A DNA stretch of 63,996 nt, filler included, from Globobulimina sp. (lineage: Eukaryota), in assembly GCA_003354225.1 (NCBI GenBank). It is 7 parts of 7 records of this genome, joined end to end, with 100 filler letters (N's around TTAATTAATTAA, not from the genome) between each part and the next. Parts side by side here need not be neighbours in the genome. Positions count along the whole stretch, not along the records: positions 18,579 to 27,757 come from PIVH01000050.1; 6 more parts are not named here. One strand, given 5' to 3'. Below the pieces are notes generated by a model. It ran no database searches and was not told where the DNA came from. It saw only the letters and a program-made list of their open reading frames with translations. The translations under genes were made by a program, and so were the position numbers. Positions 1 through 63,996 of the stretch are shown here, one piece after another (the stretch's first letter is position 1; the number at the start of each line of letters is the position of its first letter).

Positions 1-582
1 TTTGGAAGGAAAATAGGTTAATAATAAAATGTTAAAGGTAACATTTAACTTTTTGCTTTTCAGTTTGAAATTACTGTTTTTTACTGTAAACTCTTTGAAT
101 TTACAGTTTTTTACAGATTGTTCAAAATATTCATTTCAATATTATATTCATTTCAATGGAGCTTATGCAATAGCTGACAAATGGATGCCTGCGTCATACT
201 CTGCCTTAGGCAAAAGCAAAAAAGATCGCAAGCCATATTATTATTCTGTGGTATTATTTGGATTAACTATTTTTAAATTATTAACCACTAAATATTTCAA
301 CAATGTTGCTTGGTATATTTGTGAGTATCTTGGCATTCTTGAAAACAACTTTGGATGGAATGACGATAGTAACAAATATGGCTTTATTGAAGAATTTGAG
401 TATCATTTTGTACATAATCTGTGTACTTTTAATAAGCGCGGAATATTTCTATTCAAATATGTCACAATAATAAGTTTAGTTCAAGTGTCCGCAACCACTG
501 TGACAAGCATAAATACACCAGAAGAGCCTCATAAATTAAAATAATACGCGTGCTCTAAAAAGAAAGAATCCGACACTTCAAT

Positions 583-1316
583 GTGAATACTGTTGGCAAT
601 TCATGGATAAATCCGAAACGTCAATGGCCAGATATATTAAACATAGTGGTCGGTGTACATCGCGAAGATATTATGCTACCTCCGCAGCACCAACAACACC
701 ATTTAAATGGATATAAAAAAAAAAAGAAATCGAATAAAAATTATGAAAAAAAGAAAATTGATGCAAGTATTATTAAATTAGTGAGTGAGGAAGATGATGA
801 CAATGAAAATGGCACAAATATTTCGCATCAGAATGATTCAGAGGATGATTTAATAATAATAATAATAAGAATAATGATGATGACGATGACGATGAAATGG
901 ATGAGGCTGTTCACGAAATTGACGATGATTGTGCAAATCAAATAACGAAACTAAATAATGAATTAGCCTTTGATGTCTATACGAATATATCAGATATTGG
1001 CAGAGATAATAATAACAATAATAATAATAATAAAGAGCATGATGATACAGACAGTGTGCGACAGAATAAAAGAAGAAATATGCACGATGTTGTTAACAAT
1101 AATATGCGACTGGATGGTCCAAGATGTCAATGTTCTGGTTGCAAGAACGGAAATGATTGTTTGGTATATCACTGGTCAGTGGGTAATATTTGTTACAGGA
1201 AAAACGAAGAGTGCGTTATAAAGAAAATTGTACTCACCACCAATCCTCCGAGTGTTATAGTGTCACCTGTCGACGACCCTCAAATTAAATATAACGTCAA
1301 ATATATACAAATTTAA
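583..1316 (+). pseudogene. Low-complexity (K/N/D-rich) hypothetical ORF split by a 1-bp frameshift near 850
   Basis: ORF 583-945 drifts into IIIII/MMM, the out-of-frame reading of (AAT)n(GAT)n. One extra T at GATTTAAT gives NNNN..DDDD in frame with 897-1316, which has a Cys-rich CQCSGC tail. Confidence 0.4.
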
Positions 1317-1320
1317 AGTG

Positions 1321-1422
1321 ATTTAATATTGATTTAATATTGATGCAATATTAAATCAATATTAAATCAATATTAAATCAATATTAAATCAATATTAAAT
1401 CAATATTAAATCAATATTAAAT
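1321..1422. repeat. 11-bp minisatellite (CAATATTAAAT)x7 preceded by two inverted copies
   Basis: Direct units at 1346-1422; ATTTAATATTG x2 at 1321-1342. Confidence 0.95.
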
Positions 1423-1879
1423 TATATTAATTCATGTTACATTAATATTAAATTATAAATATTTGGTAAATCAAAATAATTGTAACAATTACATTATCTA
1501 AATTGTTGGCAGTGATTGGCATAAAACAATGGAGAAAGATTGGTCTGTTGAGCTGCAATATGTTAAAAGACATAATAAGGAACATTCATTGAGTAAAGAG
1601 TTAATATAGTACAGATTATACACAATATAATTATTCACAATAAAACTAACTTTCACTCAACTAACTTTCACTCAACAATGACACCTTGTCAATAATTGTA
1701 AAGGACAAAAGTCAATAAATACTTATCATTGTACGTCAAGTACGCTTTGGTGAATATCAACTGCTATAATTTGGCTATTGTCAAACCACGCACTGGTAAA
1801 ATCAAATTGCAACATCTTGGCAAGTGATATCGCAACAACTAAGAAACTGCAACAACACTTTTACGCAACAACTATCGAA

Positions 1880-3517
1880 ATGTCGTGGACCCATAGGAAA
1901 AATACCTATGTCAACGCATTAAAATCAAACAATAACAGTAATAGCAATAATTTTAGAAAAAGTGGCCGAAATAACGGTGCTCCCCCAACAGAAACGGAGT
2001 TAAAACGACGTAGTGATGCACGTATATTTCGTCAAAAGCGCGGGGCCGAAGAGCACAAAAAATTAGATGACATCTTCAAGAATTTCGCGTCGGAGGTGTC
2101 GTTTAACGAGCGCTTAGAATATAGGATAATTGGAGGACGACCTGGTTTTACCTTGTATTTTTTCAATATGTGCAAAGACAATAATCGCTATCTTGACGAC
2201 CCGAGACGTATTGATAAGATTTTTTCGAATCTATGCCCAATATGGGAAAAATTGAAGGCGTGGTGTGTCAGCCAAGGCACAAGACATAATTCCGGTGATA
2301 AATACGCAGAATTATCATTTGCGTGGGAAACGGACGAATTTGCGATCGAAGAAACCGGCATCACCAGCTTTGAAATGCTAGTCATGGCCAAGAGGAAATT
2401 CGTCGCAGCGATGACTGAATTGCGGGAAGCGGGAAATCATGCATTTACGAGAGCGCTGGGCAAGAAATATAGATTTTGGGTGGAACGACGGCGGTATGAT
2501 TCGCCAACGTCATTTAAATATGTCTGCAACAATGCATTCATATCATCCAAATTCAAGGATTCTAAGGCCTACGAAGATGATATCGCGTGCCAAGAGGCCC
2601 TGGCTGTTATTATTAAATCGCACAGCGGCTTCAAAGTCACGTGCGATCGCTTTGGAAACATAGCGAAGAATATTAGCGGCGCACTGTGTGTTACCTCGTC
2701 AAGCGAGATCGAGCTGAATTGGTTCAAGCGATCAGTTCGGTCATTAGCGGGACAAAAGGTGTATTGGACAGTATTTAAGGCGAAGAGCGAAATGGAGAAA
2801 CGGGAGAATTGGACGAATGACAAGAAACTGCAGATATTTAATGACAAGCAAATTGATGCAGGGCTCAACAAGGGAGTCAAATGGAGTTTGAGTGACGAGG
2901 AAATGGACACGGAATTAGTGGAAGAACTACGTAAACAATTCCCGTGTGACGAGGATGGTAACGTGTACATTAAGGACACACACGCAATGATGGCAGTGTT
3001 AAACGGCGAATGGGATCTATATACACACGATATTGTGTGCGACGTCCGAGTGAGATTAGCGGGCGAATGTGACGCAAAGCACAGTGAAGAAGAGGACGAT
3101 GCTCCGGACACTGATCTGGATATGGAAAAAGAGAGTGTTCCGGATGCTTCAGAAGCAGCCTCCGGAGTTCCTGTCGCCAACGCACACAATCAAAATGAAC
3201 ATGGAATGACTGTGAATGATCATAGCCTGCAATGGGACGAATCTACGCAATCCCAGCTTAGTCCGACCACGTTCGCTGACAAGGTAAAGCAGGACCAAAT
3301 CGCGAATCTGATACGCAACATAGAGTCCAAAGGTGGCAATATTACAAGCGATGAAGCTACGCGAATTCTGAATTACTGTCTGTGGAATGCCAATATTGTC
3401 GGCGAACTGTGCGGCGACAACTCCATTGCGAGAATTGACGGCAAAATTAAATTATCAGGAATTGAACGCTTCAATTCCGCCAAAGCTACGCAAAGGTTCT
3501 CATTTGATGGGAACTAA
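1880..3517 (+). CDS. LINE ORF1 protein (basic N-terminus, no recognised domain)
   Basis: Long intronless ORF (first ATG 1880) immediately upstream of ORF2; called by position. Confidence 0.7.
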   Translation: MSWTHRKNTYVNALKSNNNSNSNNFRKSGRNNGAPPTETELKRRSDARIFRQKRGAEEHKKLDDIFKNFASEVSFNERLEYRIIGGRPGFTLYFFNMCKDNNRYLDDPRRIDKIFSNLCPIWEKLKAWCVSQGTRHNSGDKYAELSFAWETDEFAIEETGITSFEMLVMAKRKFVAAMTELREAGNHAFTRALGKKYRFWVERRRYDSPTSFKYVCNNAFISSKFKDSKAYEDDIACQEALAVIIKSHSGFKVTCDRFGNIAKNISGALCVTSSSEIELNWFKRSVRSLAGQKVYWTVFKAKSEMEKRENWTNDKKLQIFNDKQIDAGLNKGVKWSLSDEEMDTELVEELRKQFPCDEDGNVYIKDTHAMMAVLNGEWDLYTHDIVCDVRVRLAGECDAKHSEEEDDAPDTDLDMEKESVPDASEAASGVPVANAHNQNEHGMTVNDHSLQWDESTQSQLSPTTFADKVKQDQIANLIRNIESKGGNITSDEATRILNYCLWNANIVGELCGDNSIARIDGKIKLSGIERFNSAKATQRFSFDGN

Positions 3518-3554
3518 GCATGGCTAGGCACCACTATTAATACCCATTGTAACT

Positions 3555-6500
3555 ATGAATAACGACCCCAAGCCCCCCCACTGTATTAATCATACGCTGC
3601 GCTGTGGAAATCACTCCTCACTTTCAAGCGCAGTTTCTGTACCAGCAGAGGAGTATAATTATAACTTATTTCAAAGTATGACATCGCGGGACGCCTCATT
3701 ATCTGGTTCGAATTTATTCGTTTCCAATGAGAGTGACGCCGGCGACATTGTTTTAAATCAACGTAATCAGCATAGTAATGTTGTAAATGTACCATTAGCA
3801 AATAATCCATATGGCGATATTGGAGCTCTTTCGAGTGAGGAAGATACCGCTTCAATGGATTCCTATTTAAACAATTTGAATGATTTAGAGTTAGAATCAA
3901 ATAAAAATGAATATAATCACACCTCAAACGAGTCTGACAATTCTGAGGATCGTGATTTAATTCTGCAAGATATTGAGAGCAGCAATAAATTGAGAGATGA
4001 CTTTCTATTCGAACGCAAGAACGGATTACTTATTTGTCAATGGAATGTGGATGGATTCACAAATAATATTAGGACCCATCTGCACTACATTATTTGTACC
4101 AAATGTCCAGATATTTTCGTATTGCAGGAAATGTATAAATTTTATGACAAAAATTGCAGTGATTGGAATGCCGTAATTAAAGGATATAAATCAATCAAAA
4201 TGAAGAAAGATGGATATGGCAAAGTTCTGGTATTAATTCGGAATGGCATACACCACGAACGTATAAATATAAATTTTAAACATAATAATGTCATCGATAA
4301 ACGCATTGAATCATTGAATGAGTTTGACTCGGACTTTGAAGCAAAGCGTACGAATTTATTAATGACCAAATTGTATACAATCACTTTGAAGGTGTATAAC
4401 AACACTATGGCGCAAGCATTTATTATAAATACGTACTATCGTCCACAAAATGGCTCGCCGCAGGGATCGGATATAAATCTGATACTGAAATATTACGGGC
4501 TTTTAGTCAAGAAACCAGCCATTAAGAACCACCCAGTTTGGACAGGAGGCGACTTTAACGCCCATAACAATGCATGGTTCAACGGAGAAATTCGGAGTTC
4601 GAAGGCACAGAAATGTGGCGACATTCTATCAGATTGGATATATAAAAACAAATGGAATGTCCTAAACGACGGTGAACCAACAAGGATCAGAAAGAAACAA
4701 AGAACCGCTCCAGATGTGGTCATTACAAATAGCAGAACGAAGGACGATGATTGGAAGTGTTGGTCGGAGGATTTGAGTGATTTTGATGAGAAACGCTATT
4801 TATCTGACCATGTATGCTTATATTCGTATCATAGTGGCAGCGATTTATACGAAGTATGTCCCGATGAGTTTGTCATAAAAATGGGAGAAGACAGGAATTG
4901 GGATAAATGGGAGAAGGAGTTAGCTATCAAAGTGGCGGAATGGAACGGAAAGTACGGTGATAAAATCAACAAACTCATTGACCATTACTTGGAAGTATAC
5001 GGCAATGGGAATTGCGATATAAATCGCCGGTACCTGAAGGACCACGTTGGCTTATCCGAAGATGACATTATTGAAGCGGTAGAAGTGTATTTTAAGCGGG
5101 TTATCATTGATACATCCATCAACGCTCTCGGACTTAGAAAGAAATCAAAGGGCAAAAGCATGCCGTGGATGACCATGGAGATTAAAAATGCCATTTCGGG
5201 CTTCAAATCGTATAAACAAAGATTCGAATCGTTCTCAAAAAAGAAAAAGAGGAAATGTAAAGGGATATTGAATGCAAAAAGAGCGATTAGAAATGAACTA
5301 TGCGAAAATGGTAAAATCGCATGGTTGAGAGACGAAATTAGGTCAATGGGCAACGAGGGACGCATGCCATGGAAGAAAATAAACGCGATAATCAAAAATG
5401 ACAAAGCCGCATCGGATATGATACCGGTTTGGTATAATCGTGACGGCACAATCAACGCTATTAAATCGAGCGAAAAAGCCGCAAATTATCTGAATTATAT
5501 CCATCGATTTGACGATGACGAAATGGAGGAAGAAGTGGAGAAAGTGGAAAATAGAAAGTTTGATAAGATTGTAAATGATTATAATCAATCAAACAGAAAG
5601 AAATTTGGTACGAAGCTGCACAGAGAAGAAACAATCAAAATGAATTCGATTATGCGACGTGATGAAACCAAGAAAATTATTATGTCATTCAGTAGGAAGA
5701 AGGCAGGGAATTCGGATAAGTCAAATTATGTTTTGTTGCAGAATGGTATCGATATCTTAGGAGAGGGTTTATATCGATGCTATAATATCTTATTCATCCT
5801 TGGAATCCGAGTCAAATTCATGAATGTCCGGGAAATTTCGTTAATCCTGAAAGCAGGGAAAGAGGCAAAGTATATGGATAGTTACCGACCGGTCGCGCTC
5901 CTGTCAAGCTGCAGCAATCCTTTTGACAAATGGATGGCTGGCAGGTATCTAACATATGGAATCAAAATGAGAATTATTAGACTGCGGCACTTTGGCTTCA
6001 TCAAAGGGGTCGGCTGCAACGACACCATCGCTTATTTAGTTGAACTGATATGGAACAATCGAATAATTCGCAGGGAGACGCACGTCATTTTGATCGATTT
6101 CAAAGCAGCGTTTGATACTTTGCAGCATAAAATGATTTTAGATTGTATGGAATTTGAGATTGGTGTCACAGGATTTGCTTTGAGATATTTATACGTCGCC
6201 TTAGAATATCGTTGGGGCCGTGTCAAAGTATATGGATTTTACAGCGAATGGCGCCAAGACGTCATCTTCATATTCTTCTCAATTGAGTTTGACGTCGTAA
6301 ATGAGCTGAATTTGGGACTTACGCTGATTGGATACGCGGATGATAACAATCTGGTGTCCGATGGGTCTGTACATGGCAAGAAGTTGGAGGAGAATATGCA
6401 GTTTGCAGTGGACTTAATATGTTACATTGCGAAGAAGAAGCGATTGTTTCTTCAGCCGAAGAAGCAAAATTACATTGTGATCGATGACAGATTAAACAAA

Positions 6501-8684
6501 AAGAAACACGAAAAGATGTACTATAACATCACGATGGATGGTAAGGAGATTACGAAGAAATATTCGCCGGTGAAATATCTCGGTGTATGGATTGATTGGA
6601 ATTTAAATTGGGACCATCAGTATGCGACCACCATTAGTAACGCCCGGAGAGCATTTATTAACATTTATAATCGATATAAATATGCATCGGATATGCTGGC
6701 TAAGTATCTCGTGAATATCTACAAAGCCTTCGTTTTCCCGAAGATATTATATGCTGCAGAGATATGGTACTCTGACAAGCATCCATTGACACAGAAATTG
6801 CGGGCGCTGTACAATGACATGATTCGTCACTGTAACGGTACGAATAGATCAAATCCCATAACATGGCAGCATGTACAAATTGGGGAATCTGATTTAGCCC
6901 AAACGGTTAAACAAAAAAAGTCAACATTCTGGTCACGGCTGCTTAGATCACCAACCTCCAACGTTCTCAGTCAAATTATTAAGGATAAATATTGGACGGC
7001 ATGGAGCGCGGAAAGAGTGATTGATGACACTTTCTCTTCCAAAGCACGTGAGAGCCAAATGAATGATAGTAAGCCACAGAATGATTTGGATATTGTTATA
7101 AATAACAAAATCCGAAGGAATGGGATGAATAAGGAATGGACGTTCAAAGAAAACAAGCGCCACGTTCATGGGTACAAAGATAAGAAGACTTCGCCGAATA
7201 AATATAGAATGCGATTCAAAGGACGCTATCACATTTTATACGAAATATTTGACGAAGCTAAAAATGCAAAGAACTCCGATTACATTTTTATGAAGGATAT
7301 CGATTTCGGACTTATTCCGAAACGGATTTCACATCAAAATGATTTCATTCCCATACCAAGAAACCTGACGTACCAATCGAGCCGCAATGACGCCGAGAAA
7401 CTATCATTCAGTAAAAAGTGGGTCAGACAGTGGGCGGACACGCTTTTTTGTCACGATGGAGATCCACAAAATATTTACAAAGTGGAAGACAAGAACATTC
7501 AGCTTTTATTCTCCGATGGTTCGAATAAAGACATGTTTGGAGGCGCCGGCTATTGGTCATGTAATTTAAAGTATTATTTGGAGGAAGCAGACTTAGATGA
7601 ATTGAGGCGAACCAATTACGTGTCAATGAATCGTAACAGCTCCAATGGAGTCAGTGATTATTGCTATGGAGCATACCATACTGGAATAAGAAGCTCGATC
7701 GACCATTGTGAACTGGATGCAGCTATCCATGGAATCTCTGATTTATATAGATATTGTTATGACATATTCAATGTCAATGAAAAAGATGTGCCAGGATATG
7801 TTTGTATTGCTATCGACAGCGAAACAGTGGTAAAATGGCTGGCTGGCGAATGGCACTCGAACGATCCATTAATTTGCGACAAAATCAGAAGATTCTATGA
7901 GGCGGTAAGCGATTTAGCTGACTTCAACATCGATGTAAATATTATATGGGTGAAGGCCCACAATAATGAGATTGGTAACGAAGCTGCCGATGACATGGCG
8001 AAAGCGGCCATGTATGACATTTATCAGACGCGGAATTGGAACGAGGTTGAGAAGATTTATTCGAATACGGAGTGGATAAATTACGGCATGAAAGCAGTAA
8101 AGAAAGAAAATAAACGATACGGGCTATATAATACTTTAAATAAATGGTCTAAGTATCGAGAGAGAAGAGGAAGCAGTGGAGACAGTGGTGATGCACTGAC
8201 AAAGAATTTGATTGATTGGGAGATAGGTTATCACTATGCCTATAAATATGAACTGAATAATCTGTATCGATGGCAATGGTGCATCATTACGCAATTGCGA
8301 TGTGGCCATAATTGTTTGAATGCGCAAAGAAAGTATGGTATTGAGACGAAAATGTGTGCCCACAATGCCTGTATCAACGAAGAAGAAAATCTGAAGCACT
8401 TTATTTGGAATTGCCCACAGTATGAGCCATATCGATCGAATATGGTTGAAGCGATGAGTGATTTGTATCAAGTGGCTCATGATATGAGCTTTATGGATTC
8501 CGATTACAATAATTTGATTAAATTTATGTTATTTCCGTATCAATTGGAACTATCGGAGGATGACATAAAAAATGATAAGCAGAAACGAATAAGTTTATTG
8601 GACAAAAGAATAGAAATTTTGAAACATTTATGCGATTATGTAAAACAAACGAAGCGATTCGAAAGCGAATCAATGACTCAATAG
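3555..8684 (+). CDS. LINE ORF2: AP endonuclease + reverse transcriptase + RNase H + CCHC finger
   Basis: APE motifs: WNVDG, LQE, GDFNAH, PDVVIT, SDH. RT motifs: YRPVALL, HFGF, IDFKAAFD, YADD, KYLGV. RNase H motifs: FSDGS, CELDA, IDSE, WVKAH..GNEAADDMAK. C-terminal CAHNAC..HFIWNC. Confidence 0.95.
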   Translation: MNNDPKPPHCINHTLRCGNHSSLSSAVSVPAEEYNYNLFQSMTSRDASLSGSNLFVSNESDAGDIVLNQRNQHSNVVNVPLANNPYGDIGALSSEEDTASMDSYLNNLNDLELESNKNEYNHTSNESDNSEDRDLILQDIESSNKLRDDFLFERKNGLLICQWNVDGFTNNIRTHLHYIICTKCPDIFVLQEMYKFYDKNCSDWNAVIKGYKSIKMKKDGYGKVLVLIRNGIHHERININFKHNNVIDKRIESLNEFDSDFEAKRTNLLMTKLYTITLKVYNNTMAQAFIINTYYRPQNGSPQGSDINLILKYYGLLVKKPAIKNHPVWTGGDFNAHNNAWFNGEIRSSKAQKCGDILSDWIYKNKWNVLNDGEPTRIRKKQRTAPDVVITNSRTKDDDWKCWSEDLSDFDEKRYLSDHVCLYSYHSGSDLYEVCPDEFVIKMGEDRNWDKWEKELAIKVAEWNGKYGDKINKLIDHYLEVYGNGNCDINRRYLKDHVGLSEDDIIEAVEVYFKRVIIDTSINALGLRKKSKGKSMPWMTMEIKNAISGFKSYKQRFESFSKKKKRKCKGILNAKRAIRNELCENGKIAWLRDEIRSMGNEGRMPWKKINAIIKNDKAASDMIPVWYNRDGTINAIKSSEKAANYLNYIHRFDDDEMEEEVEKVENRKFDKIVNDYNQSNRKKFGTKLHREETIKMNSIMRRDETKKIIMSFSRKKAGNSDKSNYVLLQNGIDILGEGLYRCYNILFILGIRVKFMNVREISLILKAGKEAKYMDSYRPVALLSSCSNPFDKWMAGRYLTYGIKMRIIRLRHFGFIKGVGCNDTIAYLVELIWNNRIIRRETHVILIDFKAAFDTLQHKMILDCMEFEIGVTGFALRYLYVALEYRWGRVKVYGFYSEWRQDVIFIFFSIEFDVVNELNLGLTLIGYADDNNLVSDGSVHGKKLEENMQFAVDLICYIAKKKRLFLQPKKQNYIVIDDRLNKKKHEKMYYNITMDGKEITKKYSPVKYLGVWIDWNLNWDHQYATTISNARRAFINIYNRYKYASDMLAKYLVNIYKAFVFPKILYAAEIWYSDKHPLTQKLRALYNDMIRHCNGTNRSNPITWQHVQIGESDLAQTVKQKKSTFWSRLLRSPTSNVLSQIIKDKYWTAWSAERVIDDTFSSKARESQMNDSKPQNDLDIVINNKIRRNGMNKEWTFKENKRHVHGYKDKKTSPNKYRMRFKGRYHILYEIFDEAKNAKNSDYIFMKDIDFGLIPKRISHQNDFIPIPRNLTYQSSRNDAEKLSFSKKWVRQWADTLFCHDGDPQNIYKVEDKNIQLLFSDGSNKDMFGGAGYWSCNLKYYLEEADLDELRRTNYVSMNRNSSNGVSDYCYGAYHTGIRSSIDHCELDAAIHGISDLYRYCYDIFNVNEKDVPGYVCIAIDSETVVKWLAGEWHSNDPLICDKIRRFYEAVSDLADFNIDVNIIWVKAHNNEIGNEAADDMAKAAMYDIYQTRNWNEVEKIYSNTEWINYGMKAVKKENKRYGLYNTLNKWSKYRERRGSSGDSGDALTKNLIDWEIGYHYAYKYELNNLYRWQWCIITQLRCGHNCLNAQRKYGIETKMCAHNACINEEENLKHFIWNCPQYEPYRSNMVEAMSDLYQVAHDMSFMDSDYNNLIKFMLFPYQLELSEDDIKNDKQKRISLLDKRIEILKHLCDYVKQTKRFESESMTQ

Positions 8685-9195
8685 GAGTTAGTTAATTATG
8701 TATGACTTGTCGACAAAGTAACATTTTGTTTACATGTTGAGATAACTCTCATTTCTTTTTATTTTATCTTTTATGGTGTTTGAGTTTATGTGGTGTGATA
8801 TATACAACGTTTGGCGTGCGATTTGTTTGTTATTACTGTGTTTACAGTAATTTATCCTCGAGTTACGAACTTTTGTGCGTGTTGTTTTGTATCGCAAAGT
8901 TTATTTATTTAATTAGAGTTTTCATCAGTTTTGTACAATACATTATGCAACATACCAATGTGCCTTACAATCCACGAAGAGGTCTTTCTCCATTGGAAAG
9001 ATTGCTATCAGTAGAAAGACTGCACTTGAGTCTTCTAATCACATGCAGACCTTGTCCGCGTCCTCTCTCCTATATACAAGTGCAGGCTGCGATTGTGACA
9101 CCTGCCAGCCATTCCTTTCAACCTTGCAAGATTGCTGCCAGAGTCACTTCCACTATTCCCAGTCGGCCGATGTGTGGAGATGTGCTTTACACAGT

Positions 9196-9295
9196 NNNNN
9201 NNNNNNNNNNNNNNNNNNNNNNNNNNNNNNNNNNNNNNNTTAATTAATTAANNNNNNNNNNNNNNNNNNNNNNNNNNNNNNNNNNNNNNNNNNNN
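9196..9295. other. Artificial contig linker (N44-TTAATTAATTAA-N44); same linker at 18479-18578, 27758-27857, 37020-37119, 46276-46375, 55391-55490
   Basis: Identical 100-bp spacer with stops in all six frames. The complete contigs decrease in size (9183, 9179, 9162, 9156, 9015 bp), as in a size-sorted concatenation. Confidence 0.98.
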
Positions 9296-9994
9296 GAAGT
9301 TGTTGGAGGATTTGGTGGATTTGTGGGTCAATGGCGTCTGGTACCGCATGTATTCATTGTTGACCCGTTTGGCATCGAGTTTGATGGCCAGCGACTGTGC
9401 GGTGATGGCATGGTCCACATTATGCATCATCTGCTCGTAGGAGATGTTGTTGTGACTGAGCTGTTTGCGTTTGTGTATGGTGTTGCTGTCTGCGATGGGC
9501 GTTAATGGCGCAGTTTGCGACTGAAAATGCGCAGAATTGTTGGAGAAGTTTGACAGTGAACGCTGAGTGTTGGTGTTGGGGTTGTTGTTGGTGGCAGCGG
9601 TTAAGAGGGTTTTTAGTTTGCTTTGGGTGGCGGTTAGATCAGAAATGTAGGAATCGCGCTGGTTTAAGGCTTGGATGTATTGCGATAGCTTGTTTTTAAA
9701 CATTAAGATGACTTCTTGCAATTTGAGCATGATCTCCCGCGATGACAGGATTTTGATCACGTTGGTGATTGGTGCGTGTATACCGTAGGAGTCGTGGCAT
9801 GAAAAGTATTGGATGTTGTCGACAGAGCCGTTGTGTCCATGTTCGATGGGCTCGATCAATTCAATGCCTACGTATTCTTTCATGAGGTCGTTTTGCATGT
9901 TTCCAATGTATTTTATTAGACCAATGCCTTGTTTGCCGCCATAGGCGGAGGTATAGACTAAGACTACGTCACCTTTATGGAGAGGTACTGACAT
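9296..9994 (-). CDS. CAP-Gly domain + coiled-coil protein (3' truncated by contig end)
   Basis: GLIKYIG..YVGIEL..GHNGSVDNIQYFSC..GIH is the CAP-Gly signature; likely ATG at 9994. Confidence 0.85.
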
Positions 9995-10093
9995 TATTTG
10001 AGTAACGTTGCACAACGTTTTGAATAAGGACAAGGACTGTAAAGAAGCTATGAAAAACACAATTTTTCAGGAAAAAAACTTCTAATTTGATCG

Positions 10094-11566
10094 ATGGCAC
10101 TTAGTCGTAGGAATGCATTCATTGCATACATTCTAATTTTATTAGTAACCATTGGTGCCATCGTAGCCACAGGTTTTATAGCACAGATTGTGTTTAGCAT
10201 ATTATTATCAGTTTATTTTTTCTTTGCAATTATTTATCATTTACTCTATATACCAAATTGTCGCAAATCAACACCACACAAACCACCAAATACGACCACC
10301 AATGCCACGAATAATAATGAGAAACAGTCACAATTATCAGTACAAATGATGAGGAATCCCGCCACCAAACCAAGTAAATCGAGCCGTCTTTATTTTTTAG
10401 ACAATTTAAAGACATTTCTGACTGCCATTGTGGTGGCACACCATATCATGGGCGCATGGTATGTCGTGGGCGCTTATTACAATCCATTCTTATTATTCCA
10501 CACAACATTTCAGTGCATCAATCAGTCATATTTCATGCCTTTATTTTTCTTAATCTCTGGCTATTTCACTCCGACTTCTTGTGATCGGAAAGGAAATCAA
10601 CAATTCATTGCTGATAAATATAAGCGGCTCGGCATACCATTCTTGACTTACACCTTATTACTTGGCCCTGCTTTGGACTTATTCACTAATAAAATACTCA
10701 TTGGACACAATAACTATTCGTACTTTCCTGACGAAGGGCCCTGTTGGTTTCTTGCTTGGTTGCTTATATTCAATATCTGTTACATTATAATTGACAAAAC
10801 AGCACCAATCTATGTGATGGAGTTTCCATCGTTATGGAAGTTACTTGTTTTTGGCGCATTGCTGGGTATCATTCAAGTCATTATATTTCTAGTGACTGGC
10901 GGTCAGTTTATATTAATGCCGATCACTATCGGTAGTTTACCATTTAATGTCGTGTTTTTTATGTCGGGCGTGATTGGCAAACGCAATGGATGGTTGTCGC
11001 TGACTTCTCCAATGTTGACAGACAATGTCATGATTCTCAGAGTGCTGACTGTTATTTGTGTGTTGATGCTTGCAGCATTTTGGTGTTTTTTATATGTTAT
11101 TAATGTAGCAAATGGATTATTGCCAGACAAGAATGAGTCAGAAACCGACTGTGACTCTGATAGTGATGTTTCATATAGTTTGGACTTTATAGGTGCCATG
11201 GTGGGGTTGTATGTATTTGCCGGAATTTGTTGTTTTGTATTCAGTTTGGCACTGTTACAATTTGCTGCAGTATATTGCAATTTTAGTAGTAGATTCACAA
11301 AGTTTTTAAGCGAATCTGCGTATTGCGTATATTTGATTCATCCCTGGATTATCTGCCCAGTGTTATGGAGTTTTGTGCAATTGTTGGATATCTTTGGTAA
11401 ACGGGAAATAGTATTTTGTCATAATAGTAGCGTCAGCAAAACACATTTTGGTAATAATTATTTACTGTGGGTAGGATACATTTATTGCATAATTGTGTCT
11501 TTTATGATTGTATGGCCAATGGCATGGTGTATTCGACAGATTCCTGGTTTGAATAAAATTATATGA
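10094..11566 (+). CDS. Acyltransferase family 3 (OpgC/MdoC-like) multi-TM protein
   Basis: RLYFLDNLK..VVAHH, FMPLFFLISGYF, KRLGIPF, WFLAWL and AYCVYLIH motifs; about 12 hydrophobic segments; intronless. Confidence 0.9.
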   Translation: MALSRRNAFIAYILILLVTIGAIVATGFIAQIVFSILLSVYFFFAIIYHLLYIPNCRKSTPHKPPNTTTNATNNNEKQSQLSVQMMRNPATKPSKSSRLYFLDNLKTFLTAIVVAHHIMGAWYVVGAYYNPFLLFHTTFQCINQSYFMPLFFLISGYFTPTSCDRKGNQQFIADKYKRLGIPFLTYTLLLGPALDLFTNKILIGHNNYSYFPDEGPCWFLAWLLIFNICYIIIDKTAPIYVMEFPSLWKLLVFGALLGIIQVIIFLVTGGQFILMPITIGSLPFNVVFFMSGVIGKRNGWLSLTSPMLTDNVMILRVLTVICVLMLAAFWCFLYVINVANGLLPDKNESETDCDSDSDVSYSLDFIGAMVGLYVFAGICCFVFSLALLQFAAVYCNFSSRFTKFLSESAYCVYLIHPWIICPVLWSFVQLLDIFGKREIVFCHNSSVSKTHFGNNYLLWVGYIYCIIVSFMIVWPMAWCIRQIPGLNKII

Positions 11567-11713
11567 CTCTCTTAATTATATCACGTTGACGTTGCAAGTA
11601 AATAAATAAAATTAAATTAATTAGTAAATATACTTTACTTGAAAGGTTTTCACAGAAACACTTTTCTTTTGAAATTGTATACATTATCCTTGCACTGCAT
11701 GTAAATAATTATT

Positions 11714-12561
11714 CTATGATTCTGTATCTGTCATTGCTGGGGCATATGCATATGTTTTTTTATTTTTGTTACGACAAATCCATTTAAACACTTTACTAAT
11801 AACAAAAAATACAATCACCATAATAACAGATAATAAGCAAATTACAGTAACAACAAAAAATATTTTCTTATCAATATAAATATAATCGTTGTTATAATTG
11901 AAGCTATCAATATTTTTACTAATCGATTGTGCGTAAACAAGAGAGGTTGAAAATGCTTTTTTAAATATTTTCTGCTCATCATAGCGTGTAAAGCGAATCG
12001 CGACGCCACTTTCAGAAAATACATATTCTTTTTCAAATTTATTGTTGTTAATAACAGCACCGTGTCCAATTCCGATAATATCCATTGTCTCTTCAATATC
12101 ACCATTGGCGACACCACGAGTTTTAAACGAATAATCAGAGACTATTTCAATATCAAAACTGACATCATTCCAATCCACAAATGATGCAAGAAACGTAGTT
12201 TGTGTTTCAAAGCGCTGCGATTTGATAAATAGGCATTCACCGTCCATACACGACTCTGAATTTTCATCATAAGCATATGCGAACATTTCTTGCAGTGATA
12301 TAGCAGTGCCATCGGTATGTGTGGCTTCATTAAGCACGGACATCTGACACATGCTTTCTATACTTACCCATTTTCCTGCTGATTCTTTGGTAAATGGCAT
12401 ATATGGACTTGCATGGACTTGCATGGAATCGCAAAATCAATATCTGAGCATAAACTTGCATCATTCGCAAAATCGAGACTAAATTCGTATTTCTTTGCGG
12501 AAACGTTTCTCAACGTACACACAGAGAATGACAGAAATATAGTCAAAAAGAGACGTGCCAT
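11714..12561 (-). CDS. Single-pass membrane protein (signal peptide + C-terminal TM), split by a 1-bp frameshift near 12435
   Basis: ORF 12364-12561 has a signal peptide (MARLFLTIFLSFSVC). Adding one T in GATTTTGC joins it to 11714-12424, which ends in a TM helix and a basic tail. Confidence 0.55.
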
Positions 12562-12602
12562 TAATTAACTAACTAAGTTGGATATACTGATAGATAAAGA
12601 CA

Positions 12603-14389
12603 ATGGCTTTTTTACAGTCACAACGACAACCATTAAATGTCGATGAATGGTTAAAACAAACAAAACTCAGTAACAAAGCAGCAGAGATTATAAAACAAAG
12701 AGAAGTATCTATTGAAGAACTGATAGAATTTGAAACTTCTGATTTAAAATCATTTGCAAATATGTTAGAACTTGATACATTGTCAAAAAATAGATTTATT
12801 AAATCTATCACATCACTAAAACACACCAAACATAAAAATATGGTGAAACGGCATGTGTTTGTATCAGAAACAGAGCATAATGCAATGATACAATTATATG
12901 AACAATACAATAAAGTATCATCATTATGCACATCAATACAAAAAGCAATACAATCATTAAATGAGTGTGCATTAACTGTAAATAATCAAATTGAAAACGA
13001 TATAAATTCTATAATCAACAAAATCAACTATAAAAAAAATGAATTAGTTAATATACTCAATGATAAAGAAACTGTTTTGGAGCAACAACTGAATACAATA
13101 CAAAAATATTTAAACATTATAAATGAGGCACGTTCAAAATATGAATCAGTCAAACAACAAACTATCGACACTGCACAAAGAAAGAAATCAATTTTAAAAA
13201 TAAGTTAAGACTCATTCTGTTATAATTAGATTATAACAAATTAAACTTCTATATGCCACTGCCCTTTTTTTCAAACAGCAAACGATATTTTAAATGAAAA
13301 AGTTGTTACGACATTATTGACATCGACAAATATGAAATTTAATATTATGGATTATGATAAATATTTAAATCAATTGCACTCAACACTGCAGATCGACGAT
13401 TGTGATCAACCAAAAATAATCAAAGTTAATCTGAAAAAAGTATATCATTCATGCATCTCAATGGAATATTCATTGCATGAAACCGACATTGATGCAAATT
13501 CAATAAAAGCTATCTCTGAAATTGTTATCGAATATGCAATGTTGCCCATAATATATGCATCAAAGATCCAAATTAAACCGAAAAGTATCAATGAAGGCAT
13601 TATCAAAGATTATCAGCTGGATTTAGAACGCATTGATATTGACTTTGATTCACTGAAATGGATCAAAAATGATAGAAAAATAAAATATAAAAACTATAAA
13701 AATAAATATAAGATAACTGACTTGAAAGCGGGAAGAGCTTATTTATTGAGAGTGTGTGCAAGAAACACGTCCGGTTTTGGACCTTATTCCAATATTATCG
13801 GTGCTATGACAAGTTATAATATATATTATTTATCATTTTATTTGATCACAAAACGTTTTTTACAGTGAAAGAATCAAATATTGATAAATGGGATAAACAC
13901 CGGAAAGGAAATGCGTTTATAATTGAAGGGAAACATAGGAATATAACGTATAATACAACTGGAACGTGGCAGAGTATATTTGGTAAGCAAATATGCAAAA
14001 AACCGTATAAATATCATTGGAAATTACAGATTGTTGAAAAACTAAAGCATGTTTCAAATAATTGGCCACCTCTGGTTGGAATACAACAAAATAATGGCCA
14101 GGAAAAAGCAAATAATTATTTTACTGCTTCGAACTCAGGTTATGCATTCATTGGAGGACATGCTAAATTAACAACAACTGGTAATCCAGGAAGAGATTAT
14201 GGTGAAAGATGGGCGGAAATCAATGACGTTATTGATGTTTATTTAAATATGAAGAAATATACTTTGTTATTTGGAATAAATGGTAAGAAATATGGTGTTG
14301 CACATAATATTGCGAAGGCGGAATATAAGTTAGCACTCAGTTTGTATGATGGTAGGAAAATAAAAATGGTATCATCGTCAAAAAGATAA
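12603..14389 (+). CDS. SAM-like/coiled-coil + FN3 + SPRY(B30.2) protein; exons 12603-13203, 13279-13812, 13866-14389
   Basis: GT-AG introns 13204-13278 and 13813-13865 join three ORFs in frame. FN3: LKAGRAYLLRVCARNTSGFGPYS. SPRY: YHWKLQI..VGI..DVIDVYLNMKKYTLLFGINGKKYG. Confidence 0.8.
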
Positions 14390-14392
14390 ATT

Positions 14393-14469
14393 AATCTGTT
14401 TGGTGTTACATTTAAACTCACTGCACCGCCTTTATCTGATTTTAAATAATATTCTAACGACAATGGAGT
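14393..14469 (-). repeat. About 77-bp diverged copy of an internal coding segment (14834-14910) of the retinol saturase-like gene
   Basis: Encodes TPLSLEYYLKSDKGGAVSLNVTPNR, versus TPLSLEYYLKSDKGGAVGLNVTPNR in the gene. Confidence 0.9.
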
Positions 14470-14622
14470 TTGTGTTGTGAGAAATGTTTTTGTTTTTATT
14501 CAAAGCGGACATTCAACATTAATTTATTCGAATAAGCGCAATTATTGCACGGGTAACATCTGAATCAGCTGCAAAGGAAATATTTAAGAGTTTTTTGACT
14601 GCGCAAGCTAAGAGTTTCTTAT

Positions 14623-16612
14623 TTAAAAAACATATGATCTAAATGCAGTCCGTATAGCTTTGCAAATGAATAAAATCGATTTTTTAACTCCAGCAAATCG
14701 CAATGCAGTGATAATCCCGGCAGCCTGACAAATGGGAATGCCACACATTAAAAAATCCTGTCCAGTCAACCATAAACCTGTAAGAATATGATTTTTATTA
14801 CAATCTGTCAAATCTAATATTTTATCATCAACAAATCGGTTTGGTGTTACATTCAAACCCACTGCGCCGCCTTTATCTGATTTTAAATAATATTCCAACG
14901 ACAATGGCGTCGATAAATCAATAAAATCGATTTTATCTTTGCATTTTGGATAAAATTTATATAATTTGGCAATACATTTATCAATAAATAGTTGTTTAAA
15001 CTTTTCATAATCTTTATTTACATGTTTTGTGTCACCTGATTTAAATTCGCCATTTTTATGCCATTTCTCAAACCATTTCCACGGCGCCAATATCAATATT
15101 TGACAAGTTGTTGTATTCGAATTCAGCAACTTATCATCTTTGGATTTGATTGAAGGAAAAGTAAATCCGCAACAAAAATCAATATTTTTTGACGCATCAC
15201 AAATATCACTCTGCGGGTTTTCACACCATACAAAATCATCAATGGCTTGGAAAATGGACCAATTATTCTTTTTATTAACTGCTTGATACCATAAATTTGT
15301 ATCTGTTATGCCCAAATCACGATAATTCGCAGCCAAACCAATATTACATAATAAAAACGAATATGACATTTCCAAAGCGGGCATCACAGCATATTTTATA
15401 TTTAACTGTGTCCGATCATGCTCAGTGAATAATTTGTTGAATGTATTATTGTATCCAATCCCAGAAATCACATTTTTACAAAATATTTCATCACCATTTG
15501 TCATTTTAACACCTGCAATTTTTGATTGTTTGCCATTAATATCATACAATATATGTTCAACTTTTGCGCGACACAAAACATTCCCGCCATTTAATTTTAT
15601 CATAGCCACCAATGTTTTTGCTAACTTTGTAGCTCCGCCTTGTGGATATGCACCGCCTTCGAGCGGAAACCCACGAAAAACACAGGAAGATATCATAAAT
15701 GAACACTCGTTTGGCGGTGAGCCAGTATCTAACCATAGGCCACAAACCAACGATTTTAATTTTTCATTCTTTGTCAATTCATCCAACACAATTTTAGTAC
15801 AACGACCTGCGTATTTTGTAAAATTTAACAATTTGTTTAATACATATTTTCTATATAAACGCTGCAATGATAAAGGTAAAACTCTTTGAAATATCCAAAA
15901 CGGAAATAATTTCATGGCGCAATGCATTTCATGTAATACTAAATCAATGTCATTTTTGTCTTTTTGCGTTGGGAATAATTTGTAAATATCATTTAAATGT
16001 TTTTCATTGTGTTTAATGCGGAAAAATTCAAAATTGTTCCCTTTCTGGCATAGAATCGCCTAAAACAATGCAATCGTAACATCCATCCTTTTGATCAAAC
16101 CCTAATTTTAGCCATTTAACCGGTGCCTGCTGAGTACCACAAACTAAATGCAAAATATTTTCACTTAATGGGATGGCGTAATGTAGGCCAGAATCAAAGG
16201 TATATTTATTTTTATTGCATTTATTTGTTAATTCAAATTCGTGCGTACCACCACCAGCAACGGAATGTTGTTCCAATATTAATACTTTGTAACCAATGCG
16301 TGATAATAATACGCCGCAATGTAAGGAGGAGGTCCCACTGCCAATGATAATCACATCGTATTTGCTTTCATTACATTTATTGAGATTATATCTGTTTGTT
16401 ATTAGATTCCGTTTATGTAATAACTCGTTGTATTGTGTTTCATTTATATCTGTCGATGACAGGCATAACCACCATGCTGCTATGGCAGCTATGCATGATA
16501 TTGTGATTAATATTATCCGCGCAACTAAATAATTGCAACAATAATAATAATAGACACTGCAAAATATGCATATGACTATCGGAATTAATGTAAGTGAGGT
16601 GTTGCATTTCAT
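14623..16612 (-). CDS. All-trans-retinol 13,14-reductase / phytoene desaturase-like FAD oxidoreductase (1-bp frameshift near 16030)
   Basis: YDVIIIGSG Rossmann motif, LEQHSVAGGGTHEF, FDSGLHY, GGAYPQGG, STPLS.EYY, GLWLTGQD. The intervening sequence is open in the downstream frame. Confidence 0.85.
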
Positions 16613-16660
16613 GGTTGTAGGAACTTTAGTATATTTTCCTTGTAAAAAACTCTATTTTTG

Positions 16661-18284
16661 ATGGCAGAGCAAGAATTAACAGAAGCCATTGTGCACACTT
16701 TGATGAAATCGAGTGAAGAAGAACCAAAAGAAGAGAAACAGCAGCAAAACCAACCCAAAACACCGTATAAATTGAACAGAATGACATCAATGAGTTTGCG
16801 AGACGTAACAGAGTCTTTACAAGATCTCGAAGATAAAGATGTCAATGAAAATCATTATCGATTATTGGGTGTTGTAGTGTTCGCCGTTGTATTTTTGGTA
16901 ATGGGTAATTTAACATTTTTTGGTATTTATTCAGAGAAATCCGAGGCTGTGCTACGGATTATTTCACTCATATTTTTTTCATTAATATTAATAAGTTGCA
17001 TATATTTCTTAATTAAAGCTTACTGCGGTGATAGTAAAAAATTATCCAATTATTTAATGAGTTTATTAAATATCAGTCAACCTTCAGATGATGATGTATT
17101 TTTTTTTCATGCTTTCCTTCATAATTTGAATTTGTTATTATATTCAACAATTTATGGTTGTATCACAGTATTATTTCCCGAGATATTTTACCATGATATA
17201 TGGTGGGATGAATCGCAATGTTCGCAAGAAATTAACAAAAAAATTGGTTGTATTGTGGTATTTAGCACATATGGTAAAGGAATTCCTTTCGTTTTTTCTG
17301 TATTCCTCTTTTATTTCTTTAAAACAGTAAAATGTTCATCCAGTTAAGTATTGCTTTTATAATTTTACACATTCTCGTGTTATCTGTATTTATTATTTTG
17401 TTTTTGAATATGCAGCAATTGTCGACGCAAAAAATAAAATAACATCAAAATATAAAACAGCTGAAAATATTGACCGTAAAATAAAGAAACAATTAAAAGA
17501 ATGGCGAAAAAGAAAAAAAATTGAAAATCATAAAACGCAATTTGCCGCATTAATATTTGTTTGGTTCGCAGTGACCATATTTGTGCAAGGACATGTTCGC
17601 CATAATATTTTTTCAATAAAATATAGCAACGCCACAGATTACCTATCAATTATACTTGTATTTGTATTTTATTTTATTGATTCGCTATTTTATTCATATT
17701 TGGTTTTGATGATATTCTTAGTAACTGAACATTATGCATTTCCCTCAATTATTATGGAGCAATTCCTGTTGCCTCTAAATGTGGAGGAAGCAGATGACAT
17801 TATGGGTTGGTGGGAATTGCGTAAATTTTATATTTATTGTATTATAAATGTATATAGCACGCAATTAAGATGGTCAATATTTTTAGGAATAACAGGCAGT
17901 CTCATATTCAGTACATTTTCTTTATTGACCTTTGGAAGCACCGCGGCTTATTTTAATATGTTAGGTGCTTTGGTGGCGGCCATCGCAACGTTTTCATTGG
18001 TAGCAAATGCTGTTTATTTCCATTCCATTCAGTCGCAGCATGCTAACACAATGAATAAAGAAAAGATTGTATTAAATAGAAATAAATTCTATAATGCAAA
18101 TATCACTGATAATCGTAATATTCTTCTTACAATTATTGACTATGTCATGTTCGATGCAGAAAAAAACAGTTCGCCAATACGAGTGTTAGGTGTTGGAATG
18201 GACGCCAATTTTATGTTGTTTTTACGTGCAACAACTGTTACATTTATTGTTTTATTTGTGGCCACATCCACGGGCACGGCATAG
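16661..18284 (+). CDS. Multi-pass (about 7 TM) membrane protein; exons 16661-17273, 17344-18284
   Basis: GT(17274)..AG(17343) intron joins the two ORFs in frame. Hydrophilic N-terminus without a signal peptide; terminal TM preceded by PIRVLGVGMD. Confidence 0.65.
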
Positions 18285-18578
18285 AAATAAACTAACCAAA
18301 TAAGAGGCAAATTTATAATGACAAGAAACCATTAATTTCTTTTTTGCCGATTGACAACCTTTAGTTTGTATTGATTTGTATTGATTTGAATCACTGCGAA
18401 TTAAAAGCTTAGATGTTACCTTTAGTTTGTATTCATTTGTATTGATTCACTTACCGTATTTTTCCTTTTTATTTTACCNNNNNNNNNNNNNNNNNNNNNN
18501 NNNNNNNNNNNNNNNNNNNNNNTTAATTAATTAANNNNNNNNNNNNNNNNNNNNNNNNNNNNNNNNNNNNNNNNNNNN

Positions 18579-18715
18579 TTTCATTTTTTTCATTCAGTTT
18601 GTGGTCTTCCCAGACCACCAGCTTTTTTTCCACTTTTTTCATTTTTTTCCTTTAATTCGTGGTCACCAAAGACCGTTATCCATTCCTTCATTTTTTCACA
18701 TTTTTTCAATTTTTT
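18579..18715 (-). repeat. Degenerate 60-75-bp A-rich repeat units with a small GGT..ACCAC hairpin (same family as 19305-19525)
   Basis: Reverse complement reads GGTCTTTGGTGACCACGAATTAAA and GGTGGTCTGGGAAGACCACAAACTGAATG. Confidence 0.7.
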
Positions 18716-19142
18716 GTGTTTGAGGATGGCATGCTTTAAAACAATACGGCGTTGTTTAATAAACAAATAAAATACCAACCAAATAATATCAACAAAATAT
18801 GTCTTTCCATTTTATTTTATGCTGTTTGGTATTGATTACCATGCATAAGATCCTTTCATTGAGTGACATAAGATCCTTTATTGATTACCATGCAAATTGT
18901 GACTAAATTCATCATGCAACTTGACATCTAAATAGATGTTTTTCAGATGTGTTTGGTTTGCTTCAGAGATAATTTGACTATTTGCTTTCTACGAAATGGT
19001 CGATTGTAACGTTCAGTTTTCTGCAGTTTTTCAAAAGCGTTACTGAATATTGACCAGTCTAAATCTAAATGCACGGCTCACTAATTACGTCCAATTGTGG
19101 CGACTAGTGACAATTGCAATGATTTTTGGCCGCATTTTATTT

Positions 19143-20155
19143 ATCATATATTAAGCGGCGAGAATAAGTGAAGGAATGACTATATTAAGCGACTAGAATG
19201 AGAAGTAATGAGTTGGATGGAATTGGTGATGAAATATTTGGTTCTTATGATGATGGCTTAAGGCATCGCCATCATCACCACAACAACAAACAACCCAAAA
19301 TTTGAAAAAAATGAAGGAAAAGATAGTGGTATTGGATCACCACAAACTGAATGAAAAAAAGGAAAAAATTGAGAAAAAAAATGAAGGAAAAGATTGGTGA
19401 TGATCAGCCACCGCAGATTGAATATAAAAAAATTGGAAAAAAGAAATTTGGGAAAAATGAATTTATGGTCTTGGCTGACCACGAACTGAATAGAAAAATT
19501 GAAAAAAGAAAAAAGAAAAAAAATGAAATGGATGAATATGATGATGATGATGAGCTATTGCTTGCCCATCATCATAATTTGAATTTATTGTTTTTTTTGT
19601 TTGTAGATATCTCTCCTTGCACACGTGCGCAAAAACATTTATTCGTTTACAAAAATAAAAAAATAAACATGATGGGCGTGCACATAGCTCATCAACATAT
19701 CCATCAACATCTAATTTTCTTTCCTTTCCAATTTTTCAGTTATTTGTTGATGACAATCACCGTCTAATTTTTCTTTTTTCTTTTTTCAATTTTTCTATTC
19801 AGTTCGTGTTCAGCCAAGACCATAAATCCATTTTTCCCAAATTTTTTTTTCCAATTTTTCTAGTCAAACAGCGGTGGCTGATCACCACCAAACTTTTCCT
19901 TCATTTTTTTCCATTTTTCTCAATTTTTTCATTAAGTTTGTGGTGATCAAATACCGCCATCTTTTCCTTCATTTTTTTCCATTTTTTCAAATTTTGGGTT
20001 GTTTGCTGTTGTGGTGATGATGGCGATGCCTTAAGCCATCATCATAAGAACCAAATAATTCATCACCAATTCCATCCAACTCATTACTTCTCATTCTCGC
20101 CGCCTTAATACGTGACTGCATTGCTTTCCTTATTCTCACCGCCTTAATATATGAC
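19143..20155. repeat. Long imperfect inverted repeat (arms about 19143-19525 and 19765-20155, spacer about 240 bp)
   Basis: For example, 19195-19310 is the near-exact reverse complement of 19983-20097. Confidence 0.92.
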
Positions 20156-20857
20156 GGCATTCCTTTATCATATATGACGGCATTGCTTCCCATCCAAATC
20201 GATATCACTGTCGCCTCAGGATTTGAACCTGTATCTTCTGGATTAATCCAGTTCTCTGCTTGAGCTATGCGACCATTTCGATCTGTTTCATTTACCATTA
20301 TCGATTTTCTATGTGGAGGTTTATTTTTCAAATGAATTATAAACCATCTGACGAGACAGTAGAGGCAATAGAGTAAGGACTTTTTATTAATCCACGCTGC
20401 TGGCAAGCAATCATCTTAGACATAAGTAGACATTAAATGTAACGTTCTCGAAAAATACTTAGTTTGACATAGTCTAATGCAATCATAATTTGAACAGTTT
20501 TTGCAGAACCATACTAATCAGCATTTATACTTGGTACTAGAAAGATCATTGCTTCGTTACAAGCAAATCAACTTCAATTCACTCAACCAAACCAACCACA
20601 AGGGATAGAAGTCAAACTTACACTGTCCATCTAACAGCCCAAAGGTTTAAAACCAACATTACTTTACTGGAATCTTGGAACGTTGCCATTGTCTAGTTAC
20701 TAGATAGAAGTTAAAAATGCATTTTTCATTTTGAACATCAAAAAACTTTGGATTAACAAACATCCAAAGTTTTTGGTGTTTAACACTTGCAACATTTTTG
20801 TACATTTAACTGTTTTAAATATTTTAAACACTAAAAAACTCTTGCATTAGTGTTTAC

Positions 20858-21342
20858 GGTTGCGCGGAGAGTCAGCCCCTGCTTTGCTTGAGACTGACCT
20901 CTGCTTATGCGTCGCAGATTGAAATAATATCTCTGGTTGCCTTACAAGACCGTTTAGTATTGTCAGCGGTTGGGAACGGGTAAATCTTTGAAACTTCCAC
21001 TTTGGGAGGAGTGGACGCGTCCAGCCGTGATTGTGGGTAATCCCCGGCTTAGCAAGCTCGGTTGAGAGTGATCTTGTTACCCTGTCTGTATCGGCGGACT
21101 CAAAACGGTTCTCGCAGCTAGAGAATCATCCTGTGCTTGCAAAGATCCTGGTGAGGCCAGGTGACGCTATTAGTTATCAAATGATGACTGATATCCCGTG
21201 AGGTAAAGTGTCTAACTGTGTTCCATGAATGTTAAAGTTGTAATTTTCTACGGAACTGTAAACCAGTTAGAACCAAGCACAGAGGACATAAACATAGTCT
21301 GAAGGCAATTCAGGTGGAATAATCTTTGCAGTGACAAGCACA
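20858..21342 (+). ncRNA. Candidate large structured RNA of unknown class
   Basis: GC-richer island with no ORF in the track and at least 10 nested helices. Several G-U pairs work only on the + strand. Probable pseudoknot (see findings). Confidence 0.65.
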
Positions 21343-21559
21343 CTTCAAGAAAATATTTTTAACTTTTTAAAGTGAGCTTTTCATTTCCAAAACTCAGTAT
21401 GTACATAATTTAGATTTGCACATACTGATTTTAGCTGCTAGCAAAAAATTATTCAAACTGATTTTTCATCACTTTATGTTTTTGTCATTTAAAAAAGCTT
21501 GCTTGTAACATAACATTTGTTTGTATGTAGTTTTTTAACTTGATCCTGTACAAAAAGGA

Positions 21560-24500
21560 ATGAGTAAACGCACATATCCGTTTGAAAATGATGCACCAAA
21601 CAACCAAAAAAGACATAAACAAGATAATAATAAACAACCTATTTTTAAACAAATTGAACATGAATTAAATGAATATAATGAGTATGATATTATGAAAGAT
21701 TATTTTGAGTCTGAAGCATTAGTTGCTAAAATCGAAGAAATGGATTTATTTGAGGCAAATATAAGTATGGAACAGTTCATGTTACTTATATATCAATCAA
21801 CAAGCACAAGATATAGAAGCAAAGGAATTCTGCAATGCGACCCAAACCAATTATACTCAAAATTCACAGTTAAGTATTTAATCTACATTGTTTGACAGCA
21901 AAACCAGAGTTATACTTCATATTATTATATTAGAATGCGATTAACTGGATGTCGATAAAATGTCCACTACCAACTTTTAAATACACAATGCACATTGCCA
22001 TGCCAAAGCTTTCAACGACATCAAGTAACATAATTGGACGTGATTGTGAATATCTAACTAAATTTGATGAAAAAAGCAATGCATATGATTGGGATAGATA
22101 TTATGGTAAAGTAATAAAATATAATAAGCGAAATAATACGCATTTAATTGATATAGGATTTCGTAAAGATTGGGTATCGTATAACAGCAAAGTTGATTCT
22201 GGTGAGTTATCAATTATTCAAAGAGTGGATCGTAATACGGCAATTCATCCGTCAGTTATTTTTCATATTATGCAGCTAGTACCAAAAGCCTTTACAGAAA
22301 CACAATCTCTAATGTCACCTGTGTGGGCTCAGTTTAGTAAAACATTTTATGGTCAACGAGTAGATTTATGGAGAGGGCTTAAATTTGGTATGGTGCTTGT
22401 TGATACTGAGTCAACGTTTAAACCATTAACAATAACTATTGGTGATTGTTTAGAATTACAGAATGGAGATAAATTTGTATGCACTGATTTTCGTGGCAAA
22501 TGGTTGAAATGCTGCAGTATATTAAAGTTATATTTCAGTTATTTTCTCCTGACTTGGTAACTAAACATTTTTACTATACAGTTTTGCAGAATTTGACATG
22601 TATATTTCAAAGAAATATCCAACTGTTTTTTCAACGTTGGAATTAACTCAGACATACAAGCAATGGAAGCAAAAAAGAAAAGATAATAATATTTTAGTGC
22701 CAATAGTTAATAAATATTATAAGTTTGATACTACGAAGCTTCAAGTAAAAAGGTATATTTATTAAATATATATATTCGAATACTTTAAACACATTCAATA
22801 ATACAAGGCAAATATATTGTCTGAATTGGAATAATATATCACAAAAACAACAACGTAGTGTCAACAATAGATTTTTTATAATTGCTATATTTGGTAAAAA
22901 ACAAGAGAGATTTCAATTGTTTAAAGGTAGTTGGTGTAATTTAGTTGCAAAGTTTAGAACTACGTTTGGTAAGGTACCCAAATGTTTTTTTGAAAATGGC
23001 AACTTATTATTACCATTCGCTATGTGGATGGACGGTGTGAAGTGCTGGCAATTTAAATCAACGTCTTCGGAAGGTATGTATTTTGTAGGTTCTAAGTGTA
23101 TATAAAAAAATATAAATATTTTATCACTTCAGTTGTGTTACAAATGAAACCGTTAACTTTAGATGCTTCATTTTTGAACAATAAATGTTCATGTTTTCAA
23201 ATAGCAAGTTGGGATCCAAATGCTTTAAAAAGCGATATTAAAAAGCTTCTTGTGTTAAGTTTAACGATCATTATGTATCTTACTAAACACAAACAAATGT
23301 TTGTGCAGTTTTTTAGCGGAAGAAATGCAAAAACCAATCAGAATCATCAAGAACGGTAAACACTGTACTGCACGAATGTGTTTTGTGGTAAAGGTCGGAG
23401 ACCATCAGGAGTCACATCTGTGTGCAGATACAATGAAATTAAATACTCAAACTGCTTTACCATGTTTTAAATGCAAAACCAAGCAGTGTAATATGACTAA
23501 CCCTGAGTCCAAAGAACACTATTTTTTGAAATCTGCAGAAGATAGACTTGAATGCGTAGCAGTTATAAAATCAGTTCCTGACTGGAAAAGATTCGGCTAC
23601 AAGCCAGTAGCACAAAGTGATTCATCATTGATCAGACTGGGACCAGATCTAAATCAACATTTTGTTGAAGATGTAGCACATTTAACTTTAAATTTCAGCA
23701 AACAAGAATTTGAGTTTATAACAACTGAATTCATAACAGGTACTTCTATTATTTTGGAATTATACTATTTTTCATAATGATTTTCGCGAACAAAAATTTT
23801 TGTAATTCTTTTGCTAAACAACAATGATGTGGAAATGATATAAAAACAAAATAAGGACAAAATTCAAGGCTGTTTTTTGAGGATTTAGTTGATTGCATGC
23901 ATAGCAACAAAATGACTCATAAATTATATATGTCTAATTTGTGCAAAGATGGTAAATCTTTAAAAGATTTGTCATTAGAAGCAGCCGTAAATTTAATAGT
24001 TAAGAATTCAAAACGAAAAACTTTGTCAAACAAGTTAGTTTTTTGCATGTTGCATATATTTAGATTGCTTATGTTTTAGTTTTACCAAAATATGTTAGTA
24101 ATAAAAAGATTTCATGCCAAACTTTTACTTCATTGAACTGGATGAATTCAATTATATTACATTTAAACACTGGACAAAGAAAATATAGACGATGTTATTT
24201 AAAATTAGGTACAAGCTGGTTGAGGGCAGCTGCGCAACTCGGGGTGAAGGTTTCTGCGAAAAACAGAGAGCTTTCAGAATGGAGTCACACAAAATGTCTG
24301 ACAAAGAAATTAGGGTTTACGCGTTGTACTATACATAATATATTTCATGCTGTTCAGTCTGTACGTATTTATGATAATTTAGTATTGTATAGTTGTAAAT
24401 CGTTTGAAGCGGGGAATTCATTTATTAAACATGCAGTGCAACATCCTGCTGAAGTTGATGCAACATACTCAGATTCTATTTCTCGAAGATATATATTATT

Positions 24501-25387
24501 CTATAAGATTTTACTATTAATCTTAGGTGGAATGTGGAATGCAGATCATCAATTGTGTTTGGATATTGAAAATGCAAAATATAAACTTCCTCGGAAATAT
24601 TTAGTTGCATTGTTAGCACGAAATCAAAAACATGATAGTCTAAACTGGATATCTAGATTTGTTGAACATAAGTATCATCCCTTAAGTTTAGTTTTTATTA
24701 TAATAATTTTAATTTTGTTTTGAAAATTATACAAATGAAAAACTTTTTATAAGATCCACGGTTTACAATTGACACCGTTGAGCATAAATCAAACTGGTTA
24801 TTTGAGGAAAAAAAACACCAATTTCACAGCGTAAATATTGATCCAGTTCGATTTTTACGTAAAATATTGAATAAATTAAAACTGACATTAGAGAAAGTAA
24901 TATATGTGAAAAAAGCACAGAAAATCACATGGAGCTGTTGTAGCAAAGTATATGATTCTCAAAGTTAAATCAACATTTTATTTTTCTATTTTTGAGTCAG
25001 TATAAAAATTTAAAATATAATATTGTTCTAAACATAGTTGGTCAGTATATATCATTCCAGTCTCCACTAGAAGATTTTCAGAATGAAATTTTGTTAATAT
25101 CAATGATTTTTGAAATAAATTATATGATTTCAAACTCAAACTCACTCAGAAAACAAACACTAATATTTGGGAAAAAAATTGAGTTTCAAAAAACAAAGGT
25201 GTTGACAAGATACGGTAAATTAAGTAACAAAATGATATGTATTGAACCAGAAATGTTTAATGCGCCAATATATTGTTATGCTATGAAAAATATGGTTTAT
25301 GTATGTGGATATACTGGAAATAACACTGAAATGTTCTATGATACAACAGACGATTTATATTCACAGTTTATTGAGTCTACTGACTAA
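21560..25387 (+). mobile_element. Multi-exon DDE transposase-like gene of CACTA/En-Spm (Plavaka-like) type; exon boundaries not fully resolved
   Basis: Collinear motifs across intron-separated ORFs: LPFAMWMDG (D1), VGDHQES (D2), PCFKC, EDVAH, IHNIFH..VRIYDNL..SCKSFEAGN (HxxxH..E). No terminal inverted repeats found. Confidence 0.65.
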
Positions 25388-25723
25388 CATTATTGCGTTT
25401 TTTTTGATGTTTTTCATTATTTTTGATGTTTTTCAGTATTTTTGATTTTTTTAATTTGATGTTTTCATTATTTTCAGAGAGATAAACCATCCAACCATCC
25501 TCTACCATTTCTATCTGATAACTTACCTACAGAGGCCTTCATCTATTTGACACTTATAAAGGTGGTAGAAATATTGCCAAGCCTTGAATTGTATCAATCT
25601 CATTTGATAAGGTGTGAACTGTATAGTTTCATCATCAGCTTCATCATCATCTAACTAATTCTTTCTAAAGAGAAGGAATCTGGCACATTTAATCAATCTC
25701 ATTTCACTTTGGATGAAAATTGA

Positions 25724-25811
25724 ATAATCATGGAATGTTCCAAAATAAACGGAAATAAACGGAAATAATCATGGAATGTTCCAAAATAAACGGAAATAAT
25801 CATGGAATGTT
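25724..25811. repeat. Short tandem repeat (AATAATCATGGAATGTTCCAAAATAAACGGA), about 2.5 copies
   Basis: Direct reading. Confidence 0.85.
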
Positions 25812-26198
25812 TTTTTGTTGGCAAAACTAGTGTATTATTTCAGTCGAATTATGATAAAAATATACTATGTTGAGATTAGCAGCTGAGATTTGTTGCATAA
25901 CTATGAAGCTTTAGTGCTTTTGTAATTTTATCAGTTTCATGATGCATGAAAAACAAAAAAAAGCGCTGACTCAAGACTTTGAATGTCACCCAATCAATCA
26001 TAATTTTATATACAACCCCTTTAATTGGTCGGACTTTCTGCACGAACAAAATGTTACATTAGAGTTTTCCTATTTGACCTTGATTTTGCTCATGATCAAC
26101 TTTTTTTAATCATTTGTGAATTGTTAGAGAAAAAGCTTAAGCTGTTTTGAACCTATAAATGTATTGAAAAAATGTATATATTAAAAACACCACAAAAA

Positions 26199-26331
26199 AC
26201 TCAGCAAAATATGAATATAAATCAACTGTTGTATCATAGAACATTTCAGTTTATCCACATACATAAACCATATCTTTCATTGCATAACAATATATTCGCG
26301 CGCATTAAACATTTATAGTTCAATACATATT
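26199..26331 (-). repeat. Inverted, diverged copy of the 3' end of the transposase-like gene (about 25235-25377)
   Basis: Reverse complement ATATGTATTGAAC..AATGTTTAATGCGC..TATGGTTTATGTATGTGGATA..ACTGAAATGTTCTATGATACAACAG matches, with an internal deletion of about 12 bp. Confidence 0.9.
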
Positions 26332-26790
26332 ATTTTTTTCGTGTTGCTATAGTGATGGATGTCCATGACATTACATCCAGTTTGTTTTTGTTGTTGAGGT
26401 AATGGATGACCTCAAGTTGTATCCATTAAATCCGGTGCCTCTACGCACCCATTCACATAAATAAAATAATGCAGTGCCGGGTCTGCGGTTGAATCAATGA
26501 TATTTTCTTTGTATAATAATGATTTCGAATCAAATAAAAAGGATGCGTAATCTCATTATTATCGCCATATTTCTGTACCACTGCATCCAGCTCCTTCCAT
26601 TTTGTTTATTTCTCTGTTTTGCTTTGGTCAAAATATCTCGCCGTAAGTGCTAAAAAAATGGATCAAACTCTTTCCAATATTTTAATTTCAGCGTATTTTT
26701 GGGTTTGTTATAAAGAGTTGGGTTTGTTATAAAACCCTTGTTCATTATGGTTGGGTTTGTTATAAATCGCAATCTCTGTCAATATCCTGT

Positions 26791-27757
26791 TCATTGCGTA
26801 GATTTGACGACATTTTGTCCTCCAAACACGTTTATATCGAGGACAATCCCTTCGGCCCCAAATATGGACCAAGCGATGGTAAAATCTAATATGAAGATAA
26901 CAAAAACGAAAAAAACAATTATTAATTTATAGTGAAAGGATAAAAAATAAGTACAAAACCTGCTGTTGTTGAGAAGGGGCCACATATTTTTATTGTGGTA
27001 CTATCAAATAATAGCTCTGTCGATACGCCATGGAAATAAATGCCAATATCTGAGTCTTGCATCATTTCCCCATAACATTCCACACATTCTCTCAGATATT
27101 TGCCCCAATGATAATATGCAGAATGGCGGGTTTTTAAAACCTCACTGGTTTCATACGGACTTATTTTCCTAAATGTACTCGAAAACGTGTTACTATGCGC
27201 ACTAAAATTACAGTAAAACATTAATGCCATTATATGATGGATTAGAATCGGCGAATCTTGTTTTATATCATACATCTTCTCCGCCCATCCATGTCGATAA
27301 TATTCAGAATCTGGATCTATATATTCACTTTGTAGAGGCGGCGCATTTTTATCATTTTGCCAATTATGTAATTGAATGGTTGCTTTCTCCAAAATATCAC
27401 AATATTGAGACAGGGAAAAGGGACTCCATTTATTGTTTAATAGTTCGGTCTTAAAATTTAAATATTTGCCATAAACGACCCAATCTCGAATCAAATATCC
27501 CGCATTGCCTTCAACTGTTGGTTGGCCACTATCCATTTTATATAAAATATTCCATTGTTTATTGCCATTTTTTTGATAATAGGAATGGTAAAAGAACCTA
27601 AAACCATCACTATATATTTTGGATGTTTGTTGTTTTTCAAACCGAATACTTTTAAATAATTGCTGTAATTTGTTATTATTAAATGTAAGAAATAGATTTG
27701 ATTCTTGTTCGACGCATAAATCATTGTAAATACTATCTGTTTCATATTCTTGTTTCT
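26791..27757 (-). CDS. Hypothetical protein with ADP-ribosyltransferase-like C-terminal motifs (5' truncated; intron about 26889-26959)
   Basis: LMFYCNF..FSSTFRK, YFHGVS, GPFSTT, then next exon FTIAWSIFGAEGIVLDI. The frame appears open toward the contig end. Confidence 0.5.
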
Positions 27758-27857
27758 NNNNNNNNNNNNNNNNNNNNNNNNNNNNNNNNNNNNNNNNNNN
27801 NTTAATTAATTAANNNNNNNNNNNNNNNNNNNNNNNNNNNNNNNNNNNNNNNNNNNN

Positions 27858-28205
27858 CTCCGGATTCCTGCGGAGGTGAAGTGTGAGGATGAGGAGGTTG
27901 GGAGTGGCGGTAAGGAGAAGGAGAAGGAGGAGGAGGACGAGGAGCAGTGTGTTCGTGGCATGGCGAGCAAGATGAATTTGTTTTTTTTGCCGCGGGTGCA
28001 ATCCAACAAGTTGCAGTTTGAAAATGGTTGCATGGAGCTGCGGAATCAGATTATTTGTATGGGCAAACCGCAGACGATTTCGCAGTCTCATTCATACAAA
28101 CAAACGGAGAGAGACTGGTTTTCGTTTTCGAAAAAGATCTGGAACATTTTGACCAATGCTCCCAATTTTATTGAGTATCGAGGAAATCAGAATCATAATA
28201 CATAA
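27858..28205 (+). CDS. 3' end of a hypothetical gene (acidic stretch), 5' truncated
   Basis: GC-rich open frame from the contig start, followed by an AT-rich intergenic region. Confidence 0.45.
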   Translation, partial: LRIPAEVKCEDEEVGSGGKEKEKEEEDEEQCVRGMASKMNLFFLPRVQSNKLQFENGCMELRNQIICMGKPQTISQSHSYKQTERDWFSFSKKIWNILTNAPNFIEYRGNQNHNT

Positions 28206-28601
28206 ATAATATATCAGTTGTTCACATCTCTAAAGCAAAAGAAATTAAATATATATATTATTGGAGAGGAGAGAAATATATATATATGTTATTACAGCCA
28301 TTGCAGTGCATGTTTTATGTGGTTACAATTTTACAATTTTCCTGTTATTTTATTTGGAGCAGACATTATTCAAAAATAAATATAAAAAAATAAATTAAAA
28401 AAAGATGTGATTGGATGTCAGATTAAAAAAGAAAGAAAACAAAAAACAAAAAAATGTGTTTCGTTGATTTAGTTGTTTACATGTTGCTAAATTAATATTT
28501 GTCGATTTAATTTTTTTTATTGTTTGGTTTGTCCTTTGATGCAAAATGAATAATTAATAATAAACTTGCAGTCTGACAGTAACACTAAACACTGGTTTTT
28601 C

Positions 28602-31092
28602 ATGGCAGACTCCTGTGATGACGGCAATTTCGAGTTTAATGCAATATGGTGGTACGCAGCCATTGCAGTCAGCACAATTTGCTTATTATATATTTTAATT
28701 GATTACTTTTTGAATTCCAAAATTCGCCGCAATCCATCGTTTTTAATGATATCTCGTGCAATATTTGATTACATCGCAGTAATAATCGTATTCTATGCAA
28801 TATCGACAGACCGCATCTCCTGCGAACACACCCAGCACAATTACAAGATTTGTCAATTTTGGGGTGCTTTATTTCTATTTTCTTTATATGTCCCGGCCGT
28901 GTATTATGCATCGATTTGTGTCCAGTTATACCTGACTCTACGAAACCCCTTTCGAGCACCCTCATCTCACTCATTCTCATTCCATTTCGCAGTATTATTG
29001 ATATGCTTTTTTGTAGTATTATTTGTAGCCACCGCAGGCAATCACGGCGAAGGACAGTTCGAATACAGGCCAGCATTCCAGATTTGTTTCATGAAACAAA
29101 GAGACGGTTTAAACGGATGGAACGTTGCTGTCATATACATTCCAACCTTCTTCCTCGTCACCGGCGGCATCTTTGCCAATCTGTGGAGCATCAAACAATT
29201 AACCCGCCGCATATTGGACGACACCTTCGAACTTCGCTGGATTGTCATCAAGACACAAACTGCCATCATCACATGCTTCACTATCAATTATATCTTGCAG
29301 GGCATTAATTGGATAATACTCTTCGATAAATCGGAGAAAACACCCAAATATGACCCCTACATTCTATCCGTATTCTGCTTCATTGCCATTGTCTTTGATG
29401 CTCTTACCTGGCTCATACGGAACGTAGTCCTGGCTCGAAACACTCAGAAAAGCAACAAACGCTCCAACATTGCGCTTACTGCCACCACAAAGAAAATAAA
29501 TAACATATCGGACGCCTTACGCAAAGAGGTCATCACATTTATCACTGCGGGCTTGGCTCAATCAGCTACGCTTAACTCCTCCAAAAACGTCAAACGACGA
29601 CGTAAACGGTCCGTAGGTGCACGGAATCAGAATGTCGTTGATGATACGGGCTCCGCCGGCTCCCTTAATGGTCCACGTAAACGATCCGATGTGGCGGCCC
29701 AGTTATTATCTGAGAAAACGCCAACAGAAATTACCTGCGAGAAAATTGGAAATTTCTCTCAATTGTTCCGTCCGCATGTCACCGAAAACTATTTCCTAAT
29801 GAGTGAGGATGAAAAATCGGATCACGACATTTTTGAGGAAGCGATGGTCGCTGTCGGAGGAACAAAAGCAGTGATGGTCAAATGTGAGTTGGCCTCGGCT
29901 GCAGCGGAGGAACAGAAGCAGTCACTGCAGGATTATATGGCTACGGATAATACAGATATATTATCAGATAAGTATTATCCCACCAACATTGATGGTCAAT
30001 ATCAGGAACATGTAATTGAACAATATCCCATTGGCTCGGTGGGGGCGGAACAGACAAATGTTGTGTTTACGGATTATGCTCCAGTGATTTTTAGCTATTT
30101 ACGGCGGAATGTGTATGGTGTTACAGATGAGCAATATAAATTTTCTATATTGCCCGATAAGGACGTTAGTAAAGTGTCTTTGGCGTTGGTTGCGAAATTC
30201 AGTGAAGGTATTTTGCTTTGATTTGATATTTTAAGTTTACATTTTGCTGTAAAGTACAATATTAATAGGTCGGAGTGGTGCTTTTTTCTTCTTTACCCAG
30301 GATATGAAATATTTGATTAAGACATTGACCAAAGATGAAGCTCAATTGTTGTTAACCACATTGAAGCAGTATACACTTTATATGGTGAACAATGCGGAAA
30401 CATATTTGTCAAAATATTTCGGACTGCATTCGATTTTGTTATATTCACATTCGATATACTTTGTAGTGAATAAGAATGTGTTTCCATCACTGTATAAGCC
30501 ACCAAATGAGACATATGATATTAAGGGCAGTTGGGTCGACAGACATACACAGCACCATGTTATCGATAGGAAGTTGATGAAAGATTCAGATTTACACTCG
30601 ACATTGATTTTGAATGAACGGCAATCAGCAGCAATGCATCAACAGTTGGAGGCGGATACATTGTTTTTGAGCAGTGTCAATATTATGGATTATTCACTTT
30701 TGTTGGGCATATTTTATACCAAAGTGCATAGAATGGCCACGGATAGATATAAATCGGTGATTCGTTTGGATATCAATGAGAACGAAGAATTGAAGCAAGG
30801 TCATGGTGGCGACCATGGTATGGATTTGAGTGATTACAATATTTATGACAGTGTTTATGTGGAAGGACCCGGGAGATATGTTATTGGCGTCATTGATATG
30901 TTACAGAAATGGGATTGGAATAAAAAAACGGAACGGTTTGTAAAAGGATTACGCGGTAAAGACAGAAATGGTGTTTCTTGTGTTCCACCACAGCAATATC
31001 AGCAACGATTTATGAAGAAAATGCTTGAAATTGGAATTGGAAATGAGGACAGTCAGGACACAGAAAATGACGGTTGTCAGTATAATGTATAA
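28602..31092 (+). CDS. GPCR-PIPK: 7TM receptor-like domain fused to phosphatidylinositol phosphate kinase; exons 28602-30207, 30269-31092
   Basis: Seven hydrophobic segments with cAR-like features (CQFWGA, LRNPF). Then FTDYAP..F..LR, FSEG|RSGAFFFFTQD.KYLIKT, YDIKGS, KDSD, IMDYSLLLG, GVIDMLQ, SCVPP. The 61-bp intron restores the GRSG loop. Confidence 0.92.
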
Positions 31093-31151
31093 TATTTGTA
31101 CATATAATATTTTTAGTATTAGTCCAAATAATTATTATGGATATGTTTTTT

Positions 31152-34100
31152 TTATTCGTTATCAGTGCTTCTGTAGTGGGCTAATTCACTTGTTTTATCT
31201 CGTTGCAACATTTGATCGTATATCGGGCTTGAAAACCGTGGTTGTAACTTGATTTTGTTGTGTCTTACTCTGCAATATATTATGCATGCAATAGTAATAA
31301 TTAACACAGCGATTCCTGTTACTAATACAATGGGTGTCGTTGACCATGCATTATCTCCATTGTGTCTTGCTTTTAAATAGTTATTCAATTCATTGTAATT
31401 AATTTTTATCCATTGAACATTCATATAAATATTCTCCAGTGTCTCATTCAATTTTAATGCTGAGTTATTGCCCAGGTCACTGTTATTAAAATAAAAACTA
31501 AATACTTTGTTATAGCCATTGATTGAAGAGAAACTATCTGCAAATGATATCATTGTATTCTCTGCAAATCCATACAACTCTTTCCATTTTAAACCACCAT
31601 TTCTCATCAAATTATCCCACACTAATTGTCTGCCATAACATTGTTTGAATGAACTCAATCCCCTCAATATTTGTTGCACGCTCAAATTGCGATTGCTCAA
31701 CAGAAAGGTTATTGAATTTTGTGTTAAATTATAATCTCTATAAACAGCACCAAATGAATTTAATATGACATTTTGTAAACTATCATTCGATATAAATGTA
31801 TGCATAATAGCCTCATAAATATATGGATCCAATGTTGATAAAGCAGCAGCAAATAATGGCTCAATTAAATTGGAATCATCAAAACTATCTAAATCGATAT
31901 ATGTTCCATTGTTAATAACATCCAATATAATTTGATATCCATTATGAATGGTATCACTGTCTCCAAATATTATCATCGCAGATATCAAATCCGATCGTAA
32001 TCTGCTTATTTCCTCCGAATCAGATAAAGAATAATTATAATTCCATCCGTTCACATCATTTAATAGCGGTGATAATAAATCGATTGCATATTTACGAAAA
32101 TTGGCTCGTATTTCATCATTAATATCATCTAATCCACATAGCATACTATCGATGGATATAAGTGAATTAATTACAATCTCATGCATTAAAAATAATGGCT
32201 CATCCATAGAAACATTATATTTATGTTGCAAGCATACATTGGATACAAATTGCAAATATGTTATTGGTGAAAAATAACCAGATAACATTTCTTGATATAA
32301 ATCCGAAATAATATTAAATTGATTTAAGTCCGAAAACAGATGAAAATTATTTGATATCATTTGAAATGAATAATTATCATAAATTACACGAAAATAATGT
32401 CGCATTTCGGGATTAAACAAATAATATTCTGTCTTTTCATTGTCGCTATCAAAATATCTCTCAATTTCAAAAGTTATATTCTTTCCACTCATCAATTTAT
32501 TTGCAAACAAACCATGTTCGAACTCTGTAAGCATCCCATTATAAACTTGAATTTGTATCGGAATTTGCCATATTTCTGCAGCAAATAAGTGTGCTTTTTC
32601 TTCATCATAATATGGATTGAACTCTTTATTTTTCTCTTCATCGAAGAATAGTGGTCCTTCCTTGACAAATCTTTGTTGTTTCAGTGTAATTTCAATCTTA
32701 TTATCTTCAATTTCCTTCATTGTAACAGATAAAAGTGGAAAACCAGCGTTATACAGCCATGGATGCATAAACTGAGAAATCAATTCATCACCAAAATAAG
32801 CATCAAATTCAAGCAATAAATCCTCAGAAACTGCATTATCACCTTGCCATTTTGTTAAATAATTTCTCAATGAATCATAAAATACCTCATCACCATCACT
32901 GATATCTCCTTGTAATAACCTCAAATAATTACGTAAATGATATAAAATAGAACCCGCTTTATCATACACAATGCCATCATAAACCTCCCTTATTTGCTGT
33001 GGAGTTAATACATTCCGCACAATTGGTCGAATAAATATTGATGCATCACTGCTTAGCATGATTCCATTCATATTTGTGACATAGAAATGGTACCATGGAT
33101 TTAGTTCATTTTGCGTATATTGGTTTGCAATGTATTCGAAATATGTGGCAAAGCCTTCTTTTAACCAAATATGATTCCACCAACGATGTGTGACCAAATT
33201 GCCAAACCATTGGTGAGCTATTTCATGTCCGATTATTCTGGACACACTATTTAAAGAGTTGACACTAGCAACAGATGCATCTATTAAAAAACGAGTGTTT
33301 CTGTATGTGATAGCTCCGTAATTCTCCATAGCTCCGAACTTATAATCTGTGACACAAATTGAATCTAATTTTGGCAAAGGAAAGTTATGAGAAAAAAGCT
33401 GGCCAAAATATGGAAGTATTTGTAATGACTCATTGAAGCCATACTGTGCGTATTGTGCATTGGAAGAGTATGGAAAATATACAGTTTGTAACACATTTTG
33501 AGTGTAATTAGTGTGGGATGTATATGAGAAATAGTTATAATCACAAAGTGCAAAGAAAACTAAATAGGTTGACATTATTGGAGTTTGTTGAAATGACACA
33601 TGTTTACATAATGTTGATGTATTGCCGTTATGTGATGTATATAAACATTCATATTCATTGCTTATATTTGCAAAGATTTTTTCATTTATTATTGGCATAT
33701 TTGATATTGTTAAGGCATTAATTGGTGCGATGTATGAAATATTAAATGTTGCTTTAAAATCTGGTTCATCCCAACAAGGAAATGTCCAGCGAGCGTCAAT
33801 TGGGGCAAATTGAGTGACTGCATTTTTTATGATGATATTATTATATTCGTATTGCGATAAATAAAATCCATCATAACGATCGGTATTAAGAACACCGCTA
33901 TAAATCATGTATAATTTGATATTATTATTGGTGTTGTTGATAAATGTGGATACATTATAATTGGTTAAGTTTATGAAATTGATGCTATTTATTTGTGTTT
34001 TAATGTTATACGATTGAGATCTAGATACGTATTGAAATGATGATAACGTTGAGTTTATGTCAAGTTGAATCTGACTGATATTAATGGATCGACCTTGGTT

Positions 34101-34328
34101 AAATTGAATGAGAAATGGATTATTCATAGTTGTGTCGTTAAAATGGCGTGGTTTAATAGCTAATGTTATGTGAATCCATCCTTTAAATGTTAATGTATCG
34201 AAATTTGGATGAATGGTAATATCATAATGTGTTGGAATTATAGTTGTTGGTAAACGATACTGTTCAGATATAGAGTGATTGATAAACGCTGCAGCAAGCA
34301 ATGACAAAATATTCAATGGCCAGTACAT
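31152..34328 (-). CDS. M1 family aminopeptidase N-like zinc metallopeptidase
   Basis: YRLP..P.HY, FPCWDEP.FKATF, TPIMSTYL, GAMEN, HEIAHQWFGN..WLKEGFA, YDKAGS; signal peptide and C-terminal TM. Confidence 0.97.
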   Translation of the reverse strand: MYWPLNILSLLAAAFINHSISEQYRLPTTIIPTHYDITIHPNFDTLTFKGWIHITLAIKPRHFNDTTMNNPFLIQFNQGRSINISQIQLDINSTLSSFQYVSRSQSYNIKTQINSINFINLTNYNVSTFINNTNNNIKLYMIYSGVLNTDRYDGFYLSQYEYNNIIIKNAVTQFAPIDARWTFPCWDEPDFKATFNISYIAPINALTISNMPIINEKIFANISNEYECLYTSHNGNTSTLCKHVSFQQTPIMSTYLVFFALCDYNYFSYTSHTNYTQNVLQTVYFPYSSNAQYAQYGFNESLQILPYFGQLFSHNFPLPKLDSICVTDYKFGAMENYGAITYRNTRFLIDASVASVNSLNSVSRIIGHEIAHQWFGNLVTHRWWNHIWLKEGFATYFEYIANQYTQNELNPWYHFYVTNMNGIMLSSDASIFIRPIVRNVLTPQQIREVYDGIVYDKAGSILYHLRNYLRLLQGDISDGDEVFYDSLRNYLTKWQGDNAVSEDLLLEFDAYFGDELISQFMHPWLYNAGFPLLSVTMKEIEDNKIEITLKQQRFVKEGPLFFDEEKNKEFNPYYDEEKAHLFAAEIWQIPIQIQVYNGMLTEFEHGLFANKLMSGKNITFEIERYFDSDNEKTEYYLFNPEMRHYFRVIYDNYSFQMISNNFHLFSDLNQFNIISDLYQEMLSGYFSPITYLQFVSNVCLQHKYNVSMDEPLFLMHEIVINSLISIDSMLCGLDDINDEIRANFRKYAIDLLSPLLNDVNGWNYNYSLSDSEEISRLRSDLISAMIIFGDSDTIHNGYQIILDVINNGTYIDLDSFDDSNLIEPLFAAALSTLDPYIYEAIMHTFISNDSLQNVILNSFGAVYRDYNLTQNSITFLLSNRNLSVQQILRGLSSFKQCYGRQLVWDNLMRNGGLKWKELYGFAENTMISFADSFSSINGYNKVFSFYFNNSDLGNNSALKLNETLENIYMNVQWIKINYNELNNYLKARHNGDNAWSTTPIVLVTGIAVLIITIACIIYCRVRHNKIKLQPRFSSPIYDQMLQRDKTSELAHYRSTDNE

Positions 34329-34466
34329 GAAGTTATGAACTTTTAATTAGTGATCATTGCAAACGGGTTTTGAAATTCGAAAGGGAGTGGGTACAATTTT
34401 TAGTGTTTGACATTATGCTTAATTCGTTGTCGGTTGTCAACGCAACGTCAAGGGTCATGAGATTAA

Positions 34467-35369
34467 CTATTTGTTCTTTTTATCAGCACAATTTTCGATA
34501 TTGCCATCAATCCCATGGTATGTAATTGGGATATATTGCGATTTCTGGTATAAATTGATTGTCCACCAAATAGAAGCTACAAATATTCCAAAAAACGATA
34601 TTGTATGTACAAACAGCATGATATTATTAAGCAGTAAATCAATAAAATCATGATGCAGATGTCTTTTATGTGACATATTGCCAAAATCAATAATTGCCCA
34701 ATACAGGAACCGATAATATAAACAGCAAACAACCAATAACATTGGTACTATAATTTTACAAATAATCGATCCTATAATCGATATCAAACAAGCTTTTCTG
34801 ATATAATATGTATTCTGAGCATTCTCAGTGAAAATGTGACCTAAACATAAAATAAAAGGGATACATTCATGCAAACCAAGTAAAACAATCACCATATTCA
34901 CATATTGCAATCTATAATGAATAATCACTAAATTCAATAACATTGTCCATCGATAAAAGAGTAATAATTGCAATCGTGAGCAATTCCATACACTTTCATA
35001 AGTTTTTGCAATGTAAAAATATTCAATGACTGCATCAAACACATAATAAGATATTGAAAAAATTACAAAATAGTGAATAACAGGATTTGGTAATGATTGT
35101 TTGTTGACAATGAATCCATGTTTATTATCCTTTGATATTTGACAATCGAATAACGATAACAAATCATTCTTTGATAATAATGCATCATACAACACTATAA
35201 ACGTGCATATAATCAATAAAAATGAATGAATACAAGTGAGAAAGTATTGACTTGCCAATTTTTGTTGAACCTTTAATTGATGTGAGAGTATGTGAGGTAA
35301 TAACATCCAGCTTACAAAGAATAACAATTGGAAACCAGTGAACCATGACAACAGAGGGCCAGTGATCAT
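34467..35369 (-). CDS. TLC (TRAM/LAG1/CLN8)-like multi-TM protein
   Basis: Early ..IHS.., FSISYYVFD and LHE..PF motifs plus the TM pattern. The usual HH motif is not evident. Confidence 0.55.
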   Translation of the reverse strand: MITGPLLSWFTGFQLLFFVSWMLLPHILSHQLKVQQKLASQYFLTCIHSFLLIICTFIVLYDALLSKNDLLSLFDCQISKDNKHGFIVNKQSLPNPVIHYFVIFSISYYVFDAVIEYFYIAKTYESVWNCSRLQLLLFYRWTMLLNLVIIHYRLQYVNMVIVLLGLHECIPFILCLGHIFTENAQNTYYIRKACLISIIGSIICKIIVPMLLVVCCLYYRFLYWAIIDFGNMSHKRHLHHDFIDLLLNNIMLFVHTISFFGIFVASIWWTINLYQKSQYIPITYHGIDGNIENCADKKNK

Positions 35370-35469
35370 TGTCACCTTCACGTTGCTTTTAATCTGGCTC
35401 GTTTGCCATTGTAAATTGAAAACTTCAGGGCTGAATTTTGCACCTTTAGTGTGTCACATTTTTGTTTAA

Positions 35470-36576
35470 ATGTCAACCCAACAATTATTGGTATTTGGTT
35501 ATTGCAGAAACATTGAAAGTATTTTAAATGGTGCAATAATTCCAAACGGAGTGTCAAATTTATGTTTAATATATTATCTATCATCAAACCTGATGTTTTT
35601 TATCTCATATTCAGAGGATATGTTATCCAGAAATTTGCAACTTTTTGAAATGGATTCAAACAAAACTTTTAAATGCAACCACACCTTGTCTGGTAAAGAG
35701 GTTTCAAGCAATATTCACTACCATGAATCAGTATCATTTCCACCAATCATACAAAGAAAATATTTTGATAACACATGTGGAAAAACCTATGATGCACTAT
35801 TTTTGTCATTTGATTCAGAACCTCATGCATTCATTTTTGATCCAATACAATTACAAGGAAAGAATGCAGATGAAACTGTAAAAATATTCGATTGGACATT
35901 ACCAGATATAAATAATTCATATTCTGGAACATTTGAAATCTTTTCTAATAAGAACGGATTGATGAAAATCGGTGGTTATGACTTGCAAAATGATAAAAAC
36001 GAATTTCATCGATTAATATTTGACGGCGAGAGTAATGATTTGGAGATATTAAAATGGGAACAAATGCCAAATATGAAAGCGTCGCGATATAAACCATCGG
36101 CTGTTATTATCAATGGAGATTGCAATGAAAAATTAATTGTAATTGGTGGCTATTACTATGATATGGATAATGCAAAAGGGAAATATCCGACTCTTGTAGA
36201 GATATTTGACTTTGATAAGAATGAATGGAATACATTGAAGCCAATGGACAAACCATTTGAAGAAATGGGAATGTTTTATGATGAGGAATATGATAAACGG
36301 ATATATGTGGCAGGAGGCATTGATTATTCATTGGCTGTTAATTATAATCAAAGAGTGGTGTATTATGATATAAATAAAGATGAATGGTTTGATATAGGAT
36401 TTACGTCAAATAAGCATGTATGTTATCCAGTTTTATGGACTGAAAATAGAAATCTTTTATATATTGCAAGCAGTAGATCTGATGTGGAGTGCAAAGATTT
36501 AAGACAATCAACGGATAAATGGCTTTGTGTAACTGATCATTTTGCAAATAAGTCCGTCAATTTTGTTGTGAAATAA
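35470..36576 (+). CDS. Kelch-repeat protein with an N-terminal LVFGYCR..IP..C..YY motif
   Basis: Repeated IGG/AGG..Y/FD..W Kelch blades (WEQMPNMKASR, VEIFDFDKNEW, YYDINKDEW). Confidence 0.85.
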   Translation: MSTQQLLVFGYCRNIESILNGAIIPNGVSNLCLIYYLSSNLMFFISYSEDMLSRNLQLFEMDSNKTFKCNHTLSGKEVSSNIHYHESVSFPPIIQRKYFDNTCGKTYDALFLSFDSEPHAFIFDPIQLQGKNADETVKIFDWTLPDINNSYSGTFEIFSNKNGLMKIGGYDLQNDKNEFHRLIFDGESNDLEILKWEQMPNMKASRYKPSAVIINGDCNEKLIVIGGYYYDMDNAKGKYPTLVEIFDFDKNEWNTLKPMDKPFEEMGMFYDEEYDKRIYVAGGIDYSLAVNYNQRVVYYDINKDEWFDIGFTSNKHVCYPVLWTENRNLLYIASSRSDVECKDLRQSTDKWLCVTDHFANKSVNFVVK

Positions 36577-36798
36577 GTCACGAATTGTGGGCATTTGTGG
36601 CTGTATTTCCCATAAACACATTAAAAATAAGCAAATGAACAATAGTCTGATAACGTACTTAGTTCTAATGTATTATTGAATTATTTCATACGAATTGGAT
36701 TATTTACAGATATTTACGCAAATCCCATTACCACACTCACTGCAGACCTTTTGGTGATCGGATTTCCACTTTTGGAGTTAATCTCTGACCACAATAAA

Positions 36799-36939
36799 TT
36801 AGCTCAATAGTTGTGTCTGCAGTGCCAGGAGCCTAGGTTTCCTAAATAGTTGCCCATTTTCGTTTTTGTAAGCAACTAAAAAGTCCCGCGCGGCAACTAT
36901 TTAGGAAACCTAGGCTCCACTGCACAACTATTGAGCTAA
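36799..36939. mobile_element. MITE-like foldback element (141 bp)
   Basis: Perfect 27-bp inverted repeat GGAGCCTAGGTTTCCTAAATAGTTGCC (36828-36854 / 36892-36918) inside an outer inverted repeat TTAGCTCAATAGTTGTG (36799-36815 / 36923-36939). Confidence 0.75.
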
Positions 36940-37119
36940 CACAGTTGTAATTTTCTCTCATTTTCAGACATCGCGTTTTGAAGCACTCAATACAACTAAA
37001 AAGAACAAATATGCAATATNNNNNNNNNNNNNNNNNNNNNNNNNNNNNNNNNNNNNNNNNNNNTTAATTAATTAANNNNNNNNNNNNNNNNNNNNNNNNN
37101 NNNNNNNNNNNNNNNNNNN

Positions 37120-38650
37120 CGAATTCAATGCTATTGGATACTGCAATGGGAGCTTCGCTTAATGTATCATTTAAATACAGCGCACATAACTTGCTACATT
37201 GTGATAAATCTATTTTAAATGTATTACCTACAAATTGCAAACGAATAAACTCGATATTGCATGGAAATGAAATGCTTAAATTGTCATTATTCACCACTTT
37301 GGAAGGTATAATGTTATTGATATAACACTCAAATACCATCAAATTATGGCATAATTCGATCATTTGTTTCAATTTATTCTCATTGAATTGACTTAAATTA
37401 GTTAATTCTAAATATTTTATGCACTGTAACTCTGACGCAGTATTTATCCATGATTCTAATATTAAATTATGTATCGCTTGATTTATAGCGATGTGATTTA
37501 ATAATTTATACAGTTTTAATTTATTTAATAAATACCATTTACAGCCTTCTTTGTCATTTATATTATCAATATACAACGATTCAATGTAAGTGCATGATTT
37601 ATTTACTATCGCCGCAAATAAGTTATTCTCCGCATTTTCTTCATTGATATGACTCAAATTCATTTTGATCTCATCGTAGGACTGACCAGAATTTAAATTA
37701 ATTAATTTCAAGCTCTCATAATTTCTGAGATTTGATGGTTTATACCGCGGCGTATTACCGCTATTCGCACGCGGCGTTGAGGCACCACTCAATTGACTGA
37801 AATACGAGCGACGGTTTATTTTCTTCATACTTTGAATGTTCCATTTCTTACAACAGTGCCATAAAAAGGGCACTTTATTGGTGATATCATCAATGTTTCG
37901 TATTTCGTATTTAATGACATTTGGACCGTTTAATAGAAGGTCTTCGTCAAACTGTCGACGAATGGATAATGAATCATTGCGTGGCGGCATGAATGGTGTA
38001 CCCACTGCTTTATTAATGATATAAAAATGTCGCAAATCATGATTTATAACAATCCATAATACAGCAACAGCTTCGTTCGAATTCTGTAATAATACGCGAT
38101 CCAATGTCGTTTGAACAGTATATTGTCTGTAGATGGATGGATATTTGTTCATAATCACACGAAATGTGCGCGAAATGCATGGTATTTTAGGGTAATGGTT
38201 GGATGGTAGAAACTTTATGATGTTTACTAATATATCATCACAGAATATCTCTTCCAATGAGGCTGCTTGGAGGTATAATTGAGATAACAATGATCTGTTG
38301 CTGTTCGTTGCGGTTTGCTTTGGTTTTTGTGTTTTTCGTAAGTTTTTTAATTGATTTGATAAGATTTTCTTCAATTTGTTGATTGGTAATAAATGGTGTA
38401 TTAAATTGTGTAAATCGTAATATGTTTTTGCTCCATTTATTTGTTGATTTAAATAACTAAAAATAGAGTCTTGGTCGAATATTTTTGAAGATGGAATTAT
38501 TTCGGTCATATTGTAATGGTCTAGATCTTGGTCTGATTGTTGGGTCAAGGATTTGTTTAACAGCGTGTACGTGTGCTTGTTCCTACGGTGGGTTTGTTTG
38601 TGTTCGGTGTAATTTGCTTCGAATTCGTCAAAAAAACATGAACAAAACAT
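37120..38650 (-). CDS. F-box-like + LRR-like protein (3' truncated)
   Basis: SLEEIFCDDILVNIIKFLP..IPCISRTFR resembles an F-box; LxxLxL repeats toward the C-terminus. Confidence 0.6.
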
Positions 38651-38799
38651 TGCTATTGCATGTCATGAAGAAAAGTTTTTTGTTGTTAAATAAAACAGAT
38701 TTTCGCACATGATTAATAAATCCGAATACGTAGAAATGAATAGCTATGTACTGACCGAACGAAAATATTTATTTACACTGTTTTTAATCAACTGCTTTA

Positions 38800-41700
38800 T
38801 TACCAATCAATTCTTCTATAATCCTTTAAGAATACACCACAATATGGTTTGCCTCGAAGTCCGCACCAAATCGGATGTAAGACGCGTGCGGCGCCATCAA
38901 TTTCATCTAACGGTGGATGAAATATATAATTATTTTTATCATGCTCATTGTTCTCATTTTTATTCTGATCATTGGACAAATATTCTTTACTCCGCTGAAA
39001 TATTTTTGATTTAATCCGTCTTTTCAATGGCAATTCATCGGTGACCCAGCCCGTATCCACAGAAACCATAAATATATTATGATGGTGCGCCAATTTGAGC
39101 GAACTTGTTCTTGTCAACATATTTAACGCAGCTTTTGCCATATTTGTATGTGGATGGGTCCCTTGTTTGAAAAAATGAAATCTCCCCTCCATTGCTGAGA
39201 CATTTATAATAAATGAACATGGAACTGATTTATTATGACTATTCTCCCGAGCTCGCAATCGAGTATTTATTTCTTTCCATATCTCCTCAGTTTGCTTTAC
39301 ACCTCGATTCCTATATTGATTGTTGTGAATATTATTCGCATACTTAAATCTCATTTCTTTTTTATTTGACAATAATGGAATTAATTGGTTCACAAACAAG
39401 AATGGAACAAATTGATTCACCATAATAGTTTCCAGAATTTCAACCGGATGAATATTGCCAACTGTTGCCGTCCACGAGTTATTTGTGCGTAAATCGATTG
39501 GCTGTGAATGTTCATCGTAATCACCCAAATCTCCCTATACTTTATTTAGAATATTATCCGCTTTAAAACTCTCTTTTTCATCGATATCCGATTTATATTT
39601 GTATTTTATTGCTTTCTTCTCGTTTGAATTGCTTTCAATCCCTAATGGTGGCGCGACGTCATTTGAATCTGTAAAATGTTCATATTGAATGACTAATTTC
39701 TGCGGTATATTTGCTGGCAATTTTTTCTTTTCAATTTCAATGATATCCTTATAAAAATCTGGTGTTCTACGTACAGTGGTCGCTGCGTTGTTGATTAAAA
39801 AATCAATGTGTTTGTAGGTCGATGTTATATATTTTATAAACTTATCCACTGAATTTAAGCGACAAAAATCTAATCCTAAAATGCATAAATTGTCCTGCCA
39901 TAATTTAAAATCTTTCTCAGAGGAATATTTAACGGCGGCATACCGTGGAAATCGTGTGGTTACAATCACACTGCATTGCGAACGTAGTAATTTCAATGCA
40001 ATCTCATATCCAATTTTCACGCGACCGCCGGTGACAATGGCCACTTTATTCCGACATGAATGTGCGTCAAAACGTTGATAAAAATTATAATCTCCGCACT
40101 TTCGACACAGTGAATCATAAAAAAAATGTAAGCGAGTGTATGATTTCTTGCACACGTAACATTTTCGCGAGAAATTTAATGTGTCACTTTCTAAATCTTC
40201 GTTGTTCGCATTACTTGAACCAAATACATGTGGTAATCTTTCATGTGGTAATAATTCAGGTGCTGGTTCTAACGGTGATTGATTGTTATAAATATCAAAT
40301 CTACCTTGTGCATTATTTGTATTTTTGATAATATTATTTTTAACTGTTTTGTGTGCGCGTTTACGAATATTTTTGTTGCAAATAAATTTTGGACGGTCAA
40401 TGCTGTCATTACCAGCATCTTTGACCAAACGAGGAGAAAATTGATTTTCTTTGGAATTTCTATATACCGAACGTATTGATAACGAATCAATTTCAGCTCC
40501 ACTTAAATTATTTGCATTTTTCACATTTCCGTGCCAACGAATCTCACCTAAATTTGTATAAATTTTCTGTTTAACAATACGTTCATATCTCAATTCATTG
40601 CTTACTCCAATATCTATATTATTATTCGCATCCATTTTCATATCATCGTCAATAATATTTTTGTTTTCTTTCGATTCATTCAATTTTTCATTTTCTTGAC
40701 AAATCTGTGAAATGTACTTCAATATTGCATTATTTTTGATTTTTTCATTTCTATCCAATACAACATGCACCATTTGATAATTACCATTTTTATTTGCATT
40801 TTGCAACACTGACAATATGGATCGTGCGCCAATATCAGTTATCTCATTCGCTGCTAAACACAACCTCTGAAAGTTTGAATTGCAAACAGATTCATTATTG
40901 GCCAACGTGACAGCCAACACTTGAGCAAATATGCAAGCTCCGCGGTCACTAATTCTATTTGCTTTGGCCCCAATTACACTTGTATGCGAATTCAGTGCAT
41001 TCCCAAAATCCAAATACTTTAAATTCGGATGCGATGTAATAATCCATGCAAGCGCAATGGCGCCGTCATCACCGATATTGCAAGCCTTCAACGACAATAT
41101 TTCAATTTGCGGCGCAGTTAACAAAATCTTGGACAATTCGATTGCACCCAAATCACAAATGTCATTGCCTGACAAAAATATCTCCTTCAAATGCACACAA
41201 CTTATAAACATTTTCGATAACCATTTGCTGATAAATGCCACATTGTGAATGTTCAACGCAGCTAAAAAGATGCGTTGCAAAGCACTATGTTTCCAATTAT
41301 CCGCCAAACCATTTATTATATGAATCAAACCTTGTCACAGAGCAATGTTTATCGACATTTCCAAGTATATATATATAAAGTCACAGACCTTGTTCTTGTA
41401 CACCAGTACTCACTAAATCAAGTGTACGCAAACATGTATTGTTGCGTAACATATTTGCAATATACTTACTTCCCTCAATGCCAATCGAGTTCCTTTTTAG
41501 CCACAAACCACGCACATTCTTATTCAATTGTAAACTGTCTGCTATTGCACCAATTCCATCTGTTTTAATTGAGTTGCAGCCCAAAGATATCGTTGTTAAG
41601 TTTGCGTGACTTTGTTTAATTAAATCAGCGATTGCTTTCGCACCATTATCACCAATGCCATTTGCACCTAACAACAATGCAGAGATCTTATCATTTTCTG

Positions 41701-42765
41701 CCATTGCTTTGCAAATTAACTCTGCATTGATGGGCCCAAGTTGCTGTTTGCATAAATCCAATCTCTGCGTACCATCAGAATCACAAATAATTGTCCCTTT
41801 CGCAAATGGCGTTGTACAGCTGGCACAAACATTCATTTTGATAAAGTTTAGAACTTCCCCCAATTCGGCAGCGGTGCATGTTGTTAACGTTTCAGTTTCA
41901 TTGTGATCAGTATTTAATGCAATGTTGATAGCTCCATCAGCATCTTTGTCAGGTACTGGTTCATTGATAATATGGTCAGTGCATACATCAATATCACCGT
42001 CATATTGTATGGCATTTTTAATTGGATTGGATTTTAGCTCCAAAGTTTGCCGAAATTGTTCGGATTTATTGGCTCTTTCCTTTCTTGCTAATCTTATGCC
42101 GGATTTCATTTTGAGTTTGTTATCTTTGGTATGTAAATGCGATAATCGGTGTCTTTTATGTGAGTGCGATGATTGTACTAATTGGGATGATGAGGAATTT
42201 GTTATGTCGGATAATTGTCGTAAATATGAATGAATTGGATTAAATAATGGTGTATTTAATATTTGCGGTGATTTTTTGATTTTTTTTAAGATTTTTATAC
42301 ATGAAAATACTTCTTCAGTGGTTACATGATCATTATACAGCGGCTCTGTCCTATTTTGGTTATTGTTTTGGTGCTGTTCTGTGTCATTCGCGAATTGGTA
42401 AATTTTTGATAATTTTTTGTTTTTTTGTTCGTATTTGTCATTCATAACATTTTCTTCATCATTTGAGGATATGGTTTCTTGGTTTAATGCAAAATATGAA
42501 TCTTCATCGTCTGAGTCATCACAGTCTGCTTTTTTTATCATATCAGGCGTCTATTATATGTTTATGTGTTGTATGCATTTGTTGAGAATGATATAGTTTA
42601 CTAAACAGGAAATAGACGATTTGAATTCCTATCTAACCATTCCCATTTGTCGTGTCTCACTAATATTTTATCTTTGTTTAGTTTATAGATTTCTGCATCT
42701 ATCTGCTGTTCGTTATACAATAATGACACAATATCTCCTTCTGTTAATGTCTTTGTTTGTTCCAT
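38800..42765 (-). CDS. Tudor/chromo-barrel-like + LRR + Cys-cluster + short-chain dehydrogenase fusion; exons 42765-42607, 42550-41389, 41330-38800 (in-frame TAG at 39535-39537)
   Basis: GT-AG introns 42551-42606 and 41331-41388 join the ORFs in frame. RI-type LRRs (LLLGANGIGDNGAKAIA), CYVCK..LCRKC, VTGGRVKIG, LINNAA, HTNMAKAALNM. Confidence 0.8.
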
Positions 42766-42865
42766 GCACTTTCGATTTGGCAAAATGTGAGATCAAATAA
42801 CCTTCAAAACACTAAGAAATCAAAGCATGGCAACAGAAACGATTTCTGACAATGTTAATAACAAA

Positions 42866-43798
42866 TTATCGCTGAGGATCTGATCTTGGACAAAAGCAGC
42901 ACAATTTCTGATATATCCAGGAAGCAACTTTTTGCTGCAAAAATAAACACCAAACTTCAATCATTAAACATATTGGAATCAACAAAATTACATAATTATA
43001 TTCCTTTTTGTTATTCCAATTATCAACAAGTACCAGACAATATGCTATGCATCCAATCAAGAAAAACATTGTTCCAAATAACCACAAAAAAAACATTTTT
43101 TTAAATACTATCATAAATCTGGAGTATCGCAATGAATTCGAATTGTCTGCTTTGTGTGTTTTGGTATACGTAACATCGAGAAACTGAGAATATATTAAAG
43201 TTATGACAGATGTCGGGATATGCAATTTGTTACACTGTTGTCTAATATATCCATGCGTCATTAACTCCTTTTGTTCCGATGAGTATTGATGTTCTGTCAA
43301 CAATTTAATTTGTTCAAAACCGTTTGCCACATTCAAACTTCTCAATATTTTCATGAATTTATGTACGCGAAATATCTCATAAAAACAAAGAATAATTAAT
43401 AATACGATTAACAAATAGATTTGAAAAAAATAAGCAATTATCCATAATGCTGAAATGATTAAAATAACAGCGGAATATATTTTCAATTTCTTTGATGAAT
43501 CTTCAAATACAGAAGAATGCAGCATTGCAAAAATTCGCAATACATTTGTCATTAAATATGATGCACAGACCATACACCATACTATTAATTGAAATGCTGC
43601 AGTGTTTGGTGCAAAAAATAGACATAAATATGCAATTACAGAGATTGTATGGCAAATATAAACAATTGTTATCCGTTTTTGAAATCCGAGCAGCGGTATT
43701 TTTCTGTATTGCATACATTTGATGACACTAAAAATTGCTATAAATGCACATGACACCACTGCGATAATTGATGAATATTGAAGAACCAGTAGCAACAT
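42866..43798 (-). CDS. Multi-pass (about 7 TM) membrane protein with an inserted GYIR..IP..I..Y motif
   Basis: Hydrophobic segment pattern; the loop motif LMTHGYIRQ..IPTSVITLIY resembles the N-terminus of 35470-36576. Confidence 0.65.
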   Translation of the reverse strand: MLLLVLQYSSIIAVVSCAFIAIFSVIKCMQYRKIPLLGFQKRITIVYICHTISVIAYLCLFFAPNTAAFQLIVWCMVCASYLMTNVLRIFAMLHSSVFEDSSKKLKIYSAVILIISALWIIAYFFQIYLLIVLLIILCFYEIFRVHKFMKILRSLNVANGFEQIKLLTEHQYSSEQKELMTHGYIRQQCNKLHIPTSVITLIYSQFLDVTYTKTHKADNSNSLRYSRFMIVFKKMFFLWLFGTMFFLIGCIAYCLVLVDNWNNKKEYNYVILLIPICLMIEVWCLFLQQKVASWIYQKLCCFCPRSDPQR

Positions 43799-43873
43799 TG
43801 TATTATCTAAAATCTTCTCAAGAAAAACATCTTACAGTGAAGTAAAAGTAAAAAAACCTTATTTACACATATC

Positions 43874-45975
43874 ATGGCAACTGGAACTGTTCTTCCAGTA
43901 CATAGAAAAATACAGGAAGAAGGGTGGCTAGAACATCAAAGTTATTCACATATAGATGGGGTACATTGGACGCGGCAATGGGTGGTTGCAACTCACACTG
44001 CGGTCTATGTATACGATAATTACAAAGTTTTGTAAACTTTATTTTTTGAAATAATTGTACGTTAACGTTGATATACAATTTTGCAAATAAGTGTTATAAA
44101 AATGCAAAACAAATTATTCATGGAACAGATATGTTATCGGCGGAACCGTTAGATGGCGGAATTGGTGGACAGAATCTTTTGTGCATCAAAACAAATAAAG
44201 AAACAGTATATTTTAAATGTATTGGATATTCAGAGCAAAATAGTTGGAAACACAGCTTAAATGTATGTAAGAACAGTATAAAAATTCCAATTTCTGTTCA
44301 ATGTGCAACAACAACAAATTACAATTCTAATTTTGAGCTAACCGTACCATATTATGTTGGATATTCGTTTCATGAAATTATTAAAGATATTATTGCTTAC
44401 TTGCATGTTACATATATTCCAATTAAATTCGCTCCAAAAACTATTCATTCAAACTCATTCTGTAGAAAGAAAATTGATTTTACTGCTCATGACTGGGATG
44501 ATTGGAACTGTCGCGATAAATTATATCATGGGCTTAAAACCACTGATTTCCCAAAGAATAATGTCATAAAAAATGGCATAAAATTAGAGGTTGATATTGA
44601 TACAAAACAACAACAAACAAAAACAGCACAGGTTAAAAGAATGGAGAAGAAAACTTCTGAAAATGAAGAAGAAAAAAAGAAAAAAAATGAGATGAAAAAA
44701 TGGTTGGTAGAAAATGAACATAATGAATTGTTATGGGATCGCTTGAAGAATTCTGATCGAAGGGAAAGGTATAAATTTCAACAATTACGAATGGAGTCAA
44801 TGGACTCAAAACATTTGAGCATTACATTGCAAACACAATATATCAAAGAAAATGAAATCCGGATAAAAGAATTGTTACAGAAAGTAAATTGCAACACACA
44901 TTTAGCTGATAAATTAGTGAAAATATTAAATGATTGTGCACTAATTCGGGTTACTGGAGTTCATGAAGAGATCCTTCGAATGATTGTTAACTTTGTGACA
45001 GTCAATGGTTTAATGCCTATATATTATACTTTGCCATGTTTGCCGTTGTTTCATCCAATTACTCTCAATGACGACACAAAGAAGCTCTATTATAATACGT
45101 TGAAAATATGGTGGAATGAGGTGAGAGTATCTCGTAATCATTGGGGCGCGTTTCAGCCGAAGTATATTGAGAGTGCAGCTGTGGAGTTTACTCAATTTCT
45201 CACCAAACGATTAACGGAAAATGGAGATATGTTGAAATATTATTTAGTGCCACATATGACAATGGATAAAACATATAATATATGGAATTCACAGGAAATG
45301 TTATCATTTCAATTAGGAAATCGGCACTGTAAATGTGTGGGTGGTGTCGAATTATTTCAAAGATTGTATTTAGAGGCAGCTGTTGAGGGATTCTTTGGTT
45401 TGGGTCACTGTTTTGTCGCAGATTTACAACATATTAATGAATCACATGGAGACAATTGGTGCTTTGATGGGAATGGATATGTGTTAATGGCAGATAATAG
45501 CTTTAAAAAAGTATGTAATTTAGTTGTTGGAGATATGGTGAGATCATTTCCCAATTTTGTATCAAGAATTGTATGCTGCATTACTTCCAATATAAATGAT
45601 CGAATTGAAATGGTTGAGTTGAAGAATAATTGTTGGATTACATTTGAACATCCGGTGTTAATTAAAAATGGTGATTGTGGTATTATTGATGGATATGATG
45701 GCTTAAATACATTGGATACTGATGAAATTAAAAAATATAACTTATTATGGGTACTACCAAAGCAAATATCATTAATTCAATTAAGATATCAAGATAAAAT
45801 CTATAATTTTATGTTAGATTCGCATCATACAATAAATGTGAATGGAAATTGGTGTTGTACATTGGGACATGATTATAAAGGGGAAATTATATATCATCCA
45901 TTTTGGGGAAATTCTGCTGCTCTTAAATCGTTTTTAAAATCAAAATGTGAGACATATCCACACGTTGTTTTCTGA
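43874..45975 (+). CDS. PH domain + C-terminal Hint (Vint-type) domain protein; exons 43874-44026, 44092-45975
   Basis: PH: EEGWL..WTRQWVV..VYVY..YFKC..EQNSWKHSL, joined by a 65-bp intron. Hint from Cys at 45460: CFDG..VLMAD..K.V..L.VGD.V, ITFEHPV, YNFMLD..H...VNG..C.TLGH..HPFWG. Confidence 0.88.
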
Positions 45976-46375
45976 GTTGTCTCGTACACGGTCTTTCGGA
46001 CCAGTTTTTAATAAATATATTGAGCAGAGGTTGAGCTATATCAATCGTTCTAAATACCCATAAAAAGCGTATACATTTCATTCGACAATTTGTACTGCCA
46101 AAAATTAAAAAAGTCAATAATTGGATAAAAATGTTTCTAGCTCATGACATCATTCATACACATAGTCTGCAAATTTTGTGCACACAATGTTTATAAGCAG
46201 CATATAAAATATGATCTGTTCCTTTCAATATTGTTTCAAACAAATTATTTAATAAATCCATAAAGGTTCCACCAGNNNNNNNNNNNNNNNNNNNNNNNNN
46301 NNNNNNNNNNNNNNNNNNNTTAATTAATTAANNNNNNNNNNNNNNNNNNNNNNNNNNNNNNNNNNNNNNNNNNNN

Positions 46376-47300
46376 CTGCAGTCACTGCTTTTTTTAATTT
46401 TTGTTTTCTCCGCGATGATCTCTGTCGTTTTGGCGGTGGTTGACCGGTACTTTGACTCTGTTTCTGTTTATTATTCCGATTTGTGTTTATTTCATCAAAT
46501 TTCCTTTTCCGTGTATTGACATTGACAGTCACCACATTTTTGTGTGTTTCATGCCGAGCCACATTTGGTGAGTTTGAGTCGGATTTCAGCACTTTTTTTT
46601 TATGCCTTTTGTGTGGTTTTTTTACCGGCGTTAAACTGGCCGATACGCTCACATTTGAAGGGTGATTTTCGTTTGTTTGCATTGATGCTTTTCGATTAAA
46701 TCTCAGCATCGCAGTCTTGTGCGCAGATGAATTATCCGCACATATTTTCCTTATAATGGTGGGTACGCTGATTACACCGTCCTTGGTTTGCAGGTTTGTG
46801 AATGCTTTTTGTTGAATATTGACATATTTACCACTGCCATCTGGGAAGTCAATGGTTATATTTTGACTATTTGTATGTGGTAATTGTCGTATTTTTGCAT
46901 TGTAATAGACAGTGGTGAAGGAAGTGTCTGCGTTTTGAAACAATGCAAATATGGCATCACCATTTTTGAGTGGTTTGTGTCTGTAATTGGGATCATCCCA
47001 AGCGACGATTAAGTAGACATCTTTCCAGTATCTATGGGATGGCTCGCCTTGGCCGTCAATGTCCTCAAACTTAACACTGCGTAGTTAGTGGGTATAGAAT
47101 AAGGAAAATTGGGAGTAGAGCAAGGAGAAATTATATGCATACTAGTTAGCATCAAAAGTCATTATGGTTGTTAAGGCTACACCGCTGGCTAAGGTTGGAT
47201 CGTCGCGCGAGGGGAGAACAGTGCATCCAACGACGGATTGTTTGTGGAGACGGGTTGGATCGAGTGTAATTGCATTTTTCTTTTTCCTGTGTGCCATGTT
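46376..47300 (-). CDS. Sgf29-type tandem Tudor-like protein with a basic NLS-rich tail (5' end unclear; intron about 47077-47143; 3' truncated)
   Basis: Spliced reading YVKFEDID..GDAIFALF..TTVYYNAKI..ITIDF resembles Sgf29 YEVDDID..VLALYPQTTCFYRA.I..YSVLF; PPPKRQR NLS. Confidence 0.55.
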
Positions 47301-47550
47301 CAATTTGAATTATTGATAGTTTTCAGAGTTAACATTTTCTTTTCTAAGATATCCAGCGTTGTCAGACTTGTCAGCATCTTTGAATTAAGCACTGAAGTAT
47401 CTTGTTTAAATCTGCCATGATTTGGATTCATTGTATTTGGTTCATTGTATTTGGTAACTATCCTATCCTATATGTCCTACTATATTCATTTGTTTGTTCC
47501 CATAATTTCATGACGGTAATAAACCAGATGTTTATATATCACATACCTGC

Positions 47551-47573
47551 GCCACGTATAGCCGAGTGGTTAA
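47551..47573 (+). pseudogene. 5' fragment of a tRNA (acceptor arm + D-loop/A box)
   Basis: GCCACGTATAGCCGAGTGGTTAA ends abruptly 5 nt before the intact tRNA. Confidence 0.5.
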
Positions 47574-47578
47574 TTTAA

Positions 47579-47651
47579 GCCGACATAGCACAGTGGTTAA
47601 TGCATCTGCTTCGTAAGCAGAGGGTCGCGAGTTCGAATCTCGCTGTTGGCT
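47579..47651 (+). tRNA. tRNA-Thr (anticodon CGT)
   Basis: Acceptor GCCGACA/TGTTGGC; anticodon stem TCTGC/GCAGA with loop TT-CGT-AA; T arm GCGAG-TTCGAAT-CTCGC; T-run follows. Confidence 0.96.
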
Positions 47652-48088
47652 TTTCTTCAAAAAATTTTAAATAATTTAAAACACCTATTTTTTTCTATCA
47701 GACATTTTAATTCTCAGTCATGTTTTAATGGATCAAAATACAATAAAATTCACTCAAATATTCATAAAAACACACATAGCAAATCTTTTTAAGAATACAC
47801 AACAAATTATATCAAATTAATTCTTTAAGAAAATTAATAAATTATGAATTGAGAATGAGAAATTATGAATTGAGAATACCTCAAATTTAAAAATGCCAAA
47901 ATTAGCGGTGTATTTGTGTTTTGAATGTTTTTGTTTCCATTGTATCATTAAATGACATACTTTTACTTGGCAAAACCGTTTTTAAATTTTTTCAAAAATT
48001 CCCTGATTTTGTGTCACACTCAAAAACATCCATTCTCAGTCCATTCTCAATCCCATTATTTTAATTTTTTGTTTTTTTCAGAAAAAAA

Positions 48089-51000
48089 ATGGATCGAAAG
48101 AAAGCACCAACAACAGTTCGCAAAACGGGAAGATCACGGCAGGCAGTGAAATCAGCGAAAAAGGCACCAAAAACAGCTCGCAAAACTAAAAAATCACGGC
48201 TGCCAGCGAAATCAGCGAAAAAATCAACAAAAACTAATTGGAATAAATTAAGATGGATTTCTGTTGGATATGCTCATTTTGGCGCAACTTTAACATATGG
48301 TCGTCAGGCTGGTGCATATCTTACATTCCATTCATTTACAAAGAGGCAACAAGACAAAAGTATGTGTTTAATTTGTAAAATGTGTTTGTAAAAACTAATT
48401 GTTTGAATATAAGGTACCAATCGCCAGAATATGGCACAAACAACGGATACACCCAAAGAACGAATGGCACAAACATTGAAGCAAATATTTGAAGCATTAA
48501 AAAGTGCACATAAATTACCAGTAAAACTTGAATATAATGATATGAAACACGGATTAAGCGCAGAGAATATCGCAAGTCACGCTCAACCAATGATGCAATT
48601 GGCGACAGATTATAATGCAGCAATTGATGATATTAAACAAGTAATGGATGATAAAGGTACATTAAATACATTAAATAACTATTTATGGGATGGTAAAGGT
48701 ACATACCCCGTCTACCAAGCAAATGAGATTGAAAGTTTATTGGAAGCAATACATTGTATGATCGGAAACGAAACAAAACAATTAAATGTGAAAATAGAAT
48801 CAATCCATGATGATCATGAGAAGTCTTTGGATTTGGAATTTATGAATTCAAATATTGATAAAAATAAAAATAAGAAAAGAAAATTGATTAAAATAAAAAC
48901 GGAATTTGAAACAGAAAATGACAGTGATACCGATGATGATGGAACACATGAATTTGATGAAAAATATGAATCGCAACCACCAAATACATCAACTCCGAGC
49001 ACACAAAATAACAATGATATGAGTTTAGAAACAATTGAGAGCGATAATGATGAAACCACTGAATCCATCTCGTCATTACATAATGTGTCCGGACATTCAC
49101 CATACGTTTATGGACAGGATATCAACGGTATAATATACATTATAATATACATTTTTTTATATAGATATATTTATATATATAGCATATAAAAAACGATTAA
49201 ATAATGCTCGGGTGAAAAATTCCGTGCTTGAAAGCAAATTAATTGTTTTAAATATAACAAATCGTCGATTACAACGTGATATTAATGATTATGAAAAAGA
49301 AATTGCAAAATTTGAGAAAGATAAATGGGGGAAAACAGCAAAAGAATATTTAGAACATTTATATATTTTGCCAGCACAAAAACAAAGCGTTGTTTTTAAA
49401 ACAATTTATCGTAATAACCGATCATTTTTTGATTCAATATCTGATGATAAAAACAAAAACAATAAATCAGTAAAATATCTCCCTGCTGACACATCATTAT
49501 CACCCATTGAATTTGATCGCAAAATGGAAAAAGTTGTTGGTATTAAATTAACAAAAATGACTGATAAACAAATGCAAATTGCACGCAATATTCAACAAAA
49601 ACCATTAAATCGATTGGATCAATACGGAAATAGAAAAATTATTCACAGCAAACAACGTAATATGTCTGAATTAACGACAAAAACGGAACAAAATAAATTA
49701 ACAAAAGAGTGGTTTAAACGCAATTATAATTTTAAAATAATACATAATAAATATAACAATGAAAGAGATAAAATATATGTTAATCATGCATGTGTTGCTT
49801 CAATCCCTGGTACCTTTAGAGATGCATATACATTGACTGTCACTTCAAATTCAACACAAGGTCATAATCATCATCACGTTGAAGAATTAGATACAAAATA
49901 TATAACAAAAGAATATCCCATATTAGTTAAATTGCGATTCGATGCAGGCTGTGGTAAAAAAATACATCAAGGCAAAAGCTTTTTTTTTATTTCAGGACAG
50001 TTCTCATATTGGCGTGACACATTAGATTCGTCAATAAATACATTATTCCCAGTCTGTGCATCATTAAAAAGTGATAGTTTAATTGATAATAAATTGTTAT
50101 TGTTAAAGGTAATGGATAAGGCAAAACAAATAAAATATGAGCCAGATTTTAAAGATATCAATCATTCCGGAGAGTCAGTAATTAGATCCTTTCGAGATGC
50201 CATCATTTTGGTATGTGTCACTCAAAAAAGTTTTAAGTCAGTTTAAGTACATTTTGTTTAGTTTGAATGTCAACTTTGAATGGCAACTTTGTGCGTACGT
50301 CACGCTTTATTTTTAGTACATATTTTGTTTAGTTTTGGCGCCTTATTTTTGTCCTATAAATTGTGTATTTTTTGTATAGAAAATTGGGGATCAAAAAGGG
50401 CAAAATATATTTCTGCATCATGGCCCATATTCGCAGGTGTCTGCACACCCATTATTATCTTTATTAGTTCCGGCAAATGATGATGAATTATCGTATGTGT
50501 TATTTGGGTATGAGCAAATTGGTATTGATCGCAGAAATTATGGTATGCTTCGTGGCAAACCCTGTTATATTTGGCCAGAAATTGAAGAACAAATTAAAGA
50601 AATATATGAAAGTAAAGAAGATGTTGAAGAGAGACCGATATTTTTAGTGATTACAATTCATAAATATTTGCAACCAAAAATTGAATCTATTAAAAAAGCG
50701 GTAAAAAAAGTAAAAAATTATGATATGATGTCCGAAGATGAAATAATCAAAGCAACTCTTCAGATTTCACAATCTGAAACGTATAGAATTGGATTTTGGG
50801 ATTGCCCGGAACCTCAAGATTTTGAGTTGATTGCCATCGTAAAATTACATTATAAATTACGAGCTGGCGCAGACGGTGTTAATTATTATTTTAATGGTCT
50901 ACGAAGAATATTCAATGACAATCCAGCAAAGACATTTAAATTAATACAAACAATATACGGAGTGAAATTAGAAGGGGAGAAATTTGAAAAATTGCATGCA

Positions 51001-51996
51001 AGCAAAAGCTGTAAAAATAAAAATATTTCTGTTGGCATTACTGGCAACAAAACAAATATTTTTTTAACAAATATGGACACAATAATTGCAGAAGACACAA
51101 AAAGAGTTAGCGCTGCTGGATCATTACGAAAACCAATGAGGTCGTTTTGTATGCGATCACTCAAATATTTTTATGACATTTCTCAATTTTTTGATCTATT
51201 AAATAAAGATTCAGCCGATATAAAATACGATGATCCGTTTGTGACTGCGCTACAAACCAAAGGGGAACAATTTTTTGATGACGCATATGATCATTCTTAT
51301 TATTACATGAAACCAACTCTCGTTAATATGTACAAAATGGTGCCGGGTGCTTATAAATATTTGAAATTCTATAATAAAATACATAATGTAAATATTATTG
51401 TCAATGATTATTGCGACCAAGTTATGGAAGCAGGAATTAAAATGTTTGCAAACGCAATACAATTAAGCAATGGTCAAGAAAATCAAATCGTTTCTGTATT
51501 AGAAAATTTAATTATTTGTCAATTAGCATCAATCCAATATAATAAAAAATCATTCCACCAAACTGACACTGATTTAAGAACACAGCCATTATATATTGGC
51601 CCACCTGATATGACAAAATTTAATCACGATGAAGTTTGTCAGCAGGAATATATTGCATTAACCACAAAAAAAAATATTGAGGCATTTACGTTTGATTTAA
51701 GTGGGAAAATGAACGATTTATTAAAAATTGCACAAGAGTATGAAAATGGTGATGTTGTAGATTTTGATAATAGCGGCGATACGGTTTTATCCAACGTTGA
51801 AAATACATTAAATAAAAAAAATCAACGTAACAAAAAATCAACGAAACGATCCAGAAAAACAAGCAATAAAAATAAAAATGAAAATGATTCAGATCCTGAT
51901 TATTCACCAAGAAACAAACAAAAGAAACAAAAAAAAAGAAAAATTGCATCAAAACCAAGAAAACCAGGTTTAAAAACAGTTAAATTTCCATATTAA
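48089..51996 (+). mobile_element. Divergent RAG1/Transib-like DDE transposase gene (about 1209 aa); exons 48089-48359, 48414-49127, 49183-50210, 50380-51996
   Basis: Three GT-AG introns give one open frame. Collinear motifs: KLRFDAG, SSINTLFPVCASLKSDS, IGDQK, LHYKLR, ITGNKTNIF, YYMKPTL, YCDQVMEAGIK. Confidence 0.6.
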
Positions 51997-52158
51997 TTTA
52001 TTTATGTTTTATTGTGCTTTGTGGATTACATATTGATTTGTTATTTAATTTATTTTTTTGGTGTGGTATAACGCCAAAAAAAAAGAGTGGTTCTCTCCGG
52101 ACTGTGTGAGATCCCTCTTATGTTATACCACTGCCATTTCGATGAGAAACACTGTAAA

Positions 52159-52315
52159 CTGTTTTTCTTTGGTTTGCTTCGGTAGAATTGGTTATTTTAA
52201 GCAAATACAGATGCGTCTATATCCGTTGAATATGTTTTTACAATTCCCGGCTAGTAATGTGCAAGTTTTAAAAACTTTCAGTCAGTCAAAGATTTAATCT
52301 TTAAATTTAACAATG
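52159..52315 (+). promoter_or_regulatory. About 155-bp leader block duplicated at about 53117-53270; each copy ends at the ATG of a different ORF
   Basis: ACTGTTTTTCTTTGGTTT..GGTAGAATTGGTTATT..GATGCGTCTATATCCGT..TTTCAGTCAGTCAAA..ATGTC in both copies. Confidence 0.8.
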
Positions 52316-52897
52316 TCTGTGTCAGTCACGCCGGAGCCAAACAAGCATCGCCTGGAGACATCCGCACATGTGGACGTATTGAATCGGCGGGAATGTAGTG
52401 ATGATGAGCCGTCATTAAATGGATCTCCAGCGAATTCGGCGCCGCCAAAATGTATTAAAATGGAATCCCCATCGCCGAGTCCCGTTACTTATTGGCCGAT
52501 GACCGCGGAAATGCAGGAATCATGGGATCGAACTGAAAGACAGCTCAACGAGAGTCAGAGCCGTTGGGATGCAATTGAGAAGAAAAAAAGAATGCGGCAT
52601 ATTCTGAGGAACCGTATCAATTTGATATCATCGGAACCGGATGAAGCGGCCCCGGAGGACGAGAGCAAGAAAGCGGAGAAAGAGGAGGAAGATGAAGAGG
52701 AATATCACCCGCCAGACAGTGATGTAGAGAGCGAGAAAGAGGAATATCGGGCGAGAAAGAGAAAGAGAGTGAGAAAGAGACGTCGGGCGAAAGAGAGTGC
52801 CAAAGAGAGTGCGCCGGCGAGGAAGAGACGAAAGGGGGTGGATTTTAATTGTGGGACACCACGCTCCCTTATACAGCCGCGGCGAAATCATAATTAA
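52313..52897 (+). CDS. Disordered acidic/basic protein with NLS-like clusters
   Basis: GC-rich intronless ORF between AT-rich flanks; E-rich tract and RKRKR clusters. Confidence 0.65.
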   Translation: MSVSVTPEPNKHRLETSAHVDVLNRRECSDDEPSLNGSPANSAPPKCIKMESPSPSPVTYWPMTAEMQESWDRTERQLNESQSRWDAIEKKKRMRHILRNRINLISSEPDEAAPEDESKKAEKEEEDEEEYHPPDSDVESEKEEYRARKRKRVRKRRRAKESAKESAPARKRRKGVDFNCGTPRSLIQPRRNHN

Positions 52898-53049
52898 GTG
52901 ATATTAAATATTGCCGCAATCAAATGCGATCAAATGCGAATTGCGGTAATATGTTTAAATGAGAATTGCATGTTCTTTTTATTATAATGTTTAATTAAAT
53001 ATTGTTTGCATGTTCTTTTTATATTTGCATTAATTAAATTGTAATTACT

Positions 53050-53124
53050 TGTGTGAAACTAAAGTGCAAGGATAATTTACTGTTTTTGTGTGAAACTAAA
53101 GTGCAAGGATAATTTACTGTTTTT
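53050..53124. repeat. 37-bp tandem duplication containing GAAACTAAAGTGCAAGGATA; perfect 20-bp inverted copy at 53948-53967
   Basis: Direct reading. Confidence 0.92.
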
Positions 53125-53267
53125 CTTTGGTTTCCTTCGGTAGAATTGGTTATTGTAACCAAAAATAGATGCGTCTATATCCGTAGAATATGTTTTTACA
53201 ATTCCCGGACAGTAATGTGCAAGTTTTAAAAACTTTCAGTCAGTCAAACATTTTAAATTTTAAAACC

Positions 53268-53807
53268 ATGTCAATCACCGTCAACATGATTGATATTCCA
53301 TCGAATCTGCGCGCCCCCACACCAACAGTATTACGGCCATCGCCGACACCATCAACTTCGTCCGGCAGATCGACATCAACATCGTCCGGCAGATCGACAT
53401 CAACATCGTCCGGCAGCTCATCCGGCAGCTCATCAACGAACAGCGGATCCGGCAGCTCGACATCAACGAACCGAGAATCCAGCTCTTATTCGGATGGGCA
53501 ATCATCAACAACCGGGCATGCAATTGACACTCCCGGATTACGCGAAGACGCAGCATTTCTTTTGCAAGTATTTGGTGTCGCGGAGGCTACATCGGGGGCA
53601 AATTCCAATGACAGCGAATACTTCCCTCCAAATTATCGCCGACCAATACAATCACGGCGACCAATACAATCACCGCGACCAATATCATTTAGTCGCCGAG
53701 CAATACAATCACGCCGACCAATACAATCACGCCGACCAATACAATCACGCCGACCAATACAATCACGCCGACCAATATCATTTCGTCTCAATCAATACAT
53801 GCAATAA
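53268..53807 (+). CDS. Ser/Thr-rich low-complexity protein with (STSSGRST) and (RRPIQS)n repeats
   Basis: ATG at the end of the duplicated leader; 21-bp and 18-bp coding tandem repeats. Confidence 0.55.
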   Translation: MSITVNMIDIPSNLRAPTPTVLRPSPTPSTSSGRSTSTSSGRSTSTSSGSSSGSSSTNSGSGSSTSTNRESSSYSDGQSSTTGHAIDTPGLREDAAFLLQVFGVAEATSGANSNDSEYFPPNYRRPIQSRRPIQSPRPISFSRRAIQSRRPIQSRRPIQSRRPIQSRRPISFRLNQYMQ

Positions 53808-54053
53808 AATTGTATTTATTTTGATCGTTTTGTGTTTTGTCTCCTTTTTATTAATGTTCTTTTTATTACAATATTAATTAATGTTCTTTTTTATTAATGT
53901 TCTTTTTATTAATGTTGCGCTATTAATTAATTTAATTAAATCGATTATATCCTTGCACTTTAGTTTCGATCGTCTCAAAAGTCTCAAACATTTTAGTTTA
54001 GTTTAGTTAAATATATATTAACATTTTAAAAACTGTAATTTACATTAATTACA

Positions 54054-55222
54054 ATGGCAGAGGCAAAGGCAAACGATACGTATACTATCGACGCCAAGGT
54101 GGAAAGAATTAAATTAACGGAAGAAGAGTTGTGGCGGTATTCAAAGATGAAATGGAAAGATTACAGCAAAAAAACAATATATTCATTTAATGTAAGCGAA
54201 GAAAGCGAATTTTGGAATGGTACTTTTATTTTTTTGGTATACAATTCCCGAAAGCATACACAGCACACACCACGATAACAGATAGTTGTAGCAATCCCGA
54301 TGCTAAATATCCTGTGCGGTACAGTGCATTCCGTGGTTATCGATTGAAGGCACAAACTGTTAAGAAAGTTGCAATTTTAGGGCAACAAATGAAGAAATGT
54401 AAAGTTTATTATCATGTTATTTATCCATTGGACATGGCACATTCAATATGGACACAATCGGTGGCTTCCGGCAAAATGTATGAAAGATTAAAAAGATTGC
54501 CGCATGTCAACCAAATGGGTCAAATAAAGGAGGATCATGGCAGAGAATTTAATAATACATTAATGACATTAGTTGCTGAAACAATTCAACCAAAATTTAA
54601 TCCAAATACTGTAACAATTTTATCAGTCCATTTACGATGGGATGACCACATCAGTGGCGATGGAGGCAAAGCGGCACACAAAGATATGGCGTTGGAAGGT
54701 GCCACTATGATGACCTGCGCTATTGTCAAGCCACCGCACGTGAGATATTCAGTGAAACACCGCGCTTTGGGGGTAGGTTGGGTTGAATGTGAGCAAGGCA
54801 CAGCATACAGTGTGGTTATGATGGACCAATGGATGGAAGTCGGCCATGCATATAAAGCTGAGATTGTAGGAAAAGAGAATAAAGGAAAAAGCAGCAAAAT
54901 ATTGAAGTTTATGATTGGCGGTGTTGTGGAAGCAGACAATGGTTTTTTTTCCACTGCGAATCTGCGGAAATTGGGTATGGATGAAGATGGAACATTGGCT
55001 GATATTAATAAGGTATACAAAGGACATACTATTTGTGAGAAAGATATGACATTGGAGGAATACAGAAAAGCCACCAATAAAACTAATGCAACTTTACAAC
55101 ATATTAAAAAAGCTGCAATCCATAAACAACGGCTAAATAACTTAAAACAAAACCAAAAAAAAAGAAAAGATAGCGATGCGGAGAGTGCTGAACAGCCTGC
55201 GACAAAAAAGAGAAAACATTAA
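54054..55222 (+). CDS. Hypothetical protein with a C-terminal NLS (1-bp frameshift near 54210)
   Basis: Overlapping ORFs 54054-54278 and 54212-55222 fuse if one T is added to GAATTTTGG; ends PATKKRKH. Confidence 0.55.
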
Positions 55223-55956
55223 TGTAAACTTTGTAAAATCATAATTTAATCTTTTTAATTTTTAATATTTCTCAGAATTATGAAAAATATATGCAATGAT
55301 GAAAATGCATAGAAAAAAAAGTTGTATGAATGAAATCGAAAAAAAATTCACCACGGTACAGTTCAATACTTGCAGAGTCATGAAATTCATNNNNNNNNNN
55401 NNNNNNNNNNNNNNNNNNNNNNNNNNNNNNNNNNTTAATTAATTAANNNNNNNNNNNNNNNNNNNNNNNNNNNNNNNNNNNNNNNNNNNNTCATTGTGGA
55501 ATAAATGGCCGCATACATTCAGTTTATAACTACCTTCATTTGCTTCAATTTCCATTGGATTTTCCCTCTGCTTTTGTTTGTTGTTATGGCTGAGCACTCA
55601 TAAAAAAATCTGAATACTTTGAATCCAATTACCGTTCGAAAGTTGAGAATTTCTGAGTAATACTATGATTTGTTACTCAACTCAGGAACCGTTCACTGAG
55701 CACTAACCAAATAATTTCTGAGCATTCCAATATACTTTTCCATTGTGTTAATCATCATATGTAGCCATAATAATATTGCTTCAATCTGTAGTACCCCCCA
55801 TCGTACCTTCCATACATGACTACAATCCCAACTGTTATGGTCCAACTATTCTTGACTGCAGTTATGGTTCAATTAGCTGTTTATTAAACTTTGTGATATT
55901 GCTTGTATTTCTGAAGGAAACTAAGTAGGAATTTCACTGAGACATTGCCGCTTAAT

Positions 55957-56035
55957 TCATACCTGACGTTTTGCATAATCATACCTGACGTTTTTTAGTA
56001 GCTGGCGTTTTTGCCTAATTCCTAGCTGACGTTTT
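55957..56035. repeat. Four degenerate copies of a (CTGACGTTTT)-core unit of about 20 bp
   Basis: ATACCTGACGTTTT x2, TAGCTGGCGTTTT, TAGCTGACGTTTT. Confidence 0.75.
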
Positions 56036-56190
56036 AAGCCTTAATTATGATTTGTGTGCAAGGATAATATATTATGAAAGCAAATTTAAATAACCACAGT
56101 TTTTCTATGTATTTAAATCCACGTTGTTTGCGTTTACAATGAGGACTGACTGAAATATATTGAATTTGTTTGCTAATTGGGTTTCATGCA

Positions 56191-56531
56191 TAAATATTAT
56201 AAAAAACCATTGAAATGAACCCTTGGAATGTTATATCAAAGATACTGCGTTAGATCAAACATAATCTGTGCAAATAATTACCATTGAATGTAATCCTCGT
56301 CTTCAAATCATGGCGGTCGTCCAAATTCATTCGTGTATAATAAAATTATTTGTTAATTGACTTAATTCCGTTTAATGTATAAATATTATTAAAAACCATT
56401 GAAATGAACACTTGAAATGTTATATCGAGCATAATGCGTTAGATCAAACATAATCTGTGTAAATAATTGCCATTGAATGTAATCCTCGTCTTCCAATAAG
56501 GGCGGTCGTCCAAATTCATTCGTGTATAATT
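56191..56531. repeat. Direct repeat, two copies of about 150 bp with a 189-bp period
   Basis: TAAATATTAT..CCATTGAAATGAAC..TGCGTTAGATCAAACATAATCTGTG..GGCGGTCGTCCAAATTCATTCGTGTATAAT at 56191 and 56380. Confidence 0.93.
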
Positions 56532-57414
56532 TAAAATGTTGATTATAAAGTAATTGTTTATTTTAAAACATGAGGCCATTACCGTTTGTGTGTTTGTGTG
56601 TTTGTGTATATATACGGTTGAGTTTAAACCGCCAAAGGAAATCCATACAAAACAAACGCACCGTACATTTGAGACGTATTGACTGCAAAGTTGAGAGCTG
56701 CCATGATACCGAGCAATATATAGAGTTTACATTTTCTAGTGTAGTTTGCAATATACCTAACGCACGTATCCCGTAAACAAAAACAAAGAAATAATTATAA
56801 TTAAGAGGCATGATCGATTGGACAGATATTATTATTTGTTTATGATAGATAATTTGTATATAGTTTTCGGCGAAAGGAGTCTATTAACAGATTCAATTAA
56901 AAAATGAACACAACAAATAATATACATCCACTTTGAATAACTTATTTTAAATGGATAATACACACAAAAAACTATACAAAAAATGTAAAAGAAAAAATAA
57001 TTAATAGTTATTATTTATTATTTATTAATATTGATAAAAAATATGTAAATTAAATGACGTAAATTTCAAACAAAAAAACAGATGCAATTATAGCATACAT
57101 CTAATTAAAATACCAAATCTCGGCAGAAATGTGATATATATATAAATTGAGAGAAAAACAAAGAAACAAATCACATTCTTTGCATTTTGTATATACATTT
57201 TTTCAGATCTTGAATTAATTTGATCGGAAATAAAAAATAAGAGACGAGTTTGGTTTTAATTTGTAACAAAACAACATAAAATATATGGTGCAGATAATAA
57301 ACAGTGGTAATCGAAATTATGTGCACCAATTTGATTTTTACAAACTGAAAATTAAAAACAAAAAGGTTTTTTTACAAAAAGCAGTGTAACGAAAACATTT
57401 AATGTCAAGATTGT

Positions 57415-60400
57415 TTATTTACCCTTACCTTTATTTTTTGGTCTCTTTTGACGTTTTTTTGGTGGAATATTACTGTTAATGCTATTTGAAATAGATTTTG
57501 ATGATATTTGTGTTAAATGATTTGGATTTGATCTATTCCTTTTGTGGCCTGAGATTGATTTTTTATTGATTGAATGTTGTGTTTTTACTAAGGTCCTGAT
57601 ATTATTGGTATTATGTATTACAGGCTGATTAATTGGTGCTTGTTTATGATGATTAATGTTATATTTTTGCTGTACAAAATTAATAGATTCACCAATAGAT
57701 TTCATTATAGGTTTCATTGTATTTAAAGGTTGTGGGTAAAATTTATTTATATTGGTATCAATATTCGTATTCACATGATTTCTCATTGCGGAATAACTAT
57801 TCACTGTATCTGGTACTTTGGACATATCATTTACTGGCAATGGAATATTTGGCGTATTATTTACAATAAAATTGGCACTAAATGGATTGATTGAAGTGTT
57901 GTAATTATTTGGTACAGTTGACTGTGATCCCATTGCTTGAAATGAAGGGATTGTTGGAATTGTTGGAATTGTAGGAATCAATGGTATTGCTGTTGTTTGT
58001 GTTGTTGTTGGTATCTTATTATTTGTATTTGTGTTGGTATTATTGTTGCTATTAAAGGCAAACTGATTGAACATATTATCGACTGGCTTATTATTCATAT
58101 CTCGCTCCATCATTAAAATTCTTTGTTTGACTTTATTATTTCCCATAAACTGTTTATATCTTTGTTTAGATTGTTGATTATATTTAGTTTTTATTTTATA
58201 TCCTTTTTTTTGCAAATTTATCAAAGTTTCAATACGTGGAGGTTCAATTAAGTTGGTGACGGTATTAATTTTATCTACACATAAAGCATTTAATATTGAT
58301 TCACGTAATTTTAAAAGCTGACATTCCTCCCAAACAATCCAATTTTTATCAGTTTTGTAACTCTGTTTAAATGTTTTAATATCATTCAATTTTTTTGCAA
58401 TCAAACTCATATTTTGTTCTTTGCTAGATACTGATTGTGGAACTTTTACAACATGGTTTCTATTTGCATATGAATGGAAACTTTCGCCCGTATTGGCATT
58501 TCCGTATAAAGTTGGATTTGTATTCAAACGATTATTTAATTGTGTGATTAAAGTTTCATCGGATGTTTCTCGCATCCAACGTTTAGTGAACGCTGCAAAC
58601 GATACTAAAGGAATATTGCAATTATTGCCAAATTCATTCCAGTTACAACAAAAAAAGAAATAGATCGATATCCATTCACCAAATAGATGCTCTTTATTTT
58701 GCCACATTGGTTGTGATATTTTACGCTGTAATTTTTGGCATAATGTAACAAAAATGAATCGCGGAATTGATGGCAAAGGTATATTGAATGTTGTTTCATT
58801 TTCTTCATCAAATATTTGCAATGAATTTGCCATATAAAAACTTGGTAGCGCATGAAAAAAAATAAATGTTCCAATAAAATGAGTGGCAAAATATCCTAAA
58901 TTATCAATACAATGACTTAAAAGCTCGAATGTTTTATCACTAAAAATACAGTCAAATTCTGTCGCATCATATTGATATTTCATATCAACAGTTTTAGACA
59001 ATGCCCTAACAAACATTTTCAATTCTTTACGGACTTGAATATAATGTTTTTGCCACAGAGAAACCCAAAATAATTGCTTATATGCATATACATTCATAAT
59101 ATATGTATCATTTGCTATGATTAATTTACCTCGTTCACAACACAAATGTGTTTTACTCACGATTTTCATCAACAAAGCGCGATCACCATGTGCTGGTATT
59201 TCTCTCCAGCGTTTGGTTACATGCCAACCGCACTCACGTAATGTTATAATAATCTCAATCTCATTTGACAACATTAAGGTTTTTCGTAATTGGTGAATTT
59301 TGGGTTCAAGTCGCGAAGGCAAATTCTTATGAGTTGTTGTGTTATCAATACAGATAGAAAAAATGAATTTTTTAATGCCTTTAGTAATACTATGGGACAA
59401 TACTGTTTTATATACATCAATCAAAGATTCAATCATATATTCTCCGTTTTCGACTGGCACAAAGCGAGGATTATGAACGGATTTTCCGTTTTGATTAAGC
59501 ATTGTTAAAAAAACTCCGAAAATGTTTTCTTTTTCAGAACAAAGAGCAGATGCTTGTGAAAATGTACCATCAAGATTAACTAAAAATAAAAGCAAATCAT
59601 TCTCAATTTCAAGACCTTCAAGTAAGGCATCATCAAATGATTTTTTAATTTCTTTAGTCCAGTAAGTTGCATAACATCTTAAAACAAATGCTTTCAATGC
59701 GTTGCGTTGAGGAATTAACGATTTGAAAGCAGTACGTAAATCAGCTGCAGAAATAGATTGGAAAAATTCAAGTAATCGTATTCGTTGAGAGTCATTGTTG
59801 ATTTTTGTACATATTTTATCAATCAATAAACACCGATAAAATTTGGAAACTGCATGTTGTAAATCAAAAATACTCGTTCTTTTCATAAATGTTTCAATCA
59901 AATATTTTTCAAAACCTTTTGAAAATAATTGATTGCCACTCAAAACACTTGTAATTTTACAGGAACACAGAGTACGTTTTGAACAAATTGTTTCAGTATG
60001 CTTTTTATTTGAACAAATATATCTTTGTTTATTAAGCTGTAACAATGCAGTCGTACTGAAACCTACAGTATCTTTTTCAAAACCATTTTTACTGACATCA
60101 AAAACACACTCATCATGGCTGCAAGTTGGGTTTTTTAGTGTTAACAAGATTTTATCGCCGAGGAGGAACAGTATGACGTTTGTAATGGAACTGAACTTAT
60201 TTGTTGATTGAGGATTGGTTTGTAATAATGCGGCTAATTCCGTTTCAATTGGATTATTTATTGCTAATAATTGTTGATTTTTTATCGGAGATTTGTCGGA
60301 TTTTTTGTTTGTATTTAATACATAATACCATGGAGTCATGGAACATGTCAATAATAAGCCACTAATAAAACCATGAACCAATGCAATGTGTCTATAACTT

Positions 60401-62640
60401 GTTGCACCATTTTGTAATTTGGTTGGTTTTTTATGGACATTACATTTATTATCTTTATTTGAGACACAATAATGTCCCAAATTTTCGGCGCAAAATAAAT
60501 CACGAAAATGTTTGGTAGTAATATCTTTTACAGATTTGCTTTTTATTTTTGGTAATTTGTTAATTATGGCAGTTTTTAACACAGGAATTGCATTTATTAT
60601 TTCAACTAAAATAATTGTATATAATTTTAATATATTTTGCAATGGTTTTTGTATTTGAAATGCTTTTTTATTGGATTGGAAAGATAATTTCCATTGATTT
60701 GTATCATCAGACGATAAAAATGCACTTTTTGGGGGTTTTGATTCTTTAAAAACATTATAATATATACACCAACAAATTAAATTGTATTCAGTGTCAGATC
60801 CGATGATTTTGGTATTTTCAGAGTCATCAATGGAGAGTTTTAATTGATTCAATTTATCAATAATAACATCTTTATAATGTCCTGTAATTCAAACAGTTTT
60901 CATGGTTATTATTTGGGATTAAATATATTATAATATGTCACACCTGATTCAACAACAATTTTTCCATAATATTCGGAAATATTACAGCAAAGTGTTTGCA
61001 AATCCTTTTCAACACAATTTATTTCCTCATTATTAAATTTTAAGTCTGTATTATTATTATCACTTATTACTGGCATATTATCTATATATAAATTTGAGAT
61101 TATATTTAAAACAAACACTAAAATGTTTAGAATATACCTGCGGTTTTTATAAAATCAATAAATATGCTTAAATCCGCCAAATTAAGCCATGATAAATCTG
61201 AAAATGTGGGTAATATATCATATGTTGGTATTATTGCATTATTACTGGTTTTGAATTTTTTATTAATACAAATTGATAATATCGAATCCACCAATGATCG
61301 ACCGGTAACATGTGATCCTAAAACAAATAATAGATCCGGCTTTGTACTGAGTTTATCCATTGCAAATTGAATAAATTTTGTAGAAAATAAATATTTGCAA
61401 CTATTGGCCATTGCTTTAATTGATTTGCCAATATTTACAACAGTTGTCTCTGTACATTTTAGTCCATCCGGAACAATGGTAAATAATATGTTAACTCCTG
61501 TTAACATCACAAATACCGCTGCGACACGAATTAATTGATCAAACTCCGCAGTATTTATACCAAATGTATTTGCCTGTGTATTTTTTAAACGTTTTAATTT
61601 CAGAAATAATAACGTTTTTCAGAAATGTTTGTATTTTTATAATCTGAATTTTCAACACCAAACCACACAAAATAAAATCAGAAAAATATTGAGATAAGTC
61701 ACCTTAATTTTGTCTATCGCAGTCTGCACTAATTGCTCGCAACAAATGCTATCTGTGATTAAACGATAGAATTCTTTCATAACATCAGATAATTTAGTTT
61801 GTTGCTCCGAACAGTGACTAAGTTCATCTACTAAGTTTTCGAATGTCTTCATCATTTCTTTTGGCTGAAGACAATAATTGTAAGCAACAGCAAAACGGTC
61901 ATTATCGTATTGTTTGCTGATGTATTGACTGCAGCACGCTACGGATATTTTACATAAGTCTTGTACATTTGGGGCTGATTCGGAAATGCCACACAACGTC
62001 CAAATAATATCATGTTCGCGATGCGTTGATTTAATTTGAAATGATTTATGTGTATTCCAATAATCTGAATAAGTATATGGGAATTTCATGGATTAGTTTT
62101 GTGCATATCGACACAAAACAGATTAAGCAAATGTACTTAACCCCGTATATTATGGAGACATTCATCATTTATTTCAGTCTCAATGAATGTAATCGAATCT
62201 AATTTATTTGGATCTGATGATTTATTAATTAATGGAATATTATAATCACAAATATCAGTATCAGCAATTAATTTTGGTGGAAGTGAATTTGAATTATTTG
62301 TATTTGGGTCACCATATGTCTTTGCTTTATTTATTTGCGAATATGTATAGGTATTGGCACATTTGGTACCATTGGCATTATTTTGTGTATTTGGAATTGC
62401 TTTTTGTGGATTACAATTATATGAATATGTAGTTGTTGGTGGTAATGCAACCATTGTTTGTGTAATGTGTTTATGTGTATGTGCTGGTGGTGAATATCTA
62501 TTATTATTATCATGTGATTGCATAGTGATAGAATGAGAATCACTGTGTGAATTTGTGTTAGTGTTTGTGTTTGTATTTGTATTGGTATTTTGTATTTGGA
62601 TATCACAATCACTGTCACCAATGTCACTTTCTTCGCTTGC
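57415..62640 (-). mobile_element. Large multi-exon Mutator/MULE-like DDE transposase gene (main exon 57415 to about 60880; upstream exons tentative)
   Basis: VNLDGTF (D1), ICIDN (D2), ECGWH (CxxH), NANTGESFH (E) in MULE order; Cys/His clusters N-terminal; N/T/P-rich tail with NLS. Confidence 0.6.
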
Positions 62641-63509
62641 ATCAGAATCCGTGTAATAAACTAATTGTGGCGCTGTTCTTTGTGCCTATATATGTATGTT
62701 AATAGGTTGCGCTTTTCTTTGTGTCATGTGCGAGGATACTCATAGAAACGTTTCTGTGCACTCAGATTTTTTCTGAGCAGGTAACGTTTTTTCTGAGTAG
62801 CTCAGTAGTGTTATAAGCCCAGGAGGGCAGCACTTTGTTTACAAAGACATACAACAGGTTTACACAAAACATATAAAACTTGTGAATGATAAATATAAAA
62901 AAATACCGTTTCTGGTATGGATTTAGTTTCTGTCGTGTTACCACATGTTCCAAGTCTATGCCCAACCAATCCATCATCTTTTGCATGTACTTCTTGAGTT
63001 CTTGATGACATGATCATGTCGCAAATTACTTTTGTAGTTTTGCAAGCTATTAAAAAAACTGTGTAGATTCTTAGAGTTAAGGAAGACGATGGGACGGAGA
63101 TTAATAATTAAAACTATAAATAGGAACAATATCATAATTGGTTTAAATACAGCTGAACCAACACATATACGTATCATAGATAGTTGTTGGCAAATTATTA
63201 TACTGTGGCACATATACTTTTCCATTGTCCATTCAACATACATATGACTCAGAATTGCCACCAATCCATTTCTGAGTAACACAATAAATACTCAGTTATC
63301 ATTATCTCAGCTCAAAACACAATGAGTCATTTTATAAATAATGCTCAGAACTATTTATGATGTAAATAGCTGAGCTGAAAATGCAATGATGATCAACGCT
63401 GAGCGTACGTTCATGGAAATATGAATAAGTAATGATCTGCCTTCTCAGATCTCGCGAAAATATGACAGAATTGTTGTAATATTTATATACAACCACTACA
63501 TAATATAAT

Positions 63510-63848
63510 ATTGAAATTCTAGTGATATGAACGCCTTGTTACTATGTTCAAATATGAATTCTGCGTCTTACAATACAATACAAAAAAGTATTTGCTGTTA
63601 CTTGTCACTTGGAATGGAGTCAAATGTGCTGTTACTTGTAATCGTGTTTTTAAAACCTATATATAAGTGATATGCAAAAAACAAATGAAATAGCAATATA
63701 ATGTAGATTTGAGACTTGCATCCAAGGGATATGTGAATGTTTCTGCAACAACACTTGATAAACCACTCAATACAAACGTTGCAGCAAAGCTTATTTGTCG
63801 TTTTTGCGATGATTTGGGTGTGTCATGTGATATTGATGTCATGTTCAA
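63510..63848 (-). pseudogene. Mitochondrial carrier (SLC25) 5' fragment with a GC-AG intron (63657-63719)
   Basis: AETFTYPLD|VLKTRLQ restores the PxDxxKxR signature across GCAAGT..TATAG; similarity is lost shortly after. Confidence 0.7.
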
Positions 63849-63996
63849 TTATTTTCTGAAAACTTCCACTGCTAGCTATAAACCTAGAGATTCAGTCAAA
63901 ATGGCTTTTTGGAAACACAGAGTGGTTAAACAAATTGAAATCCTATGGGGATTTAAATGCAGTGCAAGGATAATGTATACAATTTAAAAAGAAAAG

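Follow-up and report, generated by a model that had tools for sequence, protein, structure and literature searches.

What kind of sequence is a GC-rich island of ~480 nt that carries no recognizable gene and lies upstream of an open reading frame in the AT-rich DNA of a Globobulimina assembly? The island occupies positions 20858–21342 of the window, by which we mean the whole stretch of DNA that was analyzed (63,996 nt, filler included, from Globobulimina sp.; assembly GCA_003354225.1). A sequence-only reading had described it as one plus-strand RNA of three domains with a pseudoknot, standing before a transposase-like gene, with a proposed role as ribozyme, IRES-like leader or RNA associated with the transposon. 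We examined the composition, the folding, the relatives and the neighborhood of this island.

Composition, coding capacity and helices

The island presents a GC-content of 46.6%, against 31.0% and 27.0% in its two 300-nt flanks and 33% for the 64-kb window overall, which is AT-rich. The longest stop-to-stop frame overlapping it encodes 92 aa on the minus strand, and the four longest frames over the island yielded no Pfam match at E ≤ 1. A coding interpretation was rejected on this lack of a Pfam match and because the peptide-like words common to the window and to its metagenomic relative (L001, described below) run into stops. The earlier description of a GC-richer, ORF-free island in AT-rich DNA (46.6% against 27–31% GC; frames of at most 92 aa) was therefore correct. 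The helices were also placed accurately: all eight of those that we checked do pair (five of them perfectly, and three pairs are G-U), and every shorter word was found at its position. The word CAAGCACA is present twice, starting at 21274 and at 21335. The features of the locus are the following, with the strand in parentheses where one was assigned:

20858–21342 (plus): GC-rich ORF-free island; 46.6% GC, MFE −163.0, z = −3.05, no Rfam family
20860–20908: domain 1 hairpin, GCGGAG-A-GTCAG / CTGAC-CTCTGC; pairs verified; locus-specific, absent from L001
20931–21123: domain 2 long arm; helices verified; 5′ strand and interior locus-specific, last ~29 nt within the conserved block
21095–21166: block common to L001 (20-mer scan, local alignment and blastn); similarity reaches the L001 contig end
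21131–21146: left inverted word CTGTGCTTGCAAAGAT; serves either as 5′ arm of the terminal helix or as strand of both the closing helix and the pseudoknot
21147–21161: hairpin CCTGG/CCAGG; same in L001 and in the other versions seen
21168–21193: 11-bp hairpin TATTAGTTATC/GATGACTGATA; pairs verified; varies in the second version
21211–21271: long hairpin TCTAACTG-GTTCC / GGAAC-CAGTTAGA; pairs verified; tip variable
21274–21282: inner CAAGCACAG copy; pairs with 21131–39 in the earlier domain-3 model
21299–21313: small hairpin CTGAA/TTCAG; pairs verified
21322–21342: right inverted word ATCTTTGCA-GTGA-CAAGCACA; partner of 21132–46 in the MFE of 21095–21345
21356–21360 (plus): T5 run, 14 nt 3′ of the island
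21560–24681 (plus): downstream gene, multi-exon or frame-broken, earlier called a transposase; tblastn to P0083

On the minus strand, a T6 run is located at 20833–20838. Flanks this rich in AT contain many runs of T and of A, and the T5 run therefore points only weakly to a terminator.

Folding energy and strand

Comparison with dinucleotide shuffles, which had been proposed as a check on the fold, came out in its favor: the MFE of the whole island is −163.0 kcal/mol relative to −141.5 ± 7.1 kcal/mol for the shuffles (z = −3.05; 0/100 as good). The reverse complement gave virtually the same result (z = −3.06; 0/100 as good). Each domain was then compared with 100 shuffles per strand. The z-scores on the plus and minus strands were, respectively, −3.16 and −4.39 for domain 1, −2.05 (4/100 as good) and −1.58 for domain 2, −4.12 (0/100 as good) and −3.30 for domain 3, and −2.98 and −3.88 for domain 3 plus its tail. 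The absolute energy is lower on the plus strand, yet the same is true of the plus-strand shuffles. The sequence-only reading had deduced the orientation of the RNA from its G-U pairs. These pairs are real, but the fold signal is the same on both strands (z = −3.05 vs −3.06), and the G-U pairs therefore do not set the orientation. The strand of the island is not fixed by folding. The good fold is largely owed to exact inverted and direct words of 8–16 nt, namely CTGTGCTTGCAAAGAT at 21131–46, its interrupted inverse at 21322–42 and the extra CAAGCACAG at 21274–82, to which local hairpins add some.

The proposed pseudoknot is a long-range pairing of 9 bp between 21138–46 and 21322–30 that spans the multi-hairpin domain 3. 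This pairing does exist. However, its left strand overlaps the closing helix strand (21131–39) by 2 nt, which implies that no more than seven of its nine pairs can form while that helix is closed. The second copy of CAAGCACA lets 21132–46 pair with 21322–42 as a single bulged nested helix, and this nested helix constitutes the MFE both for 21095–21345 (−70.9 kcal/mol; z = −2.43; 0/200 shuffles as good) and for 21131–21345 (−62.4 kcal/mol). The copy at 21335–42 had indeed been expected to offer an alternative pairing, and it is the one used in this nested MFE helix. For the pseudoknotted arrangement of 21131–21345, we obtained −55.5 kcal/mol plus −4.9 kcal/mol for the 7-bp duplex, i.e., about −60.4 kcal/mol with the pseudoknot penalty not added. 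The nested and the pseudoknotted folds are thus within about 2 kcal/mol of each other. According to these energy models, the pseudoknot is possible but not required and is not favored, the nested fold being predicted to be at least as stable.

A relative among metagenomic contigs

The 20-mer 21147–21166 was searched in a metagenome collection and matched a single record, PJEL010249737.1 (1176 nt; hereafter L001), with the match at the end of the contig. According to PMC6783311, the PJEL accessions are those contigs of a Globobulimina-associated (foraminifer) metagenome that were left unclassified. The similarity of the island to L001 is significant but short (blastn; 57 nt; 87.7% identity; E = 1.6e-13). 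The local alignment extends over window positions 21095–21166, with seven transitions, four transversions and one deletion, and all six substitutions within 21108–21166 are transitions. Three of the differences (21135, 21140 and 21143), all of them transitions, fall within the left inverted word. C21140T and A21143G would keep G-U pairing with unchanged partners, whereas G21135A would give A-C; the 3′ partners of the three positions fall beyond the end of the L001 contig. The homologous 262 nt of L001 do not fold beyond chance level (z = −1.09; 29/200 shuffles as good). L001 may come from the species of the window or from another one, and may represent a paralogue rather than an orthologue. 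The similarity starts 36 nt to the left of the left inverted word, indicating that the inverted words are not the termini of an element.

Upstream of the shared block, L001 contains ~190 nt of 48% GC without alignable sequence. When domains 1 and 2 (upstream of 21095) were searched in L001, the best local score was 20, a value reached by 46/300 shuffles. MAFFT suggested a shared 5′ block at 20925–20945, which found no support in this shuffle test. L001 does not possess the domain 1 hairpin, and tandem repeats occupy that position. The 3′ strands of both helices at the base of domain 2 belong to the shared block. Their duplex in the window (partner 20929–59) reaches −25.2 kcal/mol, with 11/300 shuffles as good; in L001, the best partner for the same 3′ strand yields −12.6 kcal/mol and 273/300 shuffles pair better. 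A conserved domain-2 arm is absent in L001, and the left limit of the similarity is at 21095. The homologue search that had been proposed for the island thus revealed one significant relative, over 21095–21166 only, with domains 1 and 2 not alignable. The unity of the three domains is not supported, as L001 shares only this block and the partner strand of domain 2 is missing there.

Other versions of domain 3

One sequencing run, X1, contains the stretch, and the runs X2 and X3 of the same sample contain next to no words from it. The X1 contigs were aligned to the window at 80% likeness, and X1 may be the window's own sample. One contig of 3815 nt corresponds to the window's version, from 20415 to 24229. 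A second contig is identical to the window from about 21144 to 21175 and then diverges, with six substitutions (21176, 21181, 21186, 21192, 21193 and 21204) and five indels overall: four bases are inserted around 21181–83, and one, three and five bases are deleted at 21231, 21235 and 21239, respectively. The 11-bp hairpin takes up the four inserted bases in its loop. Its stem carries four changes, of which two keep pairing (A-U to G-U and U-G to U-A) and the other two, at 21192 and 21193, break both basal pairs. The nine deleted bases (21231–21243) fall in the tip of the long hairpin. A third contig joins 21166 to 21243, apparently without 21167–21242 (a 76-nt gap), but its shorter side is only 23 nt and confidence in this joint is low. 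With the same low confidence, the long hairpin appears to be represented there by its 3′ strand only.

These contigs must be read with care. De Bruijn contigs have flanks that are identical by construction, and the clustering of the differences is therefore no evidence of selection. The sole safe conclusion from the contigs is that other versions of domain 3 exist in X1. L001 diverges from the window directly after 21166, exactly where the third contig has its joint. Taken together, the second and third contigs and L001 indicate that the similarity breaks at block edges that cut through hairpins, and its limits at 21095 and at 21166/67 are abrupt.

We then extended the search to other sequence collections. 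There is no second copy of the island within the 64-kb window, and six patterns drawn from domains 1, 2 and 3 gave 0 matches each among viral contigs. An 18-mer matched prokaryote genomes 13 times, in unrelated bacteria and over 18–24 nt only. Chance alone would produce approximately 17 such matches (4^18 words; 596 Gb searched on two strands), and these bacterial matches were rejected as relatives, being at chance level.

Known RNA families and class hallmarks

At gathering scores, Rfam 15 yielded a single match in the whole window, a tRNA at 47579–47651, and none in the island. Relaxing the threshold to E ≤ 10 over 20600–21600 (1001 nt) returned 13 matches (best E = 0.4), all far under gathering; 12 of them are in or touching the AT-rich flanks and one, of 8.7 bits, is inside the island. 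With laxer filters, 21095–21365 (271 nt) matched three C/D-snoRNA models (E = 5.4–7.6; 9–16 bits), all on one AUGAUGA. Searching L001 gave six matches, the best of which (E = 0.18) falls on its tandem repeat, and no housekeeping RNA family. The sequence-only reading had been unable to fit the island to a known RNA class, and the Rfam comparison that it had called for agrees, with 0 families for the island. A C/D box snoRNA was considered, as the island presents one RTGATGA word at 21181–87 and also CTGA words. This candidate was rejected: no complementary flanks were seen by eye, and the C-box word is altered at 21181 and 21186 in the second X1 version. Resemblances to words of U2, U4, U6, the 7SL Alu domain and large-subunit rRNA, noted by eye, were likewise discarded, since the Rfam models give nothing for them.

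The island was further scanned for class hallmarks. The pattern scan detected no strict CR-I, CR-V or Sm-site, with loose matches only. No template-like C-rich duplication of the telomerase kind was found in the island. Partial duplications of odd words that are not C-rich are present, for example at 21286–21296 (period 6) and 20880–20889 (period 5); the word at 21182–92 is altered in the second X1 version. Table 1 of PMC8287931 gives USE consensus words with a CCC-purine core for the type-3-promoter telomerase RNAs of Diaphoretickes. No USE-like CCCRYW word occurs in the 200 nt upstream of five candidate starts on either strand, although the lineage's own USE may differ. A and B boxes are absent from both strands of 20840–21360, and the island contains no tRNA, 7SL or 5S match (Rfam; E ≤ 10). 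A scan for bacterial-type promoters and terminators is uninformative for a eukaryote. Finally, we searched for target-site duplications and found no direct repeat of at least 5 nt within 15 nt at six of seven candidate boundary pairs. The remaining pair (20931/21342) presents AT-only 5-mers, which are expected by chance in such flanks, and the element may end elsewhere than at these candidate boundaries.

The downstream gene and its surroundings

The ATG of the downstream gene, at 21560, lies on the same strand as the proposed RNA and 218 nt after 21342, very close to the ~220 nt reported earlier. Five collinear tblastn pieces from 21949 to 24681 align to P0083, a protein of 1079 aa that is among only six relatives in 1.84 billion representatives. 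Six of seven neighboring frames were without any Pfam family at E ≤ 0.01; the exception, PF09000 ("Cytotoxic") on the frame 21934–22560, scored 21.2 bits, under the cut-off of 22, and was ignored. Three frames and full-length P0083 searched at E ≤ 10 yielded one match only (E = 0.11), and neither the window frames nor four relatives matched a Pfam family, PF18759 and PF02992 included. A word-based protein search with a piece of the downstream gene returned nothing. In the protein Atlas, P0083 is near unnamed eukaryotic clusters, and the clusters at ranks 17 and 22 comprise 38% Plavaka and 15% Transposase_21 members (scores of 0.92–0.93). The CACTA/Plavaka label that had been given to this gene therefore finds no Pfam support and is an Atlas lead only. 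Calling the gene a transposase is a reasonable lead, not demonstrated.

The relationship between the island and this gene was then considered. Pfam revealed no RuvC-type nuclease, the guide-RNA partner in IscB, TnpB and Fanzor, among the neighboring frames. Over 21336–25591, X1 contains only contigs of the window's own version at 80% likeness, a threshold at which distant gene copies could escape. No inverted copy of the island was found beyond the far end of the gene. As to whether copies of the island always precede this transposase, no joint recurrence was seen: X1 contains further versions of domain 3 and, at ≥ 80% likeness, only one version of the gene. Proximity is what links the island to the gene, and we found nothing else.

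The window contains long ORFs without interruption that encode eukaryotic proteins: an M1 peptidase, a Vint-domain protein and the endonuclease, reverse transcriptase and RNase H of a LINE. A 7TM receptor adjoins a PIP kinase whose nearest named relatives are those of oomycetes, at about 30–35% identity. Several other observations were made in the same region. A tRNA-like element on the minus strand at 20208–20274 (28.8 bits, against a gathering score of 29) is separate from the island. It is enclosed in a segment of very high summed depth in X1 (18600–20727), where depth is a sum over contigs and not a copy number, identical stretches collapsing in the assembly graph. Inverted repeats of 135 nt are present at 19189–20103. 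Other transposon sequences of the window are likewise GC-richer than the background.

Origin of the island

Our preferred interpretation, which we hold tentatively and as falling just short of probable, is that of a composite, in which a unique 5′ half adjoins one copy of a non-coding repeat that is small and dispersed. Domains 1 and 2 (20858–21094) would be specific to this locus. The 3′ part would be a copy of a small GC-rich dispersed non-coding family, as seen for 21095–21166 and probably extending to about 21342, with other members elsewhere in X1 and in the unbinned L001 contig. This family may have spread or been duplicated as repetitive or mobile-element-derived DNA in a transposon-rich region, and its copy here would be neither a leader nor a ribozyme for the neighboring gene. 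The recurrence of the 3′ sequence, its left limit of similarity and the missing conserved domain-2 arm are direct observations; we infer that it is of repeat or mobile character, where it ends on the right and that it serves no function. Blocks that cross helices, the lack of strand preference, the inverted words and the repeat-rich surroundings together make the composite the most likely reading, and a fold signal that is equal on both strands is what is expected of inverted words at the DNA level. Several observations speak against it. None of the hallmarks of a mobile class was found (termini, target-site duplication or pol III head), the window contains no second copy, and the X1 versions are few for a mobile family. 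The all-transition differences within 21108–21166 and the wobble-compatible C21140T and A21143G fit selection on an RNA, although the numbers are small, and the z-score of domain 3 (−4.12) and the T5 run after the island also weigh against a plain repeat.

Alternatively, the 3′ part, from 21095 or 21131 to 21345, may be a new lineage-restricted gene for a structured small RNA of ~215–250 nt on the plus strand, which we regard as possible but rather doubtful. A bulged terminal helix of 15 bp would join the ends of this RNA and enclose four hairpins, the 5′ half being a leader or unrelated. The duplicated CAAGCACA would permit switching between nested and pseudoknotted forms, and the invariant junction, hairpin 1 and the single-stranded 21272–21296 would constitute a putative protein-binding core with hairpins 2 and 3 as a variable periphery. 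Slightly more doubtful again is the broader prediction of a family of such ~215–250-nt RNAs in foraminifer-like protists, with a toggle based on the 8-nt word, a variable periphery and several unequal gene copies. A small-RNA gene is consistent with a GC island in AT-rich DNA, with the energies of domain 3 and of 21095–21345 (z = −2.43; 0/200), with two folds of nearly equal stability, with six of six transitions relative to L001 within 21108–21166 (two of them wobble-compatible) and with a T run 14 nt downstream; two of the four stem changes of hairpin 2 keep pairing, and the nine deleted bases are confined to the tip of hairpin 3. Against it, no promoter element was recognized (0 CCCRYW over 200 nt ahead of each of five candidate starts; A and B boxes likewise missing), and the minus strand folds equally well. 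The changes at 21192 and 21193 break pairs, G21135A leads to A-C unless compensated, and hairpin 3 seems, with low confidence, to be reduced to its 3′ strand in the third contig. The identical flanks of the variant contig are built into a de Bruijn assembly, so that the clustering of its differences offers this alternative no evidence of selection.

The remaining explanations fare worse. That the island is neither an RNA nor a repeat, being a unique GC-rich spacer that folds by chance or a regulatory region at the DNA level, is improbable: the z-scores of single domains can be moderate (−2.05 for domain 2, with 4/100 as good), but there is a significant homologue in an independent record (E = 1.6e-13), other versions are found in X1, and the whole island and domain 3 each fold better than all of their 100 shuffles. 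It is very improbable that the island forms the single three-domain pseudoknotted RNA initially proposed, be it ribozyme, IRES-like leader or transposon-associated RNA. All its helices exist, the island has a z-score of −3.05, no Rfam family accounts for it, and it stands 218 nt before an ATG on the same strand. In contrast, domains 1 and 2 are not shared by the sole homologue, where tandem repeats lie upstream; over 21336–25591, X1 shows only the window's version at 80% likeness, while it has several of domain 3; beyond the gene there is no island copy in inverted orientation; the pseudoknot shares bases with the closing helix and is not the favored fold; and no ORF for a nuclease of the type that uses a guide RNA was found. 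What stands of the sequence-only reading is a non-coding, fold-prone and recurring sequence, and what falls is one three-domain, pseudoknotted RNA linked to a transposase. We give just as little credence to a housekeeping RNA (RNase P or MRP, SRP RNA, telomerase RNA or U3) that has diverged so far, in a fast-evolving protist lineage, as to be beyond the reach of the Rfam models. The size, the multi-helix layout and the GC island would fit such an RNA, and the lineage seems remote, judging from the PIP kinase (nearest oomycetes, about 30–35%). However, no such family was detected in Rfam at E ≤ 10 or with relaxed filters in the 1001-nt and 271-nt slices, nor in L001; there is no strict CR-I, CR-V or Sm-site and no C-rich template-like or USE-like word; and several unequal versions, one with a 76-nt gap, would be unusual for the core of an essential RNA.

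Comparison with known systems

If the composite interpretation is true, the 3′ part of the island is an ordinary unclassified low-copy repeat in a transposon-rich protist genome, and the locus calls for caution, since a GC-rich stretch that folds well within AT-rich DNA need not mean an RNA gene. If it is instead a small-RNA gene, it would count among the earliest descriptions of a lineage-specific structured RNA in a foraminifer-like organism, and its apparently bistable terminal helix would be of interest; our literature search found no catalogue of non-coding RNAs for foraminifer-like organisms. Under either interpretation, the claimed link to the transposase-like gene is unsupported.

Relative to telomerase RNA and RNase P/MRP, the island shares a long-range pairing of 9 bp (21138–46 with 21322–30) over a multi-hairpin domain, but it presents no covariance-model match, no strict conserved regions and no C-rich template-like or USE-like word, and its long-range pairing also fits the more stable nested helix. 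The island is closer to the orphan structured non-coding RNAs of AT-rich genomes, as an ORF-free GC island with a folding energy beyond that of shuffles, no Rfam family and a terminal helix followed by a T run. It differs from them in that its conserved blocks cut across the predicted helices and that no promoter was recognized.

SINEs of the CORE, V and Deu kind carry a conserved central core with unrelated 5′ parts. By description, the island resembles them in its conserved block of ~70 nt (21095–21166), which is preceded in the window and in L001 by unrelated 5′ sequences. Unlike SINEs, it has no tRNA-, 7SL- or 5S-like head, no A or B box and no A-rich or simple-repeat tail. As for foldback and MITE-like repeats, the island differs in that no target-site duplication was found at the candidate boundaries, in that its inverted words are not at the limits of the similarity (which starts at 21095), in the few versions seen and in the lack of an autonomous partner with the same ends. 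Yet its 3′ part is short, non-coding and recurs at several loci, as these repeats do, and it likewise has a fold dominated by exact inverted words (21131–46 / 21322–42), equal strands and a repeat-rich setting.

Repeated sequences around the island and the transposase-like gene

Several repeats surround the GC-rich, ORF-free island (20858-21342) and the transposase-like gene downstream of it (21560-24681, + strand; the transposase label is a lead only).

Repeats near the island and the transposase-like gene
19189-19323 / 19969-20103: nested long inverted repeat, outer arms of 135 nt, 93% complementary
19429-19520 / 19768-19859: nested long inverted repeat, inner arms of 92 nt, 93% complementary
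20208-20274 (within 20120-20423), - strand: degenerate tRNA-like sequence, Rfam tRNA, 28.8 bits
25226-25376 / 26199-26339 and 25896-26199: inverted repeat of ~150 nt in three pieces, 88-91% complementary
25723-25799: exact tandem pair of 36 nt

The tRNA-like sequence scored just below the Rfam gathering score for tRNA (29), and ARAGORN did not report it as a tRNA. In the single sequencing run that contains this locus (X1), contig depth around the sequence reached ~9,700 relative to ~14 in the adjoining unique contig, these depths being sums over contigs and not copy numbers. This sequence is probably a high-copy, tRNA-derived, SINE-like repeat. The nested 135-nt and 92-nt arms form a palindromic element of ~900 nt whose depth is also raised in X1. 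The three-piece inverted repeat lies directly 3' of the transposase-like gene, and the stretch that it flanks presents a summed depth of ~2,500 in the same run.

The unbinned metagenome contig L001 (PJEL010249737.1), which matches the island at 21095-21166, carries tandem repeats at 272-469 (L001 + coordinates) that adjoin the 5' side of its GC-rich part. The 10-mer TTTTGTACAT occurs seven times inside these repeats and once in the window (20796-20805), 62 nt upstream of the island. By a rough estimate, this sharing is borderline relative to chance.

N runs

Six pairs of 44-base N runs, with 12 bases between the two runs of each pair, are spaced every 9.1-9.3 kb along the window (9196-9295, 18479-18578, 27758-27857, 37020-37119, 46276-46375 and 55391-55490). 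This pattern looks like regular masking or scaffolding and not biology.

Protein-coding frames elsewhere in the window

Protein-coding frames
3555-8684, + strand: LINE ORF of 1709 aa with endonuclease, reverse transcriptase and RNase H domains
28566-30221, + strand: 7TM receptor frame
30304-31092, + strand: PIP5K frame
44068-45975, + strand: ORF of 635 aa, C-terminal Vint (Hint-type) domain

The LINE ORF is apparently intact. The 7TM receptor frame is followed by the PIP5K frame, and the pair is therefore a GPCR-PIPK gene in which either an intron or a break in the frame separates the two parts. Unnamed metagenome proteins present up to 72% identity to this GPCR-PIPK, and its closest named relatives are the GPCR-PIPKs of oomycetes (~30-35% identity).

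Follow-up and report, generated by a model that had tools for sequence, protein, structure and literature searches.

The locus considered here lies on the plus strand of the window, that is, the whole stretch of Globobulimina sp. DNA that was analysed (63,996 nucleotides, filler included), and extends from an ATG at 48089 to a TAA stop ending at 51996. Following removal of three introns with GT..AG boundaries, as predicted, four exons join into a 3630-nt frame encoding 1209 aa, and recomputation of this frame (1209 uninterrupted codons and a closing stop) agrees with the protein of about 1209 aa that a sequence-only reading of the same DNA had proposed. The open frames are longer than chance would give: the longest ORF of the region comprises 538 codons, as compared with a maximum of 119 across 200 shuffles. 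The introns have a GC content of 9-30%, and one DNA run covers the locus in collinear form, with the introns present and no joints. The features of the locus are as follows.

48089..48359, plus strand: exon 1, aa 1-90 plus one base, opening with the ATG and a very basic N-terminus
48098-48157 and 48158-48217, plus strand: direct repeat of 60 nt in exon 1, the copies 82% alike
48360..48413, plus strand: intron 1, 54 nt, GT..AG, GC 20%
48414..49127, plus strand: exon 2, aa about 91-328, with an acidic stretch and without a recognised domain
49128..49182, plus strand: intron 2, 55 nt, GT..AG, GC 9%
49183..50210, plus strand: exon 3, aa 329-671
Last ~118 residues of exon 3, plus strand: presumed first RNase H-like half, with the first catalytic Asp (D1) and a fourth acidic residue
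49941..49943, plus strand: codon of D582 (RFDAG), candidate first catalytic Asp from sequence alignment with the relative P0005
50073..50075, plus strand: codon of D626 (KSDS), which we infer may be the second residue of the RAG1 DEDE tetrad
50211..50379, plus strand: intron 3, 169 nt, GT..AG, phase 0, three codons ahead of the second catalytic Asp (D2)
50380..51996, plus strand: exon 4, aa 672-1209, with the TAA stop at 51994-51996; the part common to all ten relatives
50380..51549, plus strand: exon-4 residues 1-390, which superpose on RAG1 ~704 to 1000, presumably the D708-to-E962 insertion domain and the start of the C-terminal domain
50389..50391, plus strand: codon of D675 (GDQK), predicted second catalytic Asp from conservation and alignment starts
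50848..50874, plus strand: LHxxLRxxD motif (H828, R832, D836), the strongest signature of the family
51427..51429, plus strand: codon of E1021 (VMEAG), predicted catalytic Glu from conservation and structural alignment
51787..51993, plus strand: lysine-rich, disordered C-terminal tail (pLDDT below 50) with a short end motif, KP.LK

The codons at 49941, 50389 and 51427, singled out earlier as D, D and E, were all confirmed and correspond to D582, D675 and E1021. Pfam searches with the four exon products at E <= 1 returned no relevant family and recognised no RING or N-terminal zinc modules, and exons 1-3 are without a Pfam or PDB match.

An exhaustive HMMER scan with exon 4 across 1.84e9 protein cluster representatives identified ten distant relatives at E <= 1e-3, the best at 3.3e-39. 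The family that they form is small, unannotated and internally very divergent, and at least two of its members are foraminiferal, namely the EukProt transcriptome proteins P0001 (Bolivina argentea) and P0004 (Nonionella stella). The family tree is divided into at least three deep clades, two of which include foraminiferal sequences, and in it the closest relative is the foraminiferal transcript P0001, grouping with the protein studied here at 99/97 support, a placement that fits the original attribution of the gene to a protist. A word-indexed protein search with exon 4 gave no matches, and a query with alignment A3 returned P0005 alone; no related locus was confirmed in metagenome contigs, searched with alignment A4 and with exon 4, or in viral contigs, searched with A4.

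Conservation and structural models alike draw upon an alignment of only 11 rows, across which the motifs D-x-K, LHxxLRxxD, NGxK, PT and ME..NK are kept. The H, R and D of LHxxLRxxD are each present in 11/11 rows, as is K214 (exon-4 numbering). D675 is Asp in 10/10 rows with a residue at that position, of which 9/9 are safe, the fragment P0001 probably being placed there by chance, and E1021 (E350 of exon 4) is Glu in all nine rows that cover it. The KP.LK motif at the end of the tail also occurs in several relatives. The five exon-4 motifs picked out in the sequence-only reading (D-x-K, LHxxLR, GNK, PT and ME...K) are the same ones that the family conserves and, at the level of sequence, therefore represent more than a chance resemblance.

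Evidence regarding the first catalytic Asp comes from exon 3 and from a single homologue. D582 aligns without gaps with D29 of P0005 at a score of 52, as compared with 26.6 +/- 4.4 for shuffled sequences, none of 500 shuffles reaching 52, and the spacing between D1 and D2 is 93 residues in both proteins. The alignment with this one homologue supports D582 as a candidate for D1. D626 is aligned to a Glu in P0005; the available part of PMC10629977 names a DEDE tetrad for RAG1. The first 121 residues of the P0005 model have pLDDT below 50, that is, the part containing D1 is without a confident fold. No match at E < 1 was obtained when exon 3 was compared with P0005 by BLASTP, the informative comparison being the one restricted to the stretches just before D2, and MAFFT misaligned exon 3 when it was added to the family. 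Exon 3 has no detectable relative besides P0005, the ESM Atlas yielded nothing usable for exon 3, and a complex prediction pairing residues 1-400 of exon 4 with residues 150-342 of exon 3 scored 0.00, with the partner fold uncertain and the alignment unused.

The same observations bear upon the possibility that the gene model is partly wrong, such that exons 1-2 (or 1-3) are part of a different transcript, or the splicing differs, and the protein is shorter than 1209 aa. In favour of it, all ten relatives match exon 4 only, apart from P0005, which extends into exon 3, and the locus is listed in no RNA sequencing run. Such an error is nevertheless somewhat unlikely, given that all three junctions preserve the frame, are canonical GT..AG, bound short and very AT-rich introns and introduce no stop, and that P0005 continues unbroken across the region of the exon 3/4 junction. 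A partly wrong gene model would also fit alongside a RAG1-type reading of exons 3-4.

At the level of sequence, the family is invisible to models of known families. Pfam searches of the ten relatives at E <= 1 returned no RAG1 family and nothing else of relevance, and searches of PDB sequences with phmmer (exons 3 and 4) and with hmmsearch (profile of alignment A1) recovered no RAG1 or Transib, and no other transposase, at E <= 10.

Structural comparison was made with a template-free AlphaFold model of the exon-4 product, the pLDDT of which is 70.2 overall, about 85 over residues 20-350 and below 50 over residues 1-9. In an exhaustive VIA search of this model against 48,161 PDB representative chains, ranks 1-5 were occupied by RAG1 or amphioxus RAG1L (Z 10.8-11.4, 237-280 residues aligned), values to be read with the structural tool's own caution that models made up mostly of helices can score Z ~13-14 without kinship. 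The top row was RAG1 6dbi_C (Z 11.4, rmsd 4.3, 275 aligned), accompanied by BbRAG1L 6b40_E (Z 11.3, rmsd 3.9, 263 aligned) and the RAG1 chains 6cij_A (Z 11.1), 4wwx_E (Z 11.1) and 6oem_A (Z 10.8). HzTransib followed at rank 6 (Z 8.2, 175 aligned), and no unrelated chain exceeded Z 7.2 or 149 aligned residues, the best such chain, with 129 aligned, standing ~4 Z below RAG1. Foldseek likewise placed the RAG1 family first, with RAG1 or Transib at 10 of the first 16 ranks; its E-values were non-significant (best 0.12 and 0.24) and its TM-scores 0.2-0.29. Structural realignment of the Foldseek list gave RAG1 at every one of ranks 1-14 (Z 10.6-11.7).

A model of P0005 behaved similarly: by VIA, RAG1L or RAG1 held ranks 1-5 at Z 9.7-11.1, followed by HzTransib at 7.2 and then by values of at most 6.8, and by Foldseek ranks 1-12 were all RAG1. 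The ESM Atlas offers a lead only, in the form of RAG1-labelled clusters at ranks 11, 14 and 29 among the best 30 (scores 0.85-0.86). With RAG1/RAG1L the best structural match by two aligners and for two family members, the models support the RAG1-like assignment that the sequence-only reading had advanced from motifs.

Structural alignments of this kind give ranges and not residue pairs, and the D and E equivalences are good to a few residues. The exon-4 model is matched to mouse RAG1 over 4..390 = 707..1000, 7..342 = 707..954, 3..349 = 600..960 and 3..352 = 599..963, which places model residues 342, 349 and 352 opposite RAG1 954, 960 and 963, and P0005 116..509 pairs with RAG1 702..960, the conserved D and E of P0005 being residues 122 and 509. 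We take the RAG1 catalytic residue numbers to be D600 and D708; E962 appears in PDB titles. Within an accuracy of a few residues, the family-conserved D and E are predicted to lie at or near RAG1 D708 and E962, with D675 ~1-3 residues from the D708 position as judged by alignment starts. In the models of both family members, the domain inserted between D2 and the Glu superposes with the topology of the RAG1 zinc-binding (ZnB) domain.

One reading of these matches is that a helical protein, not a nuclease, resembles RAG1 by chance, and the mostly helical model, the insignificant Foldseek E-values and the structural tool's note that a Z below ~13 can reflect a common helical arrangement would all be compatible with it. 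This is very improbable: the invariant Asp and Glu, found from the alignment alone, fall at the superposed ends near RAG1 D708/E962, a further Asp stands 93 residues upstream in both proteins covering that part, and the same family is ranked first by two aligners for two family members.

More plausible, although still unlikely, is membership of another DDE superfamily for which no structure has been solved (CMC/Chapaev, Novosib, Kolobok or an unnamed one), in which case the likeness to RAG1 would consist of a shared plan of RNase H core and helical insertion. Such a reading is favoured by the lack of a sequence-level link to RAG1/Transib and by the missing zinc ligands that mark that group, as well as by the Drosophila P element transposase (6p5a, 6pe2), which shares with the protein an RNase H core and a large insertion (214-236 residues aligned) and which, in aligning over 221-236 residues, demonstrates that the general plan alone can give long alignments. 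The P element nevertheless scores Z 6.5-7.0 (5.4 with P0005), no better than unrelated helical proteins, and RAG1/RAG1L lies 4 Z above it (11.4 vs 6.9-7.0) and above all unrelated chains; moreover, RAG1 is collinear over the whole D-to-E span in two family members. A better match to another superfamily was looked for and none emerged, the P element standing at Z 6.9-7.0 and Hermes (hAT) at Foldseek rank 27 and absent from the best 50 VIA rows.

With respect to zinc, the RAG1 ligands are missing from the protein and from all ten relatives. Exon 4 contains no CxxC and no Hx(3-5)H, in keeping with the claim made earlier that the zinc motifs are replaced and D, D and E remain, and the sole Cys or His column present in >=80% of rows of the 11-row alignment is H157 (exon-4 numbering). 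The accessible portions of the relevant sources describe the four zinc ligands as essential core components of RAG1(L) (PMC10629977) and the two cysteines of the SxxCxxC motif as perfectly conserved in Transib (PMC1131882), and, so far as these portions extend, the described RAG1, RAG1-like and Transib members all keep the four ligands, which are thought to organise the insertion domain (PMC10629977, PMC1131882). Because the literature calls them essential or conserved, their absence counts against strict RAG1/Transib membership.

RAG1 is the enzyme that cuts antibody genes, and RAG1 and RAG1L (mouse 4wwx, 6cij and 6oem; BbRAG1L 6b40) provide the best match from D2 to the Glu, collinear from ~D708 to ~1000 and over a longer aligned stretch than is obtained with HzTransib. 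The spacing between D2 and the Glu is 346 residues in the protein described here, as compared with 254 in mouse RAG1. A long insertion domain (alpha11-alpha12 region) is kept by RAG1L and by Subgroup I Transib (PMC9435367), and the longer RAG1/RAG1L alignment would fit this long form. In contrast to RAG1 and RAG1L, the protein has no detectable sequence similarity to them, no zinc residues, no RSS-like ends and no kelch or RAG2-like neighbour.

HzTransib (6pqn) has the same architecture and comes second among families in all fold searches (Z 8.2-8.3; P0005 7.2), and, as with Transib, the gene forms a unit by itself, with no RAG2-like partner; it differs from Transib in the lower Z and shorter alignment (153-187 residues) and in its lack of SxxCxxC, terminal inverted repeats (TIRs) and target site duplications (TSDs). 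AanRAGL of Aureococcus anophagefferens is similar in being a RAG1-type enzyme in a unicellular eukaryote (PMC9435367). However, AanRAGL was found by sequence homology and consists of single-exon genes, is accompanied by RAG2L and is bounded by asymmetric TIRs with 5-bp TSDs (PMC9435367), none of which features is seen at the present locus. Tao et al. (2022; PMC9435367) also noted RAG1L fragments in 'several other primitive eukaryotes'.

Taken together, these data suggest, with a probability of roughly 0.65, that a genuine, intact gene with introns occupies the locus and that the C-terminal half of its product (~aa 565-1060) is a zinc-less DDE nuclease module of RAG1/Transib architecture. Such a module would consist of an RNase H-like core carrying D582, D675, E1021 and perhaps D626, together with a long, mostly helical domain between D2 and the Glu that would be the counterpart of the RAG1 zinc-binding domain. 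Because the four ligands are absent here and in every relative, this domain would have to be held together by packing alone. Its chemistry would presumably be that of RAG1 and Transib, with two-metal DNA nicking followed by hairpin formation or strand transfer. The analysis itself shows how the gene is built, that it has a family with conserved residues, that the fold matches and that zinc ligands are missing; common descent with RAG1/Transib, catalytic activity, the identity of D1 and mobility status are parts of this account that we infer. RAG1, RAG1-like and Transib enzymes have been traced by sequence, according to the available parts of two studies (PMC1131882, PMC10629977), and a zinc-less variant of the RAG1/Transib kind is probably new.

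The surroundings of the gene, which stands between a tRNA gene and ordinary genes on a contig of 9 kb from an AT-rich genome, bear on whether it is mobile. A tRNA-Thr gene lies 437 bp upstream. Comparison of 47085-48100 with 51990-53200 revealed no TIRs apart from AT-rich 9- to 19-mers, in accordance with the earlier claim that RSS-like terminal repeats are lacking, none being present in the ~1 kb flanking each side; the inverted repeats around the gene are no better than AT-rich 10-mers. Among RSS-like or CAC-type heptamers, the only CACAGTG of the contig is located inside the tRNA gene; no 5-bp target site duplications were found at the locus (one copy, 9 kb of context), and no paralogue of the gene exists elsewhere in the window. 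In the only DNA run that contains the locus, word depth, which is not copy number, is 8-12 over the gene, 3-11 over the flanks and 751 in the tRNA bin.

Should the gene be the transposase of a still or recently mobile transposon, the ends of which are too short, too divergent or outside the 9-kb contig, the apparently intact D, D and E, here and in all relatives covering them, would be readily explained, as would a tree with no fewer than three deep clades, two of them including foraminiferal sequences, a pattern typical of transposon lineages; there is also precedent in the RAG1-like transposons published for the protist Aureococcus, with asymmetric TIRs and 5-bp TSDs (PMC9435367). Such mobility is possible, if doubtful, in light of the missing TIRs, the lack of a CAC heptamer outside the tRNA gene, the failure to find a second copy in the window and a gene depth similar to that of the flanks, the last of these again not being a measure of copy number. 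The balance leans slightly towards an immobile copy, be it a domesticated nuclease or a stranded intact transposase gene, over an active transposon, because there are no TIRs and no second copy within reach and because the neighbours are a tRNA gene and ordinary genes. Set against this leaning are a context of just 9 kb and the at least three deep clades, as transposon families often have.

PiggyMac of Paramecium is a domesticated protist transposase of the piggyBac superfamily, and it provides a functional analogy only, being an intron-bearing, TIR-less, transposase-derived gene with its catalytic residues kept and belonging to a different superfamily. Foraminiferal nuclear cycles are unusual. 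A more far-reaching proposal, and a distinctly unlikely one, is that a branch of the RAG1 fold that does without zinc has long been passed down vertically in foraminifera and was domesticated there as a host recombinase acting on DNA, for example in programmed genome processing. A literature search, which stopped short of the species list of the largest survey (PMC9435367), found no RAG1- or Transib-like gene in foraminifera.

If the link to RAG1 is true, the range of the RAG1 fold would reach Rhizaria and the zinc site would be dispensable for that fold, and the family would supply both an outgroup for the early history of RAG1/Transib and a small scaffold, free of the metal site, for the chemistry. 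Domestication of the gene, if confirmed, would mean that a RAG1-type nuclease had been tamed a second time, independently and outside animals.

As for the neighbouring open frames, none of those at 52298-52897, 53187-53807, 54191-55222 and 46377-47084 (minus strand) has a kelch or RAG2-like match at E <= 1. For the 343-aa ORF at 54191-55222, a RAG2-like interpretation was considered and dropped, this ORF having no kelch or other match. The minus-strand ORF at 46377-47084 shows a weak SGF29 Tudor-like match.

The sequence-only reading had assembled four exons into a single frame encoding a divergent RAG1/Transib-like transposase, and this observation was confirmed when the gene was rebuilt from the sequence: 3630 spliced nt encode 1209 residues followed by one terminal stop, and the three codons proposed for the candidate catalytic acids fall exactly where they had been placed, with D582 (first Asp, D1) at 49941, D675 (second Asp, D2) at 50389, and E1021 (Glu) at 51427. 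The features of the locus are these:

47578-47652, + strand, tRNA-Thr(CGT) gene, 437 bp upstream of the nuclease ATG
48089-48359, + strand, exon 1, with the ATG at 48089
48414-49127, + strand, exon 2
49183-50210, + strand, exon 3
50380-51996, + strand, exon 4
introns 1 to 3, + strand, of 54, 55, and 169 nt, with GT..AG borders throughout and a strongly AT-rich composition

The longest open frame spans 538 codons, as compared to a maximum of 119 among 200 shuffles. The only sequencing run matching the locus is a genomic (DNA) one, with the introns present collinearly and no joints, and the splicing is a predicted one. Within exon 1, a 60-nt direct repeat (48098-48217, 82% alike) doubles a lysine-rich unit of 20 residues at the protein N-terminus.

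Initial searches assigned the gene to no described family: Pfam at E <= 1 returned no family for any of the four exon products, phmmer against PDB sequences returned nothing relevant, and a word-indexed protein search gave no match. An exhaustive HMMER scan of exon 4 against 1.84 billion cluster representatives recovered 10 proteins at E <= 1e-3 (the best with E 3.3e-39 and 31% identity), two of which, from Bolivina argentea and Nonionella stella, are foraminiferal transcriptome proteins in EukProt, the remaining eight deriving from environmental or read-archive contigs. None of the ten carries a Pfam domain, and searching PDB sequences with the family profile gave no RAG1, Transib, or other transposase at E <= 10. 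When the 11 rows (the exon-4 product and its ten relatives) were analyzed by maximum likelihood, the window protein came out as sister to the Bolivina protein (support 99/97). The tree divides into three or more deep clades, two of which include foraminiferal rows, a pattern consistent with, though no proof of, the window deriving from a foraminifer or at least a rhizarian. Six of the nine relatives covering D2 (P0002, P0006, P0007, P0008, P0009, and P0010) start 0-23 residues before it, P0003 starts about 40 residues before it, and P0005 alone reads on from D1. In the window gene, D2 follows intron 3 by three codons; the called open reading frames of the relatives may start just after a common intron position.

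Conservation was counted in the 11-row alignment using exon-4 numbering, in which D2 is D4 and the candidate Glu is E350. D4 and K6 (D-x-K) are found in 10/10 rows with a residue there, the safe count being 9/9 because the fragment P0001, from Bolivina, is probably misplaced at this motif by chance, its HMMER match beginning at query residue 111. H157, R161, and D165 (LHxxLRxxD), as well as R175 and K214, are each present in all 11 rows, G222 (NGxK) in 10 of 11, P322 in 10/10, and E350 (ME..NK) in 9/9. The exon-4 motifs originally picked by eye are thus those conserved across the family.

The exon-4 product was modeled by AlphaFold2 without templates from the 11-row alignment, yielding a mean pLDDT of 70.2 and approximately 85 over residues 20-350. 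In a Foldseek comparison of this model with the PDB, RAG1 leads the structural ranking of exon 4 at non-significant Foldseek E values: there are zero PDB hits at E <= 0.001, and RAG1 or HzTransib fill 10 of the top 16 ranks (best E 0.12, probability up to 0.92, TM-scores 0.2-0.29). When the Foldseek list was realigned with VIA-align, a structure aligner giving Z scores, ranks 1-14 were RAG1 (Z 10.6-11.7, rmsd 4.1-4.8 Å, 228-280 residues aligned), as compared to Z 8.3 for HzTransib and 7.0 for the P element transposase; unrelated chains did not exceed 7.6, with about 100-136 residues aligned. Similarly, a Foldseek-independent VIA search of 48,161 PDB representatives placed in ranks 1-5 the RAG1 chains 6dbi_C (Z 11.4), 6cij_A (11.1), 4wwx_E (11.1), and 6oem_A (10.8), together with amphioxus RAG1L 6b40_E (Z 11.3, rmsd 3.9, 263 aligned, 13% identity), followed by HzTransib at rank 6 (Z 8.2) and a top unrelated chain at Z 7.2. 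For P0005, the second family member modeled, VIA ranks 1-5 are RAG1L or RAG1 (Z 9.7-11.1), then HzTransib (7.2), the rest scoring at most 6.8, and Foldseek ranks 1-12 are all RAG1 (best E 0.24). Helical models can score Z of about 13 by chance; such a chance match is made less likely here by the 4-Z gap to background, by alignments roughly double the length of those with unrelated chains, and by the agreement of two aligners and of two family members.

The equivalence of the acids rests on alignment ranges; the aligners report no residue pairs. Specifically, the window model matches mouse RAG1 chains over 4..390 / 707..1000, 7..342 / 707..954, 3..349 / 600..960, and 3..352 / 599..963, and the P0005 model, in which the conserved Asp and Glu are residues 122 and 509, matches RAG1 over 116..509 / 702..960 and 116..515 / 702..965. 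For comparison we take D600 and D708 to be RAG1 catalytic positions, and E962 is named in RAG1 PDB titles. In these models, the invariant Asp and Glu of the family which were identified without reference to RAG1, lie within a few residues of D708 and E962. We regard this agreement as the best individual piece of evidence for genuine kinship with RAG1. Upstream of D2, P0005 is the only one of the ten relatives to extend. The 118 residues before D2, at the end of exon 3, align with it without gaps (local score 52 vs 26.6 +/- 4.4 for shuffles, 0/500 of which equal it), D582 pairing with D29 of P0005 at a D1-to-D2 spacing of 93 residues in both. D582 is therefore supported as candidate D1, by sequence only because that half lacks a confident model (pLDDT < 50 at the P0005 N-terminus). 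In the same gapless alignment D626 stands opposite a Glu, and is possibly the counterpart of the second residue of the RAG1 "DEDE tetrad," a term used in PMC10629977.

The zinc motifs are gone, as had been claimed: exon 4 contains neither CxxC nor Hx(3-5)H, and among the Cys/His columns of the family alignment just one, H157, is shared by 80% or more of the 11 rows, so that the whole family lacks this feature. The insertion-domain model is nonetheless confident without any metal. In contrast, PMC10629977 treats four Zn-coordinating residues as essential to the core of RAG1(L), and PMC1131882 describes two cysteines as perfectly conserved in Transib. The window family thus differs from RAG1/RAG1L, which its model matches better than HzTransib, in the absence of zinc ligands, and from Transib in the absence of the conserved cysteines and in a lower Z (HzTransib 8.2-8.3) than for RAG1.

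Non-animal RAG1-like and Transib elements are already in print: Tao et al. (2022, PMC9435367) report RAG1L homologs, identified through sequence searching, in 173 eukaryotic species, together with a complete RAGL transposon from an alga, Aureococcus, and proteins resembling Transib in bacteria, fungi, and plants. A literature search, to which the species list of PMC9435367 was external, returned no RAG1- or Transib-like gene in foraminifera. What is new is a family too divergent for sequence models, devoid of zinc ligands, with a modeled fold that matches RAG1/RAG1L better than HzTransib, at a locus with short introns and no recognizable transposon ends. As two defining features, zinc ligands and sequence similarity, were both sought and neither was found, the family is not filed as a strict RAG1/Transib member. 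The RAG1/Transib-like reading is supported, in the models, for fold and catalytic residues, and not yet for D1 structure, mobility, or sequence homology, where none of the sequence methods used links the family to RAG1/Transib. The best explanation, at a probability of roughly 0.65, is an intact gene encoding a zinc-less DDE nuclease module of RAG1/Transib architecture, leaning toward an immobile copy.

The gene lies in the contig at 46376-55390, one of several contigs of about 9 kb joined in descending length order by N44-TTAATTAATTAA-N44 linkers at these positions:

9196-9295, 18479-18578, 27758-27857, 37020-37119, 46276-46375, and 55391-55490, linkers between contigs

Because the window consists of joined contigs, genes on either side of a linker are not genomic neighbors. 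GC content is about 30%, and the remaining contigs carry ordinary eukaryotic genes, among them ones for an M1 aminopeptidase, a rhodopsin-type receptor, an acyltransferase, and a Vint-domain protein (Pfam). One holds a non-LTR retrotransposon, with a 1718-aa ORF (3528-8684, +) bearing endonuclease, reverse transcriptase, and RNase H domains, preceded by a 587-aa ORF (1754-3517, +) with zero Pfam hits. Long ORFs of other contigs with no Pfam family at E <= 0.001 lie at 57415-60888 (-, 1157 aa), 14623-16059 (-, 478 aa), and 37121-38662 (-, 514 aa).

No terminal repeats were found, as first reported, the flanking inverted repeats detected being AT-rich 9- to 19-mers only. CACAGTG occurs once in the contig, inside the tRNA-Thr(CGT) gene; no paralog of the nuclease gene was found elsewhere in the window, and Pfam analysis of adjoining ORFs found no kelch/RAG2-like neighbor in the contig. 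Word depth in a single DNA run, a figure not equal to copy number, is 8-12 for the gene, 3-11 for its flanks, and 751 for the tRNA bin, giving no sign of a high-copy element. Judged on 9 kb of context, we lean slightly toward an immobile copy, whether domesticated or stranded.

Depth in the tRNA-Thr bin is about 750 in the run holding the locus and 226-775 in two sister runs, and the tRNA sequence is therefore highly repeated or shared. Downstream of the gene, a perfect 20-nt inverted repeat (53055-53074 and 53092-53111, +; 53948-53967, -), its left arm within a 37-nt tandem duplication (53049-53122), encloses about 0.9 kb containing a Ser/Thr-rich, repeat-bearing ORF (53187-53807); within the window the 20-nt sequence is confined to these sites (3 matches vs 0 expected), and the unit could represent a foldback or MITE-like element of small size. 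Two small ORFs, 52298-52897 and 53187-53807, are each preceded closely by one copy of a 148-nt direct repeat (52158-52305 / 53116-53263, 91% alike), as would result from duplication of a promoter or leader. The second of these ORFs includes about 8-10 tandem copies of an 18-nt unit (53619-53805) encoding RRPIQS-type repeats.
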